NCBI GenBank assembly: GCA_900549015.1
Contig: URMH01000001.1
Coordinates: forward strand, 87,775 to 151,774
Direction of reading: 5' to 3'
From: an uncultured Blautia sp.
GTDB lineage: Bacteria > Bacillota > Clostridia > Lachnospirales > Lachnospiraceae
Length of the DNA stretch: 64,000 bases
In this document: one piece after another, positions 1-64,000 of the stretch
Position numbering within the stretch: position 1 is the stretch's first letter
How the letters are laid out: each line of letters begins with the position of its first letter
The notes under the pieces: model-generated
Databases searched by the model: none
What the model saw: only the letters and a program-made list of their open reading frames with translations
Told to the model about the DNA's origin: nothing
Position numbers and translations under genes: made by a program

Positions 1-27
1 GAACGGATAAAGCGAGAGGCTGAGGTC

Positions 28-399
28 ATGAAAAAACTTCTGGAAGAAATGCTCAAAGAGAATGCCGGCATAGATAACGCTTTCCTGATAAAAGGAAAAG
101 GATTGATATTGAGAGTGCCAAGAGATGCACAGGAAATCAAGAACGAAGGAGCTGCCCTTCACCATTGCGTTGGAACTTACGTTGACCGAGTGGCCAAAGG
201 GCAGACACACATCTTCTTTGTGCGCAGAGTGGAAGAACCTGATACACCATATTTCACAATGGAATATAACAATGGTCGCGTGATCCAGTGCAGGGGAAGC
301 CACAACTGTGGGATGCCGGCATCGGTAAAAGCTTTCGTAGCTGCGTTTGAGAAGTTGATGAAAGAACGGGAAGAAAAGATGGAAAGGAAGTGCGGATAA
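28..399 (+). CDS. PcfJ-like domain protein (small, or the C-terminal part of one)
   Basis: Motifs EGxxLHHCVGTY...GxTHIFFVR...QCRGxxN recalled as the conserved core of PcfJ-like proteins; RBS GAGGCTGAGG before ATG 28. Confidence 0.4.
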   Translation: MKKLLEEMLKENAGIDNAFLIKGKGLILRVPRDAQEIKNEGAALHHCVGTYVDRVAKGQTHIFFVRRVEEPDTPYFTMEYNNGRVIQCRGSHNCGMPASVKAFVAAFEKLMKEREEKMERKCG

Positions 400-593
400 T
401 GGCAAAACAGAGCATTAGAAGTATTCGAAAAGGAAGTGTTCAATGGAACGAAGAAGACCGATTACAGATGGTTTCCATGCTGGCAAAAGCAGGATATGCA
501 GTTCAGATTGTCAGAAAAGAAGTTCCCGGAGGCGAAAACAGAAAGTCGGCTCAGTACGAATATGTGATCGAATACGGAGAGAAGGTGGAATGA
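399..593 (+). CDS. hypothetical small phage protein
   Basis: ATG at 399 overlaps the upstream stop (TAATG); preferred over the overlapping alternative frame because it gives non-overlapping gene packing. Confidence 0.35.
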   Translation: MAKQSIRSIRKGSVQWNEEDRLQMVSMLAKAGYAVQIVRKEVPGGENRKSAQYEYVIEYGEKVE

Positions 594-829
594 TGAAATT
601 CATAGCCAGGAAACCTGTTGTAAAGACGAGGGTTTACAAGAGATACGGTCTTGTATGCGTAGAATATAAGCCCTGCTACTGTCCGAGGTGCCAGAATATA
701 TTAAATGCCGGACCGAACTATCAACCGAAATACTGTAGCGAGTGTGGCCAGAAAATTGATTTTTCAGAAGTAAAGTGGGAAGAAGAAAGAATTCTTGAAC
801 ATGCAGAAAGGAGTTTGGCCAATGAATAA
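590..829 (+). CDS. zinc-ribbon protein
   Basis: Two CxxC pairs (CPRC...CSEC); RBS GAGAAGGTGG upstream of ATGATG. Confidence 0.4.
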   Translation: MMKFIARKPVVKTRVYKRYGLVCVEYKPCYCPRCQNILNAGPNYQPKYCSECGQKIDFSEVKWEEERILEHAERSLANE

Positions 830-1835
830 GAGCGGTATTGAATGGTGTGATCACACATGGAACCCAATCACCGGTTGTCGGCATGGCTGTTCTTACTGCT
901 ACGCCGACAAGATGTCACTCCGTTTTTGCGGAAACATGAAACGAAATATGCTCCAGACAGGGCAATATCGAATAGAGGGAGATCTGTTTGTTCTGGATGA
1001 GCCGTTCATGAATGAAGATGGAAAGCCTGTCATATATCCATTTGGATTTGAACCGACATTGCACAGATACAGATACGATACACTGGACAAGCTGAAACAG
1101 GGGCAGAATGTGTTTGTTGGAGCAATGGCCGATATATTTGGCGAATGGGTGCCGGACAGTTGGATAGACGATATCCTTGGTATTTGCGAAAAACACCCTC
1201 AGCACAATTACTTGTTTCTTACCAAGAATCCGAAAAGGTACACCCAGTACGGTGTACCTTACGGAAAAGAAAATATGTGGTATGGAACAACTGTGACGAA
1301 TAGTGAGGACATGGAACGGATATACCAGCTTCCAACCCTGCTAAACACTTTCGCCAGTATAGAGCCATTGCTTGAAGATATAGACGAAAACATTTCTGCA
1401 CTGAAATATTTGAACTGGATCATTATCGGTGCCGAGACAGGACACAGGAAAGAGAAAGTGATTCCTGAGTTCGAATGGATTAAGAGAATTGTTGTAGAAG
1501 CTGATTACAACGAGATACCGGTATTTATGAAAGACAGCCTGATTCCGATAGTTGGCGAGAAGAATATGCGCAGGGATTATCCGAAGGAACTGCAGATTCG
1601 AAAAAGAAGCGAGAAAGTCAATAAAAAACTCAGTGGCAACTGTATGTTGTGCGGAAAGACAGAAGATAAAAACAAGATGGTTACCTTGACAGCAAGAGCG
1701 GTCAGGGGCGGCAAGGCGACATCGTTTGGCCATATGTGTCATTCCTGCTTTGCGAAATGGCTGACTAGTCACAATATACCGGTGCCGGACCTGGAAAATA
1801 AAAAGGAGATTGAAGATGGCAAAGAGAAGCTGTAG
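822..1835 (+). CDS. phage Gp37/Gp68-family (DUF5131) protein with radical-SAM-like CX3CX2C motif and C-terminal zinc ribbon
   Basis: N-terminus SGIEWCDHTWNPITGCRHGCSYCYA matches the Gp37/Gp68 signature; RBS GAAAGGAG 7 nt before ATG 822; C-terminal CMLC...CHSC. Confidence 0.6.
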   Translation: MNKSGIEWCDHTWNPITGCRHGCSYCYADKMSLRFCGNMKRNMLQTGQYRIEGDLFVLDEPFMNEDGKPVIYPFGFEPTLHRYRYDTLDKLKQGQNVFVGAMADIFGEWVPDSWIDDILGICEKHPQHNYLFLTKNPKRYTQYGVPYGKENMWYGTTVTNSEDMERIYQLPTLLNTFASIEPLLEDIDENISALKYLNWIIIGAETGHRKEKVIPEFEWIKRIVVEADYNEIPVFMKDSLIPIVGEKNMRRDYPKELQIRKRSEKVNKKLSGNCMLCGKTEDKNKMVTLTARAVRGGKATSFGHMCHSCFAKWLTSHNIPVPDLENKKEIEDGKEKL

Positions 1836-2097
1836 AAGAACAACTGATGAAAACCTTATTCATAAAAAAGCTGTGGAAATGAGAAAGAAGACAGACGAAC
1901 AGCTTGTGCATTATGTGGAAGATCGTGTGGAAAAAGCACGAAGTGAGGGCTTCAATTGTGGAAAAGCCAGTGTTCCAAAAACCGGAGAGGGAGCAAAGGA
2001 GTTTATCGCATTCCTTCAGCTGAATAAGATTCCGGGAATTGGAGCAGTAACAATAAACAAACTCATAAAGGTAGCGGAAGAAAATGGATACTTATAA
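1816..2097 (+). CDS. small helix-hairpin-helix DNA-binding protein
   Basis: IPGIGAVTINKL HhH-like motif; RBS AAAGGAG before ATG 1816 (the track ORF begins at TTG 1810). Confidence 0.4.
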   Translation: MAKRSCRRTTDENLIHKKAVEMRKKTDEQLVHYVEDRVEKARSEGFNCGKASVPKTGEGAKEFIAFLQLNKIPGIGAVTINKLIKVAEENGYL

Positions 2098-2635
2098 GCG
2101 TTCGATAAGAGGTCTGCAGAGCAGATCTAACGGGGAACATTTTGAGGGAATGATAATTGCGGCATCCAGATTCTATGAAGAAAGAGGAATTGCAGCAGTT
2201 GATAAAACTCCGGAAGCATTTAAGGTACTGAAGGCAATGGACAGGAACAGAGGGCAGTTCATCTGCTGTTTCACTAAACAGGCTCAGCCTGATTTCAAAG
2301 GAATTCTCATGGATTCAACCATGATCTTGTTTGATGCAAAGCATACGGACAAAGATAAGATTAGCAGGGACGTAGTAACCACTGAACAGCAGGCGTGCTT
2401 TGAAAGGTATATGAAGCTTGGGGCAATGTGTTTTTTGGTTGTATCTCTGGAATTTAAAGAATTCTACCGGGTTCCGTGGGTGGTATTTCGGGATATGAAG
2501 AAGATTTACGGACACAAGTACATGAACCGGGAAGAACTGGAACCTTACAGGATCAAATATTCAAACGGAGTGGTGAAGTACCTCGATGGTATTGTTCTCC
2601 GGGAAAGGAATGAAGATGAAAGTACAGAAGTATGA
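2084..2635 (+). CDS. recU: RecU-like Holliday-junction resolvase
   Basis: Core QPDFKGILMDSTMILFDAKHT resembles the RecU catalytic region (D..G....FE/D.K); size and position in the replication/recombination module fit. Confidence 0.45.
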   Translation: MDTYKRSIRGLQSRSNGEHFEGMIIAASRFYEERGIAAVDKTPEAFKVLKAMDRNRGQFICCFTKQAQPDFKGILMDSTMILFDAKHTDKDKISRDVVTTEQQACFERYMKLGAMCFLVVSLEFKEFYRVPWVVFRDMKKIYGHKYMNREELEPYRIKYSNGVVKYLDGIVLRERNEDESTEV

Positions 2636-3680
2636 GATCGCCAGAGTTATTGATAAATTAAAAAGTATTGTGCAGAAGAACGACCAGTTTCCGGCTCTGG
2701 GAGGGATTCTGGTAAAGGACGGGTATTTAATCGCCTCCAACTCCGAGATTACAATGAAGGTCAAATTAGAGGCCTCAGAAGGCAGTTATTTTATTATTCC
2801 AATGAAAGCCTTTGACTTGATCAAAAATCTTCCGGATGGAGAAATCGACATCAGCGCAACCGACAAGAATGTAGTTATGATCAAGATAGGAGCAATTAAA
2901 AACAAATACCAGAGTTACCCTCCGGAGGAATTCAATTTTGATATTACAGAGGATCCGGAAGCGGATGGAGTGGAATTGAATGGTAAAAAGATCATGGAGG
3001 CTATAGGTCATGTTATTTATGCAGCAGCTGACGGCGGTGCGAATACACAGATGACCGGAATTTATTTTGAGGGTACAGACAGCGGAGTTTCCCTTGCCGC
3101 ACTGGACGGGCACGTAGTCGCAGTAGATTCTGTTAAAGCAGAAGGCGCAAAGGACATGAAGCTGATCGTGCCGAAGGCAACTGCCAAGAAGTTAATCTCC
3201 ATGGGCGTGATTGATGATGTGACTCTTACATATACCAAAAACAGTGCGGTATTCAAGTCTGATGAATATACCATTTACACAAGACTGATTGAAGGAAAAT
3301 ACTTTGCTTATCAGAAAATGTTTACCGAAGGCGAGATTAATACATGTGCATCAAGAACTGCATTGATCGGCGCAATGACCAGGGCAAAGATGTGTACGGA
3401 AGAAAAGCAGCCGGCAGTATTCCAGATAGAAGACGATGTGCTGAATATCAGTATCCGGGATAAGCTGGCAGACTATCAGGAACAGGTACCGCTTCAGGAA
3501 ACCGTATGCAAATCCATACGGTTGGGATTCGATTCAAGACTGGTCCTGGAAACATTGAAAGCCTTCACCTGTGACAATATTGCACTGGGCTTCACCAGCC
3601 CACGAACACCGATGATTGTGGAAGCAGAGGACAGCGACATGAAAGCCATGGTGCTTCCAGTAGCGATAAGGGAGGCTTAA
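2610..3680 (+). CDS. dnaN: DNA polymerase III beta-subunit-like sliding clamp (phage-encoded DnaN)
   Basis: ~355 aa; N-terminus MKVQKYEIARVIDKLKSIVQKND..PALGGILVKDGYLIASNSEITMK resembles the DnaN N-terminus; three-domain length; RBS GGAAAGGA. Confidence 0.55.
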   Translation: MKMKVQKYEIARVIDKLKSIVQKNDQFPALGGILVKDGYLIASNSEITMKVKLEASEGSYFIIPMKAFDLIKNLPDGEIDISATDKNVVMIKIGAIKNKYQSYPPEEFNFDITEDPEADGVELNGKKIMEAIGHVIYAAADGGANTQMTGIYFEGTDSGVSLAALDGHVVAVDSVKAEGAKDMKLIVPKATAKKLISMGVIDDVTLTYTKNSAVFKSDEYTIYTRLIEGKYFAYQKMFTEGEINTCASRTALIGAMTRAKMCTEEKQPAVFQIEDDVLNISIRDKLADYQEQVPLQETVCKSIRLGFDSRLVLETLKAFTCDNIALGFTSPRTPMIVEAEDSDMKAMVLPVAIREA

Positions 3681-3682
3681 AT

Positions 3683-3886
3683 ATGATCGAGATTATATCA
3701 GTAAAAGATATCAAAGATGCAACACCAGAGGAACTTGCAAATCTTCGCCGGAAGGGACTTCTTCCGGCAGAAGGAACCAGGGGAACATCTGGAAGACCTC
3801 TCAGCCCGTATGAGCGAACCAGAGCACAGGTGGCTGCTACTGGAAACAGACGGGTGATGGAAAACTTTATTGCCACGCACAGCTGA
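3683..3886 (+). CDS. hypothetical small protein
   Basis: RBS GGGAGG before ATG; tightly packed in the operon. Confidence 0.35.
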   Translation: MIEIISVKDIKDATPEELANLRRKGLLPAEGTRGTSGRPLSPYERTRAQVAATGNRRVMENFIATHS

Positions 3887-3901
3887 AAGGGGATGAAATA
3901 A

Positions 3902-4108
3902 ATGAATTTGTATAGATATTATCAGCATGATGGATTCCGATGCGAAACTACAGTCGGAATTGTTAAAGCAAAAGACATGCAAGAGGCTGAAAAAATCGTA
4001 AAAAACCATTACGAAAAAGCATATCGAGGAGAATTCCAGCGCGATGGTTGGGAGCTGGAAGAAGTTGAGTTTTCCGATGATGGATGCAGCGAAATTTATT
4101 ACGGGTGA
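3902..4108 (+). CDS. hypothetical small protein
   Basis: RBS AAAGGGGATG before ATG. Confidence 0.35.
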   Translation: MNLYRYYQHDGFRCETTVGIVKAKDMQEAEKIVKNHYEKAYRGEFQRDGWELEEVEFSDDGCSEIYYG

Positions 4109-4113
4109 TTAAT

Positions 4114-4365
4114 ATGGCGAAGGCGTTATATAACTTATGCAAAAGGAATGGGACAGTGATGGAGTACTCCATCACTGGATCCGAAGTAGCTGAATTGATT
4201 AGCTGCAAAAAGCAGGATGTTTATAATTCTGCGAGCTACGGCCAGATGATCCGGAAAGAATTTTACGTTGAAGTTGTAGACCGGCCACTGAGCCGAACGA
4301 AAGATCTTACATTACTTTTGGAATATGACCGGGTTTGTAGAGAAATTCTTGAGAGGTGTGGATGA
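4114..4365 (+). CDS. hypothetical protein
   Basis: ATG at 4114 (MAKALYN) inside the track ORF 4084..4365. Confidence 0.35.
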   Translation: MAKALYNLCKRNGTVMEYSITGSEVAELISCKKQDVYNSASYGQMIRKEFYVEVVDRPLSRTKDLTLLLEYDRVCREILERCG

Positions 4366-4589
4366 TGAAAGTATATAAAGCAGTGCATGAGAGAGAAAAC
4401 AAGTGCAAGGAATTGCACAAAGAGATGAATATGAATGTAGGCCCGACCAGACTGGTCCAGCCGGATTTTTACCTGTTGGTCGATGTGGATGACCTGCAGA
4501 AACAGATGAATGCTTTGGAGAACGAACTTCACCGAATGAAAAGAGTGGAAGCAAGGAGAAAATGGAGATATGTTCATAAAAGAAGATGA
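4356..4589 (+). CDS. hypothetical coiled-coil protein
   Basis: RBS GAGGTG before ATGATG; overlaps the upstream stop. Confidence 0.35.
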   Translation: MWMMKVYKAVHERENKCKELHKEMNMNVGPTRLVQPDFYLLVDVDDLQKQMNALENELHRMKRVEARRKWRYVHKRR

Positions 4590-5616
4590 TTTGAAATTGA
4601 ATGAGTGGCAGTTTTCTCAAAGAAAATTTCTTCCGTATGAGATAAAAACCAAACTTGCTGAAACAAGAATTCGTGAATGGTATGACAACTGGAATGGACA
4701 AGTATATCTAAGTTATTCGGGAGGGCTTGATAGTACAGCTCTGCTTCATATGATCCGCAAAACTGTCGGAAAAGAAGTACCAGCAGTGTTCTCGAATACT
4801 GGTTTGGAATTTCCTGAGATTGTGAGATTTGCCAGAAAAGCCAGTGGAGAGTTTTTGGAAATTTATCCGCAGAGAAAAGACGGTAGTCGAGCTACATTCA
4901 AATGGGTTGTCGAAACTTATGGATTTCCTATTACATCAAAGGAGAACGCCGCAAGAATCAGAAAACTCAGACACGGAAATCTTTGTAACAGGTATAGAAA
5001 TTATCTTTTAAATGGAGATGAGCGAGGAAAATTCGGAGTACTTCCAAAGAAATGGCATTACCTCTTAGAGACTAAGTTTGATACCAGTGAGAAGTGTTGT
5101 GACATCATGAAAAAGAATCCGTTTTCAAAATACGGCAAAGAAACAGGACGCGTTCCATACGTAGGTACAACACAGGACGAAGGCTTTATGCGCGCACGTT
5201 TATATGCTCATACTGGCTGCAATGTGTATGACGGCAAAACGATTAAAAGTCAGCCACTCGGACCATGGAACAGACAGGATGTTCTCAGATACATTGTGGA
5301 AAATGATGTGGAAATATGTTCAATTTATGGAGATATACGGAAATCATCAAGCGGGTTATATTACACTACAGGAGAACAGAGAACTGGTTGCATGTTCTGT
5401 GCATTCGGAGCACATATGGAGGAATGCCCGAATAGATTTCAAAGAATGGCGAAAACACATCCGAAACATTGGAAAATCTGTATGAATCTTGAAAACAATG
5501 GAGTTAGATATCAAGATGCATTATTAGAATGTAAAATCGAAACTGAAACGTGGGAACAAATGGGACAGATGAGCATAGAAGATTATCTGAAAGGGAAGAT
5601 TCATGAAACGGCATGA
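4570..5616 (+). CDS. PAPS-reductase-family PP-loop ATP pyrophosphatase (DndC/IbrA-like) with C-terminal Cys cluster
   Basis: PP-loop YLSYSGGLDSTALLHM..VFSNTGLEFPE matches the PAPS-reductase family; C-terminal CC..CMFCAFG..C cysteines. Confidence 0.6.
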   Translation: MFIKEDDLKLNEWQFSQRKFLPYEIKTKLAETRIREWYDNWNGQVYLSYSGGLDSTALLHMIRKTVGKEVPAVFSNTGLEFPEIVRFARKASGEFLEIYPQRKDGSRATFKWVVETYGFPITSKENAARIRKLRHGNLCNRYRNYLLNGDERGKFGVLPKKWHYLLETKFDTSEKCCDIMKKNPFSKYGKETGRVPYVGTTQDEGFMRARLYAHTGCNVYDGKTIKSQPLGPWNRQDVLRYIVENDVEICSIYGDIRKSSSGLYYTTGEQRTGCMFCAFGAHMEECPNRFQRMAKTHPKHWKICMNLENNGVRYQDALLECKIETETWEQMGQMSIEDYLKGKIHETA

Positions 5617-5848
5617 ATATGCATTTCCCTGTGGTGGCTGTATTTGCAATCACTGTGCGAATAATCTATACAGTTCGGGCAAAATGGCAGGAGAAGCAAA
5701 GATATTTTGCTATGTTTGTGAGGAATGTCGATATTATGATGGGGACTTAAAAAATAAAGATATGAGATGCAAGCAGTGCAAAAATTATATCGTAACAAAT
5801 GAACATGCTGAACGTTTGAGAAAAAAGATAAAGGTGGTAAAGAAATGA
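5603..5848 (+). CDS. Cys-rich zinc-binding small protein
   Basis: Eleven cysteines in 81 aa (CGGCICNHC, CYVCEEC, CKQC); RBS AAGGGAAG; overlaps the upstream stop. Confidence 0.4.
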   Translation: MKRHEYAFPCGGCICNHCANNLYSSGKMAGEAKIFCYVCEECRYYDGDLKNKDMRCKQCKNYIVTNEHAERLRKKIKVVKK

Positions 5849-6159
5849 GGAAGATTAAGGAGAAACGCATGCAGAGTTATGTCCTTAGAGCCAGAAAAAT
5901 GGTTCAAGAAGGAAAAAACAAAGAAGGGGCAGAAATGCTTAGTGAGGGCATGAGTTATTACAGTAACAATATCATCAAAGCTCTTACGCCGTATGCAACT
6001 GCAGACGCCGGAATTATTTCTATGGTCCTGCACAACTTGGCAGATGGTATCGAGAAGAATAATCCAGGAGCAAAAGAGCTTCGCATGTGGGCAGAAAACA
6101 ACACCACAAAACCTGAATTGCAAGAAACAATTAAGGTTAAGAAACCCAATATGAGGTAG
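5845..6159 (+). CDS. hypothetical protein
   Basis: RBS AAGGTGG before ATG; ATGA overlap with the previous gene. Confidence 0.35.
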   Translation: MRKIKEKRMQSYVLRARKMVQEGKNKEGAEMLSEGMSYYSNNIIKALTPYATADAGIISMVLHNLADGIEKNNPGAKELRMWAENNTTKPELQETIKVKKPNMR

Positions 6160-6162
6160 AAA

Positions 6163-6708
6163 ATGACAAGAACTGAAACAACCAAATTCCTTGGAAAATT
6201 ACTTATAGATACTCGCCTCGGAGGGGCTGGCTCGCACTGGGCCAGCGAGGTTAGTATTGATCCATGGACACCGAAGGCAAGGCGGGTGGACTACATGGAA
6301 TTTTCTCCGGCGAATCAATGCTCTGTGTCAGGAATAGAAAAAGGCATATTCACCTGCTATGAAATTAAGAGCTGCAAAGAGGATGTTTATAGCGGTAATG
6401 GCTTGAATTTCTTCGGGGAAAAGAATTACATTGTAACTACGATGGCATGTTACAAAGACATTCTGCCAGATTTCCGGAGCGGCAAATTTGCTAATTACAT
6501 GAGTGAAAAGCACCCGGATTCATCAACTTATTATGGCATTATGGTTGCTATTCCGTTTTGGGGAGAAGCAACGGAAGAATTCAATGATCCTACACCATTA
6601 AGCGAGGATAGAAACTGGAAGTTGGAAATTGTATTGCCTTGCAGACAGGGGATAAGAACGAAGTCTATGACAGAATTACTATTCTGCATGCTGCGGAGCG
6701 GGCGTTGA
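6163..6708 (+). CDS. putative PD-(D/E)xK-fold nuclease-like protein
   Basis: Candidate catalytic spacing RVDYMEF...CYEIKSCKED (D ... ExK); RBS TGAGGTAG. Confidence 0.3.
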   Translation: MTRTETTKFLGKLLIDTRLGGAGSHWASEVSIDPWTPKARRVDYMEFSPANQCSVSGIEKGIFTCYEIKSCKEDVYSGNGLNFFGEKNYIVTTMACYKDILPDFRSGKFANYMSEKHPDSSTYYGIMVAIPFWGEATEEFNDPTPLSEDRNWKLEIVLPCRQGIRTKSMTELLFCMLRSGR

Positions 6709-6722
6709 GAGGAGGAATTAAG

Positions 6723-7649
6723 ATGGCAATATTCCATAAAACATTGCAGTATCATGAAGATACAACGGAGAAAAGAGATATTTCTCAGGAAGATATAGAA
6801 TTTCTGAAGAAATTGCAGCTTGAAATGAATACTCAGGACACAACAGGAACAGCGGATCCTCGCTTCTGGGTTATTAAAGGTAGCGAGAGAGTGATCAATA
6901 ATGAGGATCCGGACGAGCTGTGCTTGCAAGTAGATGGAAGCACAGTTACAAGCACAACGGAAGAAACGGTGAAGTATCTCAATGATAACATCTTGCCAGA
7001 CTGCAATATCGATAGAGGCTGCAAAATTGAAACAGGGTATACATGGGATTTTAAACTGACGTACACGGAAGATGGAGAAGAAGAGTATGATGATTTGTCA
7101 ACGCAGGAAGTGAATGAATTTCTTGCCAACAATGGACATGATGATACCATGATAATTGGTATTTCAATCAGACCATTTATGTACCCAAACACGATGTTTC
7201 TTACAGAGAAAGAAGCCAGGGAACATCTTAAGAGAAATCATTATCATTACTCAGAAGACGCACATACATATTGCATGGTTGCGTGGAGATCCCCGGAAGT
7301 AGAAAAATTATGGAAGATATTACGGGAAACAAAATGGGATTGCAAAGACAAAGAGCTTGAAAGCCATGAAGAAAAGTACATTCTACATTACTGTATTTCT
7401 CTCATGCAGGAGTTGGTCGGATGTTTCGAAGAATGGTACAGATGGGTACATGGAGAAAATGCAATAGAAGAGCTGAGTGAAGAAGAAAAGTTCTGCTATA
7501 ACATGTCGTATTTCCATATTGTCCAGGAACTGTTTTTGTTTCGCACATCACATTCTGGAGGAACATCAACGAGGGCAAAATGCAGACAGTTTGGTGTTGA
7601 TAGCAGTGAAAATGTCGAATTCAAATTCAGTGAGGAAGAAGATGGATAA
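6723..7649 (+). CDS. hypothetical acidic phage protein
   Basis: RBS GAGGAGG before ATG 6723; the track ORF begins earlier, inside the upstream gene. Confidence 0.4.
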   Translation: MAIFHKTLQYHEDTTEKRDISQEDIEFLKKLQLEMNTQDTTGTADPRFWVIKGSERVINNEDPDELCLQVDGSTVTSTTEETVKYLNDNILPDCNIDRGCKIETGYTWDFKLTYTEDGEEEYDDLSTQEVNEFLANNGHDDTMIIGISIRPFMYPNTMFLTEKEAREHLKRNHYHYSEDAHTYCMVAWRSPEVEKLWKILRETKWDCKDKELESHEEKYILHYCISLMQELVGCFEEWYRWVHGENAIEELSEEEKFCYNMSYFHIVQELFLFRTSHSGGTSTRAKCRQFGVDSSENVEFKFSEEEDG

Positions 7650-7896
7650 ATCAATAATAATGTTTGACACACCGGATTCTTGTGGAGAATGTTTCTGCCA
7701 GAAAGGGTATACAGTTTATGGTTATGCATGTGGTCTCACAAATAGGATGAATAAAGATGCTCGCTGTAGGCCGGGTTGGTGCCCGTTGATACCACTTCCG
7801 GAACGCCATATAGCTTCGAAAACTGCAACGGGGTATGAAATTGGATACGAAGATGGATGGAATGAGTGTCTTGAAAAAATAGTGGGAGGCGAGTAA
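7642..7896 (+). CDS. Cys-rich small protein
   Basis: MDKSIIMFDTPDSCGECFCQ... with multiple Cys; RBS GAGGAAGAAG. Confidence 0.35.
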   Translation: MDKSIIMFDTPDSCGECFCQKGYTVYGYACGLTNRMNKDARCRPGWCPLIPLPERHIASKTATGYEIGYEDGWNECLEKIVGGE

Positions 7897-7897
7897 T

Positions 7898-8266
7898 TTG
7901 AAAAGCTTAGAAAAAATATTGGAAAATCGTTGCATTCGGAATCACAAAACAATGTTTCCGGTGCATGAAGCAGAGATTGGGCTTCCGGACTGTGGAATCT
8001 GTAGAGTGATATGGGAACGTGTGAATGGTTATGAACACGTAGCAGCCTCCCCGCAAGATCCTGGTTCACAAAATAAATACCTTCTTCCAACAGGGAACGA
8101 TATGCGTGCATTAAAGGATATTTTCTTTGGAGATGAAGAAGTAGAGCACAAGTTTAGCATAAAGAAGTATCAATATGCAAATTTAAATGGAGCTGAAGGC
8201 TGGGTGCATTTATGGAAACCGATAGGACATGAAATTGATGAATTGGTAAAGAGAGAAGGTGAATAA
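7898..8266 (+). CDS. hypothetical protein
   Basis: TTG start after GGAGG; CxxC pair present. Confidence 0.3.
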   Translation: MKSLEKILENRCIRNHKTMFPVHEAEIGLPDCGICRVIWERVNGYEHVAASPQDPGSQNKYLLPTGNDMRALKDIFFGDEEVEHKFSIKKYQYANLNGAEGWVHLWKPIGHEIDELVKREGE

Positions 8267-8587
8267 ATGAGAAATGTATTATTTTATATTGCAGGAGCTG
8301 CTACAGTAGGAGTGTTTTTTACATTATGGTGCGCGGTAGCAGTACAAAGAGTGAGAAAAGAAAGTGAAGCATCCAAGTACGGAGAGCTTTGTGCGAGGAT
8401 TCAGAAACAGATCGATGAAACAAGAATGAGAATTTATTCTGTGAAAATGCAGCTTCATATAGCAGATCATGCTCTGGATCAGGCATTGCTCCAGTGGAAG
8501 TATGAGTATTTGATGAAACAGGAACAATGGCTTATCGAACTGATGTGCGGAAAAAGAGAAGAAGAAAAGCAGGAGGAAAAGCAATGA
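8267..8587 (+). CDS. hypothetical membrane-anchored coiled-coil protein
   Basis: N-terminal hydrophobic helix; RBS AGAGAAGGTG. Confidence 0.35.
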   Translation: MRNVLFYIAGAATVGVFFTLWCAVAVQRVRKESEASKYGELCARIQKQIDETRMRIYSVKMQLHIADHALDQALLQWKYEYLMKQEQWLIELMCGKREEEKQEEKQ

Positions 8588-8805
8588 AGTGTAGTATCAG
8601 CACATATTATAAGATTTTGGACGCAGAATTATATAATTATGATGATAGTTATATGAAACTGGATGTTGACGTCAATGCGAAAAGTATCGATCTTGAAGAA
8701 TATGCGAGCAAACAGAAAAAGAGCATTGCGGATATGTGTAATGTGCCTGAAGAAAAGGTAATTCCAATATCTCGATTAGAGTATGAAACATATGCAGATG
8801 AGTAA
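8584..8805 (+). CDS. hypothetical small protein
   Basis: ATGA overlap with the upstream stop. Confidence 0.3.
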   Translation: MKCSISTYYKILDAELYNYDDSYMKLDVDVNAKSIDLEEYASKQKKSIADMCNVPEEKVIPISRLEYETYADE

Positions 8806-8820
8806 AGAGAGGAAGCCCAT

Positions 8821-9033
8821 ATGTACAGCAAATGCCAGAAGTGCGGAAAGAAACTGACGGATCCCGAAAGCATCAAAAGGGGATATGGACCGGAATGTTG
8901 GAACAGCCTGACTGCACATTATTACCGAAACCCTGTTGACTGGGAAAACTACAGAGTACCTGGGCAAATGAACATTGAGGATTTTTTGGATATGGGAGGT
9001 GGGGACAATGGCGATAAGAAAGATATGCCCTGA
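8821..9033 (+). CDS. zinc-ribbon protein
   Basis: CQKCGKK...C; RBS GAGAGGAAG. Confidence 0.35.
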   Translation: MYSKCQKCGKKLTDPESIKRGYGPECWNSLTAHYYRNPVDWENYRVPGQMNIEDFLDMGGGDNGDKKDMP

Positions 9034-9238
9034 ATGCGGGCAACAGTACGGCACCAGACCAGCAGTGTCGAGAAAGGATAGGAAAACAGAAATATGTCCT
9101 GACTGTGGAACAAAGCAGGCACTTGACACTGTGAGGGATTTGTTGGGACCGGAAATGACCGATCAGCAATGGGAAGGATATAAAAGCGGATTTTTAAAAA
9201 GGTCGAGGGAGGGACAGCATGGACAGAACACTTTATAA
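9008..9238 (+). CDS. zinc-ribbon protein
   Basis: CPECG...CPDCG; RBS GGAGGTGGGG. Confidence 0.35.
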   Translation: MAIRKICPECGQQYGTRPAVSRKDRKTEICPDCGTKQALDTVRDLLGPEMTDQQWEGYKSGFLKRSREGQHGQNTL

Positions 9239-9449
9239 TGCCAGCGGGTGTAAGGATAAGACCGCTCATGATGCGATTTGTTCTGCATCAAAACCGCAGA
9301 CACAGGTTTTCAGATCTGACTGGACGCGGAGAGACAACGAGGCAGATATGTTCGTAAAGATGGTGAAACGTCTGGCAAAAGGATTTAATTTTAAACTTTG
9401 CGACAGAATTCGATTTGAGGATCCGGAAACAGGAAAGAAATATTTGTGA
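9219..9449 (+). CDS. hypothetical protein
   Basis: RBS GAGGGAGGG before ATG. Confidence 0.35.
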   Translation: MDRTLYNASGCKDKTAHDAICSASKPQTQVFRSDWTRRDNEADMFVKMVKRLAKGFNFKLCDRIRFEDPETGKKYL

Positions 9450-9457
9450 GGTATGGC

Positions 9458-10030
9458 ATGGACACAGAGAAAAAAGTACAATTCGTAGCACTGACAAAAG
9501 AGGAAATTGATGCAATGATTCAGCAGGCTGCCCTTGCCGGCGCACAGGTTGCGTCTGATGCAATGATGGTAGGGCAGAGAAAAAGCGAGAAGGAGAAGAT
9601 TGATCGTCGTTTGCATAATACTGATTTACTCCTTAGAAATTACAGAACTTTAAAGGCGAGCTACGAAAATGCCGTCTACAAGTCCAAGGAAGGGGAGGTT
9701 ACAGAGGTGCTGGAAGACATCATGACCATGAAAGATGATAAGGTCATAGTGGAGAGCATCAAAACTTCGGCCAAAAGAACCGCTATCATGGTACAGCATA
9801 TTGACAAAATGCTTGATGTATACCGTATCTATTGTAGCAAATTATCGGAAAAAGATAAGAGACGCTATAAGATTATTAAAGCCCTTTACATATCAAAGAC
9901 GCCAATGACAATTGCAGAAATTTCAAAAAAATTTTCGGTCAGCAAGGTCACTGTTTACGAAGATATCAAAATTGCGAAAGAGCGCTTATCTTCGCTGTTT
10001 TTCGGAATTGATGGTCTGAAGTTTTTTTAA
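9458..10030 (+). CDS. sigma-70 region-4-like phage late transcriptional regulator (ArpU/RinA-like)
   Basis: C-terminal HTH RRYKIIKALYISKTPMTIAEISKKFSVSKVTVYEDIKIAKERL resembles sigma region 4; last gene of the early block, terminator follows. Confidence 0.45.
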   Translation: MDTEKKVQFVALTKEEIDAMIQQAALAGAQVASDAMMVGQRKSEKEKIDRRLHNTDLLLRNYRTLKASYENAVYKSKEGEVTEVLEDIMTMKDDKVIVESIKTSAKRTAIMVQHIDKMLDVYRIYCSKLSEKDKRRYKIIKALYISKTPMTIAEISKKFSVSKVTVYEDIKIAKERLSSLFFGIDGLKFF

Positions 10031-10064
10031 TAAAATCAGAATAACGGAATCTGTTAACTTAACA

Positions 10065-10093
10065 TTGACTTAATAACGAAAATGGTGTATGAT
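10065..10093 (+). promoter_or_regulatory. near-consensus sigma-70-type promoter, TTGACT-17-TATGAT
   Basis: Hexamers at 10065-10070 and 10088-10093 with exact 17-nt spacing. Confidence 0.5.
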
Positions 10094-10123
10094 ATGCGAG
10101 TAAAATTTTAATCAAAAGCCATG

Positions 10124-10153
10124 AGCCACTGGGAAAAAACCAGTGGCTTTTTT
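10124..10153 (+). terminator. intrinsic terminator hairpin (9-bp stem AGCCACTGG/CCAGTGGCT, 7-nt loop, T-run)
   Basis: Perfect stem followed by TTTTT. Confidence 0.6.
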
Positions 10154-10227
10154 AATGCAATCTTGGGAGGGAGGAAAGGATAGAAAGACGGGAATGCTCC
10201 TTTAAAATATTTTAGAGGAGATTACGC

Positions 10228-11607
10228 ATGAATGGAGTAACAATATTATTTGTATATGCAGTTATCATGATCCTGGCAACAGTGATCCTGACAAAGAAAG
10301 AAAAAAATGTGGAACGCTTCTGTGTTGGAAGCCGTTCTGAAAACTGGCTGATGTCGGCTCTCAGCATTGCGGCAACGTGGATCTGGGCTCCGGCATTATT
10401 TGTATCAACTGAGAAAGCATATTCTACCGGCTGGGTTGGCCTGTTCTGGTTTCTGGTCCCGAATGCCCTTTGTCTGGTGATATTCATTCCCTTTGCAAAG
10501 AAAATCCGGAAGGAAATGCCAGAGGGAATGACACTGTCTGGTTACATGAAAGAAAAATACCAATCCGATGGAGTGAAAAGGGTTTACCTGTTTCAGCTGA
10601 TCGGACTGTCTGTTCTGTCAACAGGAGTTCAGCTTCTTGCGGGAAGCCAGATCCTTAGTACAGTAACAGGAATTTCGTTCAAAACCATGACTATTTTGCT
10701 CGCTTGTATAGCAATTTCCTATTCTCTGTTCTCTGGAATTAAAGCATCTATGCTTACAGATGCTATTCAAATGGTATTCATGCTTGTTGCATGTAGCCTA
10801 TTTGTAATATTCGGAGTAAGAAATACAGGAACACAGGGCATTATACAGGGCCTGAGTGGTATATCAGGAGACTGTACAACGCTCTTTTCTGGAAAAGGAG
10901 TAGAGATTTTCTTAGCCTTTGGGCTTCCGACAACGATAGGACTTTTATCCGGGCCGTTTGGAGATCAGAGCTTCTGGCAGAGGGCATTTGCAGTAAAAAA
11001 AGAGAAGCTGGGAAGAGCGTTTCTTCTTGGAGCAGTTCTTTTTGCGGTGGTTCCACTGTCAATGGGAATTCTTGGATTTATGGGAGCCGGTGCAGGATAT
11101 CAGGCACAGAACCTTGGAATCATCAATTTTGAATTGATCCGCCACTTTTTCCCGTCCTGGGCAGTATTGCCGTTCCTTTTCATGATTGTTTCCGGTTTGC
11201 TGTCTACAGTGGATAGCAACTTGTGCGCAGTATCTTCGCTTACGACAGATATTGCAGGAGGAAAAGACATCAGGAAGACCAGAGCTGCAATGGCAGTGCT
11301 TCTGATCGCTGGCATTCTGATTGCAAATATCCCGGGAATTACAGTGACACATCTGTTTTTGTTCTATGGCACACTGAGGGCGTCAACATTACTTCCAACA
11401 GTCATGACACTGAAAGGGGTAAGACTGAATGCAAAAGGGATTATCACAGGTGTGGTTGCTGCACTGGCTGTAGGGCTTCCTGTATTCGCCTACGGCAGCG
11501 TTTTGAATAGTGGACCATATAAAACACTGGGAAGCTTGCTGACAGTCCTGTTGAGCGGACTTATCGCCTTGGCTGCTTCCGGAAAGGAGAGACACTATGC
11601 TCGGTAG
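10228..11607 (+). CDS. sodium:solute symporter (SSS) family transporter
   Basis: 459 aa with ~12-13 hydrophobic helices; SSS-like segment GIKASMLTDAIQMVFML; RBS GAGGAG; its stop overlaps the start of the next gene. Confidence 0.5.
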   Translation: MNGVTILFVYAVIMILATVILTKKEKNVERFCVGSRSENWLMSALSIAATWIWAPALFVSTEKAYSTGWVGLFWFLVPNALCLVIFIPFAKKIRKEMPEGMTLSGYMKEKYQSDGVKRVYLFQLIGLSVLSTGVQLLAGSQILSTVTGISFKTMTILLACIAISYSLFSGIKASMLTDAIQMVFMLVACSLFVIFGVRNTGTQGIIQGLSGISGDCTTLFSGKGVEIFLAFGLPTTIGLLSGPFGDQSFWQRAFAVKKEKLGRAFLLGAVLFAVVPLSMGILGFMGAGAGYQAQNLGIINFELIRHFFPSWAVLPFLFMIVSGLLSTVDSNLCAVSSLTTDIAGGKDIRKTRAAMAVLLIAGILIANIPGITVTHLFLFYGTLRASTLLPTVMTLKGVRLNAKGIITGVVAALAVGLPVFAYGSVLNSGPYKTLGSLLTVLLSGLIALAASGKERHYAR

Positions 11608-12373
11608 AAAACAATCCGTTCGAAATAATGAAGACTGGAAGAATGCGCTTGATCACATTGAAGAGACGGTGCCAAAGAAAGAACTGGATTCCCTTGTGAA
11701 AAAGACAGTGAAAGACATCAAAGAGAAATGCAAGGGGAAAAAGGCAGCCTATGCATGGAGTGCGGGAAAAGACTCACTGGTACTTGGAGAGATATGCGAG
11801 AAAGCCGGCATTGATCAGAGCGTCCTTGTAAGGTGTAATCTGGAATATCCGGCATTTATTGCATGGATAGAGCAGAATAAACCTTCTGGCCTTGAGATTA
11901 TCAATACCGGACAGGACATGGAATGGCTGAAAAAGCATCCGGATATGTTATTTCCGGATAAAAGCAATAAGGCAGCGCAGTGGTTCCATATCGTACAGCA
12001 CAGGGGACAGGCGCGATATTATAAAGAACATCAGCTGGAAATACTCCTGCTCGGACGCAGAAAGGCAGACGGCAATTATGTTGGAAAAGATAATATCTAC
12101 ACTAATTCAGCCGGAATCACCAGATACAGCCCTCTTGCAGAGTGGAGGCACGAAGATATCCTTGCATACATTCACTATTATGATGTGAAGCTCCCGCCTA
12201 TATATGACTGGGAGAAGGGATATTTATGCGGTACACATCCATGGCCTGCCAGACAGTACATGGAGACAGAACAGCAGGGTTGGAAAGAAGTTTACGACAT
12301 TGATAAGACCATAGTTGAAAATGCGGCACAGCATTTCGAGGGAGCCAGAGATTTTTTAAAAGCTATCAAATAG
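11597..12373 (+). CDS. PAPS-reductase-like PP-loop protein (DndC/IbrA-like), copy 1
   Basis: PP-loop AYAWSAGKDSLVL; start overlaps the transporter stop (ATGCTCGGTAG). Confidence 0.55.
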   Translation: MLGRKQSVRNNEDWKNALDHIEETVPKKELDSLVKKTVKDIKEKCKGKKAAYAWSAGKDSLVLGEICEKAGIDQSVLVRCNLEYPAFIAWIEQNKPSGLEIINTGQDMEWLKKHPDMLFPDKSNKAAQWFHIVQHRGQARYYKEHQLEILLLGRRKADGNYVGKDNIYTNSAGITRYSPLAEWRHEDILAYIHYYDVKLPPIYDWEKGYLCGTHPWPARQYMETEQQGWKEVYDIDKTIVENAAQHFEGARDFLKAIK

Positions 12374-12418
12374 CCGGTTGCAGCCGGAGGCCATTGCCCT
12401 TCAGAAATGGAGGACAAA

Positions 12419-13072
12419 ATGAAGGTTATTAAAAAGAGACTGGATGATCTTAAACATCCAGAGAAAAATGTCAGAATTCATTCTGAACAGCAGATCAGGG
12501 AACTGAAACGCTCCCTTGAGAAGTTTGGACAGACCAGAGCCCTTGTTGTGGATGAAAATAATGTGATTCTGATCGGGAACGGCTTATATGAGGCTATGGT
12601 GAGCCTTGGTTATCAGGAGGCATCCGTATATGTAAAAACGGAACTTTCTGAAAATGATAAAAAGAAGCTTATGATAGCCGACAATAAGACTTATGCTCTT
12701 GGAATTGATAATCTGGATACACTGAATGAGTTTCTTGAGGAATTGCAGGGCGATCTGGACATTCCGGGATACGATGAAGAAATATTACAGCAGATGGTCG
12801 CGGATGCAGACGAAGTAACTGAGAAAATCTCTGAATATGGAACATTGGACGAATCAGAGATCCAGAAGATAAAGGAAGCCAATGAGAAACGGGAGCAGAA
12901 AGCGGCAGCAGCGGAAATATCTGACAATAATTCAGAGAACAGTTCGGAAAATCCGAACACTTCAGACAACCAATCGTCGGAAAGGCAGAATACCACTGAA
13001 ACAGAACCGGAAATAACAGAAACCCGGAAGTTTGTTATCTGCCCGAACTGCGGTGAAAAGATATGGCTGTAA
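12419..13072 (+). CDS. ParB-like nuclease-domain protein, copy 1
   Basis: N-terminus HPEKNVRIHSEQQIRELKRSLEKFGQTRALVV..VILIGNGLYEAMVSLG matches the ParB N-terminal domain pattern; acidic Ser/Asn-rich low-complexity tail plus C-terminal CPNCG. Confidence 0.5.
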   Translation: MKVIKKRLDDLKHPEKNVRIHSEQQIRELKRSLEKFGQTRALVVDENNVILIGNGLYEAMVSLGYQEASVYVKTELSENDKKKLMIADNKTYALGIDNLDTLNEFLEELQGDLDIPGYDEEILQQMVADADEVTEKISEYGTLDESEIQKIKEANEKREQKAAAAEISDNNSENSSENPNTSDNQSSERQNTTETEPEITETRKFVICPNCGEKIWL

Positions 13073-14208
13073 AACGTTGTGAAGCCAATATCGATGTTGT
13101 GAAAGCTGCAGAGATCCGGATAAAAAACGTGTTCGGAAACGGGCTACCAGTGTTCTTTTCTTTCAGTGGGGGAAAGGACAGCTTATGCGTGGCGCAGCTG
13201 ATGGTCAATCTGGCCAATCGAGGTGAGATTGACATGAAACAACTTACAGTGCAGTTTATAGATGAAGAAGCAATCTTTCCTTGCATGGAGGATATGACAA
13301 AGAAGTGGCGGCGCATCTTTATGATGATGGGAGCAAAGTTTGAATGGTATTGCGTAGAAGTAAAACATTTTAACTGCTTCAATGAACTGTCAAATGATGA
13401 AACATTTATCTGCTGGGATTCCGCAAAACAAGACGTATGGGTAAGACAGCCGCCTTCCTTTGCGATAAGGAACCATAAACTGTTACGTCCAAGGATTGAT
13501 GCTTATCAGGATTTCCTGCCAAGGACAACCGTATCAGGAATTACAATGGTCGGTATCCGTACAGCGGAATCTGTACAGAGGCTTCAGAATATTGCGTCTA
13601 TGACAAAAGCAGGAAACAAAATGACTGCAAAGAAGCAGGTATTTCCCATTTATGATTGGACGGACAATGATGTCTGGCTCTTCCTTCTGAGAAATCATGT
13701 AGATATCCCGGAGATATATTTGTTCCTCTGGCAGTCAGGATCCAGTAAAAGGCAGATGCGAGTATCCCAGTTCTTTTCTGTTGATACAGCAAGAAGCCTT
13801 GTGAAGATGAATGAGTATTATCCAGATCTTATGGAACGGATCATCAGAAGAGAACCGAACGCTTATCTGGCTGCCCTGTATTGGGACAGCGAGATGTTCG
13901 GCAGAAGTTCCAGAAAAAGGAAAGAGGCGGAAGAGGGACAGGAGCAGAGAGATTATCGGCAGGAGCTGATACATCTTTTTAATCACATGGACGTTTTTTT
14001 CGACACTCCGCATAAAAGGCATGTGGCAGAACGATACCGTAATTTCTTTATGGCGGTATCAGCAATAGCTACATCGGCCGATTGCAAGCACATATACGAA
14101 GGACTGATATCCGGAGATCCCAAAATGAGGGCATTCCGGGCACTGTACCAGAGAGTATATGGACGTTATATCAACGATGCGAAGAAAGGAGAACACCATG
14201 GACAATAA
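13063..14208 (+). CDS. PAPS-reductase-like PP-loop protein (IbrA-like, with C-terminal extension), copy 2
   Basis: PP-loop VFFSFSGGKDSLCVAQLM; 381 aa; ATG overlaps the upstream gene end. Confidence 0.55.
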   Translation: MAVKRCEANIDVVKAAEIRIKNVFGNGLPVFFSFSGGKDSLCVAQLMVNLANRGEIDMKQLTVQFIDEEAIFPCMEDMTKKWRRIFMMMGAKFEWYCVEVKHFNCFNELSNDETFICWDSAKQDVWVRQPPSFAIRNHKLLRPRIDAYQDFLPRTTVSGITMVGIRTAESVQRLQNIASMTKAGNKMTAKKQVFPIYDWTDNDVWLFLLRNHVDIPEIYLFLWQSGSSKRQMRVSQFFSVDTARSLVKMNEYYPDLMERIIRREPNAYLAALYWDSEMFGRSSRKRKEAEEGQEQRDYRQELIHLFNHMDVFFDTPHKRHVAERYRNFFMAVSAIATSADCKHIYEGLISGDPKMRAFRALYQRVYGRYINDAKKGEHHGQ

Positions 14209-14758
14209 GCTGTCAGCACCATCTAGGACCATGCATTGGGTAGATAGGAATAAGATCAAACCAAATGATTACAACCCGAACAAAGTTTCGAGACAAAATC
14301 TGGAACTGCTCACACAGTCTATATTTACAAACGGATGGACGCTGCCAATTGTGGTAAGACCAGACGGTACTATTATTGATGGATTCCACAGATGGACGGT
14401 TGCAGGACCTGACTGGAAGTACGTTCCTCCTTCGGAAGAAGATGATCGCAGGACATTATACGAACGTCTTGAGGGAAAAGTGCTTGTAGTGATTGTTGAT
14501 CATAAAGATAAAGCGAAAAATATTTACGGTACCGTTACCCATAATAGGGCAAGAGGTACCCATTTGCTCGAACCTATGAAGAAAATCGTTAAAGAACTCA
14601 TGGACGAAGGCAAAACAGTTGAAGAAATCGGAAAACAGCTTGGAATGAGACCGGAGGAGATCTTCCGATTGTCAGATTTTTCAAAAGAAGACTTCTTGAA
14701 GATGATGACAAAAGGGGTGACGGGCTATTCAAAAGCTGAATTTATTACAAAAATTTAA
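14198..14758 (+). CDS. ParB-like nuclease-domain protein (IbrB/DndB-like, DGxHR motif), copy 2
   Basis: IKPNDYNPNKVSRQNLELLTQSIFTNGWTLPIVVRPDGTIIDGFHRW; RBS AAAGGAG before ATG 14198. Confidence 0.55.
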   Translation: MDNKLSAPSRTMHWVDRNKIKPNDYNPNKVSRQNLELLTQSIFTNGWTLPIVVRPDGTIIDGFHRWTVAGPDWKYVPPSEEDDRRTLYERLEGKVLVVIVDHKDKAKNIYGTVTHNRARGTHLLEPMKKIVKELMDEGKTVEEIGKQLGMRPEEIFRLSDFSKEDFLKMMTKGVTGYSKAEFITKI

Positions 14759-14789
14759 TATTGTTCTACGACATATAGAACAGAAAGCG

Positions 14790-14817
14790 GGGAGAGGGAG
14801 TGCAACCTCTCCCTTTT
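14790..14817 (+). terminator. intrinsic terminator (GGGAGAGG / CCTCTCCC stem, TTTTG)
   Basis: 8-bp perfect stem with 8-nt loop, then T-run; sits between the ParB-like gene and terS. Confidence 0.55.
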
Positions 14818-14857
14818 GCATATGCCGAAATAAGATGATGGAGGGGAGGGGTGTCCA

Positions 14858-15658
14858 TTGGCAAGGGCAAGAAGTCCCAACAGCATTGAAGCTGAGGAAA
14901 TGTATAAGAACGGGATGAAACTTGTTGACATTGCCAAGAAGTTGGACGTCCCGGCCAGCACAGTTCGGCGGTGGAAATCAACACAGAATTGGGACGGAAA
15001 GACAAAAGGAAAGAAAAACGAACGTTCGCAAAAGAAAAAAGCGAACGCTCGCCATAAAGGTGGACAGCCTGGGAACAGAAATGCAGTTGGAAATAAGGGC
15101 GGTCCACTGAAACCGGGAGATAAGATTGCAGAGAAACACGGAGCATATTCCTCTGTATATTGGGATGTCCTTGATGAGTCTGAAAAAGATATGATCGAAG
15201 ATATCCCGATGGATGAAGAAATGCTTCTGATCGAACAGATTCAGCTCTTTGCTGTGAGGGAAAGAAGGATCATGATTGCAATCAATAAATACCGGAACAT
15301 GAAAGGTGAAGTATCCCTGTATGGATTTAACCGAAGCGAAAGCAAAAGGACATTCAAAACAGAAGAGGACAAGCAGCTCTATGAAGAACGCATAGAGAAG
15401 AAAATATCTGCTGAAGAACGTCTGCCGGGAGATATGTATAACATGCAAACCACGATGGAAAACAAGGACAATATGATCGCCAGACTTGAAAAAGAGCTGT
15501 CAACTGTACAGTCAAAGAAGACCAAGGCTATTGAAGCACTTGCGAAGCTGAGACTTGAAAAGCAGAAGATTGCCGGAGAAAGCAAGGGCAATGAGGTTGT
15601 TCGTGCATGGGCCGAAGCTGTGGTAAAAGCAAGGGAGGGAGAGAATAAAGATGGATGA
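14858..15658 (+). CDS. terS: terminase small subunit (HTH-containing)
   Basis: N-terminal HTH MYKNGMKLVDIAKKLDVPASTVRRWKS; basic and coiled-coil rest; lies immediately upstream of terL with overlap; TTG start after GGAGGGGAGGGG. Confidence 0.65.
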   Translation: MARARSPNSIEAEEMYKNGMKLVDIAKKLDVPASTVRRWKSTQNWDGKTKGKKNERSQKKKANARHKGGQPGNRNAVGNKGGPLKPGDKIAEKHGAYSSVYWDVLDESEKDMIEDIPMDEEMLLIEQIQLFAVRERRIMIAINKYRNMKGEVSLYGFNRSESKRTFKTEEDKQLYEERIEKKISAEERLPGDMYNMQTTMENKDNMIARLEKELSTVQSKKTKAIEALAKLRLEKQKIAGESKGNEVVRAWAEAVVKAREGENKDG

Positions 15659-17117
15659 TATACAGTTCTCTGAATTCCTTGATGAAAGTATACCGCTGTG
15701 GCGAAATGATCCGGTAATGTTCTTCCGGGAGGTGCTCAATTTTGAACCTGATGAATGGCAGGCGGAAGCTGCAAGAGATTTGGCGGCAAACCCGAAGGTC
15801 AGTATTAAATCTGGACAGGGTGTAGGAAAGACTGGTCTTGAGGCAGCAGTATTTCTTTGGTTCATAACCTGTTTCCCATATCCAAGAATCGTTGCGACAG
15901 CACCAACCAAACAGCAGTTGCACGATGTCCTCTGGTCTGAGATTTCTAAGTGGATGAGCAAGTCTGAGTTGCTCTCTATGCTTCTGAAATGGACAAAGAC
16001 CTATGTTTATATGGTTGGCAATGAAAAGCGTTGGTTTGGTGTTGCTAGGACTGCTACAAAGCCAGAGAATATGCAAGGCTTCCATGAAGATAATATGCTT
16101 TTTATCGTTGATGAAGCTTCCGGCGTTGCGGATCCGATCATGGAGGCTATCCTTGGTACCTTATCCGGATCAAATAATAAACTTCTTCTGTGTGGAAACC
16201 CAACACGAACATCTGGAACATTCTATGATTCGCATACCAGAGACAGGGCACTGTATAAATGCCACACTGTATCATCTGCAGACAGCAGTAGAACAAACAA
16301 AGAAAATATTGATTCGCTCATAAGGAAGTATGGATGGGATTCAAACGTAGTCCGTGTCCGTGTCCGTGGAGAATTTCCGAATCAGGAAGATGATGTATTT
16401 ATTCCGTTAAGCCTGATCGAGCAGTGCAGCAATAAATTGCTAGAACTTGATGATTCAGCTGGGATGCAGTTTGTATCACTGGGGGTAGATGTGGCCCGTT
16501 TCGGAGATGATGAAACGATCATATATCGTAATTATCATGGTCATTGCAAAATAGTCCGAAACAGGCGAGGACAGAACCTGATGGCCACTGTAGGTGACAT
16601 CGTAAAGGAATTCAAAAAGATATACAGGGAGTATTCAAAGTATGAAGGCAAGGTGTATGTACAGATTGATGACACCGGTCTTGGTGGAGGTGTTACTGAC
16701 CGTCTGAAGGAAGTTCGGAAAGAACAGAAGCTGTATAAGATGCAGATTATTCCGATAAATGCAGCAGAAAAGATTGAGACCGATACGGCAGCAGGTAAAG
16801 ATGCAGCTGAAAAGTACAATAACCTGACCACCGCCATGTGGGCTAGCATGCGAGATCTTCTGGATAACAAGCAAATTGTAATTGAAGACGATGAGCAGAC
16901 GATCGGCCAGCTTTCCTCCAGAAAATATACAATGACGAGTAACGGAAAGCTTGAAATCGAATCAAAAAAAGAAATGAAGAAAAGGGGGCTGGATTCCCCC
17001 GACCGAGCAGATGCTCTTGCTTTGGCATTGTATCTCGGAAAGATCAAGAAACACACAGGCACAGCACCTGGAGTCAAAGAATTACAGGAGCTGACCAAAG
17101 ACAATTACTGGGGCTGA
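15651..17117 (+). CDS. terL: terminase large subunit
   Basis: Walker A GQGVGKTG, Walker B FIVDEASG, C-terminal nuclease-region acidic residues; 488 aa. Confidence 0.85.
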   Translation: MDDIQFSEFLDESIPLWRNDPVMFFREVLNFEPDEWQAEAARDLAANPKVSIKSGQGVGKTGLEAAVFLWFITCFPYPRIVATAPTKQQLHDVLWSEISKWMSKSELLSMLLKWTKTYVYMVGNEKRWFGVARTATKPENMQGFHEDNMLFIVDEASGVADPIMEAILGTLSGSNNKLLLCGNPTRTSGTFYDSHTRDRALYKCHTVSSADSSRTNKENIDSLIRKYGWDSNVVRVRVRGEFPNQEDDVFIPLSLIEQCSNKLLELDDSAGMQFVSLGVDVARFGDDETIIYRNYHGHCKIVRNRRGQNLMATVGDIVKEFKKIYREYSKYEGKVYVQIDDTGLGGGVTDRLKEVRKEQKLYKMQIIPINAAEKIETDTAAGKDAAEKYNNLTTAMWASMRDLLDNKQIVIEDDEQTIGQLSSRKYTMTSNGKLEIESKKEMKKRGLDSPDRADALALALYLGKIKKHTGTAPGVKELQELTKDNYWG

Positions 17118-17137
17118 TATAGCCGGAAAGAGGGGTG

Positions 17138-18520
17138 ATGAAGATGAAAGAGTATGGACGGATTGGACAGAAACGATGGGAAGGACAGTTTTATGAGGAA
17201 TTTCTTCCGGAACTGTCTGGAATGCGTGGGATAAAGGTATTTAAAGAAATGAAAGAGAATGACGATACCGTTGGAGCCATTCTTTTTGCAATTAAGATGA
17301 TGATCCGGCAGGTTGAGTGGCATGTAGAGCCGGGAGGTGACAGTGCCAAAGACAAAGAAGCTGCAGAGTTTGTTGAAAGCTGTATGGGCGACATGCAGGC
17401 CACATGGACAGATACCATTTCGGAAATCCTGTCATTCCTACCTTACGGTTGGAGTTTCCATGAGATTGTATATAAGCGCCGAATGGGTAAAACAAAGAAC
17501 CGAAGATCATCAAGCAAATACTCTGATGGATTGATAGGCTGGCAGAAACTTCCTCCGAGAGCACAGGATACCTTGTATCGCTGGGAATATGATGATAGTG
17601 ACAATCTGATTGGAATGACACAGCAACCGCCTCCGGATTATGGACTGTTTACTATACCGATGAGTAAAGCAATGCTATTCCGAACGGAGAGCGTAAAAGA
17701 CAATCCGGAAGGTCGGAGTATTTTAAGAAACGCATATCGCTCCTGGTATTTTAAACGGAGAATCCAGGAAATTGAAGCTATCGGAATTGAGCGAGATCTT
17801 GCAGGTCTGCCAGTTATTCATGCTCCTGAAGATTTGGAAATATGGGATAGTCACGATCCTGACATGGTTAAAATTAATGGAGCACTTATTGCCATGGTAA
17901 AGAACCTTCGCAGAAATGAATCTGAAGGGCTTGTTCTTCCGCATGGATACGAAGCGGAACTTCTGAGCACCGGAGGCACAAGACAATTTGACACCAATGC
18001 AATCATAAACAGATACGATACGAAGATTGCCCAGACAGTCCTTGCAGATTTTATTATGTTGGGACATGAAAAGACGGGAAGCTTCGCACTAAGCTCTGAC
18101 AAGACAGAATTGTTTTCTGTTGCGCTCGGAGCTTTTTTAGATGTTATTTGCGAGACGTTCAATAACCAGGGCATTCCTTCGTTGATAGACATCAATGGTT
18201 CCCATTTCGATGGGATTGAGGACTATCCTACACTCGCCCATGGAGATGTGGACAAACGGGATATCACGAAACTGTCAACATTCCTGAAGGATATGGTCGG
18301 CACGGGAATCTTGATACCTGATGAAGAATTGGAAGATTATGTCAGGGAGGCAGCAAACCTGCCGGAAAGAACGGAAGTTCCAGATTCCAGAGAGAAAGAT
18401 GAACGGCGAGAAGCACAGCGCAGAGCACCGGAAAAGACAGCAAACGAACCTGATGGACCAGAGGTGGATCCGGAAGAGAATCAAGATGCTGAGGAAGCCA
18501 AGAAAAGGTTAGGCAGGTGA
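17138..18520 (+). CDS. portal protein
   Basis: ~460 aa gene directly after terL and before the Mu-F-like head morphogenesis gene; acidic C-terminus; family (SPP1 gp6-like or Mu gp29-like) not resolved. Confidence 0.6.
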   Translation: MKMKEYGRIGQKRWEGQFYEEFLPELSGMRGIKVFKEMKENDDTVGAILFAIKMMIRQVEWHVEPGGDSAKDKEAAEFVESCMGDMQATWTDTISEILSFLPYGWSFHEIVYKRRMGKTKNRRSSSKYSDGLIGWQKLPPRAQDTLYRWEYDDSDNLIGMTQQPPPDYGLFTIPMSKAMLFRTESVKDNPEGRSILRNAYRSWYFKRRIQEIEAIGIERDLAGLPVIHAPEDLEIWDSHDPDMVKINGALIAMVKNLRRNESEGLVLPHGYEAELLSTGGTRQFDTNAIINRYDTKIAQTVLADFIMLGHEKTGSFALSSDKTELFSVALGAFLDVICETFNNQGIPSLIDINGSHFDGIEDYPTLAHGDVDKRDITKLSTFLKDMVGTGILIPDEELEDYVREAANLPERTEVPDSREKDERREAQRRAPEKTANEPDGPEVDPEENQDAEEAKKRLGR

Positions 18521-18524
18521 TTTG

Positions 18525-19469
18525 ATGATGCGAAAAATACGGCCACGATCAAGGGCTGTTAAAAAAAGCGAAGAATCACAGAGAGTACTGGATGCACTTG
18601 ACGCCTATCTCGAGGGAAATATTGATGAACCAGTAAGATGGCTTGTTCGATTCTGGCAGGATCAGGCAGCAGTCATGCTGTACAGAGAACTGCGAGAACT
18701 CGTAATAGGAGAAACAGATCCGGAAAGCCTTTTTGATATATGGTTCCAGGATTATTCGAAGATGCTGTCAGAAAAAATGACACCTGTATGGGAACAGGCG
18801 TTTCGTGAAGGGTGGAAAAACAATTCTCTCTTTTGTGGAGCAGAAGATGTAATAAGCTCTGAGAGCTGGGTTCGAAGCTGGATTGTTGATCATACGGGAG
18901 ATTTGATAACAAATTGTTGTAATGAGCAGGTGAGCGCAATTCGGTATCTGATTGCTGAAGCTGAATCTCTTAATATGAGCAGTGTTGAAACGGCAAGATA
19001 TATCCGGCCAACGATAGGACTGACAGAGAGACAGGCTGCGGCGAATCTCAAATATTACAACTCCATCAAGGAAAGACTGACAACGGATCATCCGAGAATG
19101 AAACCTGAGTCAATTGAGCGGAAAGCGAGGGAGGCTGCTTCAAAATATGCAGAAAGACAGCAGCGGTATAGGGCAGAGACTATAGCCAGATCGGAAATAG
19201 CACAAGCCTATAACCATGGCGCAGATGCTTTTGTGAGGGAAGCGGTAACTGCAGGGAACCTTCCGGAGATGGAAAAAGAGTGGTCAACAGCTTTGAACGG
19301 CCATGTGTGCGCATCATGTGCAGCTCTTGAAGGCGCTAAGATAGGAATGGATGATGAATTTAAAACGGTATCCGGAAGGAGAGAGATTACAACGTCTATT
19401 CCACCATTACACCCGCGCTGTAAATGTGCGGTGAAGTATGTGAGGGTGAAAAATGAAAACATTCAATGA
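18525..19469 (+). CDS. head morphogenesis protein, Mu gpF / SPP1 gp7 family
   Basis: RAETIARSEIAQAYNHG motif typical of the Phage_Mu_F domain; C-terminal CASC...HPRCKC zinc motif. Confidence 0.65.
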   Translation: MMRKIRPRSRAVKKSEESQRVLDALDAYLEGNIDEPVRWLVRFWQDQAAVMLYRELRELVIGETDPESLFDIWFQDYSKMLSEKMTPVWEQAFREGWKNNSLFCGAEDVISSESWVRSWIVDHTGDLITNCCNEQVSAIRYLIAEAESLNMSSVETARYIRPTIGLTERQAAANLKYYNSIKERLTTDHPRMKPESIERKAREAASKYAERQQRYRAETIARSEIAQAYNHGADAFVREAVTAGNLPEMEKEWSTALNGHVCASCAALEGAKIGMDDEFKTVSGRREITTSIPPLHPRCKCAVKYVRVKNENIQ

Positions 19470-19914
19470 AATAATGAAAATAAGGGACGAACCGGACAAC
19501 AAGCCGGAGGTAACAAAAAGAAAGTTCCAGGTAAAGAAGACAAATAATGAAAAAATGCAGGCATTCGGCTGGGCCAGTGTTGCTATTGCTGAGAATGGAG
19601 AAACGCTGGAAGACTGGCAGGGCGACATCATAGAGCCTGAGGAACTTGAAAGCGCCGCTTACAAGTTCGTTGATCTCTACCGGGAAGGCGGAGAGATGCA
19701 CGAGAGGGGTGGGGTTGCGTATCTGATCGAGAGTGTTGTATTTACGGAAGAGAAGATGGCGGCAATGGGAATCCCGGAAGGTACACTCCCTGTTGGCTGG
19801 TGGATTGGATTCCAGCTTACAGATGCGGATGTTTGGGAGAAAGTAAAAGATGGAACTTACAGCATGTTCTCCATTGAAGGGGAAGCAGAAAGGGTAAAAG
19901 TAAACAATGAATAA
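19453..19914 (+). CDS. XkdF-like phage protein
   Basis: Size, position after the head morphogenesis gene, and similarity in pattern to the PBSX XkdF family. Confidence 0.4.
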   Translation: MKTFNEIMKIRDEPDNKPEVTKRKFQVKKTNNEKMQAFGWASVAIAENGETLEDWQGDIIEPEELESAAYKFVDLYREGGEMHERGGVAYLIESVVFTEEKMAAMGIPEGTLPVGWWIGFQLTDADVWEKVKDGTYSMFSIEGEAERVKVNNE

Positions 19915-20398
19915 GTATATTGGAACAAAACTTATTGAGGCAGAAAAAGCAACTCTTGCAGAAGCACAGGCATTAAAAACAGGTGCCTGCGATACCATTG
20001 AAGAAGCAAGAAAAAGATTTGGAGGTTCAGATGATGGCAATCCGGGATATGTAGTTAAATATCCGGATGGATATATCAGCTGGTCTCCGAAAGATGTGTT
20101 CGAGAAGTCTTATATGCAGGTTCAGGAGAATCCGAAACTGATATCTGGCATATCAATAGGAGAACACATGGTGAATGACTTTATCAGCTATATCGAAACC
20201 AGTACCGTAGGCTATAAGACAACAATGGTTCGTTGCGTGCTTCGAAATGGTTTTGAGATCATTGAAACATCTGCATGCGTAGATGCTCAGAATTACGACC
20301 AGAAGCTCGGAGAAGAAATCTGTATGAAGAAGATAAAGGATAAGATCTGGTATCTTTTAGGATTTCTGCTTCAGACAGCGTGGCATGGAATTAAATAA
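19907..20398 (+). CDS. Gp49-like (PF13876-type) domain protein
   Basis: TTMVRCVLRNGFEIIETSACVDAQNYDQKLGEEICMKKIKDKIWYLLGFLLQ matches the Gp49/Sf6 gp66 family core. Confidence 0.5.
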   Translation: MNKYIGTKLIEAEKATLAEAQALKTGACDTIEEARKRFGGSDDGNPGYVVKYPDGYISWSPKDVFEKSYMQVQENPKLISGISIGEHMVNDFISYIETSTVGYKTTMVRCVLRNGFEIIETSACVDAQNYDQKLGEEICMKKIKDKIWYLLGFLLQTAWHGIK

Positions 20399-20408
20399 AT
20401 GTGATCAA

Positions 20409-20432
20409 TAGGCGTCCAAAGGGCGCTTTTTT
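20409..20432 (+). terminator. intrinsic terminator (GGCGTCC..GGGCGC stem, TTTTTT)
   Basis: Hairpin then T6. Confidence 0.45.
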
Positions 20433-20461
20433 GATAAATAAAAGCGAAAGGAGGAAGCATT

Positions 20462-21640
20462 GTGGCAACAAAACTGAAAGGCCTGGAAGTGGGTAAAGTA
20501 GATTTCGTTGATGAAGGCGCAAATCAGAGAGCTGATATCAAACTGCTGAAAGGCAAGAATAAAGCAGAGGAAACATCAGACCCGGAAATCGGACTATTTA
20601 AACGATTCCTGAACTGGATTAGCGGAGAAGTGCAGAAATCAGCCACGACATTTGATGAACAGATCAACGCTGTGAGCATGGACGCAATCCGGGATGAAAT
20701 CTGGTCTGTATGTTACGCCCTGCAGAATTCACTTAATTCAATCCTGTGCGACCCAGAACTGGACAGCAGCGGGAAGCAGAGTGCAATGGATACAAGCATT
20801 GAACAGTTCGCTACAGCTATGAAGGAATACATTCCCGGATGGGCTGGGGGAACATCTGCAAAAATCAAAAAGAATCTGGATGCACCTGACGAAACAGATC
20901 TTCCCATGGTGATGAAAGCGCATAGCAATCTGGAGGAAATCATTCAGAAATCCGTAGAAACGAAAGGAGAATTGGAAGACATGATTAAAATCGACAAGTC
21001 AAAAATGTCTGCTGAGGAAAGAGCGGCATATGATGAACTTATCAAAAAGTTTGCCGTAGAGACAAACGAGGAGCCGTCTATCGAGAAGAAAGCACCGCAG
21101 AAAAGCGAAAAAGAGGAAAACCCAGACGTTCTCGATGATGATGGAGCTGAAAAGAAAACAGATACAAAGAAATCTTTTACACCGCCAGAACAGAATACAG
21201 ACGATGATATTTACAAAGGACTGCATCCTCTTGTAAGAGAAAAACTGGAAGCTCTCGAGAAAAGAGCGGAGGAAGCGGAAGACAGAGAACTTTATGCAGT
21301 TGCTAAGAAGTACGAAGTTCTTGGAGAGAAGCCAGAAGAACTGGCTAAGTCCTTGAAAACACTGAAAAGTGCAGGTGGAACTGCCTACAATGATATGATC
21401 AGCATTCTCGACAGAAATGTGGCAATGGTCAACAACTCTGGCGTATTTGGAGAAATCGGAAAATCATTCTCTGGCGGAACTGCAGCAGTCAAGAAGTCTG
21501 CAGCAGAAGGAAAAATCGATACGATTGCAAAGGGATTGATTGAAAAAGATCCTTCCATGCCATATAACATGGCGCTGGCAAAAGCCTGGGAAGCACATCC
21601 GGAGCTTATGGCTGAGTATGAAGACGAAGCCGGATACTAA
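20462..21640 (+). CDS. putative scaffolding protein
   Basis: Highly charged and coiled-coil, between the minor head genes and the major capsid gene; GTG start after AGGAGGAAG. Confidence 0.45.
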   Translation: MATKLKGLEVGKVDFVDEGANQRADIKLLKGKNKAEETSDPEIGLFKRFLNWISGEVQKSATTFDEQINAVSMDAIRDEIWSVCYALQNSLNSILCDPELDSSGKQSAMDTSIEQFATAMKEYIPGWAGGTSAKIKKNLDAPDETDLPMVMKAHSNLEEIIQKSVETKGELEDMIKIDKSKMSAEERAAYDELIKKFAVETNEEPSIEKKAPQKSEKEENPDVLDDDGAEKKTDTKKSFTPPEQNTDDDIYKGLHPLVREKLEALEKRAEEAEDRELYAVAKKYEVLGEKPEELAKSLKTLKSAGGTAYNDMISILDRNVAMVNNSGVFGEIGKSFSGGTAAVKKSAAEGKIDTIAKGLIEKDPSMPYNMALAKAWEAHPELMAEYEDEAGY

Positions 21641-21651
21641 GAAGGAGGCGA

Positions 21652-22086
21652 ATGATAATGGGTAAAAATTTTAATGGAACACAGATCAACCAGTCACCAA
21701 CTATTTCCGAAAAGGCAGGAGCAGATGTTGCTGACATCCGTAACCTTATTCTGAAATACGATACTGATGGCAATGTGGTTGTCGCTGCCGATGGCACAGC
21801 ACCTCTGCTTGGCGTTTCTATTATCGAAGGTGGATATAATGACATTTCCGGTGTAGAAGCTGGAAAAGTTAATAAGGGTGAAGACGTTGATATCCTGATC
21901 AAGGACATCGGATTCGTCATTGCTTCCGCTGAGATCAAGAAAGGGCAGGAGGTTACTGCGACCACCGGAGGAAAAGCGGCAGTTGCGGCAGCTGGTGATT
22001 ACGTGATCGGGGTAGCTCTTAACAATGTATCTGCCGGAGGCTACAGCAGACTGCAGCTTTCTAAATACCAGAAGGCAAAAGCATAA
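21652..22086 (+). CDS. putative head decoration/accessory capsid protein
   Basis: Gly/Ala/Val-rich 144-aa protein directly upstream of the major capsid gene; RBS GAAGGAGG. Confidence 0.35.
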   Translation: MIMGKNFNGTQINQSPTISEKAGADVADIRNLILKYDTDGNVVVAADGTAPLLGVSIIEGGYNDISGVEAGKVNKGEDVDILIKDIGFVIASAEIKKGQEVTATTGGKAAVAAAGDYVIGVALNNVSAGGYSRLQLSKYQKAKA

Positions 22087-22110
22087 TCTTGATAAAGGAG
22101 GATAATATTG

Positions 22111-23136
22111 ATGAGAAACACAGCAGCAGGAATCCAGTCTGAAATCGCAAAAGGCGTATTCAGACCTCATACAGCACTTACAAACATGGCTCTGGCATAT
22201 TACCAGAATGCAGCTAACTACTTCGCAAAGGCTCTTTTCCCAACCTGTCCGGTAAGTCTTTCTTCTGACAACTACTATGAGTTCAGCAAGGAAGATCTTC
22301 TGAGAGATAACTGGAGCAGAAAACCTGCTTATGGAAAAGTTGATCCTACAGTAGTAGGCGAGAGCATGAAACCTTATGTATGCCAGGTAGACCAGATGAT
22401 CATGGGAATTGATCAGATTCGCCAGACCGATCTCAGCAGAAGACAGGGACCAACCACAATGCAGCCGAAACAGCAGAGAGTAAAAACCATTGCAGAACAG
22501 GCAAATATCCATCAGGATCGTCTGTTTGCGGAAAGCTACTTCAAAGCCGGCGCATGGAAGAATGAACTTGAAGGAGTAGACAATACCTCTCCGAGCACAA
22601 ACCAGTTCATTAAATTCAGCAATGCAAACTCTGATCCTATTGCATTTATCGATAGCGAGAAGACAAGCATGAATCAGCAGACAGGACGCATGCCGAACCG
22701 CCTTGGTCTTGGTATTAATGTATTTAATGCTCTGAAAGTACATCCGGGCATCCTCGAAAGGGTTAAATACGGTGGAAGCACCGCAAATCCGGCATCTGTA
22801 ACAGAGAATGTGCTTGCGCAGTTGTTTGGAGTTGAAAAGATTGTAGTGCTTAAATCCATTATGAACAGTGCTGGCATGGGAGAAGATGAAAACATGCAGT
22901 ACATCGGAGATCCGGATGCATTCCTTCTTGCCTATGCCACAAACGCACCGAGCATTGATGAACCGTCTGCCGGCTACATCTTTACATGGGATATGCTTGG
23001 AAACGGACAGATACTTCCGATTCTGAACTATCTTGGCGAGAATGGGACACATACAGAATACGTGGAAGGACTTATGGCAACAGATATGCATAAGACATCC
23101 GATGATCTGGCGAGATTCTACAAATCTGCAGTCTAA
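22111..23136 (+). CDS. major capsid protein
   Basis: 341 aa following the scaffold and decoration genes; RBS AAGGAGG; typical position and size. Confidence 0.6.
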   Translation: MRNTAAGIQSEIAKGVFRPHTALTNMALAYYQNAANYFAKALFPTCPVSLSSDNYYEFSKEDLLRDNWSRKPAYGKVDPTVVGESMKPYVCQVDQMIMGIDQIRQTDLSRRQGPTTMQPKQQRVKTIAEQANIHQDRLFAESYFKAGAWKNELEGVDNTSPSTNQFIKFSNANSDPIAFIDSEKTSMNQQTGRMPNRLGLGINVFNALKVHPGILERVKYGGSTANPASVTENVLAQLFGVEKIVVLKSIMNSAGMGEDENMQYIGDPDAFLLAYATNAPSIDEPSAGYIFTWDMLGNGQILPILNYLGENGTHTEYVEGLMATDMHKTSDDLARFYKSAV

Positions 23137-23147
23137 GGAGGTGCCAT

Positions 23148-23582
23148 ATGAAGCTTGTTGCAAATAAACCATGCACTCTGAGCGGAAAACGATACTTCAT
23201 CGGAGAGGAAATCCCGGTCGAAGCAGTCGCTGATCCGGTAGCTCTTGAAAAAATGGGAGTGCTGACTGTGATTCGTGACGGTATTCCGGTTGAAACACTT
23301 GAGGAATGCGTGGCATCAGTCGGAGAAGTATTCTTCAAAATCGAAATCGTAAAAGGAGATAAGGGCTTCGATTTGGACGTTACAGAGCCTCAGCTTCAGG
23401 AAGCAGTAAAAACTATGCAGATGAACCAGAAGGATGCTGTAGCTCATATTAGAGACACTGTAGAGGATAATACAGTGCTTATCTTTCTGAATGCAGTAGA
23501 TTCGAGAACTGCTGTAAAGAAAGAAGCTGAAACTAAGGCGAAGAGCCTTGGGGAACTGGAGGAAAGCGCAGGTGATGCCTGA
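23148..23582 (+). CDS. hypothetical head-tail connector region protein
   Basis: RBS AAGGAGGTG; position. Confidence 0.4.
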   Translation: MKLVANKPCTLSGKRYFIGEEIPVEAVADPVALEKMGVLTVIRDGIPVETLEECVASVGEVFFKIEIVKGDKGFDLDVTEPQLQEAVKTMQMNQKDAVAHIRDTVEDNTVLIFLNAVDSRTAVKKEAETKAKSLGELEESAGDA

Positions 23583-24025
23583 TGCCTGGAACATATCAGT
23601 ACGAACCGGGGAATATTGCTGAATACGGAAAAGACCGTATGCGTTTTGAACTCGGAGATGTAATGGTCGAGGGAAAAGAAAAGACTTGTGCGCTCTGCGA
23701 TGAGGAATACAATGCGGTGATTCCGGAAAAGGTTCCGACGGCGAGGCAATGGAAAAAAGCAAAACTTCGTTGCCTTGAAAGCATTATGCGGAAGTTTGCA
23801 TTTGAACCCGATACAAAGGTTGGCCCACTCTCCTTATCCATGGGGGAACGTGCCGAACTATGGAAAGAGATGTATGAGGATCTGAAAAAAGACTTGAAAG
23901 CCAGTGCAGCTTCGGCCGAAGCAATTCTTCCGTTGGCAGAAAATCCAGAAACAGGGCGGATAACACCGCCTTATTTTTATGCCGGAATGATGTCGCATGA
24001 GGAAACAGAGGGGGAAGACATATGA
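23582..24025 (+). CDS. hypothetical head-tail connector region protein
   Basis: Translationally coupled (TGATGCCTGATG). Confidence 0.4.
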   Translation: MPGTYQYEPGNIAEYGKDRMRFELGDVMVEGKEKTCALCDEEYNAVIPEKVPTARQWKKAKLRCLESIMRKFAFEPDTKVGPLSLSMGERAELWKEMYEDLKKDLKASAASAEAILPLAENPETGRITPPYFYAGMMSHEETEGEDI

Positions 24026-24384
24026 TGTTCGGAAACGCAATGTACCTTCGTCCGGGAAATCTCTGGAAGAGCTTCCGGGTATTGAAGATGCATGTGGACA
24101 ATGTAGATGGATATGCAAAGAACTCATATGAAGATACGGGAACTATAGTGGATGGAATTCTTGCACAGGCGACTTCGAATGAGAGGGAGCTGACAAAACA
24201 CCTATGGGACCAGAAACTGCATTCCCTGACGCATACCCTTGTGGTATCTGGAAGATGTGATCTCAAAAAGTCAGATATTCTTGCATATGAGGAAAAAGCA
24301 TATTTAGTTCTTGCTGTTGATAATGCCGGAGACCTTGGGGTTGCCGGCATTGCTTATCTTGAAGAAAGGAATGATCTGAAATGA
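24022..24384 (+). CDS. putative head-tail adaptor/head closure protein
   Basis: ~120 aa gene in the connector block; RBS GAGGGGGAAG. Confidence 0.35.
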   Translation: MMFGNAMYLRPGNLWKSFRVLKMHVDNVDGYAKNSYEDTGTIVDGILAQATSNERELTKHLWDQKLHSLTHTLVVSGRCDLKKSDILAYEEKAYLVLAVDNAGDLGVAGIAYLEERNDLK

Positions 24385-24758
24385 GTCCGGAGGCAGCAGC
24401 GGCAGCCGTACAGGAAGAAGTAAAGAACCGCGTAGAGCAAGCCAAACGACAGGTTGATGCAAAGATGATGCAGGGTGCCAATGAACTCAGGAATGCCGCT
24501 CTTACAGTATTGGCCAATCCAAGTCCTTCAGCTCCTGGAAGTCCACCTGGTGTAAGGAGCGGAAACCTGAGAAGGAACTGGAATATGTACAGTTCTGGCG
24601 GTGGAGGAAATGGCATATTCGGAATCCAATCTGGAATGCACTACTCGGGATACCTGGAACATGGAACAAGCAAAATGGCAGCCCGTCCTTATGTTGAAAA
24701 AATCAAAGAAACTGCAATGCCGGAGATTCTGGCATTGTTCTCGGAGTTAGGAGGATAA
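24381..24758 (+). CDS. HK97 gp10-family tail-completion/neck protein
   Basis: C-terminus LEHGTSKMAARPYVEK resembles the HK97 gp10 family signature (HGT..M.A.PF). Confidence 0.45.
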   Translation: MSPEAAAAAVQEEVKNRVEQAKRQVDAKMMQGANELRNAALTVLANPSPSAPGSPPGVRSGNLRRNWNMYSSGGGGNGIFGIQSGMHYSGYLEHGTSKMAARPYVEKIKETAMPEILALFSELGG

Positions 24759-25061
24759 ATGTTACTGACTGAAGAAACAAAGAAAGTTATAAATCTTGCT
24801 GAAATCGGAAGAGGATCTCTTATCTCGGCAAAAAATAAAACCTGGGATAAAGCGCAGTCTGGAATAGTAACAGAAGTGACTGCTGACACCATCACAGTTT
24901 TATTCCTTCCGGAAACACAGAATATCCAGAATCATTTCGCAATCCAGGCTGAGGCTATTGAAAAAGGAATGTGGACTATCAGATATTCTTCTGACGGAAT
25001 GGAAACGGTGAACGTGTATGAGGGGAGTGTAGAAAATGGATCTGAATCAGTTGCTGTATAG
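24759..25061 (+). CDS. hypothetical protein
   Basis: RBS AGGAGGATAA. Confidence 0.4.
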   Translation: MLLTEETKKVINLAEIGRGSLISAKNKTWDKAQSGIVTEVTADTITVLFLPETQNIQNHFAIQAEAIEKGMWTIRYSSDGMETVNVYEGSVENGSESVAV

Positions 25062-25905
25062 AAGATTATCTCAGGACAACCTTCTGAACGGAACTCTGTC
25101 AAAGTACGCAGATAAGCCGGCCATCTTTAACACAGAGTTTCCTCCTGATCAGCAGGAGGGATGGAATGGGAAAAGCCAGTATCCGAGGATTTCTTATGTC
25201 TTCAACAAACAGGTGGATACAAAGCGGTCTTCATCTGGCCAGCTTACTGTCGCATTGTACGACATCATGGATCCGCTTGAAGTAGAGAAGATGGAAGTTG
25301 CTATCAGGAATTGTCTTCAGGACGTGGTGATGAAACCGGAAGGGGAGGCGCCTATGTGCTTTGCATGGGCCAGAAGCGAACCTTACATCCTGGAAGGAAA
25401 CGCAGTGCTGTGCAAAGAAATTGCGTTCGATATTCTGGAATACCCCGCACAGGAAACTACGGATCCAGATCCTGTTATGGCGTTGAACAGGTATATTAAG
25501 AAGCTTTTCCCGGAATGCATAGTTTTTGGAATTGATGAGTTATCAGAATACACCATTCCGGCAGATACTCCTGTTTTCTATTCTGGACTGAAATCAATTG
25601 ACAGCACAGATGGTCATTGCAGGAGTAGCCTGTCGTGGTTCAATGCAGTTATTTCGGTGCATCTCCTGTGCCCGAAACCGTCATTGCGGTTGAAGATGAT
25701 GGCCGCACTTCACCAGAGCTTAGCGAAGGATGAAGAGATCATCATGTTTGATGATTCTCCAATGGTCGTGAAAGCTCTGAAAATGAACAACAATGCTGAT
25801 TACCTTAGAGAGGGGCAGATGTCTCTGACAGGGTATTATGCGTGCTTAAAAGACGCATTTAAGCAGCCTGGTATATCAGGCGTAACAATCAACGATCTTA
25901 CATGA
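25036..25905 (+). CDS. hypothetical tail-proximal protein (possible tail terminator/neck)
   Basis: RBS GAGGGGAG; position before the sheath gene. Confidence 0.4.
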   Translation: MDLNQLLYRRLSQDNLLNGTLSKYADKPAIFNTEFPPDQQEGWNGKSQYPRISYVFNKQVDTKRSSSGQLTVALYDIMDPLEVEKMEVAIRNCLQDVVMKPEGEAPMCFAWARSEPYILEGNAVLCKEIAFDILEYPAQETTDPDPVMALNRYIKKLFPECIVFGIDELSEYTIPADTPVFYSGLKSIDSTDGHCRSSLSWFNAVISVHLLCPKPSLRLKMMAALHQSLAKDEEIIMFDDSPMVVKALKMNNNADYLREGQMSLTGYYACLKDAFKQPGISGVTINDLT

Positions 25906-25917
25906 AAGGAGTAAGTA

Positions 25918-26139
25918 ATGGCAGAAAAAGATATCAAGAAGACACCGGCTGCGACACAAACAGTACAGCCGTCCGCTGACAAGTACACCATCCAGGAACT
26001 TGAAAATGCAAGCGCAAAAGTATTTGGAGTTCCTCGCGAATGTGCAGTAGCAGCCTTTAAGGGTTGTAAAAAAACAGGAATGACTGTTGCGGAAGCGAAA
26101 CAGATCATCGATAGATTCATGAAAAAGGAGGTCAAATAA
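25918..26139 (+). CDS. hypothetical small protein
   Basis: RBS AAAGGAG. Confidence 0.4.
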   Translation: MAEKDIKKTPAATQTVQPSADKYTIQELENASAKVFGVPRECAVAAFKGCKKTGMTVAEAKQIIDRFMKKEVK

Positions 26140-27549
26140 ATGGCAGGTTATTTTTCTCTTGGAGAAAACAAAATCCGTTCCGGTGCATACTTCAATGTGC
26201 AGAAAAGAGGGGATGAAACAAACTTTGGAGCAATTGATGGTATTGTAGCAGTGCTTTTCAGGTCTTCGATTGGGCCACTTGGAAAAGCTACAGTTCTTCC
26301 GGCATCTGAAGGATATGAAAAAACCTTTGGCACCGGCGGCACCACAGATGCATTAAGAGAAACGTTCTTTGGAGGCGCTGACAAACTTATCGCTGTTAGA
26401 ATAGGAAACGGCGGTACAGTTGGCAGTGCCTCTCTTGCTTGTGCAACTGGAAAGGCAAAGCTCTCAACAAAATATCCAAGTGGTGCAAAATTCACAGCAA
26501 CAATCAGAGAGAAGCTTGGCGATTCCTCAAAGAAAGAGTGCATCGTATATCTGGATGGCTCTGAGTTCGAAAAAGTAACATTTGCAGCAGGAACAGAAGA
26601 GGCTACTGCATTGAAAGAAGCATTCGCTTCCTCAAAGAACTTTGTAGTCGATATTACTGATGCATCAGGAACTGTTACGGCGGTTAGCCAGTCCGCTTTC
26701 GCAGATGGCGCAGATCCGACAGTGACAACCGCAGACTACAGTGCCGGATTAAAAGAAGTGGAAAAATACTACATCAATACCATTTGTGTTGATACAGAAG
26801 ATGCCGCTGTCCATGCATTGGTAGCAGCATGGCTTGACAGAATTTATCTGTCAAGCTCTTTCGCAATGGCAATCGTTGCCCCAAAACCTTCCTCTTCACT
26901 GGAAGACAGAATGACATCAATCTCCAGTTTCGATACTGAAAACGTAATTGCACCGCTGAATGCAAATGCTAATGCCGGCAATGAAGAGCTGAAAGGATAT
27001 CAGGTGGCTGCGTATATCGCGGGTATCGTAGCTGCGACTCCTGCGAACCAGTCCGTGACACACGCAACTCTTAGCAGATATAGCGTTCTGAATGAAATCC
27101 TTACAAATACAGAGATGGAAGTAGCTGAAGAAAAAGGCTGCCTGGTCCTCTCTACGGCTTCCGATGGGGCTGTATGGATTGACAATGGTGTTAATACCTT
27201 GGTTCATCCGGATGCCAACCACGACAGCGGATGGAAGAAAATCCGTAGAACCAAAACTCGTTATGAACTTCTGAACAGAGCAAATGCAGCAGCTGACGCA
27301 CTGGTTGGAAAGGTTGATAACGATACAAACGGAAGAGCCACTATCATGGCAGCTATACAGGGTATCTGCAATGCCATGGAAGCAGAAGGAAAGATCCAGT
27401 ACGGCAATGTAACTGAATCTACAACTGTTACTACTGATGGAGATACCTGTGGATTTGATATCGAAGTGATCGATCTGGATTCTGCAGAGCACATCTATTT
27501 GAATTACTACTTCCAGTTCAGCACTATTGTTGCTGCATCTGGAGAATAA
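26140..27549 (+). CDS. contractile tail sheath protein (XkdK-like)
   Basis: 469 aa; N-terminus G.Y.......I..S..EGYEKTFG pattern of sheath proteins; followed by tube and chaperone genes. Confidence 0.6.
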   Translation: MAGYFSLGENKIRSGAYFNVQKRGDETNFGAIDGIVAVLFRSSIGPLGKATVLPASEGYEKTFGTGGTTDALRETFFGGADKLIAVRIGNGGTVGSASLACATGKAKLSTKYPSGAKFTATIREKLGDSSKKECIVYLDGSEFEKVTFAAGTEEATALKEAFASSKNFVVDITDASGTVTAVSQSAFADGADPTVTTADYSAGLKEVEKYYINTICVDTEDAAVHALVAAWLDRIYLSSSFAMAIVAPKPSSSLEDRMTSISSFDTENVIAPLNANANAGNEELKGYQVAAYIAGIVAATPANQSVTHATLSRYSVLNEILTNTEMEVAEEKGCLVLSTASDGAVWIDNGVNTLVHPDANHDSGWKKIRRTKTRYELLNRANAAADALVGKVDNDTNGRATIMAAIQGICNAMEAEGKIQYGNVTESTTVTTDGDTCGFDIEVIDLDSAEHIYLNYYFQFSTIVAASGE

Positions 27550-27567
27550 GAAAAGGGGGAATAAATA

Positions 27568-28023
27568 ATGCTGAATAAGAGTGCAGCTACTGATGCCAGA
27601 CACAGCAGATCTGGCAAAGATGCGATGCTTTATAACTCTGCTGGAAAACCATTTGCACAGGTTGAAAGTTTCACTACAAAAGGTTCCTTTAACAACTATA
27701 AATACGCACCTCTTGGCCAGAACAGAGAACTTGAGGTCAATGGAACTGTGGGCGTTACCGTAAACATTTCCGAAATCGTAGTTCTTGATGGCGAGCTGTT
27801 TAATGCAGTAATCAACGCCATTGCAAATGGGGAATCTCCCGTCCTGATGTTTACAGGAGTTATCGAAGGAAGAAACGGATCACAGGAACGCGTGACCTAC
27901 AGAGAGTGTATTCTTTCCGGAGATAGCGATATCCAGAATGTAGCTACTGGAGACGTACTGAAAAGATCTTTTGCCCTGCATTGCAACGGCAAAGTTGAAA
28001 ACAAAAGCAAACTGACTATCTGA
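27568..28023 (+). CDS. tail tube protein (XkdM-like)
   Basis: 151 aa directly after the sheath gene; RBS AAAGGGGGAATAA. Confidence 0.55.
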   Translation: MLNKSAATDARHSRSGKDAMLYNSAGKPFAQVESFTTKGSFNNYKYAPLGQNRELEVNGTVGVTVNISEIVVLDGELFNAVINAIANGESPVLMFTGVIEGRNGSQERVTYRECILSGDSDIQNVATGDVLKRSFALHCNGKVENKSKLTI

Positions 28024-28079
28024 TTTCTATTAAGAGGGGCTGTATATCAGTCCCTTGTTTTTAAACAGGAGGAAAAGAA

Positions 28080-28595
28080 ATGGCAAATAAAGATTTTATG
28101 GATCCGGAATTAACTGAGGAAGAGAAGAAAGAAATGATTCTTGAAAATGAAGATGATTATCTCGAAGGATTATTAGCAGCTGCTGATGATGCAGCAAATG
28201 ATACAAAGAAGATTGATATCATTCGTAACGAACGGAAGTATTTCTCCTTCAGCATTCATTCGCTGACCGATGAAATGTTAAAAGATATTCGAAAAAAGTA
28301 CACAAAATATACAAAGAATCGCCGTCAGGGTATCCGGGTTGCAGACGAGCTGGATCTGCCAAAGTACAGAGCTTCTCTGATTTACAACTCCACTACGGAA
28401 GAAGATCAGGCCAAACTGTGGGATAATCCTGCTGTCAAAAAAGGCCTGGAAGCAAAAGGCATCTGCATTATCAATGCCCTTGATGTAATCGATGCTGTTC
28501 TTCTTCCGGGAGAAAAAGACCGCATTATGGATATCATTGATGATGTCAATGGCTTCAATAATGAAGAATTGAAGGCTGAAACTGCAAAAAACTGA
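28080..28595 (+). CDS. tail assembly chaperone (XkdN-like)
   Basis: Acidic 171-aa protein between the tube and tape measure genes. Confidence 0.5.
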   Translation: MANKDFMDPELTEEEKKEMILENEDDYLEGLLAAADDAANDTKKIDIIRNERKYFSFSIHSLTDEMLKDIRKKYTKYTKNRRQGIRVADELDLPKYRASLIYNSTTEEDQAKLWDNPAVKKGLEAKGICIINALDVIDAVLLPGEKDRIMDIIDDVNGFNNEELKAETAKN

Positions 28596-28674
28596 TTATG
28601 GCCGGTGGGAAGTCAACATTACTCCACCACATATTTCAACGCCAAGGTTTATTGCCAAGTGAAGTAATGAGTCT

Positions 28675-28702
28675 GCCCTCTGGAGAGAGGGCTTTTCTTT
28701 TT
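28675..28702 (+). terminator. hairpin plus T-run (GCCCTCT GGAG AGAGGGC TTTTCTTTTT)
   Basis: 7-bp stem and T-rich tail between the chaperone and tape measure genes. Confidence 0.45.
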
Positions 28703-28755
28703 GCTTCAACCAGGCTATGGATCGAGGCGAATACGAAAAAGGGGTGACATGGTAA

Positions 28756-31700
28756 ATGGGAGAAACAATTAGAATTGAGATTCCTGTATCTGTGAATGAT
28801 AATACAGACCCTGGCCTATCAAATATTACGAATAAGATGAACACCCTAGCCACTGCCGCCCAGAAGGTAAATCGGATCCTGTCATCTGGATTCAAAACCA
28901 GAGGGATTGAACAAACAGCAGAGCGAGTAGATCGAACGCTTGGACGTGAGCATTCTATTGAAGTTTCAGCAGATGACAATGCCACTCCGGTTCTTTCAAG
29001 AGTCGAAGATGCGGCTGAAAGAGTAGGAGGAATATCTGCAGATATTGAGATAGGTGCAAACGACAATGCTACCGCTGAAATATCTGGTGTCGAGGATGCA
29101 GCAGCAACCCTTGACGGAGCAAGTGCTGACGTAGAACTGGGGGCAGATGATAATGCCACCGGGGTGGTAAATAGTGTTGGAGATTCACTGTCTGTTCTAA
29201 ACGGAAATGAAGCGGTAGTAGAGCTTACTGCGGACGACAATGCTACGATGCAGATTATGGATGTGGAGGATGCTTTAGCCGCCTTGAATGGTGAAGTGGC
29301 TGTGGCCTCAGTGGAAGCTGACGATACAGCCACGCAGATAATCCGAAGCGCTGAAGATGCAGTGGCCACATTCGATGGAACTTCCGGGACAGCGGAACTG
29401 GGTGCAGATGATAATGCAAGTCCGATCATCGATGATGTGATGGATAAAGCATCAGCCTGGGACGGAAGCGTATTTACGGCAACTATGAGTATAGTAGATG
29501 CCGCTACTGCCCCAATGGGAGCGGTTTTAAATGCTGCAAAGAATCCAATAGCACAGGGCGCAACATTCCTTGGAGTGAGCGCAGGACTGGCTGATACTGT
29601 GAATACATACAAAGGGTTTGAGAGTATGATGTCACAGGTTCAGGCTATATCTGGTGCTACAGGAAAAGAATTTGATGATCTGACCGCAAAAGCACAGGAA
29701 ATGGGTGCAACTACGAAGTTTACCGCTACTGAAGCAGCTCAGGCATTTAATTACATGGCTATGGCAGGCTGGAAACCAGAGCAAATGACTGCTGGTATAT
29801 CCGGTATTATGAGTCTGGCAGCAGCTTCCGGCGAAGATCTGGCAAGCACCTCGGATATTGTTACAGATGCTTTGACAGCTTTTGGTCTGAAAGCAAAAGA
29901 TGCCGGACATTTCTCGGATGTCCTTGCAAAGGCGTCTGCTAGTTCGAATACAAACGTAGGCATGCTAGGTGAATCATTCAAATATGTTGCGCCGGTAGCA
30001 GGAGCCATGAAATATAGCGTCGAAGATACTTCTTTGGCATTAGGGCTTATGGCTAACAGTTCAATTAAAGGAAGCATGGCCGGTACAGCCTTAAAGACAT
30101 CCCTGGCTAACATGGCAGCACCAACTAACAGCATGGCAGAGGCTATGGACAAATATGGTATTAGCCTGACCGACAGCTCAGGAAACATGAAAACACTGAA
30201 AGGTGTCATGGATAATTTGCGAAGCAGTTTAGGAGGTCTTTCTGAAACTGAACAGACAGCGGCGGCATCCACCATTTTCGGAAAAGAAGCTATGAGCGGT
30301 ATGCTTGCTATCATCAATGCTTCAGAACAGGACTATAACGATCTTTCGAATGCAATCGGAAATTCAAAAGATGCAGCACAGGATATGGCTGACACCATGT
30401 TGGACAACCTAGCAGGCTCCATGACTCTTATGCAGTCGGCCGTAGAAGGCGTTCAGAACAGTTTTGGACAGAGACTTACTCCTTATGTCAGAGGATTCGT
30501 TGATTCCATTACAGATGCAATGCCGGCTGTGACGGTTGCTCTGAATGATTTTATGGACACTGTGGACAAAAAAGCAGCACACATGAAGACTGTTATCGGG
30601 ACCATGACGGCATCTGATGAGTGGCAGAATGCGGATATGTTCGGAAAGATGGATATTGCATGGGATACTCTTATCGGTCAGCCTTTTGCCGACTGGATTG
30701 GCGGAGATGGGAAACATCTGATTTCTTCCGGCCTCGGAACATTATTCTCTAGCGCGTCTGCTATTCTTCCGGGAGGAAAGAAAGCAGGCCTTTCTTCTGT
30801 GCTCAGCTCTATGCTGATCGCTAAAGGAGCAACTGGGATTCTTGGAAATGCAAAGAATATTGCGACCACCTTACAGCCTATCGGAAATGCTATTAAAAGC
30901 ATTGGACTTGCAGCACAGACAGCGCCAAGTGTTGGAGCGTTCATAAGTGATCTGGGAGCAATGGTTCCGACAGCGGCGAAATTCGGACTTGCGGCAGCGG
31001 CAGTAACAGCGGCAGTGGTTGGAATTGGTGTTGCAGTAGACAACTATAACCAGAAAGCTTTGAGCAGTAATCTGGAAGAACATTTTGGAAACATCAAACT
31101 ATCAGCTCAGGAAGTGCAGGACATTGCTTCTGGAATTCTTGATCAGAAGTACCTGGCCAATGTGGAAGTTGCCTTAAATGAGGTAAAGAACGCTGATAAG
31201 CTTCAAGAAGATGCCCAGAAGGCGCTGGAATCCAATGACGTTCTGGAGTTTAAGAGCAGAGTTGGTATTAAACTTACGACAGAAGAACAGGAAGATTACA
31301 CAAGTAATATCGAAACTTTTGTTAAGAGCAAGATTGAAGAACTGGAAAGCCGGACGTTTGCAGCGCATATCCACGTTCAGACGTATCTCGGAGGTACGGA
31401 AGAGGGACAGACATTAGCCCAGAACATCGAGAAATGGGCTACAGCGGATTATGTTGAATTGGATGGATTATCTAGCCAGTTATCACAAAAGGTCTCTGAG
31501 GCACTGAAAGATGGAATCATAGATGCAGATGAAGAAGGCGCCATCAGTGCTTTGCAGGAAAAAATGAACAGCATAACTGCCCGGTGGAAGGAATCGGAAG
31601 CACAGGCAAAATGGGACTGGATAAATCAGGAATACGGGAGCTTGAATGCAGCTGATCTGGAAAGTGGCTCATTCACTGACTTACTGGGAGCAATGAGAGA

Positions 31701-34008
31701 TCAGAGGCAATCGGCAAAGGAAAGCGTACAGGCAGATGTTGAGCAGTGGTATTCAGAGCTTAACTCGATGGAATCAGCCGGAAGAATCACATCTGCTCAG
31801 AATAAGCAGTATCACGAAATGACTGGTTGGTATGTAAAAGGGCAGGAAGGAAGTGAGCTGTCGAAGAGCTTACAGCTTGGTTCGAACACTTTGAATTCTG
31901 CATATGCTGAGAAGATTCAGAGCAACAGGCAGAGCCTTGCGGAAAATACGCAGTTTTCTATTGATTCAGCACAGAAACAATTAGAGAGCGGAGATACATC
32001 CGCTATGACCAGCGCATTGATGTACGGGTTCAACGAACTTGGCAATGGAAAAACATTAGGAATTACAACTGATGCTACACAGAATGCCTTGAGTACCATG
32101 TATGAGAGCATGAAACCTGATGTAACACAGATGCAGGGCCTAATTGACGATTACCGGGAAGCGGGGAAAGCAGTTCCGCAAAGCCTTATGGATTCATTTA
32201 ATGATGCTATTGAGGTTGGAGCAGCTGCTGGCGATACGTCTGCAACATGGCAGAACTATGCTAATCAGATCTGGAAGAATGGAAGTGATGAATTAAAAGC
32301 ATCACTTACGGATCCGAGCAATCCAATGTATGAAACGGTCCGCAGTCAGTTGCCTCCTGAACTTGCAGAAGCGATTGACAGGGCGGCGGCAGAGACTACA
32401 ACTGAAGATGTGACACTTGAAGGACTGAAAGCTTCTGTTGATGGAGACGTTGATATTGACAAAGATGCATGGACTTCAAAGCTGAATGAAGCTCTTGGTG
32501 ACTTGGGTGAAACACAGGAGGTTACCGCTGATCATGTAAAGATTAAGGTTGATCAAGGCGATTGCCTATGGGAAATTGGCAACGCTCTTGGAATTGACTG
32601 GCAGACCATTGCAGAACAGAATGGCATCGAAAGCCCGTATGTTATTCACCCAGACCAGGAACTGACTATTTCCATGGATACGTTGACTGCAGAAGTTGAC
32701 GGAGACAAGGCTCAGGCTGCTATCGAGCAGGCTATGTCGGCTCTGAATGCAGAAGGAGCAGAAATGTCTGTGACAGCAGAAGGAGTCAAAGTTGATCTGG
32801 CAGATGTAGAAGTGGATTCCGATACAGCGGCGGCTCAGATTGAGGCAGCTCTCGGCATGGAATCCGGGACACTTGCGGCAAATGGAATTGAAGTGCAGGC
32901 AGGCGCATCTGTTACTATCCCATCAGAACTGGTAACGGTGGATACATCTGGCATGCAGTCTGCAACCGAACAGGCAGCAGATGAAACGGAAACAGAGCCT
33001 ATTGAGCAGGAAGCATCTGCAAATGTAAATGTCACAAATACAACGACCGACACCTCCGGAATGCAGGCACAGGCGGAAGAAGATGCAAAAGGTGCCGTAG
33101 GAGATGTACCAGTTGAAGGCAGTGCAAATGTTACCTTCTCAGGCACGACAACAGACACTTCTGGCGTTGTGGAGCAGGTAACAGCAGATATTGAGAGCGC
33201 AGTAAGTGATGTTCCGGCCAATGGTCATGCGAGCATCACGTTAGATCAGTCCAATAATGCGGCTGAGATTTATTCTCTCGCAACAGCTGATGTAGTATCT
33301 GCTTTCTCGGAGACAATTCCAGCAGACGGACATGTTGATGTCACACTTGACCAGACGAATAATGCGGCAGCTATTTACTCAGAATGTGCCGGACAGGTAC
33401 AAAGCACATTCTCACAGGGCTTCACTGCATCTGCAGATGTTGCGGTTACATTGAACTGGCATATTACGAATCCATCAGCTAGCATTTCCACATCAAGTAG
33501 CGGATCATCTGTATCAGCCACTATAGCCGGGCACGCTTCAGGCGGTGAAGTCGGATTGAATGGAGCTGAGCTGTCGTGGGTAGGTGAGGAAGGATTGGAA
33601 TATATCATTCCTACAGTGCCGGCCAGACGGCAGAGAGGTATTGAATTGTGGAAATCCGCAGGACGGACACTGGGAGTTCTTGGTCCTGATGATGAGATAT
33701 CAGCACATGCGAGCGGAGGAATCGTTGGCAAAGAAGTATCAAACACGATACCTTATTTCGACACAGATTCCAGTTCACAAGATTCTGAAAAAACAGAGAA
33801 AGAAACTGTGCCAACGAATGTAGTGTCAGACAAATCTGGCGTTGTGGTACAGGTTAACCTCTCCCCGCAGTTCAATATATCAGATACAAATGACAGTGAT
33901 GTTATTCGGCTCATCAAAGCGCATATCAAGGAGCTGGCTGACGATCTTGGAAGCGAAATTGCAACAATGCTCAGCGAAGCTTATGAGAATACGCCTGTTA
34001 CAACATAA
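28756..34008 (+). CDS. tail tape measure protein (TP901-family core, internal LysM domain)
   Basis: 1750 aa; core MGATTKFTATEAAQAFNYMAMAGW typical of the tape-measure core domain; LysM-like VKIKVDQGDCLWEIGNALGIDWQTIAEQNG at 32534-32670. Confidence 0.85.
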   Translation: MGETIRIEIPVSVNDNTDPGLSNITNKMNTLATAAQKVNRILSSGFKTRGIEQTAERVDRTLGREHSIEVSADDNATPVLSRVEDAAERVGGISADIEIGANDNATAEISGVEDAAATLDGASADVELGADDNATGVVNSVGDSLSVLNGNEAVVELTADDNATMQIMDVEDALAALNGEVAVASVEADDTATQIIRSAEDAVATFDGTSGTAELGADDNASPIIDDVMDKASAWDGSVFTATMSIVDAATAPMGAVLNAAKNPIAQGATFLGVSAGLADTVNTYKGFESMMSQVQAISGATGKEFDDLTAKAQEMGATTKFTATEAAQAFNYMAMAGWKPEQMTAGISGIMSLAAASGEDLASTSDIVTDALTAFGLKAKDAGHFSDVLAKASASSNTNVGMLGESFKYVAPVAGAMKYSVEDTSLALGLMANSSIKGSMAGTALKTSLANMAAPTNSMAEAMDKYGISLTDSSGNMKTLKGVMDNLRSSLGGLSETEQTAAASTIFGKEAMSGMLAIINASEQDYNDLSNAIGNSKDAAQDMADTMLDNLAGSMTLMQSAVEGVQNSFGQRLTPYVRGFVDSITDAMPAVTVALNDFMDTVDKKAAHMKTVIGTMTASDEWQNADMFGKMDIAWDTLIGQPFADWIGGDGKHLISSGLGTLFSSASAILPGGKKAGLSSVLSSMLIAKGATGILGNAKNIATTLQPIGNAIKSIGLAAQTAPSVGAFISDLGAMVPTAAKFGLAAAAVTAAVVGIGVAVDNYNQKALSSNLEEHFGNIKLSAQEVQDIASGILDQKYLANVEVALNEVKNADKLQEDAQKALESNDVLEFKSRVGIKLTTEEQEDYTSNIETFVKSKIEELESRTFAAHIHVQTYLGGTEEGQTLAQNIEKWATADYVELDGLSSQLSQKVSEALKDGIIDADEEGAISALQEKMNSITARWKESEAQAKWDWINQEYGSLNAADLESGSFTDLLGAMRDQRQSAKESVQADVEQWYSELNSMESAGRITSAQNKQYHEMTGWYVKGQEGSELSKSLQLGSNTLNSAYAEKIQSNRQSLAENTQFSIDSAQKQLESGDTSAMTSALMYGFNELGNGKTLGITTDATQNALSTMYESMKPDVTQMQGLIDDYREAGKAVPQSLMDSFNDAIEVGAAAGDTSATWQNYANQIWKNGSDELKASLTDPSNPMYETVRSQLPPELAEAIDRAAAETTTEDVTLEGLKASVDGDVDIDKDAWTSKLNEALGDLGETQEVTADHVKIKVDQGDCLWEIGNALGIDWQTIAEQNGIESPYVIHPDQELTISMDTLTAEVDGDKAQAAIEQAMSALNAEGAEMSVTAEGVKVDLADVEVDSDTAAAQIEAALGMESGTLAANGIEVQAGASVTIPSELVTVDTSGMQSATEQAADETETEPIEQEASANVNVTNTTTDTSGMQAQAEEDAKGAVGDVPVEGSANVTFSGTTTDTSGVVEQVTADIESAVSDVPANGHASITLDQSNNAAEIYSLATADVVSAFSETIPADGHVDVTLDQTNNAAAIYSECAGQVQSTFSQGFTASADVAVTLNWHITNPSASISTSSSGSSVSATIAGHASGGEVGLNGAELSWVGEEGLEYIIPTVPARRQRGIELWKSAGRTLGVLGPDDEISAHASGGIVGKEVSNTIPYFDTDSSSQDSEKTEKETVPTNVVSDKSGVVVQVNLSPQFNISDTNDSDVIRLIKAHIKELADDLGSEIATMLSEAYENTPVTT
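28957..29495 (+). repeat. six tandem ~87-nt (29-aa) coding repeats in the tape-measure N-terminal region
   Basis: Repeating A(D/N)DNAT..I..VEDA.A.L.G..A.VEL units read from the translation. Confidence 0.6.
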
Positions 34009-34017
34009 GGAGGGAAC

Positions 34018-34716
34018 ATGGGAGCGATATTAAAAGAATTGCATAATTCGGCATCGAAGTTCCAGTTCCCTTCGATGCCAAAAGATGATGTTGATGTAAA
34101 AAGAGAAACAGCATATCAGGAATATAACATTCTTGGAAAAGGAAAAATGAGTTACCCATCTGGTATGGGTACTCAGATTATAAAATGGTCTGGATATTTC
34201 TGGGGGGCAGGCAGAAAAAAGCTTGCCTCCGTAAACCAGAAATGGATAGCGCCAAAAACCTGCGCCAGCAAACTGAAAAGCTGGCAGACAAAAAAGACAC
34301 CTTTAAATCTGGTGGTTTCTGAAGCTGGTATCAATGAAGATGTTACTATCAAATCTTTTGAGTATAAGCCTTTTGGCGGACATGGGGACTATTCGTACGA
34401 GATATCTTTTGTTCCATATGTCGAGATGAAGATTTATACAACAAAGGAACTGGGGACTAAGAAAAAAGCTAAAAAGAAAAAGAAAACCACTAGGCCAAGT
34501 ACCAAGAAATCTACTAAAAAGAAAAAGACCTACAGGATTGTCCGAGGCGATACGCTTTGCGGAATATCTCGTAAGAAATATAAAACTGAATCAAAGTGGA
34601 GAAATATCTACAATGCCAATAAGAAGGTTATTGAAGCGGCTGCTAAGAAACATGGCCGGCGCAATAGCGACAACGGACATTGGATATATCCAGGAACAGT
34701 ACTGACTTTACCATAA
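34018..34716 (+). CDS. XkdP-like LysM-domain tail protein
   Basis: C-terminal LysM YRIVRGDTLCGISRKKY...WIYPGTVLTLP; Lys-rich linker; position after the tape measure gene. Confidence 0.6.
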   Translation: MGAILKELHNSASKFQFPSMPKDDVDVKRETAYQEYNILGKGKMSYPSGMGTQIIKWSGYFWGAGRKKLASVNQKWIAPKTCASKLKSWQTKKTPLNLVVSEAGINEDVTIKSFEYKPFGGHGDYSYEISFVPYVEMKIYTTKELGTKKKAKKKKKTTRPSTKKSTKKKKTYRIVRGDTLCGISRKKYKTESKWRNIYNANKKVIEAAAKKHGRRNSDNGHWIYPGTVLTLP

Positions 34717-34729
34717 GGAGGCGAGAGTA

Positions 34730-35986
34730 TTGATAAATCCAATGAAATATAAATACCTCGTGGCCATTATGACTGCAGATAAAAAGGCTTACGACATCAC
34801 GCAATTTGTCGAAGATGTATCCTGGGAAGAGGGAGAGAACCAGCTTGCGGCCAGAATTAGTTTTTCAGCCAAGAACGATAAAACTTCAAAGGGAAGAATT
34901 TCTTCTCTTGCCAAGCCTGGGTGTTATGCAGCACTTTTGTATTCCTATAATGGCGGCAAAAATGCCGAAGCAACCAGAGGAAAAATAGTTGAATGGAATC
35001 CTTCAGCGAGAACATCCGGAGAGAAGTTTAAGGTAAAGGCATACGATGTTCTATATGATCTGCAGGAATCACAAGATCATGTATATTTTTCAGCTGGCGT
35101 AAAGACAAAGTCAGCCATAGTCCAAGTGTTGAAACGCTGGGGCATAAAGGTCACATCTTACAGCGGACCAAATGTGAAGCATGGGAAACTGGCTTATAAG
35201 TCTGAAAAGCTTGGAACAGTGGTTGTGAAAATCCTCAAGGAAGCCAAAAAGAAAGGTGGCATTGAGGCATGTCTGCGGGCTGTGAAAATGAATGTGACCG
35301 TAGTTGGTTTTGGAACAAATAAAACAGTATATCATTTTGAAGAAACACAGCATCTTACAGAAGTAAACCATAAGATCAGCACTACCGGGATGGTTACAAG
35401 GGTAAAAATCATCGGAAAAGCAAATGATGATGGATGCTCACCTGTTGAGGCTACAGTTGATGGAAAGACAAGCTACGGAATCCGACAGAAGATTGTTTCC
35501 AGGGGAACCAATGATACTTTGGATGAGGCAAAAAAAGAAGCGAGAGAGATCCTTGCAGATGATGGCAAACCAAAGGAAGAAATCACGATAAAACTTCCGG
35601 ATATTCCTATCATTCGGAAGGGTGACAAGATTCATCTAAAAACAGCTTCAATAAGTGCTGGGTATTATATCGTAATATCTGCTACGCATGATGTAGATAA
35701 AATGCTTATGACACTGGGATTGAAAAAAGCACCGGCAGCAAAAAAGAGCAGTGGGAATAAAAAAACAAAAGCAAAATCATATGATGTTGGGGACATTGTT
35801 AATTTCCATGGCGGTAAGCATTATGTCAGCAGTTATCCAGATGCCAGAGGATACAGTGTAGGAGCCGGAAAAGCAAAAATCACGATCAAAGGTGGTTCCG
35901 GAAAAGCACACCCATGGCATCTGGTTACACAAAACTGGAATCAGACTCATGTCTGGGGCTGGGTTGACGATGGATCATTTGACTGA
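34730..35986 (+). CDS. XkdQ-like tail/baseplate hub protein with C-terminal extension
   Basis: Position and size in the PBSX-like order P-Q-R-S-T-U; TTG start 8 nt after AAGGAGG. Confidence 0.45.
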   Translation: MINPMKYKYLVAIMTADKKAYDITQFVEDVSWEEGENQLAARISFSAKNDKTSKGRISSLAKPGCYAALLYSYNGGKNAEATRGKIVEWNPSARTSGEKFKVKAYDVLYDLQESQDHVYFSAGVKTKSAIVQVLKRWGIKVTSYSGPNVKHGKLAYKSEKLGTVVVKILKEAKKKGGIEACLRAVKMNVTVVGFGTNKTVYHFEETQHLTEVNHKISTTGMVTRVKIIGKANDDGCSPVEATVDGKTSYGIRQKIVSRGTNDTLDEAKKEAREILADDGKPKEEITIKLPDIPIIRKGDKIHLKTASISAGYYIVISATHDVDKMLMTLGLKKAPAAKKSSGNKKTKAKSYDVGDIVNFHGGKHYVSSYPDARGYSVGAGKAKITIKGGSGKAHPWHLVTQNWNQTHVWGWVDDGSFD

Positions 35987-35999
35987 CAGGAGGAACATT

Positions 36000-36359
36000 A
36001 TGTCAAAAATGGAAAAAAATGGAATGGAAAAGCTTGCAAAGGTATTGGATTCGAGAATGGGAGAACACTCAGGAGGAGGATTTTCGTTCGACTTTGGAGT
36101 GATTAAGAAAGATTATTCCCTTGTTTCCAATACCTTTCCTTTGCCTATTCCTAAAAAGGATTATTCCGTCTGCAGACTTTTGGCCAATCTATCAACCAAC
36201 GTATCTGGAGGAACGCACGGAGGGCATAACAGCGGAACGGGATCACATAGCCATAAGGTGGTTATGCCTAAGTTAAAACCGGGAGATCGTGTGCTTATCG
36301 TATGGGTTGAGGGAGAACCTGTAGTCGTAGATGTAGTAGTCAAGGCAAGTGGATTATAG
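36000..36359 (+). CDS. XkdR-like (DUF2577-like) small baseplate protein
   Basis: RBS GGAGGAAC; GDRVLIVWVEGEPVVV C-terminal motif; position. Confidence 0.4.
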   Translation: MSKMEKNGMEKLAKVLDSRMGEHSGGGFSFDFGVIKKDYSLVSNTFPLPIPKKDYSVCRLLANLSTNVSGGTHGGHNSGTGSHSHKVVMPKLKPGDRVLIVWVEGEPVVVDVVVKASGL

Positions 36360-36367
36360 GAGGCAAT

Positions 36368-36829
36368 ATGGAAGAAGAATCAAAAAATTTACTGCCGACT
36401 GTGGATGTTCCAGATTTTGTGGATGAGGAGGAAGACGAAGAATATGACGTTGACTATAAACCATCGCCAATGTGGGATCTTGAAAAAGGAGATTTTGTTC
36501 GCACCGCCGCAAATAATGTGCCAATGAACGATGGATATGAAGCATATAAAATATGGTGTGTAAAAACGGTATCTACAGAAAGATATTCTTGCCTGGGATA
36601 TTCGGATGATCATGGAACTGAAACGGAAGATATAACAAGAGAATCTGACCAAAGCACTGTAGAACTTTCTCTAGAAAGGACAATCCAGGAAGCTCTGATG
36701 GTCAATCCGCGAACATCATCGGTAGAAGAGTTTTCTTTTGAATGGGGTACTGGGAGGGTAAAAGTATCATTCATAGTTTATTCAGTTGATGGAGAACCTT
36801 TTACCGTTGATTCAATCATTGAAGTTTAG
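36368..36829 (+). CDS. XkdS-like / gp25-like baseplate protein
   Basis: Position before the baseplate J gene; size 153 aa. Confidence 0.4.
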   Translation: MEEESKNLLPTVDVPDFVDEEEDEEYDVDYKPSPMWDLEKGDFVRTAANNVPMNDGYEAYKIWCVKTVSTERYSCLGYSDDHGTETEDITRESDQSTVELSLERTIQEALMVNPRTSSVEEFSFEWGTGRVKVSFIVYSVDGEPFTVDSIIEV

Positions 36830-36843
36830 AGGAGGTGGTTAAT

Positions 36844-37983
36844 ATGGCTAGACCAGAGTTTGAAGTTCCGGAATTTGTGTCAGAAAGTGATTCTGACCAG
36901 ATACAGGAGAGGATGATGGGGAACCTTCCGGCGGATATATCGGATATGGAAGGTGATTTCCCATATGATTTTACCATGCCTACGGCCATCGAAATATCTC
37001 AGCTTGTACAGTTCAATCTTGTTCGCTGCCTGATGGTTGCGTTTCCGGAATATTCTTGGGGCGATTGGATGGATCTGCATGGTGGAGAAGCAGGAGTGAC
37101 AAGAAAAGAAGCTGTAGCAGCAACTGGAACAGTGTCTGTTACGGCGGCTTATGGCACAGTATTGGCAGCAGGCACAGTTTTTGCAGTTCCTGCAACAGAT
37201 CAGATGGAAGCTGTTGAATTCCAGACTTTGCGAACTGTTACGTTCGCAGAGAATGAAACCATGGATCTTGCGGTTGAAGCGGTCATTCCTGGAGTATCTG
37301 GGAATGTTCCGGCAAATACGATTACAATTATGGCATCACCGATCAATGGCGTTACAGCGATTACCAACAGCGAGAAAACTTCGGGCGGTGCCGAAGAAGA
37401 AAACGATGAAGATTATTACGAAAGAATCCATGCTGAATTCCAAGATTCGCAGTTCTATGTCGCGAATGATGCTGACTATATTAAGTGGGCCAAAGAAGTT
37501 CCCGGGATTGGAGATTGTATTGTAGAACCAGCTGTTGAAGGACCTGGAACAGTGGGACTGATCTTAGTTGATAGCAACGGACAGCCCGCATCAAGTACAT
37601 TGGTCACAGCAGTTTACAACCACATCGTTTCTCCGAACGACAGGAGCAAAAGACTGTTGCCTACTGGATCGTCTAAGCTGATTGTCAAGTCAGCTACAGT
37701 AAAAACTGTAGATTTTGCCTGTACAGGACTTGTTCTGGATGGCGTTGGATTGGATGATGTAATCTCGACATTCAAAACTGAAATGATGGCAGTCTATTCT
37801 GCGGCGAAAGAAACAAATATCCTTCGCTACAATTCAGCTCGAACAGTATTGTCAACCATAACCGGAGTAAGCGATTTCATAGATTTTACGATGGATGGAA
37901 AGAGAGAAAACATTCACCTTTCATCAAGCGAGTATGCAGATACCGGTAATGTGACATTTACATTAGAGGGGGCTGAGACATGA
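36844..37983 (+). CDS. baseplate J-like protein (XkdT-like)
   Basis: 380 aa; N-terminal region resembles the Baseplate_J family; gene order. Confidence 0.6.
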   Translation: MARPEFEVPEFVSESDSDQIQERMMGNLPADISDMEGDFPYDFTMPTAIEISQLVQFNLVRCLMVAFPEYSWGDWMDLHGGEAGVTRKEAVAATGTVSVTAAYGTVLAAGTVFAVPATDQMEAVEFQTLRTVTFAENETMDLAVEAVIPGVSGNVPANTITIMASPINGVTAITNSEKTSGGAEEENDEDYYERIHAEFQDSQFYVANDADYIKWAKEVPGIGDCIVEPAVEGPGTVGLILVDSNGQPASSTLVTAVYNHIVSPNDRSKRLLPTGSSKLIVKSATVKTVDFACTGLVLDGVGLDDVISTFKTEMMAVYSAAKETNILRYNSARTVLSTITGVSDFIDFTMDGKRENIHLSSSEYADTGNVTFTLEGAET

Positions 37984-39188
37984 GTATAGATCTGGAAAGA
38001 TTCCCATGGAGCGATTCGGCCAACAGAATGCTGACATATGTAACTAAAGGCTGGTATGATAAATCCTATGTCGGAAAATGGATATACGAAGTTATGGGCA
38101 GAGAGCTTGATCTGGCCACTGTGCATATTGAAGAACTTCCATACCAGATGTTTATCGATACAGCTACATGGGGGCTTAAATATCATGAGATCAAGTATGG
38201 ATTGCCCGTAAGAGAGGACCTGTCATATGAAGAAAGACGACGGCTGCTCCGTGAAAAGAAAAACACAAAAGCACCAATGACCCCATGGCGAATGGAACAG
38301 ATTTTAAAAGGCGTGACGGATTATGATGTCCAGGTTCATGATTGTAATGAGCCTGGATATTATTTTTCTCACCCTAACATATTCAGCGTTCAATTGGAAG
38401 GTGAAACAGAGGTAGAACTAGGAGAAGTTAAGAGTAAAGTCGATAAGCTGAAACAATCACACACAGTATATCTTCTTTCTGTTATCCTCATGCTTATTGA
38501 ATGCACAGAGAGCTTTGAACAGAGAGTGACGTATCATTCAGATTTTTCATGGTGGAAGTATTCTCTTGATGGCTCCTTCGCTCTTGACGGCAGTATCAAT
38601 CTGAATCATTGGTATCCGACAGAATTTCGCCCAGTCTATCCATTCGATACAGTCTTAACTGAGAATTTTATAGCAGATCGAATTTTTCACCGGATTCCAG
38701 ATGTATATCATGAAAATATATTTAAGCCTTCCTTTTTCGTACGAAGTGATTTTGTATGGTGGGAAGGTTTTCTTGATGGAAACTTTTCACTGGACGGAAC
38801 GAGAAAGCTCAATTCTTGGTATCCGATGGAAACTTTTATCGGGCATAGGCTGTTTATCGGCAATCAGGAGGCTTTTGAAACGAAACAGTGTATTTCATTG
38901 CCTGATATGATTAATGCTGAGAAAGCTGATTTTAGAGGCACACAGAGGGTAATTATGGGCTGGCGTGATGGTAATAAGATTCTGGACGGCAACTGTTTGT
39001 TAGACGGGACTTTATTGCTTGATGCAGGAGAGCCGCCATATCTGCAGACAGTTCGGATTCGTGCGCCTGTTAAACATGAAGAAGAAGTAGAGGTCACAAT
39101 GGTTATTCCTTCACGGGCCGCAAGACTGGATGGAACGTGTAGGCTAGATGGAAGCGTAAAACTAAATTCAGGAAGGGAGGTCCTTTAA
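37980..39188 (+). CDS. XkdU-like (DUF2313) tail protein with four C-terminal LDGxxxLDG repeats
   Basis: N-terminal 180 aa resemble DUF2313/XkdU; C-terminal units LDGSFALDGSINLNHWYP / LDGNFSLDGTRKLNSWYP / LDGNCLLDGTLLLDAG / LDGTCRLDGSVKLNSG. Confidence 0.5.
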   Translation: MSIDLERFPWSDSANRMLTYVTKGWYDKSYVGKWIYEVMGRELDLATVHIEELPYQMFIDTATWGLKYHEIKYGLPVREDLSYEERRRLLREKKNTKAPMTPWRMEQILKGVTDYDVQVHDCNEPGYYFSHPNIFSVQLEGETEVELGEVKSKVDKLKQSHTVYLLSVILMLIECTESFEQRVTYHSDFSWWKYSLDGSFALDGSINLNHWYPTEFRPVYPFDTVLTENFIADRIFHRIPDVYHENIFKPSFFVRSDFVWWEGFLDGNFSLDGTRKLNSWYPMETFIGHRLFIGNQEAFETKQCISLPDMINAEKADFRGTQRVIMGWRDGNKILDGNCLLDGTLLLDAGEPPYLQTVRIRAPVKHEEEVEVTMVIPSRAARLDGTCRLDGSVKLNSGREVL

Positions 39189-39569
39189 ATGGCAGGGACT
39201 ACAGTTACAACACTGGCTAAGAAAAAAATGGTAAAAGCAAGAGCGGGGATTTCATCGCTCCCAAAGATTGTAGGCATGGCTTTTGGCGATGGAGGTGTAG
39301 ATTCGGGCGGAACAGTAAAACCACACAGTGCCGATCAGAACACCTTACATCATGAATTGCTTCGCAAGAACGTTGATGGTTATGAGGTTCTTTCTGATAC
39401 AAAAATCAGATATCGCTGCACACTGGCAGAAAATGAGCTGGCAAACACTTATATTTCTGAAGTTGGGTTATATGATGCAGATGGGGATATGGTGGCCATG
39501 AAAGCGTTTCTGAAGAAAGGAAAGGATGCAGACATGGAATGCGTGTTCGAGTGTGATGATACATTCTAA
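39189..39569 (+). CDS. phage tail-collar fibre N-terminal domain protein (DUF3751-like)
   Basis: IVGMAFGDGGVDSGG...P....T.LHHEL matches the tail-collar fibre family signature MAFGDGG. Confidence 0.5.
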   Translation: MAGTTVTTLAKKKMVKARAGISSLPKIVGMAFGDGGVDSGGTVKPHSADQNTLHHELLRKNVDGYEVLSDTKIRYRCTLAENELANTYISEVGLYDADGDMVAMKAFLKKGKDADMECVFECDDTF

Positions 39570-39637
39570 CGTATTTCGATATTTTGTAACAAGTAATCGG
39601 ATAATGATAGATAAATGTTATCATAAGGAGGTAGAAA

Positions 39638-41314
39638 ATGTCGTATTTCGATATTTCTGGAGCTGTTTTCAACAATCAGCTCCGCGAATTAGAAACTTCT
39701 GATCCTGCTCATGCAGATGTGTTTAACGCTGTCTTTCGACAGTTGATAAATAATGATGTGGCACTTATGGAAGCCGCCAGTATGTTTGCGGGAGAAAAAA
39801 ACAAACAGGCTGAATTCATTCTTAATCTCAAGAGAACTGGAAAAAAATATGGGGTCCATCATAGTGCATTTGATGTATCGCCATTGTCGGCGGGCACACG
39901 TACTCTCGATGCTGTAGGCATGGTAGCACAGCCTTCTACGAACACAGTAAGAGGAAGAAATGATTTTGAAGGCGAATCTGTTTTTTATGGATTGGAAGTT
40001 AATGGTCATGTAGATGATGCCGGAGAATTCATTGTGGAATATATTAAGGGAATCGACAATGAGTTCTCCAGGACAGAAAGAGATACATGGATGTTGTATC
40101 TGACTCAGTGGATTAACATAACCATTGATGCAAATGGAGAAAGCCTTGTTATCTCAGATGAACATCACGCAGGCTTCTTTCCGGAAGGAGCAGCAATCCG
40201 TACAGATCAGACTGTCAGACCGTTCGTTGCACAGGCTAAATATATGGCCGGAAATGGTTCTGATGGAAAGGCTGCATCTATTAGCGGAGTAAACGCTGCG
40301 CATGATCAGTCTCACAATGGAATGATTACACGATTCAAAGCCAAAGGAACACAGTATTGTGGAACAACTGCACAGGATAAAAACCATATGGACAACCTGT
40401 TTGAGGTCGCTTTCGCAACACGGAATTCACAGTCAATCATGTCTGGTTGCACAGGATATTACAACAGGTTCTATGCGACTGTTGTTGAAAATAATGTGGA
40501 ACGTATCATTATCAGCAAAAGTGATGCAAACTATTTGGTGGTCGGAAGCACGGTATCCATTGGAAATGCCACAGCTTTAAGTGGTAGCAATCCGACGGAT
40601 GATAGAGCAAATGCAGGACTTCATGCAAAAGCAAATCGTGTCATCATTACAAAAATTGAAGATTATGACAGCAATAATTCTGCAGTTTATGTAGATAATG
40701 GAGGAACTAAATTTTCTACCGGTTCTACAATGGTAGGCTCTACAGAAGTAAAGACCACTATCGTTACAATGCCATGGCACACAGGTGCATGCGATAATGT
40801 CCTTGGTTCTTGCGGTTCTCCGAACAGTAATACATCTGGAAAAGACCCATACATTCTGTTCGGTGTAGAAATGTTCCTGGGATTTTACGAAGTTATCAGC
40901 AATGTAATTCTTAAGATATCTAATCATGTAATGACGGCTTGCATTTGTTATGACTGCACAAAGTTAGCAACAAGTGTGACCTCGGATTATGTTGAGTGTG
41001 GATATAGCATTGCAGATACGCAGGCAAGTTGGAAATACATCAGTGAACTTGGCTATGATCCAGAGAACCCATCTGTAAGACATGGAACGAAAGTGGCAGC
41101 ATCATCCAGTACCGGATATGCAGATGGACAGTACACCGACAAGCTTGATCAGACTTCTGACGGGTTAAGAGAGTGGCTTTCCGGCGGCACCCTGTACGGC
41201 GGGTCTGTCGCGGGCCGGTGGTGTGCGGCCCTGGACGGCGGGCTCGGTTACAGCTGGTGGAACTATGCCGCGCGTCTTTCTGCTTCTGGACGCTGTGCGA
41301 AAGCAGCAGCGTAG
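39638..41314 (+). CDS. tail fibre / receptor-binding protein; DGR variable protein (C-terminal VR, C-type-lectin-like fold predicted)
   Basis: 558 aa after the collar-fibre gene; last ~45 codons are the VR that matches the downstream TR except at TR adenines. Confidence 0.7.
   Translation: MSYFDISGAVFNNQLRELETSDPAHADVFNAVFRQLINNDVALMEAASMFAGEKNKQAEFILNLKRTGKKYGVHHSAFDVSPLSAGTRTLDAVGMVAQPSTNTVRGRNDFEGESVFYGLEVNGHVDDAGEFIVEYIKGIDNEFSRTERDTWMLYLTQWINITIDANGESLVISDEHHAGFFPEGAAIRTDQTVRPFVAQAKYMAGNGSDGKAASISGVNAAHDQSHNGMITRFKAKGTQYCGTTAQDKNHMDNLFEVAFATRNSQSIMSGCTGYYNRFYATVVENNVERIIISKSDANYLVVGSTVSIGNATALSGSNPTDDRANAGLHAKANRVIITKIEDYDSNNSAVYVDNGGTKFSTGSTMVGSTEVKTTIVTMPWHTGACDNVLGSCGSPNSNTSGKDPYILFGVEMFLGFYEVISNVILKISNHVMTACICYDCTKLATSVTSDYVECGYSIADTQASWKYISELGYDPENPSVRHGTKVAASSSTGYADGQYTDKLDQTSDGLREWLSGGTLYGGSVAGRWCAALDGGLGYSWWNYAARLSASGRCAKAAA
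41172..41282 (+). repeat. DGR variable repeat (VR), 111 bp
   Basis: Aligns base for base with 41411-41521; 15 differences, all at positions where TR has A. Confidence 0.8.
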
Positions 41315-41338
41315 GGGGTGAATTGCCGAATGGCAAGA

Positions 41339-41356
41339 GGGGAGCTCCCCTTTTAT
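41339..41356 (+). terminator. GGGGAGCTCCCC palindrome plus TTTT after the fibre gene
   Basis: Perfect palindrome followed by T-run. Confidence 0.4.
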
Positions 41357-41410
41357 TTCCCGGCGTAGCCGGGGCGTTTTAAAATCATACGGACTCACGC
41401 TACGTTTGGC

Positions 41411-41521
41411 AGTGGCTTTCCGGCGGCAACCTGAACAACGGGTCTAACGCGGGCCGGTGGTATGCGAACCTGAACAACGGGCTCGGTAACAGCTGGTGGA
41501 ACTATGCCGCGCGAATTTCTG
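41411..41521 (+). repeat. DGR template repeat (TR), 111 bp, non-coding, Asn-codon (AAC) rich in the VR frame
   Basis: In the VR frame it reads GGNLNNGSNAGRWYANLNNGLGNSWWNYAAR. Confidence 0.8.
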
Positions 41522-41716
41522 TGAGAATTTTGATGTGTAGCGTGTTTCGCTGTCCTTTGAGACAGCCCTAAAATGGCGGGGGCGGAATGCCCGAAATTCA
41601 AGCACCAGCATCGGCGGTCAGGAAACTGACTGCTGACCCTGTGGCGGAAGTGGACACAGGTGGGGGTTAGTAGTAAAACCGAAAGCTCTTGAACACAGAA
41701 AGAAAGAGGACTGGTA

Positions 41717-43072
41717 ATGAAGACATATTGCCGAAGAATGGATATTTCTGGCGAAAATTTCATCAGGAAATACATAGCTGCATTTATATATGACAAGCTA
41801 GAAAATGGTAATATGCCGAGTATTTTTGCTTACTATGGAAGCATAAGTAAAAATGAGGCTAGAAGGCGGTTGGAGAATTCGCCGGAATTTGTAGCATCTG
41901 TGATCGATCAGATTGCGTATGAAATGTCGTGGCATTTGAAGACCAGAACTGTAAGGGAACATATCTATATGGTAGTTCCGGAAGAGAAACTTGTGAAAAA
42001 TGTTGATATAGTAGATGGAATGAGCGGAAAAATTAGAACGCTAGGACTTGAAAAGATGATCATGCAGCTATATGAGGTGTTGGCCAAGGAAGCGGCAGAT
42101 GAGTTGTGGACGGCAAAAGTCGGACTTTTTCAAGTTGCATCAATACCTGGAAGAGGACAAGCTTACGGCAAAAAATACATCGAACGATGGATGTCGCGTG
42201 ATCCGGAAGGAACTAAATATTGCGTTCAGTCAGATATAAAAAAATGCTATCCCTCTATGTCACATGATAAAATATTAGAATTTCTTCGAAGAGATTTAGG
42301 AAAGTCAGATATGTTGTTGTACTTGTTTGAGACTTTGATTGGATTGTATTCTGAAGCAAAGGTGCAGAATAAAGAGAAAGATTGCAAACATGGGATTTTT
42401 ATAGGCTCTCCGGTGTCGAAAGATCTGTGCAATTATTATCTATCTTATTTGTACCATTATTGCACAAATGAACTTTATGAAATGAAGACCAGACGAGGGA
42501 AGACAACAAGAAAAAGATTGATTTATCATATCATGATTCAGATGGATGATATCATTCTTTTTGGCTCTAATAAGAAAGATCTTCATAAGGCAATGCTGCT
42601 TGTTATTGAATTCGTAAAATCTACACTCTGTCTAAAGATCAAAGATTCCTGGTCGTTATTTCGTACAGGTTATGTTGACAGAAACGGAAAACAAAAAGGA
42701 AGGGATTTAGACTATATGGGGCTTGTGTTCCATGGACAGAATTTAATCAAAAGATGTTATTCCGGAAAAACAGTGACAATACGGAATGTGTCAACAAGGA
42801 TAAGAGCATCAATATTCCTAAAGGCTCGCAGGAAAATTCATAGATTTGCGAAAAAAATAAAGAACAAAAAGATTATAGGTAGTAAATTCGCCATGAGTAC
42901 CATAGCATATAACGGTTGGTTTGTAACAACAGACTCCTTTCTTGTGAGGGTTGCAGAATGTTGGGATCAACTTATTTCGATGGCTAAAAATATAATCAGC
43001 CGTTATGCGAAACAGAAAAGCTATGCTATGGAAAAATATTATAAGAAGTGGAGGAAATTGAATTATGCATAA
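41717..43072 (+). CDS. DGR reverse transcriptase
   Basis: RT motif 2 QSDIKKCYPSMSHDKILEFL, motif-4-like GIFIGSPVSKDLCNYYL, and motif 5 region HIMIQMDDIILFG with QMDD in place of YxDD; RBS AGAGGA. Confidence 0.75.
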   Translation: MKTYCRRMDISGENFIRKYIAAFIYDKLENGNMPSIFAYYGSISKNEARRRLENSPEFVASVIDQIAYEMSWHLKTRTVREHIYMVVPEEKLVKNVDIVDGMSGKIRTLGLEKMIMQLYEVLAKEAADELWTAKVGLFQVASIPGRGQAYGKKYIERWMSRDPEGTKYCVQSDIKKCYPSMSHDKILEFLRRDLGKSDMLLYLFETLIGLYSEAKVQNKEKDCKHGIFIGSPVSKDLCNYYLSYLYHYCTNELYEMKTRRGKTTRKRLIYHIMIQMDDIILFGSNKKDLHKAMLLVIEFVKSTLCLKIKDSWSLFRTGYVDRNGKQKGRDLDYMGLVFHGQNLIKRCYSGKTVTIRNVSTRIRASIFLKARRKIHRFAKKIKNKKIIGSKFAMSTIAYNGWFVTTDSFLVRVAECWDQLISMAKNIISRYAKQKSYAMEKYYKKWRKLNYA

Positions 43073-43754
43073 AACGAATAGCCCGGAATCACAAGGAAAC
43101 ATTACATATGCTGTTCTCCCAGATGGTTCCGCTGATGTATGGATTCGTAAGAACGAAGTCCAGCTTCCGGAAAAAGATGAAGGACCACAGGGTATGGAAG
43201 CAGATGAAATCTATTTTAAGGTTACAGTGTCCACCGCAACAAAAGAAGAAATATCTGCAGACATTGACTTCTGGTTCGACCAGTTAAAAGAGAAGGAGGA
43301 AGGTCTGAACGCAGATTATCTTTCTATTGAAACTTATCGTGCAAATAAGAAGAAAGAGATTTCGCAGATTTGCCAGAGTACAGTATTTGCAGGGGTGGAC
43401 ATTTCTATTTCTTCAGGAACAGAACATTTCAGCTTAAAAGATGAAGATCAGCTAAATCTCTTTGGAAAACAGGCTCAGCTGACCGCTGGCATCAAAAAAC
43501 TGGAATACCATGAAGACGGCAATCCGTGCCGGTATTATTCTGCTGAGGATATGCAGAAGATTATTAATGGTGCAATGGAATTCAAAAGCTATCACACAAC
43601 CTATGCGAATTCACTGAACATGTGGATCAAAGGCTGCTCCAAAGCTTCGGAAATCGCCAAGATTGAATACGGAGCACCGATCCCGGAAGAATATCAGTCC
43701 GAAGTTTTAAAGGACTATCTGGCCGAAATGGCAGCCGACAAGGAGGTTAAATGA
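43065..43754 (+). CDS. hypothetical acidic protein translationally coupled to the RT
   Basis: Start overlaps the RT stop by 8 nt; 229 aa, no recognised motif. Confidence 0.4.
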   Translation: MHKTNSPESQGNITYAVLPDGSADVWIRKNEVQLPEKDEGPQGMEADEIYFKVTVSTATKEEISADIDFWFDQLKEKEEGLNADYLSIETYRANKKKEISQICQSTVFAGVDISISSGTEHFSLKDEDQLNLFGKQAQLTAGIKKLEYHEDGNPCRYYSAEDMQKIINGAMEFKSYHTTYANSLNMWIKGCSKASEIAKIEYGAPIPEEYQSEVLKDYLAEMAADKEVK

Positions 43755-44176
43755 ATACTCTGAAGACCATAGGCAGAAACGCTGTGCTTTTCGCTATAGG
43801 AGGTACGATTTACTACATGATCGAACTGATATGGCGAGGGTACAGTTCGCTGCCTATGGTACTGGTTGGAGGGCTTTGCTTCTTGTTTTGTGGTTCGATA
43901 AATGAATTTCTAGGATGGGATATGCTCATATGGAAACAGATGTTTATCTGTGCTGTCGGGATAACTGCAATTGAGTTCCTTTCCGGATACATTTTGAATA
44001 TTGTATTGGGGCTTGGGATATGGGATTACAGCAATATGCCTTTTAATATAATTGGACAGATATGTCTTCCTTTTACTGTGGCATGGTATATCCTATCTCT
44101 ATTAGCTATTGTATTGGATGATCATCTGAGGTATTGGATATTTGGTGAAGAAAAACCAAGATACAAGTGGAGGTAA
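43751..44176 (+). CDS. four-helix integral membrane protein (possibly CmpB/DUF1113-like; lysis-module associated)
   Basis: Four hydrophobic segments; ATGA overlap with the upstream gene. Confidence 0.4.
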   Translation: MNTLKTIGRNAVLFAIGGTIYYMIELIWRGYSSLPMVLVGGLCFLFCGSINEFLGWDMLIWKQMFICAVGITAIEFLSGYILNIVLGLGIWDYSNMPFNIIGQICLPFTVAWYILSLLAIVLDDHLRYWIFGEEKPRYKWR

Positions 44177-44181
44177 CGACG

Positions 44182-44403
44182 ATGGATGAAAACCAGGTTT
44201 TAGAACTTGTGGAATTCTATGAAGATATGATTGAAAAGCAGGATGAAATCATAGTGAGGCAGAGCAGGTTCATCAAGAGCCTGGCAACCGAACTTTCTCA
44301 TTTGCGAAATATGTTGAATGTAGAAGCGAGCGAAGATGAAAGACTTGACGCAGGGATTATTGAAGAAGTAAAGGAAGAGTATGTAAGCATGAGGGAACCG
44401 TAG
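44182..44403 (+). CDS. hypothetical acidic small protein
   Basis: RBS GGAGGT 6 nt before ATG 44182. Confidence 0.35.
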   Translation: MDENQVLELVEFYEDMIEKQDEIIVRQSRFIKSLATELSHLRNMLNVEASEDERLDAGIIEEVKEEYVSMREP

Positions 44404-44417
44404 AGGTTCCCTTTTTT
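44393..44417 (+). terminator. intrinsic terminator (GGGAACC GTAGA GGTTCCC TTTTTT)
   Basis: 7-bp perfect stem and T6. Confidence 0.6.
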
Positions 44418-44576
44418 CATGGAGGTAAGGTATGGTGCATGCGAGAGATAGACCTTTTAGGCGCAACACATTGGCATCTATTAATGGCGAAAGGAGGTTC
44501 TTATGCGAAAACTGGTGGATTGGTTAATCGGAGGTAATCTGGATCGGCTCTTAAAAGCACTCGGAGGGGAAGAGTA

Positions 44577-44900
44577 ATGCTCGAAACATTTTGTCTATCT
44601 GTGCTTGGCAGCGGAGGTGTTGCCGGCATTTTTTTTGCTCTGATTCGTCACTATATTGAGCGAAGGCTCATGGAAGTGGAGGCACGAGAGCAGGAACGCA
44701 TTAAGTATAAAATTGAACAGAGAAAAGCGGATGAAGAAATTACACATGCTACGGGGCGCGTGCTCTTTTGGCTACATCATGCAATTGTAAAAGGAGAGCA
44801 TAATGGCGAGCTCGAAGAAGCATTTGAAAATCTTCAGCGTGCAGAAGCACACAAAAAAGAAATGGACAGAGAAGTTCTGGCCAAATACAGCATTGATTAG
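44577..44900 (+). CDS. membrane-anchored coiled-coil protein (holin-associated or lysis regulator?)
   Basis: N-terminal transmembrane helix then a charged coiled coil; RBS GGGGAAGAG. Confidence 0.35.
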   Translation: MLETFCLSVLGSGGVAGIFFALIRHYIERRLMEVEAREQERIKYKIEQRKADEEITHATGRVLFWLHHAIVKGEHNGELEEAFENLQRAEAHKKEMDREVLAKYSID

Positions 44901-44912
44901 GAGGAATTACTT

Positions 44913-45272
44913 ATGGAATTACTTAACTTTTTAAAACAGATTCCGTTCCCGGTATTACTGGTTGCGGTGTTAATTTTGCTTGTAGTGACTTTGGTTATTG
45001 CGTTTCAGTATGCCAAGCATAAAGGATTGGAAGGTATCCGTGAACAGGTATACCAGCTGATCCTGAAAGCGGAACATATGTATAAAGAATCAGGAACGGG
45101 ACAGCAGAAATTGAAATGGGTTGTTCAGCAGGCGAGAGGATTACTGCCAAAGTGGCTACAGGTTATTATGTCGGAAGATGCGCTGCTTAAGATAATTGAT
45201 GTGTGGTTTTGCGGCGTGAAAGATCTTTTAGACGATGGAAAAATTAATGGTTCACAGAAGGAAGGGGCTTAA
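44913..45272 (+). CDS. putative holin (LL-H-like)
   Basis: N-terminal transmembrane helix, size 119 aa, immediately upstream of the endolysin gene; RBS AGGAGGAA. Confidence 0.45.
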   Translation: MELLNFLKQIPFPVLLVAVLILLVVTLVIAFQYAKHKGLEGIREQVYQLILKAEHMYKESGTGQQKLKWVVQQARGLLPKWLQVIMSEDALLKIIDVWFCGVKDLLDDGKINGSQKEGA

Positions 45273-45298
45273 GCCCTTTCCTTTTTTAGGGGGATATT

Positions 45299-46747
45299 AT
45301 GAAAACGAATATAATGGGAACTGCAGTTGCTACGGTCCAGCAGATGCAGTCATATATACAGAAAGTTAATCCGGCAGTACCTAAATCCGTAATCGATATG
45401 GTTGAATATTATATATCAGAAGGAAAAACGGAAGGAGTAAGGGGAGATATCGCCTTTGCGCAAAGTTGCCTCGAAACAGGTAATTTCACATTCAATGGTT
45501 CTGCCGTAACATTGGACCAGAACAATTTTGCCGGAATCGGCGTTACAAAAAATGGTATGAAAGGGAATTCGTTCTCTCATCCATGGATCGGCATCCGGGC
45601 ACAGATCCAGCATCTTAAAGCATATGCATCTAACGAAAAACTGTACGGTGTATGCGTGGATCCTCGTTTCTGTTATGTGAAAAGAGGAATAGCCCCATAT
45701 GTTGAATGGCTTGGGATACAGGAAAATCCACAGGGCGGAGGCTGGGCCGCAGGGAAGAATTATGGATCAAAGATATTGGAAATTCTGGCGAAGATAATTG
45801 CGATGCCAGAAGCGAATAAGGAGGATGTTACAATGAATCTTAACACAAGTTTAATCAGCAATAACAACAGCTATGCAAATCAGGTACCTAAATACATCGT
45901 TATCCATAATACAGATAACTTTGCCAAAGGAGCAAATGCAAAGGCACATGCAAAGGCCCAGCATGACGGAAATTTCTCCGGCTACTCTGCTCATGTATAC
46001 GTTGATGATACCGAGGCTTATCAGGCAACTCCATTCGACAGAGGCGCTTGGCATGTCGGCGTTAACTACGGAGGTGGTCTTTTCGGAATTTGCAACAACC
46101 ACAATTCCATTGGCATTGAGATGTGTGTGCAGGCAGGGTATAATTACGAAAAAGCGTTCCAGAACACTGTTGAGATCTGCAAGATGCTGATGAAGAAGTT
46201 TGGAATTGACGCAAATCATGTGGTATCCCACTATGATGTGTGTGCGAAGAATTGCCCTTCTGCAATCCGGGCAAAAGGTGACTGGAACCGTTTCAAGCAG
46301 CTGATCGGTGCAAAGACGGCAGCTACAACTGTAGATAAATATTACAGAATCCGGAAAACCTGGGGCGACAGTAAGAGTCAGATCGGAGCGTACAAAAATC
46401 TTGAAAACGCAAAGAAAAACTGGAAAGAAGGTTACACAATCTTCGATTGGAACGGAAAAGCCGTATATCCAGAACAGAAAAAAGACACTTCATCAAGCGA
46501 AACAAAAGTTAGCCTGACCGAGAAATTAAATATTCAGCTTCCAGTGCTGCAGTCCGGAGCAGAAGGTTCGGCAGTACGTTGCCTGCAGGCAATACTCGGA
46601 GTTGCCGTTGATGGAGATTTTGGAAAGAATACCAAGACGGCACTTAAAACATTCCAGAAGAATGTCGGCATCGATGATGATGGTTGCTGTGGCCAGAATA
46701 CATGGAAGAAAATTGCTGACCACATGAATGCAAATACATTCAAATAA
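45299..46747 (+). CDS. endolysin: N-terminal glucosaminidase, central N-acetylmuramoyl-L-alanine amidase (Amidase_2), C-terminal PG_binding_1
   Basis: IAFAQSCLETGNF (glucosaminidase), SAHVYVDD..AWHVG..NHNSIGIEMC (Amidase_2/PGRP), LQSGAEGSAVRCLQAILGVAVDGDFGKNTKTAL (peptidoglycan-binding domain). Confidence 0.75.
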   Translation: MKTNIMGTAVATVQQMQSYIQKVNPAVPKSVIDMVEYYISEGKTEGVRGDIAFAQSCLETGNFTFNGSAVTLDQNNFAGIGVTKNGMKGNSFSHPWIGIRAQIQHLKAYASNEKLYGVCVDPRFCYVKRGIAPYVEWLGIQENPQGGGWAAGKNYGSKILEILAKIIAMPEANKEDVTMNLNTSLISNNNSYANQVPKYIVIHNTDNFAKGANAKAHAKAQHDGNFSGYSAHVYVDDTEAYQATPFDRGAWHVGVNYGGGLFGICNNHNSIGIEMCVQAGYNYEKAFQNTVEICKMLMKKFGIDANHVVSHYDVCAKNCPSAIRAKGDWNRFKQLIGAKTAATTVDKYYRIRKTWGDSKSQIGAYKNLENAKKNWKEGYTIFDWNGKAVYPEQKKDTSSSETKVSLTEKLNIQLPVLQSGAEGSAVRCLQAILGVAVDGDFGKNTKTALKTFQKNVGIDDDGCCGQNTWKKIADHMNANTFK

Positions 46748-46903
46748 TAACAAAACAGGTGCTTTTTAAAATATGTTTGCTTCAAAATTTGCCTTACAGG
46801 GTATAAAATATATCACGCAGTTTATAACAGTATTTGATATAATCTAACAAAAGTCCTTCCGATATATCAAGAGGTGCTAAATTATAACGGAAGGAGCAAT
46901 GGC

Positions 46904-47164
46904 ATGATTAAAATTTTACTGTCAAAAAAGCTTGGGGAGATGAGACTTACTCAGGCAGATTTGGCGAGGGCAACCGGAATAAGACCCAACACCATCAACG
47001 AGTTGTACCACGAGCTTGCAGATAGGGTGAATCTGGAACACCTCGACTTGATTTGCGAAGCCCTGGATTGTGAGCTGGATGAATTGATTGTTAGGGTACC
47101 GAACAAGGAATCAGCCATAACCCACACTCGCCAGGGAACTCAAAAACCCGGCAGAAAGAGGTAA
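46904..47164 (+). CDS. small HTH_26/XRE-type transcriptional regulator
   Basis: LGEMRLTQADLARATGIRPNTINEL HTH; extended -10 TGATATAAT upstream at 46840-46848. Confidence 0.5.
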   Translation: MIKILLSKKLGEMRLTQADLARATGIRPNTINELYHELADRVNLEHLDLICEALDCELDELIVRVPNKESAITHTRQGTQKPGRKR

Positions 47165-47186
47165 CCGCTGCAACGGTTACCTCTTA
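47160..47186 (+). terminator. hairpin GGTAACCG CTGCAA CGGTTACC plus T-rich tail; a second hairpin AAGAGGGG..CCCCTCTT follows at 47192-47209 (shared end of the convergent genes)
   Basis: 8-bp perfect stems. Confidence 0.5.
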
Positions 47187-47208
47187 TTAAAGAGGGGGTT
47201 TCCCCTCT

Positions 47209-47652
47209 TTATTTCACTTCTTTTAAATTATAATCCAATGAATCGTACAAATAATCTGTATCAAATCCCATATCTTTGTAACCTTGCAATACAGTTTTAA
47301 CATAACGGCTAGATGGCCTTCCCACAGTGGCTGAGTCAGGCAGGAGGTATATCATAGCCTTTTTCCTAGTGCCGTTTTTTAATTGTACAAATACATTTCT
47401 CTTTTTATAAAATCTCGGATATCCCTCGTACAGATCAAGAGCCTTCTCATTTTTGCTATCGATATTCCAAACAGCAACAGGAACCCTACTTCCTTTTTGC
47501 CTTTTGACGGTTGCATAAGATCCTGTGTGGCTTCCTCTGTAAAGCAATTTCCAATTTATCAGATATCCGGTAAATGCGACTGTCGCTCCAGGACAACGGT
47601 ATGACATTTGCTGTACGTTAAGATTACTTCCGTATGCTACATATAAACTCAT
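47209..47652 (-). CDS. gamma-glutamyl cyclotransferase-like (AIG2/GGCT fold) protein
   Basis: N-terminus MSLYVAYGSNLN..R.PG matches the YGSN-type GGCT signature; RBS GGGGAGAAAGGAAA on the minus strand. Confidence 0.6.
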   Translation of the reverse strand: MSLYVAYGSNLNVQQMSYRCPGATVAFTGYLINWKLLYRGSHTGSYATVKRQKGSRVPVAVWNIDSKNEKALDLYEGYPRFYKKRNVFVQLKNGTRKKAMIYLLPDSATVGRPSSRYVKTVLQGYKDMGFDTDYLYDSLDYNLKEVK

Positions 47653-47699
47653 GGTATTTCCTTTCTCCCCGTAAAGCCGTTAGGTCAGCCGATTTGTGA

Positions 47700-48626
47700 T
47701 TAAGCTACATGTTCTGCATTTGCATTCTCACGAAGCTGTTTCATCATGTGAAGTCTGCATGTTTTGAACTCATCACCATAAAGTCCAAGTCTGTTTGTGA
47801 GGATATTATACATTAAAGTGACTTTTTTCTTTGCTGTGTATCCGTTCATGGTTCTGAATACGACTTTATCATCAGATTCGATGGACCATGCAGAGAGTGC
47901 TAAACAAAACTGTACATATGCTTTGATCTTTCCTGCATGAAGAGTGCTGTTAAAAAGTCTGAATTCGACAGTTCCTTTCTGGAAGAAGCTATGAAGATTC
48001 AATGCGTGGTATCTTGTAGAGTTATAATGCTGATGATTGATTCCACCACAGTAGCCATCGTTTGCTGGGCTGTACCAAATTTTCTCAACGGAATCGGTTG
48101 TGATGTTTTTGTCTTTTTTCATGGTATCAAGTAAATTCTTGCAAACTGGCTGACACCAACGATATTTTCTGTCACCTACTGCAAGCGCATCGTAAATGAT
48201 TTCCTGTCTGCTATACATGAAATTTACCAGACGGCGAAGAGAAGTTGCGGTATGGTTCGCTCCGTCTACATGAATATGGATTCCGCATGAACTGTGAGGA
48301 ACTCCACCGATTTCTCTGAATTTACGGATGATTGCCTGCAGTGTATCAAGATCTTCGTATTTAAGAACCGGTGTTACGAATTCAACTCTGTATTCGTCCA
48401 TGTTCTCGGTTCCAACTTTACGAATTGGATGAATTGAGCTGTCTCGCATTACCTTCCATTTTCTTCCCTGTGAATCCTGAATGGTTCTTGTCTGATAGCA
48501 GGTGTGATCTGGTCTGGAAGCTGTAGTTCCGATGATTTCTGCAACTGCATCAGCAGCCATCTTTCTTGAAATACCTGTAAATTCAACCTCAACACCGTAG
48601 TTCTGTTTCTTTAAAAGTTCTGACAT
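47700..48626 (-). CDS. putative amidoligase (Amidoligase_2, glutamine-synthetase/GCS2-like fold)
   Basis: YGVEVEFTGISRK...RKWKVMRDSS...VEFVTPVLKYEDL...SSCGIHIHVD matches the Amidoligase_2 family core; RBS AGGAGGAAAA. Confidence 0.7.
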   Translation of the reverse strand: MSELLKKQNYGVEVEFTGISRKMAADAVAEIIGTTASRPDHTCYQTRTIQDSQGRKWKVMRDSSIHPIRKVGTENMDEYRVEFVTPVLKYEDLDTLQAIIRKFREIGGVPHSSCGIHIHVDGANHTATSLRRLVNFMYSRQEIIYDALAVGDRKYRWCQPVCKNLLDTMKKDKNITTDSVEKIWYSPANDGYCGGINHQHYNSTRYHALNLHSFFQKGTVEFRLFNSTLHAGKIKAYVQFCLALSAWSIESDDKVVFRTMNGYTAKKKVTLMYNILTNRLGLYGDEFKTCRLHMMKQLRENANAEHVA

Positions 48627-48698
48627 ATCATTTTCCTCCTATTATCTCTCAAACCTCGCACCGTCTATGCGAATGTTTGTTCTGTTGTTTATGTTTGT

Positions 48699-48726
48699 AT
48701 ATTACCATATGTACCGTACATGTCAA
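48699..48726 (-). promoter_or_regulatory. sigma-70-type promoter (TTGACA-16-TAATAT on the minus strand) with ATGTACGGTACAT operator-like palindrome in the spacer
   Basis: Reverse complement of 48699-48726; palindrome at 48709-48721. Confidence 0.45.
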
Positions 48727-48836
48727 TAGTTTATTGGAGAAAATCTCTAAAATAATGAAGAAAAATGTTGACAAAATGAAGATATAGTGATAAACTATAA
48801 TTGTAGCAAGGAGATAGCAGGAAAGGAGTTAGAGAA

Positions 48837-48974
48837 ATGGAAAAAGACATAATGACTACATTAGAATTTAAAACCGTTATGGAAATGGTCGTGTTGATCA
48901 TCGAGAACAGTAAAAATAAAGAAGAGGCACTTGAAAAAATCAAGAACCTCTCCATTTTAAAAGAAAATAATTAA
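48837..48974 (+). CDS. small hypothetical protein (45 aa)
   Basis: Not in the ORF track (<60 aa), but a strong RBS GGAAAGGAG lies 7 nt before the ATG. Confidence 0.3.
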   Translation: MEKDIMTTLEFKTVMEMVVLIIENSKNKEEALEKIKNLSILKENN

Positions 48975-49084
48975 GAACTAAGCGAATAGACACCGAGCGG
49001 ACTCCGAAACTTCCTGCTTCCGCTCGGTACCTAAGAAAATAATAGCAGGAAGAAAAAAATAAGTCAACAGAAAGTTGGTGTATT

Positions 49085-49285
49085 ATGATATCGTACAATC
49101 CGCTTTGGCACACGCTTCTTGATAGAGGTATGAATAAGGGAGATCTAAAAGACGCAACCGGATTAAGTTATGGGACTATGGCTTCTATGGGAAAGAACGA
49201 GCCAGTCAATCTGAAACAGATAGATAGAATATGTAAAGCTCTTAATTGCGGCATCAGTGATGTGATAGAGTATATACCTGATTAA
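49085..49285 (+). CDS. small HTH_26/XRE-type transcriptional regulator
   Basis: MNKGDLKDATGLSYGTMASM HTH; paralog-like to 46904..47164. Confidence 0.45.
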   Translation: MISYNPLWHTLLDRGMNKGDLKDATGLSYGTMASMGKNEPVNLKQIDRICKALNCGISDVIEYIPD

Positions 49286-49461
49286 CATCACTGCAATAAA
49301 TAATACGATTTATTCCCGTGATGTTAGAGTGATGTTTGGAACTGTTGCAAATAATAATACAACGTGGTATATTTAATAAAAGCCCGCCTCTCTTATTTTA
49401 TTTAATACATGATAACACGAAAAAGCAGCCTAGTGTTATTGAGTTTGAATAAAAAAAGGAG

Positions 49462-49496
49462 ACCGGAAATCCAGCGTTTATGCGGGTTTCCGGGCT
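49462..49496 (-). terminator. intrinsic terminator on the minus strand (CCGGAAA..TTTCCGG stem, then TCTCCTTTTTTT)
   Basis: Reverse complement shows a 7-bp stem followed by a T-run; directly downstream of the ATPase gene. Confidence 0.55.
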
Positions 49497-49533
49497 CTTA
49501 CTATGTGGTTGAGTACAGATTGAGTACAAAAAC

Positions 49534-51111
49534 TTAACGTTTTCTTCTTTTGGGAAGTGAAGCTTTAAAAAATCGGATTAGAGGATAGTGGATAGTCATA
49601 GGCATTGTAGGACTCAAATCAGTATCTCCTTTAAATGAAAACCGAGGGTTAGAGCCATAATTTCCAATAACACCAATTTCATATAAATCTTTAAGAATAT
49701 GTGGAGTTTTTCTGTTTTTAGCTAAGGTTTCAACTTCTTCAAAAAAGTCCCTATTACTATCAATGTTATTTTGGAAATCTTTTATTTCAAAAGGCAAGGC
49801 TAAACTGGTTAATGATTTCTTGATTCCTTCAACTTCTGCATCAGAATACTTTGCAGTTAATACTTCTTCAAATTCTATCCAAGACTCTTCCGCATATGTT
49901 TTTCGTACTGAATCAAATATTTCTTGATCGAAAAATGATTTTTGCCCGTGTTGTTTTTGTATTATAGAAAAAAGACGAATGATGTCACGTGGTTTATACC
50001 ATGTTTGATCTAATAAGTAATTTTCTATAGGAAGTTTGCTTTCCCCTATTGTAGGAACAAAATAGGTATTCCAAATATCAGTAGATTCTTGCAATCCAGC
50101 TAATTTTTCGCTGTAATGAATTCTTTTTTCTAACATCTTTAGTAGGGGATGATTATGGATATTTCCGCCTTTCTGCTCCCATGAAATAGTTACACCAAAA
50201 TCTAAAATGACTTTATTAATCTCCATTCCTTTAGAAATGATATTTTTGTAAACTTCATTTCTGATTGTTGCGATCAAATGAACATTATAGTTTTGAGTAC
50301 GATTAATTTCGTTAAGAGATTCAATTGCAAAAATTAAATCTCTAATTAGCGTGATATCACGTTGGTAATCTTTATTTTTCTTTAGAGATAATTCAAGTTC
50401 ATCTACTAATATGTATATAGTATTTTCAACTGGTTTCAAATTAGTATATAAAAATATAATTTGTTTGGCGACAGAGGAAAAAGATGCAGTAGTTTTAGAT
50501 GAATCTGTCCATTCAAAGTCAAAGTTAATTTTACCAAAATCGCTAAGATTAAGTTCCAGATTTCCACGTTTCATTTTAGGTAGAATCTTTTTTATTTGGT
50601 CAGCAGCATTGTTTTCTCCGTATACAGCTTTGATTAAAGAGCATAACTTTATCCAAGTATCATCAGTTCGATCAAAAACTCCATATTCAGTCTGAGATAA
50701 TCTATTTATGATAACTTTAATTAAATAAACTTGCCACGCAAGTGTACAATTCAAAGAAATATCTGTAGGAATATCGCTTTCAATCACTTCTTCAAAACTG
50801 TTTGAAGGTACTGCAGTTCTTTTTAATTGATTTCTTTGTTCTGTATCTACATCTTTTTTAAATCGAATAAATTCTGTGAAATTAGTTTCTGGATTTTCGA
50901 GAATTTTACTTTCTATATATTTGAGTAACATTGTTTTTCCAGTACCTTTATTTCCGAATATATAATAGGTTGTTCCATCAAGTATTTTATCAATAGGTAC
51001 ATTTGGAAATTCAAAAAATAGTCCTTTGCAAGTATCTTGACCGTATTCAAGGAATTCATTGTATCCATCAATTTTTCCCAAATACATATCTTTTATCATT
51101 AATGGTGCCAT
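49534..51111 (-). CDS. P-loop NTPase (AAA-like) of unknown function; candidate defence/abortive-infection effector
   Basis: Walker A YIFGNKGTGKT, Walker B IYILVDELE; 525 aa; AT-rich codon usage unlike the flanking DNA. Confidence 0.5.
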   Translation of the reverse strand: MAPLMIKDMYLGKIDGYNEFLEYGQDTCKGLFFEFPNVPIDKILDGTTYYIFGNKGTGKTMLLKYIESKILENPETNFTEFIRFKKDVDTEQRNQLKRTAVPSNSFEEVIESDIPTDISLNCTLAWQVYLIKVIINRLSQTEYGVFDRTDDTWIKLCSLIKAVYGENNAADQIKKILPKMKRGNLELNLSDFGKINFDFEWTDSSKTTASFSSVAKQIIFLYTNLKPVENTIYILVDELELSLKKNKDYQRDITLIRDLIFAIESLNEINRTQNYNVHLIATIRNEVYKNIISKGMEINKVILDFGVTISWEQKGGNIHNHPLLKMLEKRIHYSEKLAGLQESTDIWNTYFVPTIGESKLPIENYLLDQTWYKPRDIIRLFSIIQKQHGQKSFFDQEIFDSVRKTYAEESWIEFEEVLTAKYSDAEVEGIKKSLTSLALPFEIKDFQNNIDSNRDFFEEVETLAKNRKTPHILKDLYEIGVIGNYGSNPRFSFKGDTDLSPTMPMTIHYPLIRFFKASLPKRRKR

Positions 51112-51134
51112 AACGTCTCCTTTTTTTTAATTAT

Positions 51135-51737
51135 TTAAAGTGGCAATAATGCTCGTTGCAACTCTAATTCCACTTTTTCTTTCGTCTCTGCTATTTCATC
51201 TATAGTTGCCTGTGTAGCTTCATTTGGATTATCACCAGCGGATTTCAATGCACTCTGGTAGATGTAATTCATTTTTTCCCATTTCAATAAGTCATTAAAT
51301 ACCTTATAACTTCTGATTTTCAGCAATGCGTCCTGCAAGGACAAGGTATGTGCTTTCCCTCTGGCCGTATATTCGATTTCAAGATAAGAAGAAAGCACCG
51401 GATTCAGTTGGATGGATACGGTATCATCTTTTAACATCTTGTCTTCTCCACGATCTCCGCTGATCTGGAGGATGCCGGAATTGCAAAGAACCATAAGTAC
51501 ACCCATCAGATCACCGACTGTTTCCAGACGAAGCCCGGCAGTATCACTGCCATTCAAAGCATTATAACTGACACCGAGTGCAGCTGCAATTTTCTCTAAC
51601 TGAGGAGGTTGTGGCTGCATTTTATTGGTTTCGTATTTTCGGATAGAAACCGGATGGATACCGGTCAGCTCAGCCAGTTTATCTTGCGTGATTCCGATTT
51701 GCTTTCTGCAGTATTTGATTTTTTCTCCTATGGTCAT
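51135..51737 (-). CDS. HTH-XRE DNA-binding protein with C-terminal domain of unknown function
   Basis: IKYCRKQIGITQDKLAELTGIHPVSIRKYE HTH; 23 nt upstream of the ATPase gene on the same strand. Confidence 0.55.
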   Translation of the reverse strand: MTIGEKIKYCRKQIGITQDKLAELTGIHPVSIRKYETNKMQPQPPQLEKIAAALGVSYNALNGSDTAGLRLETVGDLMGVLMVLCNSGILQISGDRGEDKMLKDDTVSIQLNPVLSSYLEIEYTARGKAHTLSLQDALLKIRSYKVFNDLLKWEKMNYIYQSALKSAGDNPNEATQATIDEIAETKEKVELELQRALLPL

Positions 51738-51769
51738 TCTTATCGCCCTCCATGTATCGAGATGGCTAC

Positions 51770-51778
51770 ATTATACCA
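51770..51778 (-). promoter_or_regulatory. extended -10 promoter (TGGTATAAT on the minus strand) for the HTH-XRE/ATPase operon
   Basis: Reverse complement of ATTATACCA. Confidence 0.4.
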
Positions 51779-51815
51779 TGTTTTAAAAAATTTTTCTACT
51801 AGCATTTCAAAATAC

Positions 51816-51872
51816 TTGACAATAGCGAAGTCGCTACATATAATGGGGATATAAAATGTAGCGACAACGCTA
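51816..51872 (+). promoter_or_regulatory. consensus sigma-70-type promoter TTGACA-17-TATAAT with two TAGCG-N4-CGCTA operator palindromes (51823-51836 in the spacer, 51859-51872 downstream)
   Basis: Exact consensus hexamers; two 14-bp palindromes. Confidence 0.55.
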
Positions 51873-51892
51873 TAAAAAAGGAGGATGCATAT

Positions 51893-52081
51893 ATGGCAGA
51901 AAACAACAAGATTTATATTACTGCAAATGAACTCGCAGAAATGCTGGGTGTTTCTGTAGGTCATGCTTACAAGCTGATCCGTAAGCTGAATCAGGAACTG
52001 GAAAAAGAAGGATTTTTGGTGATTGCGGGCAAAGTTCCCAGACGCTATTTTGAAAAACGCTGGTATGGTTTCAGTGCATAG
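51893..52081 (+). CDS. xis: excisionase/HTH_17-like DNA-binding protein
   Basis: ITANELAEMLGVSVGHAYKLIRK HTH; directly upstream of the integrase gene. Confidence 0.5.
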   Translation: MAENNKIYITANELAEMLGVSVGHAYKLIRKLNQELEKEGFLVIAGKVPRRYFEKRWYGFSA

Positions 52082-52092
52082 GAGGTGGTCGA

Positions 52093-53157
52093 ATGAAAGC
52101 GGAAAAAGATAAGAAAACCGGGAAATGGTTGATTCAGTATCGTTATACGGATTGGCAGGGAAAACGCCGGAAATCCACTAAAAGAGGTTTTGCGACCAAA
52201 AGAGAGGCGGAGGAATGGCTTCGAAATTTCCTTATTACGCAAAAAGCGGACTTTGATATGAAGTTTGAGGATTTTTGGAAGATGTACTGTGCAGATATGG
52301 AGACTCGCCTGCGGGAGCATACCATGAGAACGAAAAAGTATATCGTGGAGCTGAAAATTCTCCCGTATTTCGGGAATAAGCGGGTAAATGACATTACTGC
52401 AGCTGACATCCGTCAATGGCAGAATGAATTGATTAAAATGGGCTATTCACCCACTTATCTGAAAACAATCAATAATCAGTTGAGCGCAATCTTTAATTAT
52501 GCGGTTCGATATTACGATTTGAAAAGTAATCCCTGTGCAAAAGCCGGAAGTATGGGTAAGAGCAAGGCAGAAGAAATGGATTTCTGGACAGGAGAGGAAT
52601 TTAGGAAGTTTATCGATAGTGTCATGAACAAAAGACTTTCTTATATGGCATTTATGACCTTGTACTGGACGGGGATGCGTATGGGAGAGCTTCTGGCTCT
52701 GAATCCGAAAGATGTAGATCTTGAAAAGAGAACAATTTCTATCACAAAATCATATCAACGTCTTGGCAAGAAAGATGTGATCACTCCACCAAAGACACCG
52801 AAAAGCAAGAGAGTGATTACCATTCCAGAGTTTCTGGCTGCAGATATCAAAGATTATATGGACAGCTTATATGAGTTGCAGGAGAACGACAGGTTGTTTC
52901 CCATTACAAAATATTATCTGGAGCATGAAATGCAGAGAGGAATTAAAGAAAGTGGAGTAAAGCGGATAAGGGTACACGATTTGAGGCATTCCCATGCAAG
53001 TATGTTGATTGAACTGGGATTTTCACCGTTGGAGATTGCGAATCGGCTTGGACATGAAAAAGTGGAAACTACGCTGAATACCTACGCGCATCTTTATCCA
53101 AACAAACAGACAAAACTGGCTGAACGGCTGGACAGTGAATACAGGGAGGATTTGTAA
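52093..53157 (+). CDS. int: tyrosine site-specific integrase
   Basis: IRVHDLRHSHASMLIELG and LNTYAHLY catalytic region; N-terminal SAM-like DNA-binding domain. Confidence 0.8.
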   Translation: MKAEKDKKTGKWLIQYRYTDWQGKRRKSTKRGFATKREAEEWLRNFLITQKADFDMKFEDFWKMYCADMETRLREHTMRTKKYIVELKILPYFGNKRVNDITAADIRQWQNELIKMGYSPTYLKTINNQLSAIFNYAVRYYDLKSNPCAKAGSMGKSKAEEMDFWTGEEFRKFIDSVMNKRLSYMAFMTLYWTGMRMGELLALNPKDVDLEKRTISITKSYQRLGKKDVITPPKTPKSKRVITIPEFLAADIKDYMDSLYELQENDRLFPITKYYLEHEMQRGIKESGVKRIRVHDLRHSHASMLIELGFSPLEIANRLGHEKVETTLNTYAHLYPNKQTKLAERLDSEYREDL

Positions 53158-53522
53158 TGAGTGGATTAGATAAAGATAGAAAACGCAATCAGACAGTTTG
53201 TTTCCGGATGACACCTGAGGAACGCAGAGAATTAGAAGCGCGCATTATAGTGAGTGGACTGCCGAAAGGAAACTATTTCATTCAGTCTGTACTCCATCAG
53301 GAAGTAAAGATTGCGGTCGGTAAATATCAAAGTGATCGGTTAAGCCTTGAAATACGGCGGCTGTGGGAGCGTTTGGATTATCTGGAAACAGAGGATTTAT
53401 ATGAGGTACTGGCAGACTGCCGGGCACTAATGAAACAGGTAATTGAAATCACTGGTAATGGTTGTTTAGCAGCTTGGACAGCAAGTGATTTTAAAACAGA
53501 GATATTGGAAGATGAAAAATAA
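53157..53522 (+). CDS. MobC-like relaxosome accessory protein
   Basis: QTVCFRMTPEERRELEARIIVSGLPKGNYFIQSVL resembles the MobC family. Confidence 0.4.
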   Translation: MSGLDKDRKRNQTVCFRMTPEERRELEARIIVSGLPKGNYFIQSVLHQEVKIAVGKYQSDRLSLEIRRLWERLDYLETEDLYEVLADCRALMKQVIEITGNGCLAAWTASDFKTEILEDEK

Positions 53523-53627
53523 AAGCCTTTAAGTATCGGCAAACACCTAAAGGCGGAGACTTGGTAGAAAATCCAAATCAATCACTGAGGTTATTCTACC
53601 AAAGTCTCCACCATCTTTCAACAGAAA

Positions 53628-54641
53628 ATGGAGGTAATTTTGGATAACAGAAGAAACGAACCGAATTTAAAACTAATAAATATGGAACAAGTAGAGATAG
53701 AAAAAATAGGCTGGCTGCTTTATCCCTTTATTCCCTTTGGGAAAGTTACGATCGTGCAGGGAGATCCCGGTGAGGGCAAGACCACAATGGTGTTGCAGAT
53801 TATTGCAAAGCTGACAAAAGGTGAGGCAGTATTACCATCGGGCAGTGATGAACCAGCCTTGGAGGAAAAAACAATGGATCTGGAGCCGGTAAATGTAATT
53901 TATCAGACTGCAGAGGATGGATTGGGAGATACCATTAAGCCTCGACTTCTTTCCGCAGGTGCAGACTGTTCCAGAGTGATGGTGATTGATGATAACGATC
54001 AGGCGCTGACTATGATGGATGCCAGATTAGAAGAAGCCATCATACAGACAAAAGCACGCCTTGTAGTTTTAGACCCGATACAGGGGTTTCTGGGGACTGA
54101 TGTAGATATGCACAGGGCAAATGAAATCCGCCCCTTGATGAAGCGTGTGGCTGTGCTTGCTGAAAAATATCATTGTGCGATTATTTTAATCGGTCACATG
54201 AACAAAAACAGTAATGGGAAATCGTCATACCGTGGACTTGGCTCTATTGATTTTCAAGCAGCAGCCAGAAGCGTGCTGATTGTCGGAAGGATCAAGAATG
54301 AACCGGAAATACGTGTTGTGTGTCATGTGAAAAGCTCCCTTGCACCGGAAGGGAAATCCATTGCATTTCGTTTAGACAAAGATGCTGGATTTGAATGGAT
54401 TGGGGAATATGACATCAGTGCAGATGATTTGTTGAGCGGAGACAACCGGGGACAGAAAATTCATGCAGCAAAGGAATTTCTGAAGGAAGTCCTGGCATCT
54501 GGTTCTGTAGCACAGACAAAGGTGGCAGAAGAGGCGGAAAGCAGGGGAATTAAAAAGAAAACACTATGGAATGCGAAGAAGGAACTGGAAATTGATTCTG
54601 TAAAAATTGGTAACCAGTGGTTCTGGATGTTGCCTGAATAA
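53628..54641 (+). CDS. RepA-like RecA-fold ATPase (AAA_25-like) replication/mobilization protein
   Basis: Walker A GDPGEGKTT, Walker B LVVLDPIQ; start codon uncertain. Confidence 0.5.
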   Translation: MEVILDNRRNEPNLKLINMEQVEIEKIGWLLYPFIPFGKVTIVQGDPGEGKTTMVLQIIAKLTKGEAVLPSGSDEPALEEKTMDLEPVNVIYQTAEDGLGDTIKPRLLSAGADCSRVMVIDDNDQALTMMDARLEEAIIQTKARLVVLDPIQGFLGTDVDMHRANEIRPLMKRVAVLAEKYHCAIILIGHMNKNSNGKSSYRGLGSIDFQAAARSVLIVGRIKNEPEIRVVCHVKSSLAPEGKSIAFRLDKDAGFEWIGEYDISADDLLSGDNRGQKIHAAKEFLKEVLASGSVAQTKVAEEAESRGIKKKTLWNAKKELEIDSVKIGNQWFWMLPE

Positions 54642-54711
54642 TATTGGGAAGATGGCAAGATTACCATCTCTTTAAGAACAGGGAATCTTGCTATCTTGAA
54701 AGGAGCTATGG

Positions 54712-54945
54712 ATGAAAAATGTACAAATACCACAGGAATTATTTATGAAACTGCTCCGATATCATCTGCTTGATGATGATAGTTGTACTGAAGATGTGAA
54801 AAAAGGATTGGAGCAGAAAATGAAAACTATGGTGGAACGTGAATTATATACGAAATCAAAAACCGCTCCAACAGAGGAAGAACGGGAAAAAGCCCGACAG
54901 GAGTATCTGGACAGGCGGGGAATACAGGCTGACTTTCGATGGTAA
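54712..54945 (+). CDS. hypothetical small protein
   Basis: ORF with weak signals only. Confidence 0.25.
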   Translation: MKNVQIPQELFMKLLRYHLLDDDSCTEDVKKGLEQKMKTMVERELYTKSKTAPTEEEREKARQEYLDRRGIQADFRW

Positions 54946-55099
54946 TTCTTCTTTGAACGCCATATGACAGGGGCGTGGCACGCTCCTGTATAAATGGCAG
55001 ACAAGGAAAAGTTGCAGATATGAGGACGGAAGTACACCGACCGCAGGGAGGAATAGCACCGCAGGGCGCAAGGGTACTTTTGATGGACGGTACGGCTGT

Positions 55100-55190
55100 C
55101 GAAAGTGCTTTTGCGTTACTTTTGACAAAAGTAACAAAACCACCTTGACGGGCACGAATACATTTTATGTGCCGTATCCGGCACTGTTTA
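55100..55190 (+). promoter_or_regulatory. candidate oriT: perfect 10-bp inverted repeat GTTACTTTTG/CAAAAGTAAC (55115-55135) and nested hairpins GGCAC..GTGCCG TATC CGGCAC (55151-55184)
   Basis: Inverted repeats immediately upstream of the MobV relaxase gene. Confidence 0.4.
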
Positions 55191-55213
55191 GAGAATGTGA
55201 GGTGAAAAATAGG

Positions 55214-56608
55214 ATGATGAAAAGAACAATCAGCGGTATGACTGGAACAGGTTCTCTTGCTCATAACAGACGGGATTTTATTGCAGAAAATGTTAATCCG
55301 AATAGAGTATATCTGAACATCTGTTACCGGGATGAAAACCTAAAGGATGTTTACAAAGAACTGTTTGATGAATCGGTAGAACGATATAATGTTGGGAAAA
55401 GAAATGACCGGAAGATTACGAATTATTATGATAAGATCCAGCATGGAAAGCAGGAGAAGTTGTTCCATGAGGTGATTTTCCAGATTGGAAATAATAAAGA
55501 TATGGCTGCAGGGACACCAGACGGAGATCGTGCGGTGAAAGTATTAGATGAATATATGCAGGATTTTCAGAGACGAAATCCAACACTCCGGGTATTTTGC
55601 TGTTATCTGCATCAGGACGAAGCTACCCCACATCTACATATTGATTTTGTGCCTTATGTGACCGGGTGGAAGGGAAAAGGAATGGATACAAGAGTTTCGC
55701 TGAAACAGGCATTAAAAAGCCTTGGATTTCAAGGTGGTGCCAAGCATGATACAGAATTGAATCAATGGATTAATCATGAAAAAGAAGTTTTGGCAGAGAT
55801 TATGGAGCGGCATGAAATCGAATGGGAGCAGAAAGGAACTCATGAAGAACATCTGGATGTGTATAATTTTAAGAAGAAGGAACGTGCAAAAGAAGTAAAG
55901 GAACTGGAACAGAAAATAGAAAATTTGACAGCAGATGTAGAAGCGGCAGAATCAGATATAAAGGCGCTTAAACAGGAAAAAGCTGATGCAAAAAAAGCCA
56001 GAGATCAAGTCAGGGAAAGCAAAGAACAGGTGGAAAAAGAACTGAAGCATATGGAGAAGCAACGGAATCAGTTGCAGCCCATCATAAATAGTATTGATAA
56101 GGAATTAAAGAATTCCGGGCAAATTAAATTAGTGTTGCCAGAAGTCGGGGCACTGGAACTGGCGTCTACATACCGCAATAAAAAGATTAAACCTCTGTTC
56201 GCTAAGATGAAGCATTATATTGCAGGATTAGCTGCAAAGGTGATAGAACTTTCCAGAGAAGCAGAAAAATGGAGAGATAAATATCAGCAGTTGAAGAAAG
56301 ATTATGATGATCTGGAAAAGGATGCTGATAAGGTGGCGGATCTGTGCAATCAGTTGTGTGATGATGTAGATAAGCTGGAAGTAATATCAGATAAATATAA
56401 TAGAGCACTGCGGATATTTGGGAGGGATACTATAGAGTCGGCAATCTGGCATGATATTCAGAGGGAAAAAGCATTGGAAGAACAAAAACGGAAAGAGCAG
56501 ATACCGAGAAAACTGAGTGACAGGCTGCAATGGGACAGAGAAAGAAGCCGGAAGTACAATATGCAGCAGAAGAAAAATAAAACTAAACGCAGAGGAATGG
56601 AGTTGTGA
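55214..56608 (+). CDS. mob: MobV-family (Mob_Pre) relaxase
   Basis: N-terminal HNRR and HLHIDFVP histidine motifs; long C-terminal coiled coil; RBS GAGGTG. Confidence 0.65.
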   Translation: MMKRTISGMTGTGSLAHNRRDFIAENVNPNRVYLNICYRDENLKDVYKELFDESVERYNVGKRNDRKITNYYDKIQHGKQEKLFHEVIFQIGNNKDMAAGTPDGDRAVKVLDEYMQDFQRRNPTLRVFCCYLHQDEATPHLHIDFVPYVTGWKGKGMDTRVSLKQALKSLGFQGGAKHDTELNQWINHEKEVLAEIMERHEIEWEQKGTHEEHLDVYNFKKKERAKEVKELEQKIENLTADVEAAESDIKALKQEKADAKKARDQVRESKEQVEKELKHMEKQRNQLQPIINSIDKELKNSGQIKLVLPEVGALELASTYRNKKIKPLFAKMKHYIAGLAAKVIELSREAEKWRDKYQQLKKDYDDLEKDADKVADLCNQLCDDVDKLEVISDKYNRALRIFGRDTIESAIWHDIQREKALEEQKRKEQIPRKLSDRLQWDRERSRKYNMQQKKNKTKRRGMEL

Positions 56609-56874
56609 GAATATGAAGAAATATTTGTATTATGGGAATGACGGATTAAGTTACATGTTGCATAGAAATTATTATTTGAGTGGTTTGGTTCTTATCAAAA
56701 AATTGTACACAATGAGTATGGAATTCTGTGGAAAGTTATTTTCGGGTTATTTTGGTGGTGAATATAAGAATGGTGTTTGGAATGGGAGTGTGATAAAATA
56801 AGAAAGAAATCAATTGGTAATTATTGTAATTTTATGGAATAGTGATAGAAAGATTTTTTGGGGGATGGAGTTCT

Positions 56875-57396
56875 ATGAAATTTGAATACATACCTAAGAT
56901 TCGTGCGCAAGAATCGTTTGGATATATCGATTTTCCAGATAAGTTCTACAGATTTATAGATGAATTTAACATTGTAGGTGTTAGATGGTTACAACCTACA
57001 ACCATCAGTGCATCTAATTTTTTGAGAGTACTTCAGGAGGGTTCATCAGCAAAGGCACGTGGATATGGAAGAGGTAATAACAAAGAGAATGATGAATTAT
57101 CGATTCAAATGCAGGATTTTTATCAACCCCTTCTGGATCATGGTGCTTTATGGAAAGTGAAAAATGACAATGTGATATGTACTGCAATGCTATATGGTGA
57201 TAGGGAATCTATCACTGATGGGTTTTATAGAATGGTTAATATGTTCCATTATCCGAAAACAATGAAGATGGAGTTTTTAGATGATAAATATCGATTTCGG
57301 ATTAACGGTGATCATATGATTGCCATCTATTGTGATTCATCACAAGAGAATTTTAACCCGAATTGCTCAGATAGAAAATTGGGAATTATGAGGTGA
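56875..57396 (+). CDS. hypothetical protein
   Basis: RBS GGGGATGGAG; AT-rich. Confidence 0.35.
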   Translation: MKFEYIPKIRAQESFGYIDFPDKFYRFIDEFNIVGVRWLQPTTISASNFLRVLQEGSSAKARGYGRGNNKENDELSIQMQDFYQPLLDHGALWKVKNDNVICTAMLYGDRESITDGFYRMVNMFHYPKTMKMEFLDDKYRFRINGDHMIAIYCDSSQENFNPNCSDRKLGIMR

Positions 57397-57400
57397 ATTT

Positions 57401-57868
57401 ATGCATTTTGGATTTTCCTATATTGGCTTGATGTTTCTTATCATGTTAATAGTTCCGAATCTGTTTTGGACGAAGAATCAGCCCAAAGACTATGAAAAAT
57501 ATGTACATAATGAAAGCAAAATCTTGCTGTTATTTGAGAGAGTTGGCGAAGTTTTAGTGACTTGTTTGTTGCTGATTTTCAAAGATTTTAACATTCAAGG
57601 CATTTCTGCATGGATGATTTGGCTGATTACGGCATTTGTGTTGATGATTATGTATGAATTATACTGGGTACGGTATTTTAAAAGCGAAAAGACGATGAAA
57701 GATTTTTACAGCAGTTTAATGGGTATTCCTGTTGCAGGTGCTACTCTTCCGGTTGTTGCGTGCGGTTTGATTGCTATATATGGACGGAATCCAATTTTAT
57801 TTGTGGCTGCAATAATACTGGGGGTAGGGCATATCGGCATTCACTTAAATCATAAAAAAGAGTTATAA
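57401..57868 (+). CDS. integral membrane protein
   Basis: Four or five hydrophobic helices. Confidence 0.4.
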   Translation: MHFGFSYIGLMFLIMLIVPNLFWTKNQPKDYEKYVHNESKILLLFERVGEVLVTCLLLIFKDFNIQGISAWMIWLITAFVLMIMYELYWVRYFKSEKTMKDFYSSLMGIPVAGATLPVVACGLIAIYGRNPILFVAAIILGVGHIGIHLNHKKEL

Positions 57869-57945
57869 ATGCTGGTTATGATAAGAAATTTATAAAAGTG
57901 TCTCATTGCATAGAATAGGAAAAATGTATATCCTTAGATCAGGAG

Positions 57946-58434
57946 GTGGCGGATATGGCTAATGAAGATAAGAAGGATTTTAATGCAATGTTGCATGATA
58001 ATAAAGATATGCCAAAGTTCCAGATAATTACGGATGAAAAGAGCATTGAGAAATATGGTGGAAACAGGATGTATTTTGCACCACCCATTGCTTATGATGA
58101 AGTGATGAAAAAAATTCCATATGGCAAAGTGATTACAGTTGGAAAGATAAGAGAATTTTTTGCGAAAGAGAATGGTGCAGATTTTACGGAACCTATAACT
58201 GCCGGAATTTTTGTATCTATTGCTGCATGGGCAAGCCATCAGAGATTGGAAGATAAAACGCCTTACTGGAGAACACTGAAAGCAAATGGTGAATTGAATG
58301 AAAAGTATCCAGGCGGTACCCGGAAACAAAAAGAAAAACTGGAAGCAGAGGGTCATATTATCATTCAAAAAGGGCGAAAAAGTATCAGGTATTACGTTAA
58401 AGATTACGAAGATTTTCTGTTTGAAATGGATTAA
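57946..58434 (+). CDS. MGMT/Atl-like DNA-binding-domain protein (no active-site Cys evident)
   Basis: PYGKVITVGKIREFF...PYWRTLKANGEL mirrors the MGMT DNA-binding-domain pattern PYG..TYG.IA...P.HRV with the Cys absent. Confidence 0.35.
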   Translation: MADMANEDKKDFNAMLHDNKDMPKFQIITDEKSIEKYGGNRMYFAPPIAYDEVMKKIPYGKVITVGKIREFFAKENGADFTEPITAGIFVSIAAWASHQRLEDKTPYWRTLKANGELNEKYPGGTRKQKEKLEAEGHIIIQKGRKSIRYYVKDYEDFLFEMD

Positions 58435-58541
58435 TCTGTACCAGACACGCAATGTCCGGTCGAAAATCAGGTGATTCTCGGTTTATGTCGTGGGGTTTTC
58501 TGAAATAATTGGTAAGCTGTAAGTGAAAGAGAGGTAGAAAC

Positions 58542-58688
58542 ATGGACACAAAAAAGATAGGAGCTTTTTTGAAACAATGCCGTAAGGAAAATAATCTTAC
58601 ACAAGAACAGCTTGCAGAAAAGTTTGGTGTATCGGCAAGAACCGTTTCCAGATGGGAGACAGGAGTTTCCCAAACAAAAGGATATTAA
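58542..58688 (+). pseudogene. truncated HTH-XRE gene; C-terminus supplied by the repeat copy
   Basis: 48 aa; the HTH ends abruptly in GVSQTKGY*, identical to the end of the HAD fragment at 59807..59962. Confidence 0.35.
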
Positions 58689-58716
58689 GAAATAACCTGT
58701 GTTTACCTGCTTGCAG
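58659..58716 (+). repeat. direct repeat copy 1 (~57 bp, CAGGAGTTTCCCAAACAAAAGGATATTAAGAAATA.CCTGTGTTTA.CTGCTTGCA)
   Basis: Matches 59943-59990 with 2-3 mismatches. Confidence 0.6.
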
Positions 58717-58884
58717 AATATTGGTATATAAGAGAATGACACTTGAAATATAGTGCCTTTTTCTATATCTAATAATTTCTCATTAGATAAGTGAAAAAGA
58801 ATGACTGTTCATTTTTATCGTGATATAATTTATGTCAAATGGAACAATAAATTGGAAGTTGGTAAATACAATTAGGAGGATTTT

Positions 58885-59496
58885 ATGGAAAAGTGGTTAG
58901 AGTGGGCAATAGAATTACAGAGCCTTGCGCAAGCTGGATTAACCTATGGTAAGGACATCTATGACAAAGAACGATACGAAAGAATAAGGGCTATATCAGC
59001 AGAAATAATATCAAACTATACTGATATAGCAATCGAAAAAGTAAGAGACTTATTTTGTAATGAAACTGGCTATCAAACTCCTAAACTGGACACGAGAGCA
59101 GCCATATTTGAAGATGGGAAAATTCTTCTCGTAAGGGAAAATAATGGGAAATGGTCTTTACCTGGTGGTTGGGTTGATGTTAATGTATCAGTAAAAGAAA
59201 ATACTATCAAAGAAGTGAAAGAAGAGTCGGGGTTAGATGTTTCTGCTGATAGAATAATTGCAGTTCAAGATAGGGCAAAACATAATTTGCCAGTTTACGC
59301 TTACGGTGTCTGTAAAGTTTTTGTTCTTTGTTCTGTTCTTGGAGGGGAATTTGTAAAAAACATTGAAACAACAGAATTTCAATATTTTAGTGAATTTGAA
59401 ATACCAGAACTTGCAGAGGAAAAGAACAATCTTGAGCAAATAAAAATGTGTTTTAGAGCATATCGAGCTGAAAATTGGGAAACTGAGTTTGATTAG
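58885..59496 (+). CDS. NUDIX hydrolase
   Basis: Nudix box GGWVDVNVSVKENTIKEVKEESGL. Confidence 0.7.
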   Translation: MEKWLEWAIELQSLAQAGLTYGKDIYDKERYERIRAISAEIISNYTDIAIEKVRDLFCNETGYQTPKLDTRAAIFEDGKILLVRENNGKWSLPGGWVDVNVSVKENTIKEVKEESGLDVSADRIIAVQDRAKHNLPVYAYGVCKVFVLCSVLGGEFVKNIETTEFQYFSEFEIPELAEEKNNLEQIKMCFRAYRAENWETEFD

Positions 59497-59806
59497 GCAA
59501 ATTCGTGTTTGACAATTTTATATCTATACCCACAAAGCAGTTAGTCTTAGGATTGGCTGTTTTTGCAGAAAAAGATACTTTTAATCTTTAAAGACTTATA
59601 GTTAATATACTTTTAGAAATTTGGCAATAGGAAATTCAAAACAATATTAAGTTAAATGAAAGAACCTTATATAACGACTTATAAGAATATCATTAAAAGT
59701 AAGCAAAAATATTGATTAATAATATCCGAAAAAGAATGATTACCTGATTTTCTGATGATATAATAGATTTGTAAAATAATGATAAATTGAAATTTAGGAG
59801 AAAATT

Positions 59807-59962
59807 ATGATTAAAATTGCTTTTTTTGATGTTGATGGAACTTTACTAAAAATGGGAGGAAAAGAGCCATCTAAAAAGACGATTTCAACTTTAAAACAAT
59901 TACAAAAAAAGGGGATATTATTATGTATGGCAACAGGAGTTTCCCAAACAAAAGGATATTAA
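59807..59962 (+). pseudogene. truncated HAD-family hydrolase gene (N-terminal FFDVDGTL motif only)
   Basis: 51 aa ending in GVSQTKGY* inside repeat copy 2. Confidence 0.4.
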
Positions 59963-59990
59963 GAAATAGCCTGTGTTTAACTGCTTGCAA
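59943..59990 (+). repeat. direct repeat copy 2
   Basis: See copy 1. Confidence 0.6.
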
Positions 59991-60099
59991 ATAAAAGAAT
60001 ATTATTATTAGGTTAAGAGATACTACATAAACGTGTTGGTATCTCTTTTTCTATGCCGTGAAACAGCAGACTATTTCATTTATGCTTGATTACTCTAAA

Positions 60100-60177
60100 C
60101 TTATCTGGATATGATTTGTCAAGGGGTTATTGCGTAAGCAATGCTTTAGCACCCTTTACAAATCATATCCAGATAAG
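60100..60177. repeat. long imperfect inverted repeat (~26-bp arms CTTATCTGGATATGATTTGTCAAGGG / CCCTTTACAAATCATATCCAGATAAG, ~23-nt loop)
   Basis: One mismatch between arms; read directly from the sequence. Confidence 0.55.
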
Positions 60178-60210
60178 TAACTTTTCAAAAGCAGAAAAGA
60201 AACATTAAAT

Positions 60211-60286
60211 ATATCAAAAATATTTGATATATCTCTTGACAAAGTTTAAAATAAAAGCTATGATGAACGTATCAAAATAATTTGAT
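60211..60286 (+). promoter_or_regulatory. ars promoter TTGACA-17-TATGAT (60236-60264) flanked by operator palindromes ATATCAAAAATATTTGATAT (60211-60230) and ATCAAAATAATTTGAT (60271-60286); third copy at 60646-60665 before arsP
   Basis: Consensus-like hexamers with exact 17-nt spacing; three copies of the same palindrome. Confidence 0.55.
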
Positions 60287-60300
60287 GTGAGGTGTTGGGT

Positions 60301-60609
60301 ATGAAAAATGATTTTACAAATGACGCAAAAATCTTCAAAGCACTTTGTGATGAAAAAAGGCTATGTATTTTAAGCCTTTTAAAAAGCGGAGAAAAATGTG
60401 CCTGTGCATTGATTGATGAAATGGAAATCGGTCAATCTGCTCTATCATATCACATGAAGATTTTATGTGATTCCAGAATTGTGGAAAGCAGACAGGACGG
60501 AAAATGGACGCATTACAGACTGAGTAAGTCTGGAAGTGATTTTGCATTAAAAAGATTATCAGAGATAACTACACCAACATCAGAAAGCTATACAAAATGT
60601 TGTAAATAA
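60301..60609 (+). CDS. arsR: ArsR/SmtB-family metalloregulator
   Basis: LCDEKRLCILSLL..CACAL...SALSYHMKIL HTH with metal-binding Cys pair. Confidence 0.65.
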   Translation: MKNDFTNDAKIFKALCDEKRLCILSLLKSGEKCACALIDEMEIGQSALSYHMKILCDSRIVESRQDGKWTHYRLSKSGSDFALKRLSEITTPTSESYTKCCK

Positions 60610-60690
60610 AAGTCATCATCGGGTGGCTTTTATAAAAAAACTTTACATCAAAAATATTTGATATGAATAAAATGAAATGGAGGGATTTTT

Positions 60691-61704
60691 TTGGAAATCT
60701 TACAATCGGTCTTTCTTTTCCTGCAAGACCAGATACTTGGAATGAAGTGGTTAAATAGTCTGATAGGAGATTTATTATCCTTGGTTGGGTTGGACGTGAC
60801 TACACGTTTAGGTGGCAGTATTCAGTTTTTCCTATATGATGTCATTAAGATTACGGTGTTACTTTGTGCGTTGATTTTTCTTATTTCCTATATACAGAGT
60901 TATTTTCCACCAGAGCGTAGCAAGAAGATATTAGGACGCTTTCATGGGATTGGGGCAAATATTGTATCTGCATTACTTGGAACGGTTACACCATTCTGTT
61001 CCTGCTCATCAATCCCGTTGTTTATTGGATTTACGAGTGCAGGTTTACCATTAGGTGTTACCTTTTCATTCCTTATTTCTTCGCCAATGGTTGATTTAGG
61101 AAGTTTGGTATTGCTGATGAGCATTTTTGGTGCAAAAGTTGCAATTGCCTATGTCGTTATTGGATTAGTCGTTGCTGTTGTGGGTGGTACACTGATAGAG
61201 AAACTTCACATGGAAAAATATGTAGAGGACTTTATCAAAAATGCAAGCAGTGTAGATATTGAATCTCCTACCCTTACCAAAAAAGACAGAGTGGAATTTG
61301 CAAAAGAACAGGTAATTGGTACATTCAAAAAAGTGTTTCCGTATATCTTGGTAGGGGTAGGTATCGGTGCTCTCATTCACAACTGGATTCCAGAAACATG
61401 GATTGAAGCAGTTTTAGGAAGTAACAACCCATTTGGTGTTATTCTTGCAACATTGGTTGGTGTCCCTATGTATGCAGATATATTTGGTACAATTCCTGTT
61501 GCAGAAGCTCTTTTATCAAAAGGGGCACAGTTAGGTACAATTCTTTCTTTTATGATGGCGGTAACTACATTAAGCCTGCCGTCAATGATTATGTTGAGAA
61601 AAGCAGTAAAGCCTAAACTACTGGCATTATTTATTTCTATTTGTACGATTGGAATTATTATTGTCGGATATATGTTTAACATATTCCATATATTTTTAAT
61701 TTAG
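60691..61704 (+). CDS. arsP: ArsP-type (DUF318) organoarsenical efflux permease
   Basis: TPFCSCSSIP motif characteristic of ArsP; ~8 transmembrane helices. Confidence 0.6.
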   Translation: MEILQSVFLFLQDQILGMKWLNSLIGDLLSLVGLDVTTRLGGSIQFFLYDVIKITVLLCALIFLISYIQSYFPPERSKKILGRFHGIGANIVSALLGTVTPFCSCSSIPLFIGFTSAGLPLGVTFSFLISSPMVDLGSLVLLMSIFGAKVAIAYVVIGLVVAVVGGTLIEKLHMEKYVEDFIKNASSVDIESPTLTKKDRVEFAKEQVIGTFKKVFPYILVGVGIGALIHNWIPETWIEAVLGSNNPFGVILATLVGVPMYADIFGTIPVAEALLSKGAQLGTILSFMMAVTTLSLPSMIMLRKAVKPKLLALFISICTIGIIIVGYMFNIFHIFLI

Positions 61705-61719
61705 TAGGAGGTATTCAAG

Positions 61720-62064
61720 ATGAAATTATTTGGAAAAAAAGAAGAAAAGAAATCCTGTTGTTGTGGAGGAAATTGCACACCAGAAGCTATGCAGAAAGCG
61801 GAAAAAGTAAAAGCTGATAGTGGAATCAAAATATTAGGGTCTGGTTGTGCAAAATGTATTGCGTTAGAAAATGCTACTCGTACTGCTATTTCTGAATTAG
61901 GTTTAGATTTAGAGATTGACCATATTACAGACTTTGCTCAAATTGCAAGTTATGGAGTGATGTCCACACCTGCTCTCGTTCTCAATGGAAAAGTTGTATC
62001 TTATGGGAAAGTATTATCTGTTTCAGAAGTGAAAAATATCTTACAGCAATCAGAAAAGAGGTAG
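61720..62064 (+). CDS. thioredoxin-fold redox protein (CxxC)
   Basis: GSGCAKC motif; N-terminal CCCGGNC; within the ars operon. Confidence 0.45.
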   Translation: MKLFGKKEEKKSCCCGGNCTPEAMQKAEKVKADSGIKILGSGCAKCIALENATRTAISELGLDLEIDHITDFAQIASYGVMSTPALVLNGKVVSYGKVLSVSEVKNILQQSEKR

Positions 62065-62067
62065 TTC

Positions 62068-63117
62068 ATGGAAAAAAATAAAGCTATAAACTCCTTTCAA
62101 AAGTATTTAAGTTTATGGGTTGTATTATGTATGGCAGGCGGTATTCTCATAGGAAAATTTCTCCCTGCTATACCACAATTCTTGAATCAGTTTGAGTATG
62201 CGAATGTTTCTATTCCTATCGCTATCTTGATTTGGGTTATGATATATCCAATGATGATGAAAGTTGACTTTCATAGTGTCAAGAATATCAGTAAAAATCC
62301 TAGCGGTCTAATCGTAACATGGGTTACGAATTGGCTGATTAAACCATTTACCATGTATGCGATTGCTTCCGTATTTTTCTATGTGGTATTCAAGCTTTGG
62401 ATACCTGCTGAATTAGCAAAAGAGTATCTTGCAGGTGCGGTACTTTTAGGTGCTGCACCCTGTACAGCAATGGTCTTTGTATGGAGTTCTCTTACAAAAG
62501 GGAATCCTGCTTATACAGTGGTACAGGTTGCGACAAATGATTTGATTATTTTAATTGCATTTGTACCAATCGTTAGCCTACTGTTGGGAATGAGCAATGT
62601 ATCTGTTCCATTTGACACATTATTCCTATCAATTATATTATTTGTGGTTATTCCATTAGTAGGTGGTATATTAACAAGATATATTGTAACGAAACAAAAA
62701 GGGAAAAATTATTTTGAAGATGTATTTATAAAGAAGTTTGACGGTATTACAACCATTGGATTGTTGTTGACATTGGTACTTCTATTTTCCTTTCAAGGGA
62801 ACGTAATTTTATCCAATCCTTTCCATATTGTATTGATTGCCGTACCGCTGATTATTCAAACCATTTTGATTTTCTTTATAGCATATTTAGCAAGCTATTT
62901 ATTAAAATTGCCACATGATATTGCTTCTCCAGCAGGAATGATTGGAGCTTCTAATTTCTTTGAATTAGCTGTTGCTGTTTCAATCTCTTTGTTTGGAATG
63001 TCATCTCCTGCCACTCTTGCAACGATCGTAGGAGTGCTGGTAGAAGTTCCTGTGATGTTGCTATTAGTAAAGATAGCAAATAATACGAAAGGCTGGTTTG
63101 ATAAAAATGAGAGATAG
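62068..63117 (+). CDS. acr3: arsenite efflux transporter ACR3
   Basis: GAAPCTAMVFVWS and overall ACR3-family pattern; 349 aa. Confidence 0.75.
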   Translation: MEKNKAINSFQKYLSLWVVLCMAGGILIGKFLPAIPQFLNQFEYANVSIPIAILIWVMIYPMMMKVDFHSVKNISKNPSGLIVTWVTNWLIKPFTMYAIASVFFYVVFKLWIPAELAKEYLAGAVLLGAAPCTAMVFVWSSLTKGNPAYTVVQVATNDLIILIAFVPIVSLLLGMSNVSVPFDTLFLSIILFVVIPLVGGILTRYIVTKQKGKNYFEDVFIKKFDGITTIGLLLTLVLLFSFQGNVILSNPFHIVLIAVPLIIQTILIFFIAYLASYLLKLPHDIASPAGMIGASNFFELAVAVSISLFGMSSPATLATIVGVLVEVPVMLLLVKIANNTKGWFDKNER

Positions 63118-63520
63118 TCTACCAAAAGTTGCATTTGTGTGTGTACACAATTCCTGTCGTAGCCAGATTGCAGAAGCGTTAGGAAAATTGCTGGCTTCTG
63201 ATGTATTTGAAAGCTATTCTGCTGGAACAGAAACGAAACCACAAATCAATCAAGACGCTGTTCGTTTGATGAAAGAAAAATATCAGCTAGATATGGAAAA
63301 AACGCAATATTCCAAACTTTTATCAGATATTCCACCAGTGGATATTGTAATAACTATGGGCTGTAATGTAAATTGTCCATATCTTCCCTGCGAATATAGA
63401 GAAGATTGGGGATTGCAAGACCCAACTGGTAAAAGTGATGAAGAATTTGATAAAATCATTGAAGCAATTTATGAAAAGGTTTTGGATTTAAAATACAGAA
63501 TACAAGAAAATTTAATATAG
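63098..63520 (+). CDS. arsC: arsenate reductase (LMW-PTP/thioredoxin-coupled ArsC)
   Basis: CVHNSCRSQIAEA (CX5R P-loop), downstream Cys pair. Confidence 0.7.
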   Translation: MIKMRDSLPKVAFVCVHNSCRSQIAEALGKLLASDVFESYSAGTETKPQINQDAVRLMKEKYQLDMEKTQYSKLLSDIPPVDIVITMGCNVNCPYLPCEYREDWGLQDPTGKSDEEFDKIIEAIYEKVLDLKYRIQENLI

Positions 63521-63591
63521 TAAAGTGAAAAGCAGTTTGCAAAGCTAAGCAGACTGCTTTTTGAGATTATTGTAAAACAATATTGATGATA

Positions 63592-63840
63592 CTATTTTAA
63601 TTTCAATATATCATTTGGTGAACATTCTAAGTATTCACAAAGTCTTGCCAAAATGGAAAGGTCAATTCTGGAGACCTTATTTTTACAATAATTATTCAGT
63701 TGTGTCCTCTGCAATTTGCAACTTTCACAAATCTTGTTTTTACTGATATTCTTCTCTTTTAATACATTTTCTAAATCGATATATATTTGCATTTGTTCAG
63801 TCCACCTTTTTTTTAAATTATAAGTACAACTGTATTGCAA
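63592..63840 (-). CDS. small HTH_26/XRE-type regulator
   Basis: NISKNKICESCKLQRTQLNNYCKN HTH; start codon uncertain. Confidence 0.35.
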   Translation of the reverse strand: MQYSCTYNLKKRWTEQMQIYIDLENVLKEKNISKNKICESCKLQRTQLNNYCKNKVSRIDLSILARLCEYLECSPNDILKLK

Positions 63841-63900
63841 GATAAGATGTATTGTTGTAGACTGTATTAAAATACAGGTGTAAAAGGGGAATATTGGGTA

Positions 63901-64000
63901 ATGAAAAAAAAGATAGTGACTGTTCTATTACTTGTGGTTTTTATAATCTTCTTATATCTTCAATGGGGTAGAATAATGGACGTTGTAAATAGCTTTTCCA
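63901..64000 (+). CDS. membrane protein (N-terminal fragment; continues beyond the window)
   Basis: MKKKIVTVLLLVVFIIFLYL signal/transmembrane segment. Confidence 0.3.
   Translation, partial: MKKKIVTVLLLVVFIIFLYLQWGRIMDVVNSFS

Follow-up and report, generated by a model that had tools for sequence, protein, structure and literature searches.

The five co-directional genes ahead of the terminase genes in the window, the whole 64,000-nucleotide stretch of DNA analysed here, are best explained as one functional module that heads the late operon of a temperate Lachnospiraceae phage. They code for a transporter, two PP-loop proteins (PAPS1 and PAPS2) and two ParB-like proteins (ParB1 and ParB2), with terS and terL directly downstream (Table 1); the element that carries them also encodes an integrase. 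The conserved core of the module is a triad composed of ParB1 (phrog_620 type), the IbrA-like PP-loop enzyme PAPS2 and the IbrB-like ParB2. The best explanation for its role, put forward tentatively, is a late-expressed modification of phage DNA by adenylation chemistry that uses an imported precursor. All five ORFs were found on the + strand where an earlier note on this DNA had placed them, and profile matches and sequence agree with its domain calls, its SAGKDS, SGGKDS and DGFHR motifs and the overlap it had seen between the transporter and PAPS1 genes.

Table 1. Features of the cassette and its surroundings (window positions)
Feature	Position	Strand	Properties
Third PP-loop gene (early region, outside module)	4570-5616	+	PF01507 E 3e-20
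HTH gene, presumed late-gene regulator	9446-10030	+	PF08279 HTH_11 E 8e-9
Promoter-like site TTGACT-17-TATGAT	10065-10093	+	Consensus scan only, 10/12 matches; not evidence of function
Terminator-like strong hairpin and T-run	10123-10149	+	Fold energy -17.9 kcal/mol; ~80 nt 5' of transporter start
SSS transporter	10228-11607	+	459 aa; PF00474 E 2e-19, 70 bits vs cut-off 22.8
PAPS1, PP-loop protein 1	11597-12373	+	258 aa; PF01507 E 2e-12; motif SAGKDS
ParB1, ParB-like protein 1	12407-13072	+	221 aa; phrog_620 'ParB-like' E 2e-48
PAPS2, PP-loop protein 2	13063-14208	+	381 aa; PF01507 E 7e-11; motif SGGKDS
ParB2, ParB-like protein 2	ORF 14159-14758, likely start 14198	+	phrog_2159 E 3e-71; motif IIDGFHRW
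terS	14858-15658	+	PF10668 E 5e-12
terL	15651-17117	+	53% identity to annotated phage terminases

The PAPS1 gene starts 11 nt inside the end of the transporter gene, behind a GGAGAG ribosome-binding site, and the ParB1 and PAPS2 genes share 10 nt. Translation of ParB2 likely begins at the ATG at 14198, which follows the ribosome-binding site AAAGGAGA, matches the starts of homologues in the alignment and gives an 11-nt overlap with PAPS2. The promoter-like site falls in the 197-nt gap ahead of the transporter gene. Compensatory changes preserve the hairpin, which has no family match in Rfam, in two related loci (L032 and L033); other hairpins are found at the same offset in three more (L057, L059 and L063). 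The early/middle transcript probably terminates at the hairpin, so that the module opens the late operon. The HTH gene precedes the transporter in most loci and is kept in window-type phages, while the Taranis-type backbone has a RinA-like activator in place of the HTH protein.

This location exactly at the early/late boundary, behind a terminator-like hairpin and beside an activator of HTH or RinA-like type, is what the main rival explanation would predict, namely that the module co-activates late or prophage genes. IbrB, an NTP-binding ParB fold with a conserved C-terminal HTH, would load onto phage DNA near the late-operon start and stimulate late transcription together with IbrA, while the transporter and PAPS1 would tie the switch to an external metabolite. 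The sole functional label carried by IbrA/IbrB homologues, 'co-activator of prophage gene expression', points the same way, but in the original E. coli work it reportedly rests on one indirect phenotype. The module lies 3' of the hairpin and is seemingly co-transcribed with the terminase, which argues that it is made with the late genes and not before them, and a separate dedicated activator is already there. Co-activation also leaves unexplained two conserved, apparently active ATP pyrophosphatases and the methyltransferase and helicase neighbours found in other phages, and is considered unlikely.

Hundreds of related phages have kept the set, and it has moved as a unit between phage backbones. 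The triad adjoins the terminase in Arthrobacter, Mycobacterium, Riemerella and Faecalibacterium phages. It corresponds to gp5-7 of Arthrobacter phage Laroye, followed by a methyltransferase and TerS, and to gp1, gp4 and gp5 of mycobacteriophage Phlyer, where the IbrB gene lies directly against that of TerL, with no annotated TerS in the examined stretch. Riemerella phage PJN03 has the triad beside the terminase with IbrB ahead of IbrA. A Bacillus phage carries a gene of the triad families flanked by DNA methyltransferases.

The placement immediately 5' of terS/terL, seen in phages from four phyla, together with the adjacency of the IbrB and TerL genes in Phlyer, could reflect a packaging accessory whose ParB-like proteins recognise or nick pac/cos with the terminase, IbrA serving as an ATP-using cofactor. 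HNH proteins work with the terminase in some cos phages. The IbrA/IbrB pair is however found away from the terminase in Streptococcus, Lactobacillus, Fusobacterium, Flavobacterium and E. coli phages, and beside an SNF2-type helicase in the first three; moreover, the window phage owns a TerS and we know of no packaging precedent for a PP-loop enzyme or a solute importer. Such a function is judged very unlikely. The site beside the terminase also suits a packaging or a late-transcription role, which counts against DNA modification.

The transporter belongs to the SSS family (LeuT fold; phrog_20720 E 7e-237) and its alignment has ~100 invariant residues among sequences 52-80% identical. Its closest solved relatives in profile comparisons are the DUR3 urea symporters (E 8e-24) and the choline transporter CHT1 (E 7e-19). 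Its similarity to DUR3, CHT1 and PanF is equally remote and indicates no particular substrate; its scores against the PanF and PutP equivalogs are far under the cut-off. The transporter was used to fetch 160 loci, 80 from IMG/VR and 80 from GTDB genomes, and PAPS1 and/or ParB1-IbrA-IbrB come after it in nearly all of them. Rare loci (L036 and L238) have the transporter but not the triad. Repetition of the gene order in nearly all of these independent loci puts the arrangement far beyond chance. The transporter is also seen on two unrelated backbones, one with the window-type HTH protein and TerL, the other with RinA and a Taranis-type TerL. Owing to this co-occurrence, the two backbones and the stop/start overlap, the transporter belongs to the module, a coupling much stronger than the earlier note could know.

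The question whether homologous phages also carry a transporter has a divided answer: the fetched loci and the Taranis-like phages do, but most IbrAB phages do not, showing that IbrAB in general needs none. In Taranis and ~80 relatives the transporter slot is occupied by a 333-aa protein that Pfam does not match and whose sequence has no detectable similarity to that of the SSS protein. It is a minimal LeuT-fold protein with DUR3 and CHT1 among its best structural matches, and Taranis-like phages fill the same slot with a transporter too.

A stand-alone PP-loop ATP pyrophosphatase of small size, PAPS1 has the PAPS-reductase fold (phrog_424 type) and is coupled in translation to the transporter; its AWSxGKDS motif is at least 97% conserved. 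Its family is small, with 570 representatives of ~260 aa among 1.84 billion. The protein is an optional component, missing from ~19 of the 160 transporter loci and found in 15 of 80 Taranis-type loci. PAPS2 belongs to the IbrA family of PP-loop enzymes (phrog_2302 E 2e-98; phrog_15645 E 8e-7) and has a long helical extension at its C-terminus and a conserved SFSGGKDS motif; it is predicted to be the core catalytic component (the predicted IbrA structure has a pLDDT of 52). The module enzymes look competent, the PP-loop motifs and the DGFHR and HNRARG motifs of ParB2 being at least 97% conserved. The alignments of PAPS1 and PAPS2 have no invariant cysteine cluster, and no PAPS2 cysteine reaches 97% conservation. 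With no catalytic or cluster cysteines conserved, these enzymes are neither reductases nor Fe-S sulfurtransferases.

ParB1 has no match in Pfam. It matches the N-terminal region of phrog_498 'DNA methyltransferase' (E 3e-27) and, over the N-terminal part only, PADLOC MTase_II (E 2.5e-12), and its tblastn matches land on annotated DNA modification methylases. The protein has a ParB/Srx fold of the type with which phage DNA methyltransferases begin. It features GNGL where DGxHR is expected, an acidic linker and, towards the C-terminus, a CPxCG knuckle present in 147 of 148 sequences. ParB2 is an IbrB-family ParB/Srx protein in which the motif NDYNPN is also at least 97% conserved. The ParB domains called in the earlier note are correct; in Pfam, ParB2 reaches PF02195 under the gathering score (E 1e-4).

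The tandem duplication of a PP-loop/ParB pair proposed in that note is not borne out. In hhalign, the similarity of PAPS1 to PAPS2 is confined to the PP-loop core (probability 89.6%) and that of ParB1 to ParB2 to 48 columns (43%). The two proteins of each kind fall in different PHROGs and represent distantly related subfamilies, and many modules that are otherwise intact have no PAPS1. There is therefore no duplicated pair, and the unit is ParB1-IbrA-IbrB. The third PP-loop protein, which had been counted as part of the system, has a CC...CxxC pattern read from its translation that is APS-reductase/DndC/BrxP-like, and PADLOC matches to BrxP (E 4e-15) and SspD (E 1e-8). Its gene is sporadic, occurring in one of 80 related loci (L026), and is no part of the module; homologues exist in 35 phage records, mostly of Clostridium phages.

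Phosphorothioation of Dnd type, with DndC-like and DndB-like proteins, was one of the assignments considered in the earlier note. PAPS2 gives weak local matches to DndC models (PADLOC E 4e-8 over ~55 residues; TIGR03183 22.7 bits) and DGFHR is similar to the DGQHR motif. Yet the score is an order of magnitude under the equivalog cut-off of 290 bits, the PP-loop proteins of the module lack a conserved cysteine cluster, the cassette has no cysteine desulfurase (DndA), DndD- or DndE-like gene, and PADLOC returns no DndB match. The Dnd assignment is highly improbable. Auxiliary sulfur metabolism by a CysH-type PAPS reductase, or plasmid-style ParB partition, would fit the PHROG and GenBank names 'phosphoadenosine phosphosulfate reductase' and 'ParB-like partition protein', but can be virtually dismissed. 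CysH models score ~22 bits against cut-offs of 154-254 and the C-terminal catalytic cysteine is absent; TIGR00180 scores 19 bits against 58, with no ParA gene or repeat array, and the integrase on the element speaks against partition. The earlier note had set both families apart from its own reading, and the scores agree with it.

One of 240 loci carries a class-II glutamine amidotransferase, with no relatives in IMG/VR, directly 3' of PAPS1. In AsnB/GuaA-type pairings a PP-loop synthetase is combined with an ammonia donor, and the added gene suggests adenylation and then attack by an amine or ammonia. With the tight coupling of transporter and PAPS1, and with FAD synthases, which are small-molecule adenylyltransferases, as the best solved relatives of IbrA by profile (E 4e-5), it might indicate that an imported metabolite is converted, for example adenylated or amidated, into a product that disturbs host defence signalling or metabolism, the ParB-like proteins acting as regulators or NTPases. 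Against this, the widespread core of IbrA and one or two ParB proteins is found in phages that have no transporter and in DNA-related contexts (terminase, methyltransferase, helicase), and no PADLOC or known anti-defence family is matched at a meaningful score. A non-DNA role of this kind is distinctly unlikely.

The preferred reading, DNA modification late in infection, builds on observed gene content, protein families, intact motifs, operon architecture, strict co-occurrence and transfer as a unit. It is favoured by the DNA-related neighbours of the triad in distant phages, by the likeness of ParB1 to the N-terminal domain of phage methyltransferases and, in one locus, by the amidotransferase gene behind PAPS1. 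The two ParB/Srx-fold proteins would bring IbrA to DNA, as we infer from the fusion of the same ParB domain to phage DNA methyltransferases. IbrA might then spend ATP to adenylate a base carbonyl or a backbone phosphate of replicated phage DNA, and a nucleophile would displace AMP to leave a covalent mark. PP-loop enzymes such as TilS, QueC, GMP synthase and DndC use adenylation as their standard chemistry. In Clostridia gut phages the module has acquired an importer of its own, Na+/H+-coupled and of LeuT fold, usually together with PAPS1 as a second, small PP-loop enzyme; these may supply or pre-activate a small molecule destined for DNA just before packaging. The likely benefit would be protection against host restriction or other defence, in line with the 'DNA modification or anti-restriction' role suggested in the earlier note. 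A literature search found no mechanistic paper on IbrA/IbrB and no modified base demonstrated in any phage that carries them. DndC/DndB, DpdB, BrxP and CasCysH serve as precedents for DNA modification that involves proteins of PAPS-reductase or ParB fold (PMC12839542, PMC8175902).

The assignment of the second pair to the IbrA/IbrB type is confirmed by Escherichia phage PhiR5_2, whose proteins belong to the same PHROGs (phrog_2302 and phrog_2159) and align at full length with PAPS2 (27% identity over 86% of the query) and ParB2 (34%). Both pairs share the PP-loop, DGFHR, HNRARG and an overlapping IbrA-to-IbrB order. The E. coli pair is solitary, while that of the window is joined by a second ParB, a second PP-loop enzyme and a transporter at the head of the late operon; DUF3440 is matched by E. 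coli IbrA in Pfam (E 5e-33) and by PAPS2 only via phrog_15645. The cultured Faecalibacterium phage FP_Taranis (gp35-gp38) has the same order of late activator, membrane protein, ParB1 type, IbrA (43% identical to PAPS2), IbrB and terminase, but differs by its 333-aa LeuT-fold protein, the absence of PAPS1 and other terminase and activator families. Laroye, Phlyer and PJN03 have the three families beside the terminase in varying gene order, none with transporter or PAPS1, and Laroye adds a methyltransferase.

Dnd (DndC PP-loop/Fe-S protein and ParB-like DndB) and BrxP of BREX type 4 belong to a DNA-modification setting (PMC12839542) and likewise pair a PP-loop enzyme of PAPS-reductase fold with a ParB-superfamily protein. 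The module differs by the lack of Fe-S cysteines, desulfurase, DndD and DndE and by model scores far under cut-off; cysteines of BrxP/DndC type are found only in the product of the unrelated early gene. CasCysH of type IV-B systems has a PAPS-reductase fold in which the PP-motif reads SGGxDS and the catalytic cysteine is missing, and AMPylation rather than sulfate reduction was proposed for it (PMC8175902). It shares with the module the missing cysteine and a tie to nucleic-acid machinery, but belongs to a CRISPR ribonucleoprotein context with neither ParB partners nor transporter. In the Dpd 7-deazaguanine system (DpdA with the ParB-like ATPase DpdB) and in phage ParB-methyltransferase fusions, which carry the same domain as ParB1, a ParB fold assists or targets a DNA-modifying enzyme; that enzyme is a transglycosylase or methyltransferase, whereas the module has a PP-loop ATPase. 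The likeness of the transporter to DUR3 (urea/polyamine) and CHT1 (choline) of SSS/SLC5 is at family level only, PanF scoring similarly.

The five-gene block that separates the HTH gene from terS in the window is a transporter-coupled variant of the known IbrA/IbrB-type module, and this variant is very widespread in gut Clostridia prophages. The genes are arranged as the earlier note described, as five co-directional open reading frames on the forward strand with the motifs attributed to them. An SSS-family transporter is followed by PP-loop protein 1 (PAPS1), ParB-like protein 1 (ParB1), PP-loop protein 2 (PAPS2) and ParB-like protein 2 (ParB2), together called the cassette here. The transporter stop codon overlaps the PAPS1 start, as had been noted, by 11 nt, and a GGAGAG ribosome-binding site precedes the PAPS1 start. 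ParB1 and PAPS2 overlap by 10 nt, while the best start of ParB2 is an ATG at 14198 behind AAAGGAGA, giving an overlap of 11 nt with PAPS2.

Features of the cassette and of its surroundings in the window
Feature	Position	Strand	Characteristics
DUF5131 (phage Gp37/Gp68 family) protein	795-1835	+	E 3e-42; near left end
Third PP-loop gene	4570-5616	+	PAPS-reductase family; early region
HTH gene	9446-10030		upstream of cassette
Promoter-like site and strong hairpin with T-run	10065-10149	+	between HTH gene and transporter
Terminator-like hairpin	10123-10149		-17.9 kcal/mol
SSS transporter	10228-11607	+	459 aa; PF00474, 70.1 bits vs cut-off 22.8
PAPS1	11597-12373	+	258 aa; PF01507 E 2e-12; SAGKDS
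ParB1	12407-13072	+	221 aa; without Pfam match; phrog_620 E 2e-48
PAPS2	13063-14208	+	381 aa; PF01507 E 7e-11; SGGKDS
ParB2	14159-14758	+	199 aa; PF02195 E 1e-4, below cut-off; phrog_2159 E 3e-71; DGFHR
Reverse transcriptase	41717-43072	+	PF00078; tail-fibre region
Amidoligase_2 gene	47700-48626	-	PF12224 E 5e-60; low-GC stretch
525-aa protein	49534-51111	-	phrog_13260
Integrase	52093-53157
Mob_Pre relaxase	55145-56608		beyond integrase
ArsP permease	60691-61704		beyond integrase
SBF/ACR3-like transporter	62068-63117		beyond integrase

Downstream of the cassette lie terS, terL and the portal gene. The interval that follows the HTH gene has a promoter-like site and a terminator-like hairpin ending in a T-run, ~80 nt before the transporter start. 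Related phages keep this hairpin with compensatory changes or have other hairpins at the same offset, so that the cassette seems to open the late operon. The hairpin may act as a simple terminator for the early unit, or serve the late operon as an antitermination/attenuation site. A riboswitch that would name the transporter ligand was sought with Rfam over the whole window at the gathering threshold and over 9900-10400 at E up to 10, and nothing credible was found.

The two PP-loop/ParB-like pairs had been read as a tandem duplication, of either DndC/DndB or IbrA/IbrB type. The duplication has to be abandoned: the proteins belong to different PHROGs with limited profile matches, and profile comparison rejects a recent event. 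PAPS1 (phrog_424) aligns with PAPS2 (phrog_2302) only in the PP-loop core (hhalign probability 89.6%), and ParB1 (phrog_620) with ParB2 (phrog_2159) over 48 columns (43%). Concerning type, the second pair belongs to the IbrA/IbrB family, while the DndC/DndB alternative falls with scores far under cut-off. PAPS2 and the reference IbrA of Escherichia phage PhiR5_2 both match the IbrA family phrog_2302 (E 2e-98 and 1e-82), and PhiR5_2 IbrB (E 5e-91) shares the IbrB family phrog_2159 with ParB2. Full-length identity to the PhiR5_2 proteins is 27% for PAPS2 and 34% for ParB2 (tblastn of PAPS2 against PhiR5_2 IbrA, E 5e-24), and the PP-loop, NDYNPN, DGFHR and HNRARG motifs are conserved across the alignment. 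PF01507 is found in PAPS2; PF11922, the Pfam model of the C-terminal extension DUF3440 of E. coli IbrA, is found in PhiR5_2 IbrA and was unreported for PAPS2 at E up to 0.01. The C-terminal half of PAPS2 matches, at E 8e-7, phrog_15645, which covers residues 193-394 of PhiR5_2 IbrA.

ParB1 features GNGL in place of the ParB DGxHR motif. At its carboxyl terminus are a low-complexity acidic linker and a single CPxCG knuckle, the latter kept in 147 of 148 homologues. The two knuckle cysteines amount to only half of a zinc site, suggesting that a metal site is shared by ParB1 subunits or with a partner protein. Solved structures matched by ParB1 and ParB2 (Spo0J, Noc, ParB) are remote, family-level relatives.

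The profile scores and gene content effectively rule out Dnd-type phosphorothioation, sulfur assimilation and partition. PAPS2 reaches 22.7 bits with the DndC model TIGR03183 (cut-off 290.4), and only five genes separate the HTH gene from terS, none coding for a desulfurase or a DndD/E-like protein. Neither ParB1 nor ParB2 has a DndB match in PADLOC, which gives weak local matches only on the cassette, and DGFHR is an IbrB family motif. The PP-loop proteins do not group with sulfate-assimilation CysH nor the ParB-like proteins with repeat-associated partition ParB, outcomes that would have spoken against the earlier note. PAPS1 scores 22 bits with TIGR00434 (cut-off 165), 22 with TIGR02057 (254) and 23 with NF002537 (154), no CysH model is listed for PAPS2, and the conserved C-terminal cysteine (ECGLH) is missing in both families. 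ParB2 scores 19.1 bits with TIGR00180 (cut-off 58.45) and ParB1 has no match; the cassette has no ParA ORF and 9000-16000 no centromere-like repeat array.

A PP-loop gene in the early region carries the CC...CxxC cysteines typical of APS reductase, DndC and BrxP. PADLOC relates it to BrxP (E 4e-15) and SspD (E 1e-8), and it has homologues in Clostridium perfringens, C. difficile, Ruminococcus, Vibrio and Enterobacter phages. It had been counted as a part of the same system, but its presence in only one of 80 related loci marks it as an independent accessory gene.

Among 113 PAPS1 and 141 PAPS2 homologues, conservation of the PP-loop motifs is 97% or more. No cysteine reaches 97% conservation in PAPS2; in PAPS1, C67 (>97%), C80 (92%) and C211 (88%) form no cluster pattern and there is no C-terminal catalytic cysteine. 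With the cluster and catalytic cysteines missing, plain adenylation is favoured over CysH-type reduction and over DndC-type Fe-S sulfur transfer. The same cysteine reasoning was applied to CasCysH (PMC8175902). PAPS1 forms a small family whose top 150 representatives are stand-alone proteins of ~260 aa with no obvious fusions. Searches of solved structures with PAPS1 and PAPS2 yielded remote family-level matches only (FAD synthase, PAPS reductase, CysD, TtuA), and the predicted IbrA structure, built with 28 homologues at least 71% identical, has a pLDDT of 52 and a pTM of 0.36. In one Lachnospiraceae MAG (JAJQDT010000003.1, 9152-9769 of the fetched locus) a class-II (N-terminal Cys) glutamine amidotransferase ORF (PF13522, E 6e-13) lies between PAPS1 and ParB1, its stop/start codons overlapping with PAPS1. 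Amidotransferases of this class are classic partners of PP-loop amidating synthetases. The insertion occurs in this one of 240 loci, and IMG/VR yielded no relatives of the amidotransferase.

Residues 31-406 of the transporter align with PF00474 positions 1-400 of 406, and TIGR00813 gives 112.7 bits, under the superfamily cut-off of 184. Subfamilies of known substrate were rejected (PanF 81.7 bits vs 328; PutP 49.8 vs 515). The closest solved structures by profile, at family level only, are DUR3 urea symporters (E 8e-24) and CHT1 (E 7e-19). The motif SGLLSTVDSNL, considered for the cation-site residues of TM1 and TM8 and with invariant S322, G323, L324, S326, D329, S330 and L332, aligns at the sequence level only with the corresponding DUR3 helix. 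Roughly 100 positions of the transporter alignment, clustering in the cores of the helices, are invariant, so that the transporter is under strong constraint.

Faecalibacterium phage FP_Taranis (Taranis) and 80 relatives encode ahead of ParB1 a 333-aa polytopic protein. It has 866 homologues, and neither Pfam nor PHROGs gives a match for it. Sequence comparison with the SSS protein detected no homology (BLASTP E 0.54, no hmmsearch match, hhalign probability 2-7%), and structure search is the sole link between them. The AlphaFold model of the 333-aa protein is confident (pLDDT 84, pTM 0.84). A LeuT-fold, SSS-like transporter, in full or minimal form, is thus a fixed component of the module in Clostridia phages, and the minimal protein, LeuT-fold by prediction, represents an undescribed transporter family. 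PAPS1 lies between it and ParB1 in 15 of 80 Taranis-type loci.

The earlier note had proposed a physical coupling to a solute importer, and had asked whether homologous prophages carry one too; both are borne out across IMG/VR and genome loci. In 80 IMG/VR loci fetched via the transporter (50-100% identity), the transporter is almost always followed, where the contigs continue, by PAPS1-ParB1-PAPS2-ParB2-TerS-TerL. PAPS1 alone is missing in a minority (L062, L063, L066, L068, L074, L076, L080), and in one locus (L036) TerS directly follows the transporter. In 80 species-representative bacterial genomes the transporter homologue is again found within the module, in Lachnospiraceae, Oscillospiraceae, C. 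difficile, Anaerotruncus, Flavonifractor and other hosts; one locus (L238) keeps transporter and PAPS1 and lacks the three downstream genes. The module is borne by two backbones, one with the HTH and TerL of the window type and the other with RinA and Taranis-type TerS/TerL. Three unmatched extra ORFs interrupt the module in 240 loci: the amidotransferase, an unannotated 234-aa ORF and a probably spurious ORF. The transporter cluster has more than 3,800 member sequences.

At least five bacterial phyla have phages with IbrA/IbrB-type pairs. The triad of a ParB of the 620/723 type, IbrA and IbrB adjoins the terminase in Taranis and Riemerella phage PJN03. In Arthrobacter phage Laroye (gp5-7) it is followed by a methyltransferase and TerS, and in Mycobacterium phage Phlyer (gp1, gp4, gp5) by TerL. 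IbrA-IbrB has an SNF2-type helicase as its neighbour in Streptococcus, Lactobacillus and Fusobacterium phages, and is found between DNA methyltransferases in a Bacillus phage and present as the pair alone in an E. coli phage. In positions 1-5236 of the cluster-B mycobacteriophage Phlyer, the gene for the intein-containing TerL (gp6) comes immediately after that for IbrB (gp5), and this stretch has no annotated small terminase. This layout raises the question of whether IbrB-type proteins may have a TerS-like DNA-recognition role; a role of the cassette itself in packaging is rather improbable.

The window also encodes a beta clamp, a resolvase, a reverse transcriptase of the DGR type, a lysin and an integrase. 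At 97-99% identity, the closest homologues of its transporter come from Lachnospiraceae isolate genomes, Blautia wexlerae and a 'Ruminococcus sp.' MAG. The phage genes, including the integrase, and these hosts make the element a temperate phage of human-gut Lachnospiraceae. In INPHARED the transporter is found in no cultured phage, the sole match being an unannotated faecal contig. A DUF5131 protein is encoded near the left end, and the reverse transcriptase of the tail-fibre region suggests a diversity-generating retroelement as described for Faecalibacterium phages. Just past the lysin, on the opposite strand, the Amidoligase_2 gene looks like a moron and adjoins the gene of a 525-aa protein. 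Beyond the integrase are found a primase/helicase-like ATPase followed by a relaxase, and two further transporters. GC is 0.33-0.36 from 52093 to 64000. The right third of the window probably lies outside the phage, as either host DNA or a second mobilisable island.

The most economical reading, put forward tentatively on the strength of guilt by association and family chemistry, is that the cassette may be a DNA-directed modification module. IbrA would adenylate a DNA position, to which ParB1 and IbrB would target it, the transporter, with or without PAPS1, would supply the group to be attached, and the module would be expressed together with the packaging genes. A specific form of this DNA modification is unlikely as it stands: an exogenous small molecule imported late via the phage LeuT-fold transporter, or a derivative made by PAPS1, would be covalently attached to phage DNA by a TilS-like adenylation/substitution by IbrA, with two ParB-fold proteins for targeting. 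If true, it would define a class of DNA hypermodification dependent on an environmental precursor and a first mechanism for the widespread IbrA/IbrB family. A co-activator function, in keeping with the activation of prophage (eib) gene expression that is the experimental phenotype linked with IbrA/IbrB, is equally doubtful, and a small-molecule role not directed at DNA, or an anti-defence role, is less probable again. The literature searched offered annotations only: it yielded no study of how IbrA/IbrB, or phage modules joining a PAPS reductase and a ParB, work, and the Taranis publication does not discuss cassette-type genes.

The customary annotations of IbrA/IbrB-type pairs are 'PAPS reductase' and 'ParB partition protein', and the present results argue against counting these genes as auxiliary metabolic genes of sulfur metabolism. 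In thousands of human-gut Clostridia prophages such a pair has recruited its own solute importer, implying that its chemistry consumes a small molecule worth importing and providing an experimental way in. If the product is a DNA mark, the module would be a phage epigenetic or hypermodification pathway that bears on restriction evasion, gut phage-host range and virome sequencing artefacts. It is directly testable because Taranis and several carrier strains are cultured, the candidate carriers being Lachnospiraceae isolates MGYG-HGUT-00092 and 00137, Acetatifactor muris DSM 23669 and Anaerotruncus colihominis DSM 17241.

The cassette proteins can be set beside known systems to different degrees. 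DUR3, CHT1 and PanF-type proteins are relatives of the transporter at family level only; under the reading with an imported precursor they would hint at a small polar amine, amide or carboxylate as substrate. The resemblance of ParB1 to phage DNA methyltransferases is confined to their N-terminal ParB domain, covering positions 30-190 of 633 in phrog_498 and 9-154 of 436 in MTase_II. A ParB-domain methyltransferase was rejected: ParB1 has no catalytic domain and ends after the acidic linker and CPxCG. The arrangement of PAPS2 and ParB2, with PAPS2 ending at 14208 and ParB2 starting at 14198 or 14159, is that of ibrA and ibrB in PhiR5_2, which are likewise adjoining, co-directional and overlapping.

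Follow-up and report, generated by a model that had tools for sequence, protein, structure and literature searches.

Introduction

Targeted hypermutation of proteins in nature is mainly known from diversity-generating retroelements (DGRs), for which the human gut is the richest habitat. In the prototype, the DGR of Bordetella phage BPP-1 (mtd-avd-TR-brt), Avd is essential; to our knowledge, the mechanism of DGRs that have no accessory gene is unstudied. In passages of Wu et al. 2018 (PMC5758913), 74% of catalogued DGRs are given as having avd, an accessory-less architecture is recognized and an Avd-independent variant of retrohoming is proposed. The “Architecture A” and avd-lacking “Lineage 3” of these passages have, like the locus described here, a TR-RT core with an adjoining upstream target and no accessory gene; the RNA scaffold and post-VR module reported below go unmentioned in them.

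Here a locus of this kind was analyzed in a 64,000-nt stretch of contig URMH01000001.1 from an uncultured Blautia sp. (hereafter the window), in which all retained features lie on the forward strand. The element is very probably a functional compact DGR with the order target – TR – RT, located among the tail genes of a myovirus-type prophage whose host is a human-gut Blautia/Lachnospiraceae, a Gram-positive anaerobe. As such it is a real, well-supported case of an already known system, of the accessory-less compact type.

Comparison with described systems

The locus resembles the BPP-1 DGR in the adenine-specific divergence of VR from TR at the 3′ terminus of a fibre gene, its AAC-rich TR, its IMH/IMH* pair, its GC-rich GAAA-loop hairpin just past the VR (PMC3240598) and its homologous reverse transcriptase (RT), and it shares with the BPP-1 ribonucleoprotein seen by cryo-EM (bioRxiv 10.1101/2023.10.23.563531) the pairing of upstream and downstream RNA around the TR followed by a structured spacer. 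It differs from BPP-1 in being without avd, in its larger RT (451 aa as opposed to 328 aa, extended at the C-terminus and by an insertion that separates the N-terminal helix from motif 1), in the QMDD and IGxxxSK motifs of this enzyme, in an extra GGGGTGAAT...AGAGGGG module, and in residing in a myovirus-like phage of a Gram-positive gut anaerobe. Closer in habitat is the hankyphage (Bacteroides phage p00), a gut phage with its RT in the tail module, whose record has VR, TR and RT annotated in an order identical to that found here, likewise without avd. Faecalibacterium phage FP_Epona and Butyrivibrio phage Arawn also carry the RT in the tail module, and homologues of both target and RT occur in the uncultured gut phages MT836575, MT835469, MT835485, MT839517 and MT835477. 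In tblastn searches, the RT matched those of the hankyphage and the other gut-phage DGRs with E from 3e-6 to 2e-47, although identity was only 25–33% for the RT and 28–43% for the target, and a collection of 50,697 phage genomes gave no DNA-level match to the element.

No Avd, HRDC, MSL or CH1 accessory gene was found by Pfam among 36 scanned ORFs of the window. The target stop codon and the TR are separated by 96 nt here and by 54–174 nt in relatives, and 54 of 66 distant relatives whose RTs are 32–56% identical share this compact layout, likewise with mismatches at adenines only. The RT clade as a whole comprises ~425 representatives at 50% identity (E up to 1e-10).

The template and variable repeats

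The initial annotation had described a 111-bp repeat pair whose 15 differences all coincide with adenines of the template. An ungapped comparison at an offset of 239 agrees: the variable repeat (VR, 41172–41282) and the template repeat (TR, 41411–41521) differ at 15 of 111 positions, the TR base is A at all 15, and the TR-to-VR order of substitutions (C, T, G, G, G, T, G, G, C, G, G, G, T, T, C) was reproduced exactly. With 24 adenines in the TR, the probability that 15 random mismatches would all fall on adenines is 9.6e-13. The homology ends sharply on both sides. When each TR adenine was replaced by N, the resulting pattern matched only the VR and TR sites in the window, giving no second VR there, and was found in none of 100 shuffles.

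The VR falls in frame among the final 47 codons of the target ORF (39638–41314), and the non-coding TR reads WLSGGNLNNGSNAGRWYANLNNGLGNSWWNYAAR in that frame. The variable codons are AAC in the TR in 9 of 12 cases, largely as annotated, the others being TAT (two) and AGC (one). This mutagenized span (41189–41265) corresponds to target residues 518–543, and its randomization could give ~2.5e12 protein variants with no stop codon reachable. The 3′ end of the VR (41266–41282, GCCGCGCG TC TTTCTG) is IMH-like, GC-rich and invariant across VR copies, and the last 17 nt of the TR form its IMH* counterpart (..GCCGCGCG AA TTTCTG). The sole difference between the two, TC in the VR against AA in the TR at 41275–41276, is a fixed IMH/IMH* difference and not a product of mutagenesis, because it is identical in all 10 related VR copies; relatives show an analogous C-versus-A difference between the 3′ ends of VR and TR. 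The present copy therefore has 13 differences of the hypermutation type, within 41189–41265, and the earlier attribution of all 15 mismatches to adenine mutagenesis stands for these 13 but not for the fixed pair. Comparison of relatives revealed no conserved ORF over the TR or the spacer on either strand; a 133-aa minus-strand ORF covering both (41395–41796) was ruled out, its stop-free length ranging from 51 to 128 aa in relatives.

Natural variation among copies of the element

The strongest support for a DGR comes from populations, in which the VR changes at TR-adenine sites while the TR stays constant. Ten near-identical copies from independent metagenomes and genomes, with flanks 97–98.5% identical, contained 8 different VRs. 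Site-restricted polymorphism, which the initial annotation had named as the pattern to look for, was evident between samples: the VR varied in 21 of the 24 columns at TR adenines, all inside 41189–41265, as compared with 3 of the 87 other columns. At TR-adenine sites the VR base was A in 35% of cells, G in 27%, T in 24% and C in 14%, giving 65% substituted, against 0.7% of cells changed at non-adenine sites. The TR was constant in 11 near-identical loci except for one G/T polymorphism at 41440; this base (TR position 30) is among the three varying non-adenine columns, and some VRs have T there although their own TR has G. Because the 8 VRs occur in backgrounds that are ~2% diverged, with 65% versus 0.7% of cells substituted, many recent and independent rewriting events appear to be required. 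Variability of the VR and constancy of the TR across independent samples thus support an active DGR, although the differences compared could in principle be old.

The same contrast between target and RT was seen on a larger scale. The 90% clusters hold 3377 members for the target and 841 for the RT, and the exact RT sequence occurs on at least 1000 assembled contigs, making the element very common, as compared with 6 contigs for the exact target. All 15 sampled targets differ from one another, almost solely at residues 518–543. Recognition of the DGR explains the split of this fibre gene into thousands of sequence variants and pinpoints the residues in probable contact with the host receptor, and the abundance of copies makes the element a well-sampled natural example of the accessory-less type.

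The reverse transcriptase

The RT gene proposed at 41717–43072 was identified by Pfam as RVT_1 and belongs to phrog_1423; its ORF (451 codons for amino acids) begins 195 nt past the TR. In a profile comparison, the RT family aligned with BPP-1 Brt over 272 columns (hhalign 98.7%, E 2.7e-16), and Brt residues R74 and I181 have R107 and I229 as their conserved counterparts. A sequence search against the PDB gave no match. DGR RTs carry the signature [I/V/L]GxxxSQ, as opposed to QGxxxSP in group II intron and retroviral RTs. The corresponding motif here, I229-G-S-P-V-S-K235, has I as its diagnostic first residue but K and not Q as its last, and the catalytic loop reads QMDD where YxDD is canonical. 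In all 103 classifiable clade representatives (clustered at 50% identity) the first residue of the signature is I, V or L and never Q; in 72 it ends in SQ.

Alternative explanations

The RT might belong to another retroelement or defence system (a group II intron, a retron or Abi/DRT), beside a repeat that arose by coincidental duplication. The best NCBIfam matches are indeed a group II intron RT/maturase and Drt3a, and a JGI relative is labelled “retron-type”, but neither score comes near its cut-off (48.7 bits with 300 required for TIGR04416; 22.1 with 200 required for Drt3a), and no group II intron or retron RNA family was detected at E up to 1. The homology to Brt, a signature motif that starts with I where group II and retroviral RTs have Q, and closest characterized phage relatives that are themselves DGR RTs, such as that of hankyphage p00 with its annotated TR and VR, argue for a DGR enzyme; with a chance of the mismatch pattern of ~1e-12, this explanation can be practically dismissed. 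The evidence contained no non-adenine mismatch in the TR/VR pair, no placement of the RT outside the DGRs and no invariance of the VR, each of which the initial annotation had listed as arguing against its reading.

Phage fibre genes are mosaic, and the gene just downstream of the RT (43065–43754) contains an ordinary allelic block, so that the fibre tip might have become hypervariable by recombination or allele shuffling under diversifying selection, with the repeat and the RT unrelated to it. Such a process would not restrict variation to the adenines of a separate, invariant and non-coding copy; moreover, the variable codons are exclusively AAC, TAT or AGC in that copy and the VR–TR–RT linkage is kept in at least 54 distant loci, which leaves this explanation highly improbable. 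Slightly better placed, yet still very unlikely, is a decayed or dormant DGR, active in the past, whose RT, with its QMDD motif and no Avd, has lost its function and whose VR differences are inherited alleles. The change of the catalytic-loop tyrosine to glutamine and of the signature SQ to SK would fit such decay, as would the finding of no accessory protein in the window. Against it, all 15 sampled cluster members keep QMDD, and the at least 1000 contigs mentioned above carry an intact RT ORF; other clade members with QxDD or FxDD also have adenine-specific TR/VR pairs; the number of distinct VRs in ~2% diverged backgrounds and the excess of substitutions at TR adenines speak for rewriting; and Avd-less DGRs are a recognized class in the passages of PMC5758913 cited above.

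Structure of the TR RNA

Three features of the element are newly found here: a covarying duplex that encloses the TR, a domain of seven RNA helices between TR and RT, and an invariant GGGGTGAAT-hairpin-AGAGGGG module past the VR. Upstream of the TR, an A/T-rich –10-like box (TAAAAT) and a GGACU motif (41391–41395) together span 41380–41395. In the 23 aligned relatives GGACU hardly varies, and in 22 of them an A/T-rich box stands before it, which marks this segment as a possible promoter and transcription start of the TR RNA. Directly after it, the 5′ arm of the long-range duplex (CACGCUACGU, 41396–41405) pairs with a 3′ arm beyond the TR (GUGUAGCGUG, 41535–41544) that always adjoins a conserved UUUCG. 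Across 23 relatives, 9 of the 10 pairs were changed on both sides, and 89.8% of cells were paired as compared with 15–49% when the partner was slid; a per-locus shuffle test being weak on its own for this duplex, column-wise covariation was used instead.

The structured spacer of ~195 nt that the initial annotation had placed between TR and RT was borne out by covariation. It forms a domain at 41545–41701, in which a closing UUUC/GAAA helix (41545–41548 with 41698–41701) encloses six hairpins (41549–41566, 41567–41576, 41580–41592, 41611–41636, 41638–41660 and 41662–41690). In total, 39 pairs in 7 helices were 86.8% paired by cells, against 38–49% in slid controls, and 32 of these pairs showed compensatory changes across 24 relatives. 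The loop of the last hairpin (UAGUAGUAAAACCGAAA, 41668–41684) is nearly invariant in the alignment and may serve in RT binding or priming. An Rfam scan of 39000–44000 assigned no family to the spacer and returned two chance-level matches to eukaryotic RNAs.

Elements downstream of the VR

A GC-rich hairpin (ACGCUG-UGC-GAAA-GCA-G-CAGCGU, 41290–41312) begins 7 nt 3′ of the VR and is a candidate target-recognition hairpin of the BPP-1 type. With a 9-bp stem, one bulge and a GAAA loop, it fits the published post-VR consensus of a 7–10 bp GC stem with a GRNA loop located 4–34 bp 3′ of the VR (PMC3240598). In clade-A relatives a hairpin was predicted at the equivalent site with different stem sequences, 75% paired by column count.

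This hairpin is followed at 41315–41350 by the module GGGGTGAAT – covarying hairpin (41323–41336) – AGAGGGG – N4 – CCCC, present in a single copy within the window. Its 9 and 7 boxed bases are invariant, whether coding or not, in relatives whose RTs are 34–100% identical, and pairing in the intervening hairpin reaches 93%, while 3 of its 4 pairs show compensatory changes. In 71 DGR loci of IMG/VR, the module was located 12–60 nt (median 19) past the VR end; it marks this DGR lineage. A ~20-aa ORF after the GGGGTGAAT box (TTG at 41323), considered as a mini accessory protein, was ruled out, both frames and peptides being unconserved in relatives. Further downstream, a hairpin read from the sequence (CCCGGC-GUA-GCCGGG followed by GCGUUUU, 41359–41380) is terminator-like and may act as such; it was unflagged in a consensus terminator scan.

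Proposed mechanism

The functional DGR could operate as follows. An RNA of approximately 41391–41701 would be made, in which the TR lies inside the long-range duplex of 8–10 bp, followed by the seven-helix 3′ domain. The adjoining RT would bind this RNA scaffold, presumably with no helper protein and with a mode of priming that may involve the spacer domain, and copy the TR into cDNA, being faithful at C, G and U and misincorporating opposite adenine. The cDNA would then take the place of the VR to which it is homologous, at the target gene's 3′ end, with the IMH (41266–41282) as 3′ limit; the two fixed base differences between IMH and IMH* would ensure that the TR itself is never overwritten. 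The GC-rich GAAA-loop hairpin would mark the target, probably together with the downstream GGGGTGAAT-hairpin-AGAGGGG module. In this way 12 codons would be randomized among those for the 41 C-terminal residues of the presumed receptor-binding fibre, and the phage population would track changing host surface receptors.

We also put forward, tentatively and as a rather doubtful extension, that the RT clade represents a self-sufficient two-component DGR lineage in which an enlarged RT and an RNA scaffold replace Avd, and in which the GGGGTGAAT module is a hitherto undescribed sequence-specific signal for target recognition. Three parts may make up this scaffold: the duplex around the TR, the 3′ domain with its seven helices, and the invariant UAGUAGUAAAACCGAAA loop. 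If true, no natural DGR would be simpler, and programmable hypermutation would gain an attractive chassis. For the compact DGR as such, the RNA scaffold and the post-VR module offer handles on priming, stopping and target finding in minimal DGRs, and knowledge of their priming and targeting would be of use for DGR-based mutagenesis tools.

The target protein and its phage context

The prophage has a Mu-like portal and baseplate, and the target gene lies in its tail module, immediately preceded on the 5′ side by genes for Baseplate_J, a Mu gp48-like protein and a 126-aa protein with a tail-collar-fibre N-terminal region; the genes neighbouring the RT are tail and lysis genes. The 558-aa target (39638–41314) matched phrog_17147, a family of unknown function, with E 1.7e-232, and no family in Pfam or NCBIfam. 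Synteny and neighbouring genes, in the place of a direct family match, point to a distal tail fibre or receptor-binding protein. Of the earlier proposal that a DGR diversifies a receptor-binding fibre, the action on the target C-terminus is upheld, while the identity of the fibre is presumed from its gene context.

No sequence similarity was detectable between the target and Mtd. The C-type-lectin fold previously suggested for the target C-terminus was left unconfirmed by modelling: AlphaFold, run on all 558 aa of the target from a shallow alignment, gave a pLDDT of 38.9, and a C-terminal model built with 54 sequences was confident for residues 68–166 only, with an uninformative fold search.

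In the allelic gene downstream of the RT, the divergent block at 43220–43320 was considered as a second hypervariable site and ruled out, one alternative allele being common to all other copies. In public records, the RT is labelled “reverse transcriptase domain-containing protein” and the target “hypothetical protein”.

Template and variable repeats

In a base-by-base comparison, the variable repeat (VR, 41172-41282) and the template repeat (TR, 41411-41521) of the diversity-generating retroelement (DGR) proposed in the initial annotation were collinear and gapless over 111 bp with 15 mismatches, and at all 15 of these the TR base was A, in exact agreement with the pair, the mismatch tally and the order of substitutions reported there. 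With 24 adenines in the TR, the probability of 15 random mismatches all falling on adenines was 9.6e-13. The TR pattern with each A replaced by N matched only the TR and VR sites in the whole window and gave zero matches in shuffled sequence. The VR lies in frame within the final 47 codons of the target gene, a 558-aa ORF (39638-41314), while an ORF of 451 aa (41717-43072) with a Pfam RVT_1 match starts 195 nt beyond the TR, bearing out the earlier placement of a reverse transcriptase (RT) gene 3' of the TR after a spacer of about 195 nt.

The attribution of all 15 mismatches to mutagenesis had to be narrowed: their restriction to adenines held, but the two 3'-most (41275-6, where the VR has TC and the TR has AA) were the same in every VR copy. 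Because of this identity, and because more distant relatives show a fixed C versus A difference at the equivalent place, these bases are part of the distinction between IMH and IMH* (the 3' ends of the VR and TR, respectively) and not as products of mutagenesis. The IMH/IMH* distinction lets target and donor be told from each other. Mutagenesis spans 41189-41265 and affects 12 codons (nine AAC, two TAT and one AGC) from which about 2.5e12 protein variants are reachable, no adenine substitution in the span being able to make a stop codon.

Variation among natural copies

Eleven loci with an essentially identical RT were reached via the RT protein, eight on IMG/VR viral contigs and three in genome assemblies (titled Eubacterium sp. 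UBA3279, Lachnospiraceae bacterium MGYG-HGUT-00092 and Ruminococcus sp. UNK.MGS-30), and their flanks shared 97-98.5% identity with the window. Ten VR copies (nine VR-containing loci plus the window) comprised eight different VRs, and the columns that varied were 21 of the 24 TR-adenine columns versus 3 of the 87 others, while the TR was constant in all 11 loci save at TR position 30, where both G and T occurred. The DGR interpretation of the initial annotation was correct. At TR-adenine sites the VR kept A in 35% of cells and otherwise carried G (27%), T (24%) or C (14%), and non-adenine TR sites were changed in 0.7% of VR cells. Such a pattern is the hallmark of a VR that has been rewritten repeatedly and recently, at adenines, from a template that stays constant. 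In a collection of 15 billion proteins, the exact RT sequence was present on at least 1000 contigs (90% cluster of 841 members) and the exact target sequence on 6 contigs (cluster of 3377 members); 15 out of 15 sampled targets were distinct, with differences concentrated at residues 518-543. At the level of differences between samples, these sequences show that the DGR is active in nature.

The G/T polymorphism (window 41440 in the TR, 41201 in the VR) exchanges Gly (GGG) and Trp (TGG), and Trp occupied the site in 11 of 15 sampled targets. Among the near-identical loci from other contigs or genomes, L010 carried T in both TR and VR, L007, whose available sequence does not include the VR, carried T in the TR, and L001, L004 and L006 carried T in the VR and G in the TR. 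This pattern suggests either that the TR allele was replaced later than the most recent homing or that phages recombined with one another.

Reverse transcriptase and cassette architecture

The RT-family profile aligned over 272 columns with Brt, the RT of the Bordetella phage BPP-1 DGR (hhalign probability 98.7%, E 2.7e-16). Brt residues R74 and I181, which have been shown to promote adenine misincorporation (PMC7826257), have R107 and I229 as counterparts in the window RT, both invariant across the RT family. Related phage RTs included those of hankyphage p00, Faecalibacterium phage FP_Epona, Butyrivibrio phage Arawn and crAss-like phages, and the hankyphage p00 record has an annotated VR-TR-RT order that is the same as in the window.

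The window RT has QMDD instead of YxDD in the catalytic box, kept in all 15 sampled cluster members, and IGSPVSK where the textbook signature is [I/V/L]GxxxSQ. When the wider RT clade was sampled as 110 full-length representatives, the box was YxDD in 66, FxDD in 19 and QxDD in 6, and the first residue of the signature was always I, V or L, never Q. Since FxDD and QxDD recur in this clade and its signature never opens with Q, the departures of the window RT appear to be tolerated variants inside a DGR-type clade. Identity as a group II intron or retron/Drt3a RT was rejected, as the model of the group II intron maturase and that of Drt3a both scored far under their cut-offs and the locus gave no hit to an intron or retron RNA.

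The target stop codon is just 96 nt from the TR, leaving no room for an accessory gene, and none of 36 scanned window ORFs matched the HRDC family or that of Avd, the BPP-1 accessory protein. An IMG/VR profile search returned 80 loci, of which 66 were analysed (RT 32-56% identical); 54 of these had, in the same compact arrangement, a TR/VR pair of at least 100 nt whose mismatches were adenine-specific, and in the remainder the upstream sequence was mostly missing. Spacing in the relatives was 100-200 nt from VR to TR and 175-270 nt from TR to RT. Wu et al. 2018 (PMC5758913) had reported cassettes without an accessory gene ("Architecture A") as well as a lineage that lacks avd, so that this architecture was known. 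The element is a real and very abundant DGR within the known accessory-less DGRs of gut phages, neither a new type of system nor a surprise for the specialist. Two related loci were atypical, L070 (3189-3291 / 2936-3038) having just 2 of 12 TR/VR mismatches at TR adenines and L086 carrying VR-like substitutions in the TR itself; these may be decayed or reverse-converted elements.

Conserved RNA and DNA elements around the repeats

What the present analysis adds is a covariation-supported RNA scaffold, a duplex that brackets the TR in a lineage without Avd, and an invariant module after the VR, all absent from Rfam and with no description found in the literature searched. Twenty-four distinct TR-RT spacers could be aligned and shared conserved blocks. 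In the resulting covariation model, six hairpins are enclosed by a helix of UUUC (41545-48) with GAAA (41698-701); 32 of the model's 39 pairs show compensatory changes, and 86.8% of cells are paired versus 38-49% when partners were slid by 1-3 columns. The loop of the last hairpin, UAGUAGUAAAACCGAAA (41668-41684), is nearly invariant.

Covariation also supported a duplex between 41396-41405, just 5' of the TR, and 41535-41544, which adjoins UUUCG, so that the TR lies in a closed loop. Nine of its ten pairs covary across 23 relatives, and 89.8% of cells are paired versus 15-49% in slid controls. It resembles the "cPRT Stop" duplex between upstream and downstream RNA in the BPP-1 ribonucleoprotein, which was surveyed among Avd-containing DGRs only (bioRxiv 10.1101/2023.10.23.563531). 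Directly 5' of the TR-bracketing duplex is a GGACU (41391-41395), nearly invariant in relatives and preceded by an A/T-rich -10-like box, which may be the transcription start of the TR RNA or a protein-binding site.

On the target side, a GC-rich hairpin (41290-41312) capped by a GAAA loop lies 7 nt beyond the VR, conforming to the phage DGR target consensus of a 7-10 bp GC stem with a GRNA loop 4-34 bp after the VR (PMC3240598). It is directly followed by the post-VR module (41315-41350), composed of GGGGTGAAT, a covarying hairpin, AGAGGGG, four bases and CCCC, present as one copy in the window. Its conservation exceeds that of the proteins and holds both in the window's clade, where it lies beyond the target stop codon, and in a more distant clade, where it falls within the final target codons. 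An IMG/VR scan on the 16 specified bases of the module gave 118 loci, 72 of which had an RT of the window-RT family downstream on the same strand and 71 an adenine-specific TR/VR pair. The distance from the VR end to the module was 12-60 nt (median 19), and that from the module to the TR was 25-288 nt (median 57); this tighter spacing to the VR suggests a putative role in target recognition.

Target protein and prophage context

The sole family match of the target was phrog_17147, a family of unknown function, and the label "tail fibre" is presumed from the position of the gene among tail genes. The BPP-1 target Mtd has the VR pattern FGGAWNGTSLSGSRAALW...FFGARG, to which GGxLxxGSxAGRW...WWxxAAR in the window VR is alike by eye, as a lead only. 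The prophage encodes a Mu-like portal (17135-18520), sheath (26140-27549), tape measure (28756-34008), a sheath initiator, Baseplate_J and gp48-like protein (36368-39188) and a 126-aa tail-collar-fibre N-terminal protein (39189-39569); the target gene, TR and RT then follow in this order before a DUF4376 fibre-like protein (43065-43754) and the lysis genes (43751-46747). Within the DUF4376 ORF, a block at 43220-43320 (residues 53-87) was strongly unlike all 11 near-identical loci, which agree mutually; adenine-directed change was rejected here in favour of a single alternative allele.

Amid the head-tail structural module, three minus-strand ORFs (492, 148 and 188 aa; 21694-24350) without a Pfam match look like moron-type cargo. 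Just past the lysis module, the minus strand (47209-48626) carries a gene for a 308-aa Amidoligase_2 protein (E 5e-60) beside one for a 147-aa gamma-glutamyl cyclotransferase/AIG2-like protein, a pairing typical of the cargo of phages or conflict systems. There was no tRNA gene in the window. Two genes that lie right of the prophage, one for a tyrosine integrase that has an Arm DNA-binding domain (52093-53157) and one for a Mob_Pre relaxase (55145-56608), may belong to a second, mobilisable element and not to the DGR phage.

Follow-up and report, generated by a model that had tools for sequence, protein, structure and literature searches.

Introduction

The Pfam entry of the amidoligase family PF12224 mentions a neighbourhood with AIG2 genes in Firmicutes, and Iyer, Abhiman, Burroughs and Aravind are said to have described the association of amidoligases with AIG2/gamma-glutamyl cyclotransferase (GGCT) proteins, together with a functional prediction, in Mol Biosyst in 2009. 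We know of no PF12224 protein with a known substrate. In the literature searched, we found neither a published enzyme assay of ATP-dependent amide-bond formation by this family nor an experiment on the target of an amidoligase and GGCT pair, in agreement with the original prediction for the present locus, according to which the making or removal of gamma-glutamyl or peptide conjugates by such pairs is a prediction and no target had been shown. Example pairs are carried by the prophages phi13alpha and phi13epsilon of C. clostridioforme LM41 (PMC11318856), and modification of the cell wall by phage amidoligase modules is a published prediction cited in passages of PMC11318856 and PMC11945000. 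Gut phages of the Ca. Heliusvirales also carry the pair (e.g., PV036446), and the Heliusvirales paper makes no mention of amidoligase or GGCT genes.

Here we describe such a pair within a stretch of 64,000 nucleotides from an uncultured Blautia sp. (the window). The original observation was confirmed, and its interpretation was partly supported.

Results

Organization of the cassette

Read from left to right, the gene of an 86-aa HTH_26 protein runs toward predicted terminators, which are approached from the other side by the GGCT gene, the amidoligase gene, a leader and a promoter; beyond these, a divergent promoter is followed by a 45-aa ORF and the gene of a 66-aa HTH_26 protein. The individual features are as follows.

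46904 to 47164, plus strand: 86-aa HTH_26 protein (Cro/C1-type), convergent with the operon; PF13443 at 2e-18
47156 to 47211, no strand: two back-to-back G+C-rich hairpins (47156–47185 and 47188–47211) from a terminator scan, an inverted repeat with T-rich tails
47209 to 47652, minus strand: gamma-glutamyl cyclotransferase-like protein (GGCT/AIG2 fold), 147 aa, second gene of the operon; PF06094, PF13772, phrog_2520
47700 to 48626, minus strand: amidoligase, 308 aa, first gene of the operon; PF12224 and phrog_2443, with AGGAGG 8 nt before the ATG
48627 to 48698, minus strand: 5' leader of the operon, about 72 nt, with a small stable hairpin (48656–48672, plus strand), from folding and variant comparison
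48699 to 48726, minus strand: sigma-70-type promoter TTGACA-16-TAATAT with a TG-extended -10, from a promoter scan; conserved across species loci
48768 to 48796, plus strand: promoter-like site TTGACA-17-TAAACT from the promoter scan, facing away from the adjacent operon promoter
48837 to 48974, plus strand: 45-aa ORF with the ribosome-binding site GGAAAGGAG upstream, called as a gene in 20 of 20 places read
49085 to 49285, plus strand: 66-aa HTH_26 protein, VanU-like, divergent from the operon; PF13443 at 2e-16
49442 to 49457, no strand: right end of the sequence common to all prophage copies (...GTGTTATTGAGTTTGAATAA), with unrelated DNA beyond that differs between contigs

Both enzyme genes were present at the positions given by the original prediction, oriented on the minus strand against the phage late genes as it had described, and the two small proteins that it had placed on either side of the pair were confirmed as HTH_26 members by their PF13443 matches.

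The two predicted enzymes

The 308-aa protein matched PF12224 Amidoligase_2 with an E-value of 5e-60 and a score of 203.9 bits (cut-off 22), the match spanning residues 7–244 and profile positions 2–244 of 245, and it also matched phrog_2443 of PHROGs, 'amidoligase enzyme', at 1e-90. The Amidoligase_2 identity first read from motifs was thus borne out by the profile search that had been proposed for it. Structure prediction followed by fold comparison gave a glutamate-cysteine-ligase/glutamine-synthetase fold, for which the best matches were all gamma-glutamyl-forming ligases, glutamate-cysteine ligase (GCL)-type enzymes scoring above PafA. This likeness was at the level of the fold only, with identities of 10–18%, and a PDB sequence search with the ligase alone or with a 60-sequence family profile returned no solved-structure relative. 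Among 60 homologues sharing 34–95% identity, E13, E15, E82, H117, H119, R205, E221, and R223 were invariant; they make up the patterns E-x-E, E, H-x-H, and E-x-R, acidic, His, and Arg residues of the kind that would be expected to bind metal and ATP. The protein was predicted to be soluble. Taken from its profile matches and model, the 308-aa protein is a predicted ATP-dependent carboxylate-amine ligase.

The ligase family comprises at least 5,509 clusters at 50% identity, including homologues of 450–950 aa with N-terminal (~180 aa or more) or C-terminal extensions, in which no Pfam match was found outside the ligase domain. A methylase-ligase fusion among these long homologues looked like a gene-calling artefact and was set aside.

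The second ORF of the operon begins 47 nt past the ligase stop codon. Its 147-aa product matched PF06094 GGACT at 4.9e-12 (46.9 bits, cut-off 22.8), PF13772 AIG2_2 at 8.5e-12 (45.8 bits, cut-off 27), and phrog_2520, 'gamma-glutamyl cyclotransferase', at 3e-48. It further aligned with human GGCT (2pn7, 2i5t) at an E-value of 1.3e-7, in which alignment Y7-G8-S9-N10 fell on the YGSN motif and E76 corresponded to the catalytic E98 of the human enzyme, the residue that is changed to Q in the E98Q structure 3cry. The YGSN signature and the family proposed from it were hence both recovered, the PF06094/AIG2 profiles matching as anticipated. No hydrophobic segment was present, and the protein, a GGCT-family member and predicted cyclotransferase, was likewise predicted to be soluble. 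An apparent conserved frame 3' of the GGCT gene ('Cluster 4') was recognized, upon comparison with the ORFs of the window, as the antisense shadow of the 86-aa HTH gene.

Promoters, leader, and terminators

The promoter scan returned the operon promoter (48726 to 48699) as one of three 10-of-12 matches in the region. Because the whole region held 13 promoter-like sites against 8.2 ± 2.7 expected, a single match of this kind proves little. In addition, more than 30 species-level loci kept a like promoter at 73–106 nt upstream of the ligase, and the claim that the operon has a promoter of its own was accordingly sustained by the scan and by the retention of the same type.

The spacer of this promoter contains the palindrome ATGTACCGTACAT (ATGTAC-N-GTACAT) at 48709–48721, the only exact copy in the window. 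Its presence agrees with the original prediction, but the operator role given to it there was not supported. Only two promoter positions varied among 27 close variants, both of them in the left arm of the palindrome and uncompensated, and the palindrome was broken in 3 of the 27. Spacer dyads of 34 distinct homologous promoters were barely above those of shuffles (mean arm 3.76 vs. 3.21), whereby dyad symmetry was rejected as a general trait of these promoters. Looser copies of the palindrome occurred in the window at chance level (5 found vs. 2.0 ± 1.4 expected), and none was retained as a further operator. The promoter is thus conserved across species, whereas the spacer palindrome is not.

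The hairpin of the leader showed a minimum free energy of -12.7 kcal/mol (z = -4.4), and its stem was maintained through changes on both sides in two species loci (L015 and L025). Variable sites among the 27 variants made up 11% of the leader vs. 23% of the ligase coding sequence. An Rfam search of 46500–49700 gave a chance-level match only (E 0.86), and the leader is therefore not a known riboswitch or sRNA. On the other side of the operon promoter, the TTGACA-17-TAAACT site would serve to transcribe the 45-aa ORF together with the gene of the 66-aa HTH protein, and the hairpins at 47156–47211 are predicted to act as terminators for both convergent units, namely the 86-aa HTH gene and the GGCT gene.

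HTH_26 genes and the 45-aa ORF

The 86-aa HTH_26 protein is the most faithful partner of the ligase. Of 80 species genomes, 53 had a homologue, mostly 52–92% identical, next to the ligase gene, two arrangements being seen, and a reciprocal search from the HTH protein found the ligase, in convergent orientation, in 76 of the 79 viral loci retrieved. This protein is a probable regulator of the ligase operon. The longest ORF of its gene opens at a GTG at 46874, and the ATG at 46904 is preceded by GAAGGAG 7 nt upstream.

The 66-aa HTH_26 protein scored 69.8 bits against NF000090 VanU, below the cut-off of 150. In another 23 species loci, or 25 when two near-identical ones are included, orthologues (45–58% identity) lie divergently upstream of the ligase gene at a distance of 100–770 nt (mostly 170–460), and the protein is probably a local regulator. 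The 86-aa and 66-aa proteins are distantly alike, with 32% identity over 53 residues.

The 45-aa ORF was described originally as equipped with a ribosome-binding site, and this was verified by the upstream GGAAAGGAG. The frame was intact, with few amino-acid changes, in 27 of 27 near-identical variants. It was present in just two of the 80 species genomes and matched no family in Pfam or PHROGs, and it is specific to this phage lineage.

Position in the prophage

The cassette lies at the right (attR-side) end of a temperate, tyrosine-integrase prophage of Lachnospiraceae that is very common in the gut, whose integrase is situated with the repressor at the opposite (left) end. The endolysin gene (Glucosaminidase + Amidase_2 + PG_binding_1) ends at 46747, and the cassette followed 3' of the endolysin in all 20 places read that hold the exact endolysin or ligase of this phage. 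The assembly collection indexes this exact endolysin in 1,593 blocks, with the cassette following it in 10 of 10 places among the matches listed. The original placement of the pair downstream of the endolysin at a prophage end therefore stands, the phage-common sequence ending at 49442–49457, but the word 'inserted' does not, since 20 of 20 places carry the cassette, which belongs to the fixed make-up of the phage and was not inserted recently. The pair shows the traits by which prophage-end accessory genes ('morons') are recognized, having its own promoter and terminator and running against the late genes between the lysis genes and the prophage end.

The DNA beyond 49,45x is a separate mobilizable element. 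A Mu-like transposable phage was considered as the cause of the variable right flank and rejected on account of the tyrosine integrase and repressor at the left end and the constant break point.

Distribution over mobile elements

Of 80 species genomes, 69 had the ligase followed by GGCT on one strand, as did 59 of 80 viral contigs and, by coordinates, about 30 named phage genomes; the operon-conservation analysis envisaged in the original prediction thus came out in its favour. The pair was carried almost only by mobile elements, and the opposing possibility of a host gene unrelated to such elements was not borne out.

Three settings of the pair were distinguished: prophage-end cassettes, Heliusvirales phages, and conjugative elements. 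In Heliusvirales it lies along the gene flow between DNA methylases and terminase, and in about 40 of the 80 viral contigs it stands directly ahead of the terminase and is immediately preceded by DNA methyltransferases and an HNH gene. In conjugative elements, the pair is located inside T4SS operons between a VirB4-like ATPase and an NlpC/P60 hydrolase, the latter directly following the GGCT gene in 19 loci. An endolysin homologue was located within about 2–3.3 kb of the pair in 15 of 80 loci, or 16 with one at 7.6 kb. Wall hydrolases hence adjoin the pair in two unrelated kinds of element, as endolysin in prophages and as NlpC/P60 in conjugative elements; a lysis-gene neighbourhood is expected for any gene at this prophage end, and the Heliusvirales pair sits beside DNA methylases and terminase, away from lysis genes.

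The GGCT gene was missing from 24 of 76 related loci that retain the ligase and the 86-aa HTH gene, which thus constitute a sizeable lineage with GGCT lost, and several species genomes likewise keep the ligase without GGCT. A DUF4314 gene stood third, after the pair, in one Heliusvirales locus scanned, and was absent from the window and from the 80 species loci.

Judged by its orientation and its promoter of the sigma-70 type, the operon may be expressed from the resident prophage. The former description of the pair as lysogeny-expressed was an inference only, and because the same pair occurs in lytic-phase modules of Heliusvirales and in conjugative T4SS operons, its job is not lysogeny-specific. 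The proposed role in defence or anti-defence likewise found no direct support, a search of PADLOC-DB 2.0 at E ≤ 0.01 returning no match for the ligase, GGCT, 66-aa HTH, or 45-aa ORF.

Discussion

Proposed mechanism and target

As the ligase is predicted to form an amide and the GGCT to remove gamma-glutamyl groups, the pair may constitute the writer and the eraser (or editor) of a gamma-glutamyl-type amide mark, a reading to which we give an even chance. Like glutamate-cysteine ligase, glutamine synthetase, and PafA, the ligase would spend ATP on converting a carboxylate to an acyl phosphate, which it would then join to an amine of a cytoplasmic host molecule. The acyl donor would most probably be the gamma-carboxylate of glutamate, which is a guess because the likeness to known ligases is at the fold level only. 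The GGCT would strip a gamma-glutamyl group with a free alpha-amine by cyclising it to 5-oxoproline, thereby regenerating the amine, and both HTH_26 proteins would set the expression level from the back-to-back promoters. Because many relatives keep the ligase and lose the GGCT, the product of the ligase is taken as the functional output.

The leading candidate for the target, put forward tentatively, is a cytoplasmic peptidoglycan precursor, modified at the free amino group of its diamino acid, or else some other precursor of the envelope; a mark of this kind would alter how incoming elements or the element's own hydrolase see the wall. A lysine of a host protein comes next and seems unlikely. 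Rather unlikely, too, is the broader view that the conserved unit consists of the 86-aa HTH_26 protein and the amidoligase, with GGCT as an optional eraser, and that it places a gamma-glutamyl-type mark on an envelope precursor or protein of the host on behalf of phages and conjugative elements of gut Clostridia. Such a mark might serve entry exclusion, protect against wall hydrolases of the element itself or of rivals, or counteract a host defence.

Alternative explanations

The position of the pair between DNA methyltransferases/HNH and terminase in about half of the viral contigs would also fit hypermodification of DNA or nucleotides, in which the ligase adds an amino acid to a modified base and so keeps the DNA of the element safe from restriction. 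In viral metagenomes, genes for thymidine hypermodification are found together with amidoligase and amidotransferase genes (PMC8989533), and anti-restriction functions are needed by phages and conjugative elements alike. Nevertheless, no dUMP hydroxymethylase, 5-hmdU kinase, or aGPT-Pplase was seen among the called genes of the cassette surroundings and the early region, for which the Pfam lists are incomplete; the operon here diverges from the phage modules at the prophage end under its own sigma-70-type promoter, and the published pathways leave no place for a GGCT step. We consider this explanation improbable.

We hold it to be just as improbable that these are auxiliary metabolic genes aiding the nitrogen or amino-acid (gamma-glutamyl) metabolism of the host. 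The GGCT family is assigned in PHROGs to the category 'moron, auxiliary metabolic gene and host takeover', the C. clostridioforme prophage paper labels the genes 'host metabolism' (PMC11318856), and amidoligase, amidotransferase, GGCT, and glutathione-synthase of a Planctomycetes phage were speculated to aid nitrogen use (PMC10945688), yet these items are annotations and speculation rather than gene-level tests. Near-confinement to mobile elements, within conjugation operons and phage replication or packaging modules, would be unusual for housekeeping genes, and no transporter or further pathway enzyme is linked to the pair.

A coupled two-step pathway or futile cycle, in which the ligase makes gamma-Glu-X and the GGCT converts it to 5-oxoproline and X, would burn ATP and glutamate and could act as a growth brake or abortive-infection device restrained by the HTH repressors. 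Glutamate-cysteine ligase and GGCT activities run this very cycle in glutathione-synthetase deficiency. The ligase fold is closest to glutamate-cysteine ligases, the second protein to human GGCT, which is active on gamma-glutamyl amino acids, and two regulators adjoin the pair; all the same, the cycle appears very unlikely in view of the many GGCT-less loci and genomes, the co-transcription of the pair with conjugation genes in ICE-like loci and with middle/late genes in Heliusvirales, and the lack of a match to any PADLOC model.

Pupylation-like tagging, in which the ligase would link lysines of host or phage proteins to the terminal Glu of a small protein or peptide and the GGCT would trim this tag, is the least likely of all, as no conserved small tag gene accompanies the pair, the narrowly distributed 45-aa ORF ends in -ENN (not Glu/Gln), the DUF4314 gene of the one Heliusvirales locus lacks a counterpart in the window and the 80 species loci, and GCL-type ligases outscore PafA in the fold comparison.

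Significance

Among the enzyme modules of unknown function that phages and conjugative elements carry in Clostridia of the human gut, the pair is one of the commonest, and its target, if found, would explain a function kept by three kinds of mobile element. The locus is handy for this purpose: its operon has two enzymes and a defined promoter, two regulators are at hand as candidates, natural GGCT-less relatives allow comparison, and sequenced Lachnospiraceae genomes carry the cassette, one of them from a cultured-genome catalogue. Isolate MGYG-HGUT-00137 is an example of a lysogen. Should the reading of the HTH protein and ligase as a marking unit be true, this would be the first phage-borne writer and eraser of an amino-acid mark that is non-ribosomal and whose role in conflict is defined.

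Comparison with known systems

In butirosin biosynthesis, the ligase BtrJ adds a gamma-glutamyl protecting group that the GGCT-fold BtrG removes, BtrJ being an ATP-grasp enzyme within a large biosynthetic cluster; the window ligase is instead glutamine synthetase-like, and no further biosynthetic genes are linked to it. With regard to PafA/Dop, the cassette has no linked Pup-like gene, and its predicted eraser is of the GGCT fold and would act by cyclisation, in contrast to the other fold and the hydrolysis of that system. Relative to the GCL or YbdK-type ligases and GGCT of the gamma-glutamyl cycle, the window ligase shows 12–14% identity, with no relation at the sequence level, and the cassette lacks a glutathione synthetase partner.

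The LUZ24-like 'peptidoglycan modification' module likewise combines Amidoligase_2 and GGCT in a phage, with a predicted function (PMC3890496, PMC11945000), but is a multi-enzyme module, whereas the window cassette has two enzymes only; no ATP-grasp, class-II amidotransferase, or COOH-NH2_lig (PF14395) gene is on record within about 10 kb of it.

The closest systems are the PF12224 and AIG2/GGCT pairs of Firmicutes mobile elements (PHROGs 2443 and 2520), which share the families, gene order, strand, and host phylum of the window pair, the identity to phage copies being 35–52%. An amidoligase and GGCT pair was therefore already recognized and is not new, and the discovery value is small because both association and prediction go back to 2009 and such annotations of the genes already exist. 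What is added here is the partnership with the 86-aa HTH protein, the conservation of the promoter, the GGCT-less lineage, and the separate mobilizable element past 49,45x. Unlike the Heliusvirales pair, which runs with the gene flow, the window cassette is divergently oriented at a prophage end, with its own promoter and an HTH_26 gene on each flank.

Predicted Catalytic Identity of the Ligase and the Cyclotransferase

The cassette downstream of the prophage endolysin, which ends at 46747, comprises the following features, and all the sequence features named in the original prediction were confirmed to be present at the locus.

Features of the cassette
46904-47164, plus strand, 86-aa HTH_26 protein, convergent with the operon
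47209-47652, minus strand, 147-aa gamma-glutamyl cyclotransferase-like protein (GGCT), second gene of the operon
47700-48626, minus strand, 308-aa Amidoligase_2 protein (the ligase), first gene of the operon
48837-48974, plus strand, 45-aa ORF
49085-49285, plus strand, 66-aa HTH_26 protein, divergent from the operon

The Amidoligase_2 assignment of the 308-aa protein was borne out by a Pfam profile search, in which the whole PF12224 model was covered with an E-value of 5e-60; the protein also matched PHROG 2443, ‘amidoligase enzyme’. No sequence relative was detected among proteins of known structure even with a 60-sequence profile, and the structural relatives were as follows.

Structural relatives of the ligase, with scores
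Plant glutamate-cysteine ligase 2gwc, 14.1
1tt4, deposited as predicted glutathione synthase of Salmonella, 13.7
Yeast and bacterial gamma-glutamylcysteine ligases, 11.3-12.0
Glutamine synthetases, up to 10.9
Dop and PafA, 10.7

An alignment of homologues down to 34% identity revealed 16 invariant columns, including E13-x-E15, E82, H117-x-H119, R205, and E221-x-R223, an acidic/His/Arg set of the kind expected where enzymes of the superfamily bind metal and ATP. Based on this set and the structural relatives, the enzyme is predicted to be a carboxylate-amine ligase; gamma-glutamyl amides are the products of all its nearest characterised relatives. Clustered at 50% identity, the family comprises at least 5,509 clusters with E ≤ 0.001, of which 489 reach E ≤ 1e-30; with 90% clustering, 7,710 of the best 8,000 candidates were significant.

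The GGCT gene lies 47 nt downstream of the ligase on the same strand. Its product exceeded the cut-offs of both PF06094 and PF13772, matched PHROG 2520, ‘gamma-glutamyl cyclotransferase’, and could be aligned among solved structures with human GGCT (E 1.3e-7). The predicted YGSN signature (residues 7-10) aligned with the human motif and Glu76 with the catalytic Glu98, a column occupied by Q in the E98Q mutant entry 3cry. Neither enzyme has a hydrophobic segment, and thus both should be cytoplasmic.

Prophage Setting and Boundary

Index entries for the exact ligase protein cover 97 assembly-collection blocks, and those for the exact endolysin 1,593. The order endolysin, 86-aa HTH_26, GGCT, ligase, and 45-aa ORF was unchanged in all 20 places read. 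Comparison with other contigs showed that similarity to the window ends at 49442-49457, after ‘...GTGTTATTGAGTTTGAATAA’, beyond which the flank varies by contig, consisting of host genes or one of more than 10 different integrative elements. Another contig carrying this phage extends upstream of the window start and encodes a tyrosine integrase and cI-like repressors there. The constant order, the fixed right end, and the integrase at the other end thus demonstrated that the cassette is the terminal block of a ~60-kb temperate phage, opposite the integrase. The hosts are Lachnospiraceae, with 99% identity in isolate MGYG-HGUT-00137 and in Eubacterium sp. UBA3279.

Elsewhere in the phage, a reverse transcriptase (RVT_1, 451 aa; 41717-43072) amid tail-fibre and baseplate genes is possibly a diversity-generating retroelement. 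Two ORFs of 459 and 258 aa with an 11-nt overlap (10228-12373) agree in length and overlap with two genes of a related contig, L095, that bear the annotations SSF (sodium:solute symporter family) and PAPS_reduct; with these labels, taken from that match, the pair would be unusual in the early region of a phage.

The prophage is abutted, at the 49442-49457 junction, by a separate integrative mobilizable element spanning 49458-56608.

Features of the mobilizable element
49534-51111, minus strand, Sll1717-family P-loop ATPase
51135-51737, minus strand, RstR-like (repressor-like) HTH protein
52093-53157, tyrosine integrase
Also 62-aa phrog_989 protein, NikA-like protein, AAA_25 protein, and Mob_Pre relaxase

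The Sll1717-family ATPase, over which GC content falls to 29-35%, was rejected as a phage gene, as it belongs to this element with its integrase and relaxase. Since more than 10 different elements or host DNA start there in other contigs, the phage right end, or a shared attachment site, is an insertion hotspot. Further on (58885-63520), a NUDIX hydrolase, an ArsP_1 permease, an SBF/ACR3-like transporter, and a low-molecular-weight phosphatase (ArsC-like) look like an arsenic-resistance cluster, carried either by the mobilizable element or by host DNA.

Conservation of the Pair

Among 80 ligase loci of 45-99% identity, sampled as one genome per species, GGCT followed the ligase on the same strand in 69, usually after 50-500 bp, and several of the others were cut contigs. 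The same arrangement was found in 59 of 80 viral contigs, and about 30 named gut phage genomes gave adjacent tblastn matches of both proteins on one strand (e.g., PV036446, 20617-21504 and 21613-22044). The pair recurred in three settings.

Settings of the ligase-GGCT pair
(a) Prophage-end cassettes as in the window, with HTH_26 genes
(b) Ca. Heliusvirales phages, 3' of an HNH gene and DNA methyltransferases and 5' of the small and large terminase
(c) Conjugative elements of ~20 species (Lacrimispora, Hungatella, Clostridium, and others; loci L072-L092)

In the conjugative elements the pair is part of a single conjugation operon in the order VirB4-like ATPase, ligase, GGCT, and NlpC/P60 hydrolase, with TrbL upstream and ~40 nt between the ATPase stop and the ligase start codon. 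In the single Heliusvirales locus scanned (L002, from PV036446; 5109-7825 of the locus), a DUF4314 gene follows GGCT. This recurrence established the pair as a module of mobile elements; the proposal of mobile cargo expressed in lysogeny accordingly held for mobility, but not for a tie to lysogeny.

Two side observations concern phage loci. Directly upstream of the PV036446 ligase lies a protein similar to amidoligases in their C-terminal half (E 4e-16; 25% identity over 195 aa). Faecalibacterium phage FP_Taranis (locus L001, 883-3262) has the ligase and no recognisable GGCT.

The most faithful partner of the ligase is the 86-aa HTH_26 gene, which adjoins it in 53 of the 80 species genomes, mostly at 52-92% identity, and stays at 56-92% where the ligase is at 56-70% and GGCT at 45-57%. 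Two arrangements occur, one convergent and 3' of GGCT, the other immediately upstream in the same orientation. A reverse search with this protein found a convergent ligase in 76 of 79 informative viral loci; 24 of these 76 lacked GGCT, the gap between the HTH and ligase genes being only 68-98 bp, and GGCT is hence dispensable. In 23 further species loci, an orthologue of the 66-aa HTH_26 protein (45-58% identity) lies upstream of the ligase in divergent orientation, the two starts being mostly 170-460 nt apart, the classic layout for a putative local regulator. The two flanking proteins, predicted to be paralogous, do both belong to HTH_26, but their identity is only 32% over 53 residues. In IMG/VR loci L199-L205 and L225-L245, a ligase of ~80% identity and the 86-aa HTH protein (87-89%) occur without a GGCT gene.

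Promoter and Leader

The predicted promoter TTGACA-16-TAATAT was located at 48726->48699; its -10 element is preceded by TG, and its spacer contains the palindrome ATGTAC-N-GTACAT at 48709-48721. In more than 30 distinct loci, TTGACA is followed after 16-17 nt by a TAATAT-like element preceded by (C)ATATGG, 73-106 nt upstream of the ligase start codon. Among 27 close variants, 7% of promoter, 11% of leader, and 23% of ligase coding sites were variable, variation thus being lowest in the promoter and the leader.

The palindrome itself does not act like a conserved operator, contrary to what had been proposed: the only two variable promoter positions in these variants fall in its left arm, uncompensated; a locus with a 99% identical ligase (L014) has ATGTGC...GTACAT; and the best dyad in 34 homologous promoters was barely longer than in shuffles. 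Some subfamilies have clear dyads, such as TACACT-N4-AGTGTA, and thus regulation at the spacer may exist. The leader contains a small, stable hairpin, UCGCA-UAGACGG-UGCGA (48656-48672, minus-strand mRNA; z = -4.4), for which an Rfam search returned no family. In the more distant loci L015 and L025, its stem is altered on both sides yet still pairs, and the loop is unchanged.

Proposed Function

The established set consists of an operon encoding a GS/GCL-fold ligase and a GGCT whose catalytic motifs are intact, its conserved promoter, two linked DNA-binding proteins, and occurrence on both phages and conjugative elements. In the proposed mechanism, the ligase would use ATP to activate a carboxylate, most probably the gamma-carboxylate of glutamate as with every close structural relative, and couple it to an amine; GGCT would undo such a bond and release the gamma-glutamyl group in cyclised form as 5-oxoproline. 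Since GGCT has been lost from many lineages that retain the ligase, the ligase product itself would be what is useful, and GGCT would act as an eraser or editor without being required as a second step. We consider this general writer/eraser chemistry slightly favoured.

As to the target, the published prediction, as quoted in PMC11318856 and PMC11945000, is cell-wall modification. The pair does have a wall hydrolase as its neighbour both in this prophage (the endolysin) and in the unrelated conjugative elements (NlpC/P60); however, any gene at such a prophage end is near lysis genes, and the pair is placed elsewhere in Heliusvirales phages. A wall precursor, although the leading candidate, is a tentative and rather unlikely target. 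An ATP-burning cycle, or one serving to make 5-oxoproline, is argued against by the many lineages retaining the ligase without GGCT and appears very improbable. DNA hypermodification, auxiliary nitrogen metabolism, and pupylation-like tagging are likewise very improbable.

Comparison with Known Systems

In PADLOC-DB 2.0 the cassette matched no known defence system, which lends no direct support to the suggested defence or anti-defence role, and a literature search found no experimental work on any member of the amidoligase-GGCT family pair. In nr, the label ‘Putative amidoligase enzyme [Bacteriophage sp.]’ is already attached to a protein at 95% identity to the ligase, and both proteins belong to named PHROG families. 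The amidoligase-AIG2 association that Iyer et al. (2009), as quoted in later papers, described for Firmicutes is the one found in this cassette, and C. clostridioforme prophages are also on record as carrying the two genes side by side (PMC11318856). The cassette differs from the five-enzyme module of LUZ24-like phages. The original prediction correctly identified a module of a known type, real and ordinary in kind. Added to it here are the linkage to HTH_26 genes, the conservation of promoter and leader, the finding that GGCT is dispensable, the three settings, and the precise limit of the prophage; these additions are not surprising and help in designing experiments.
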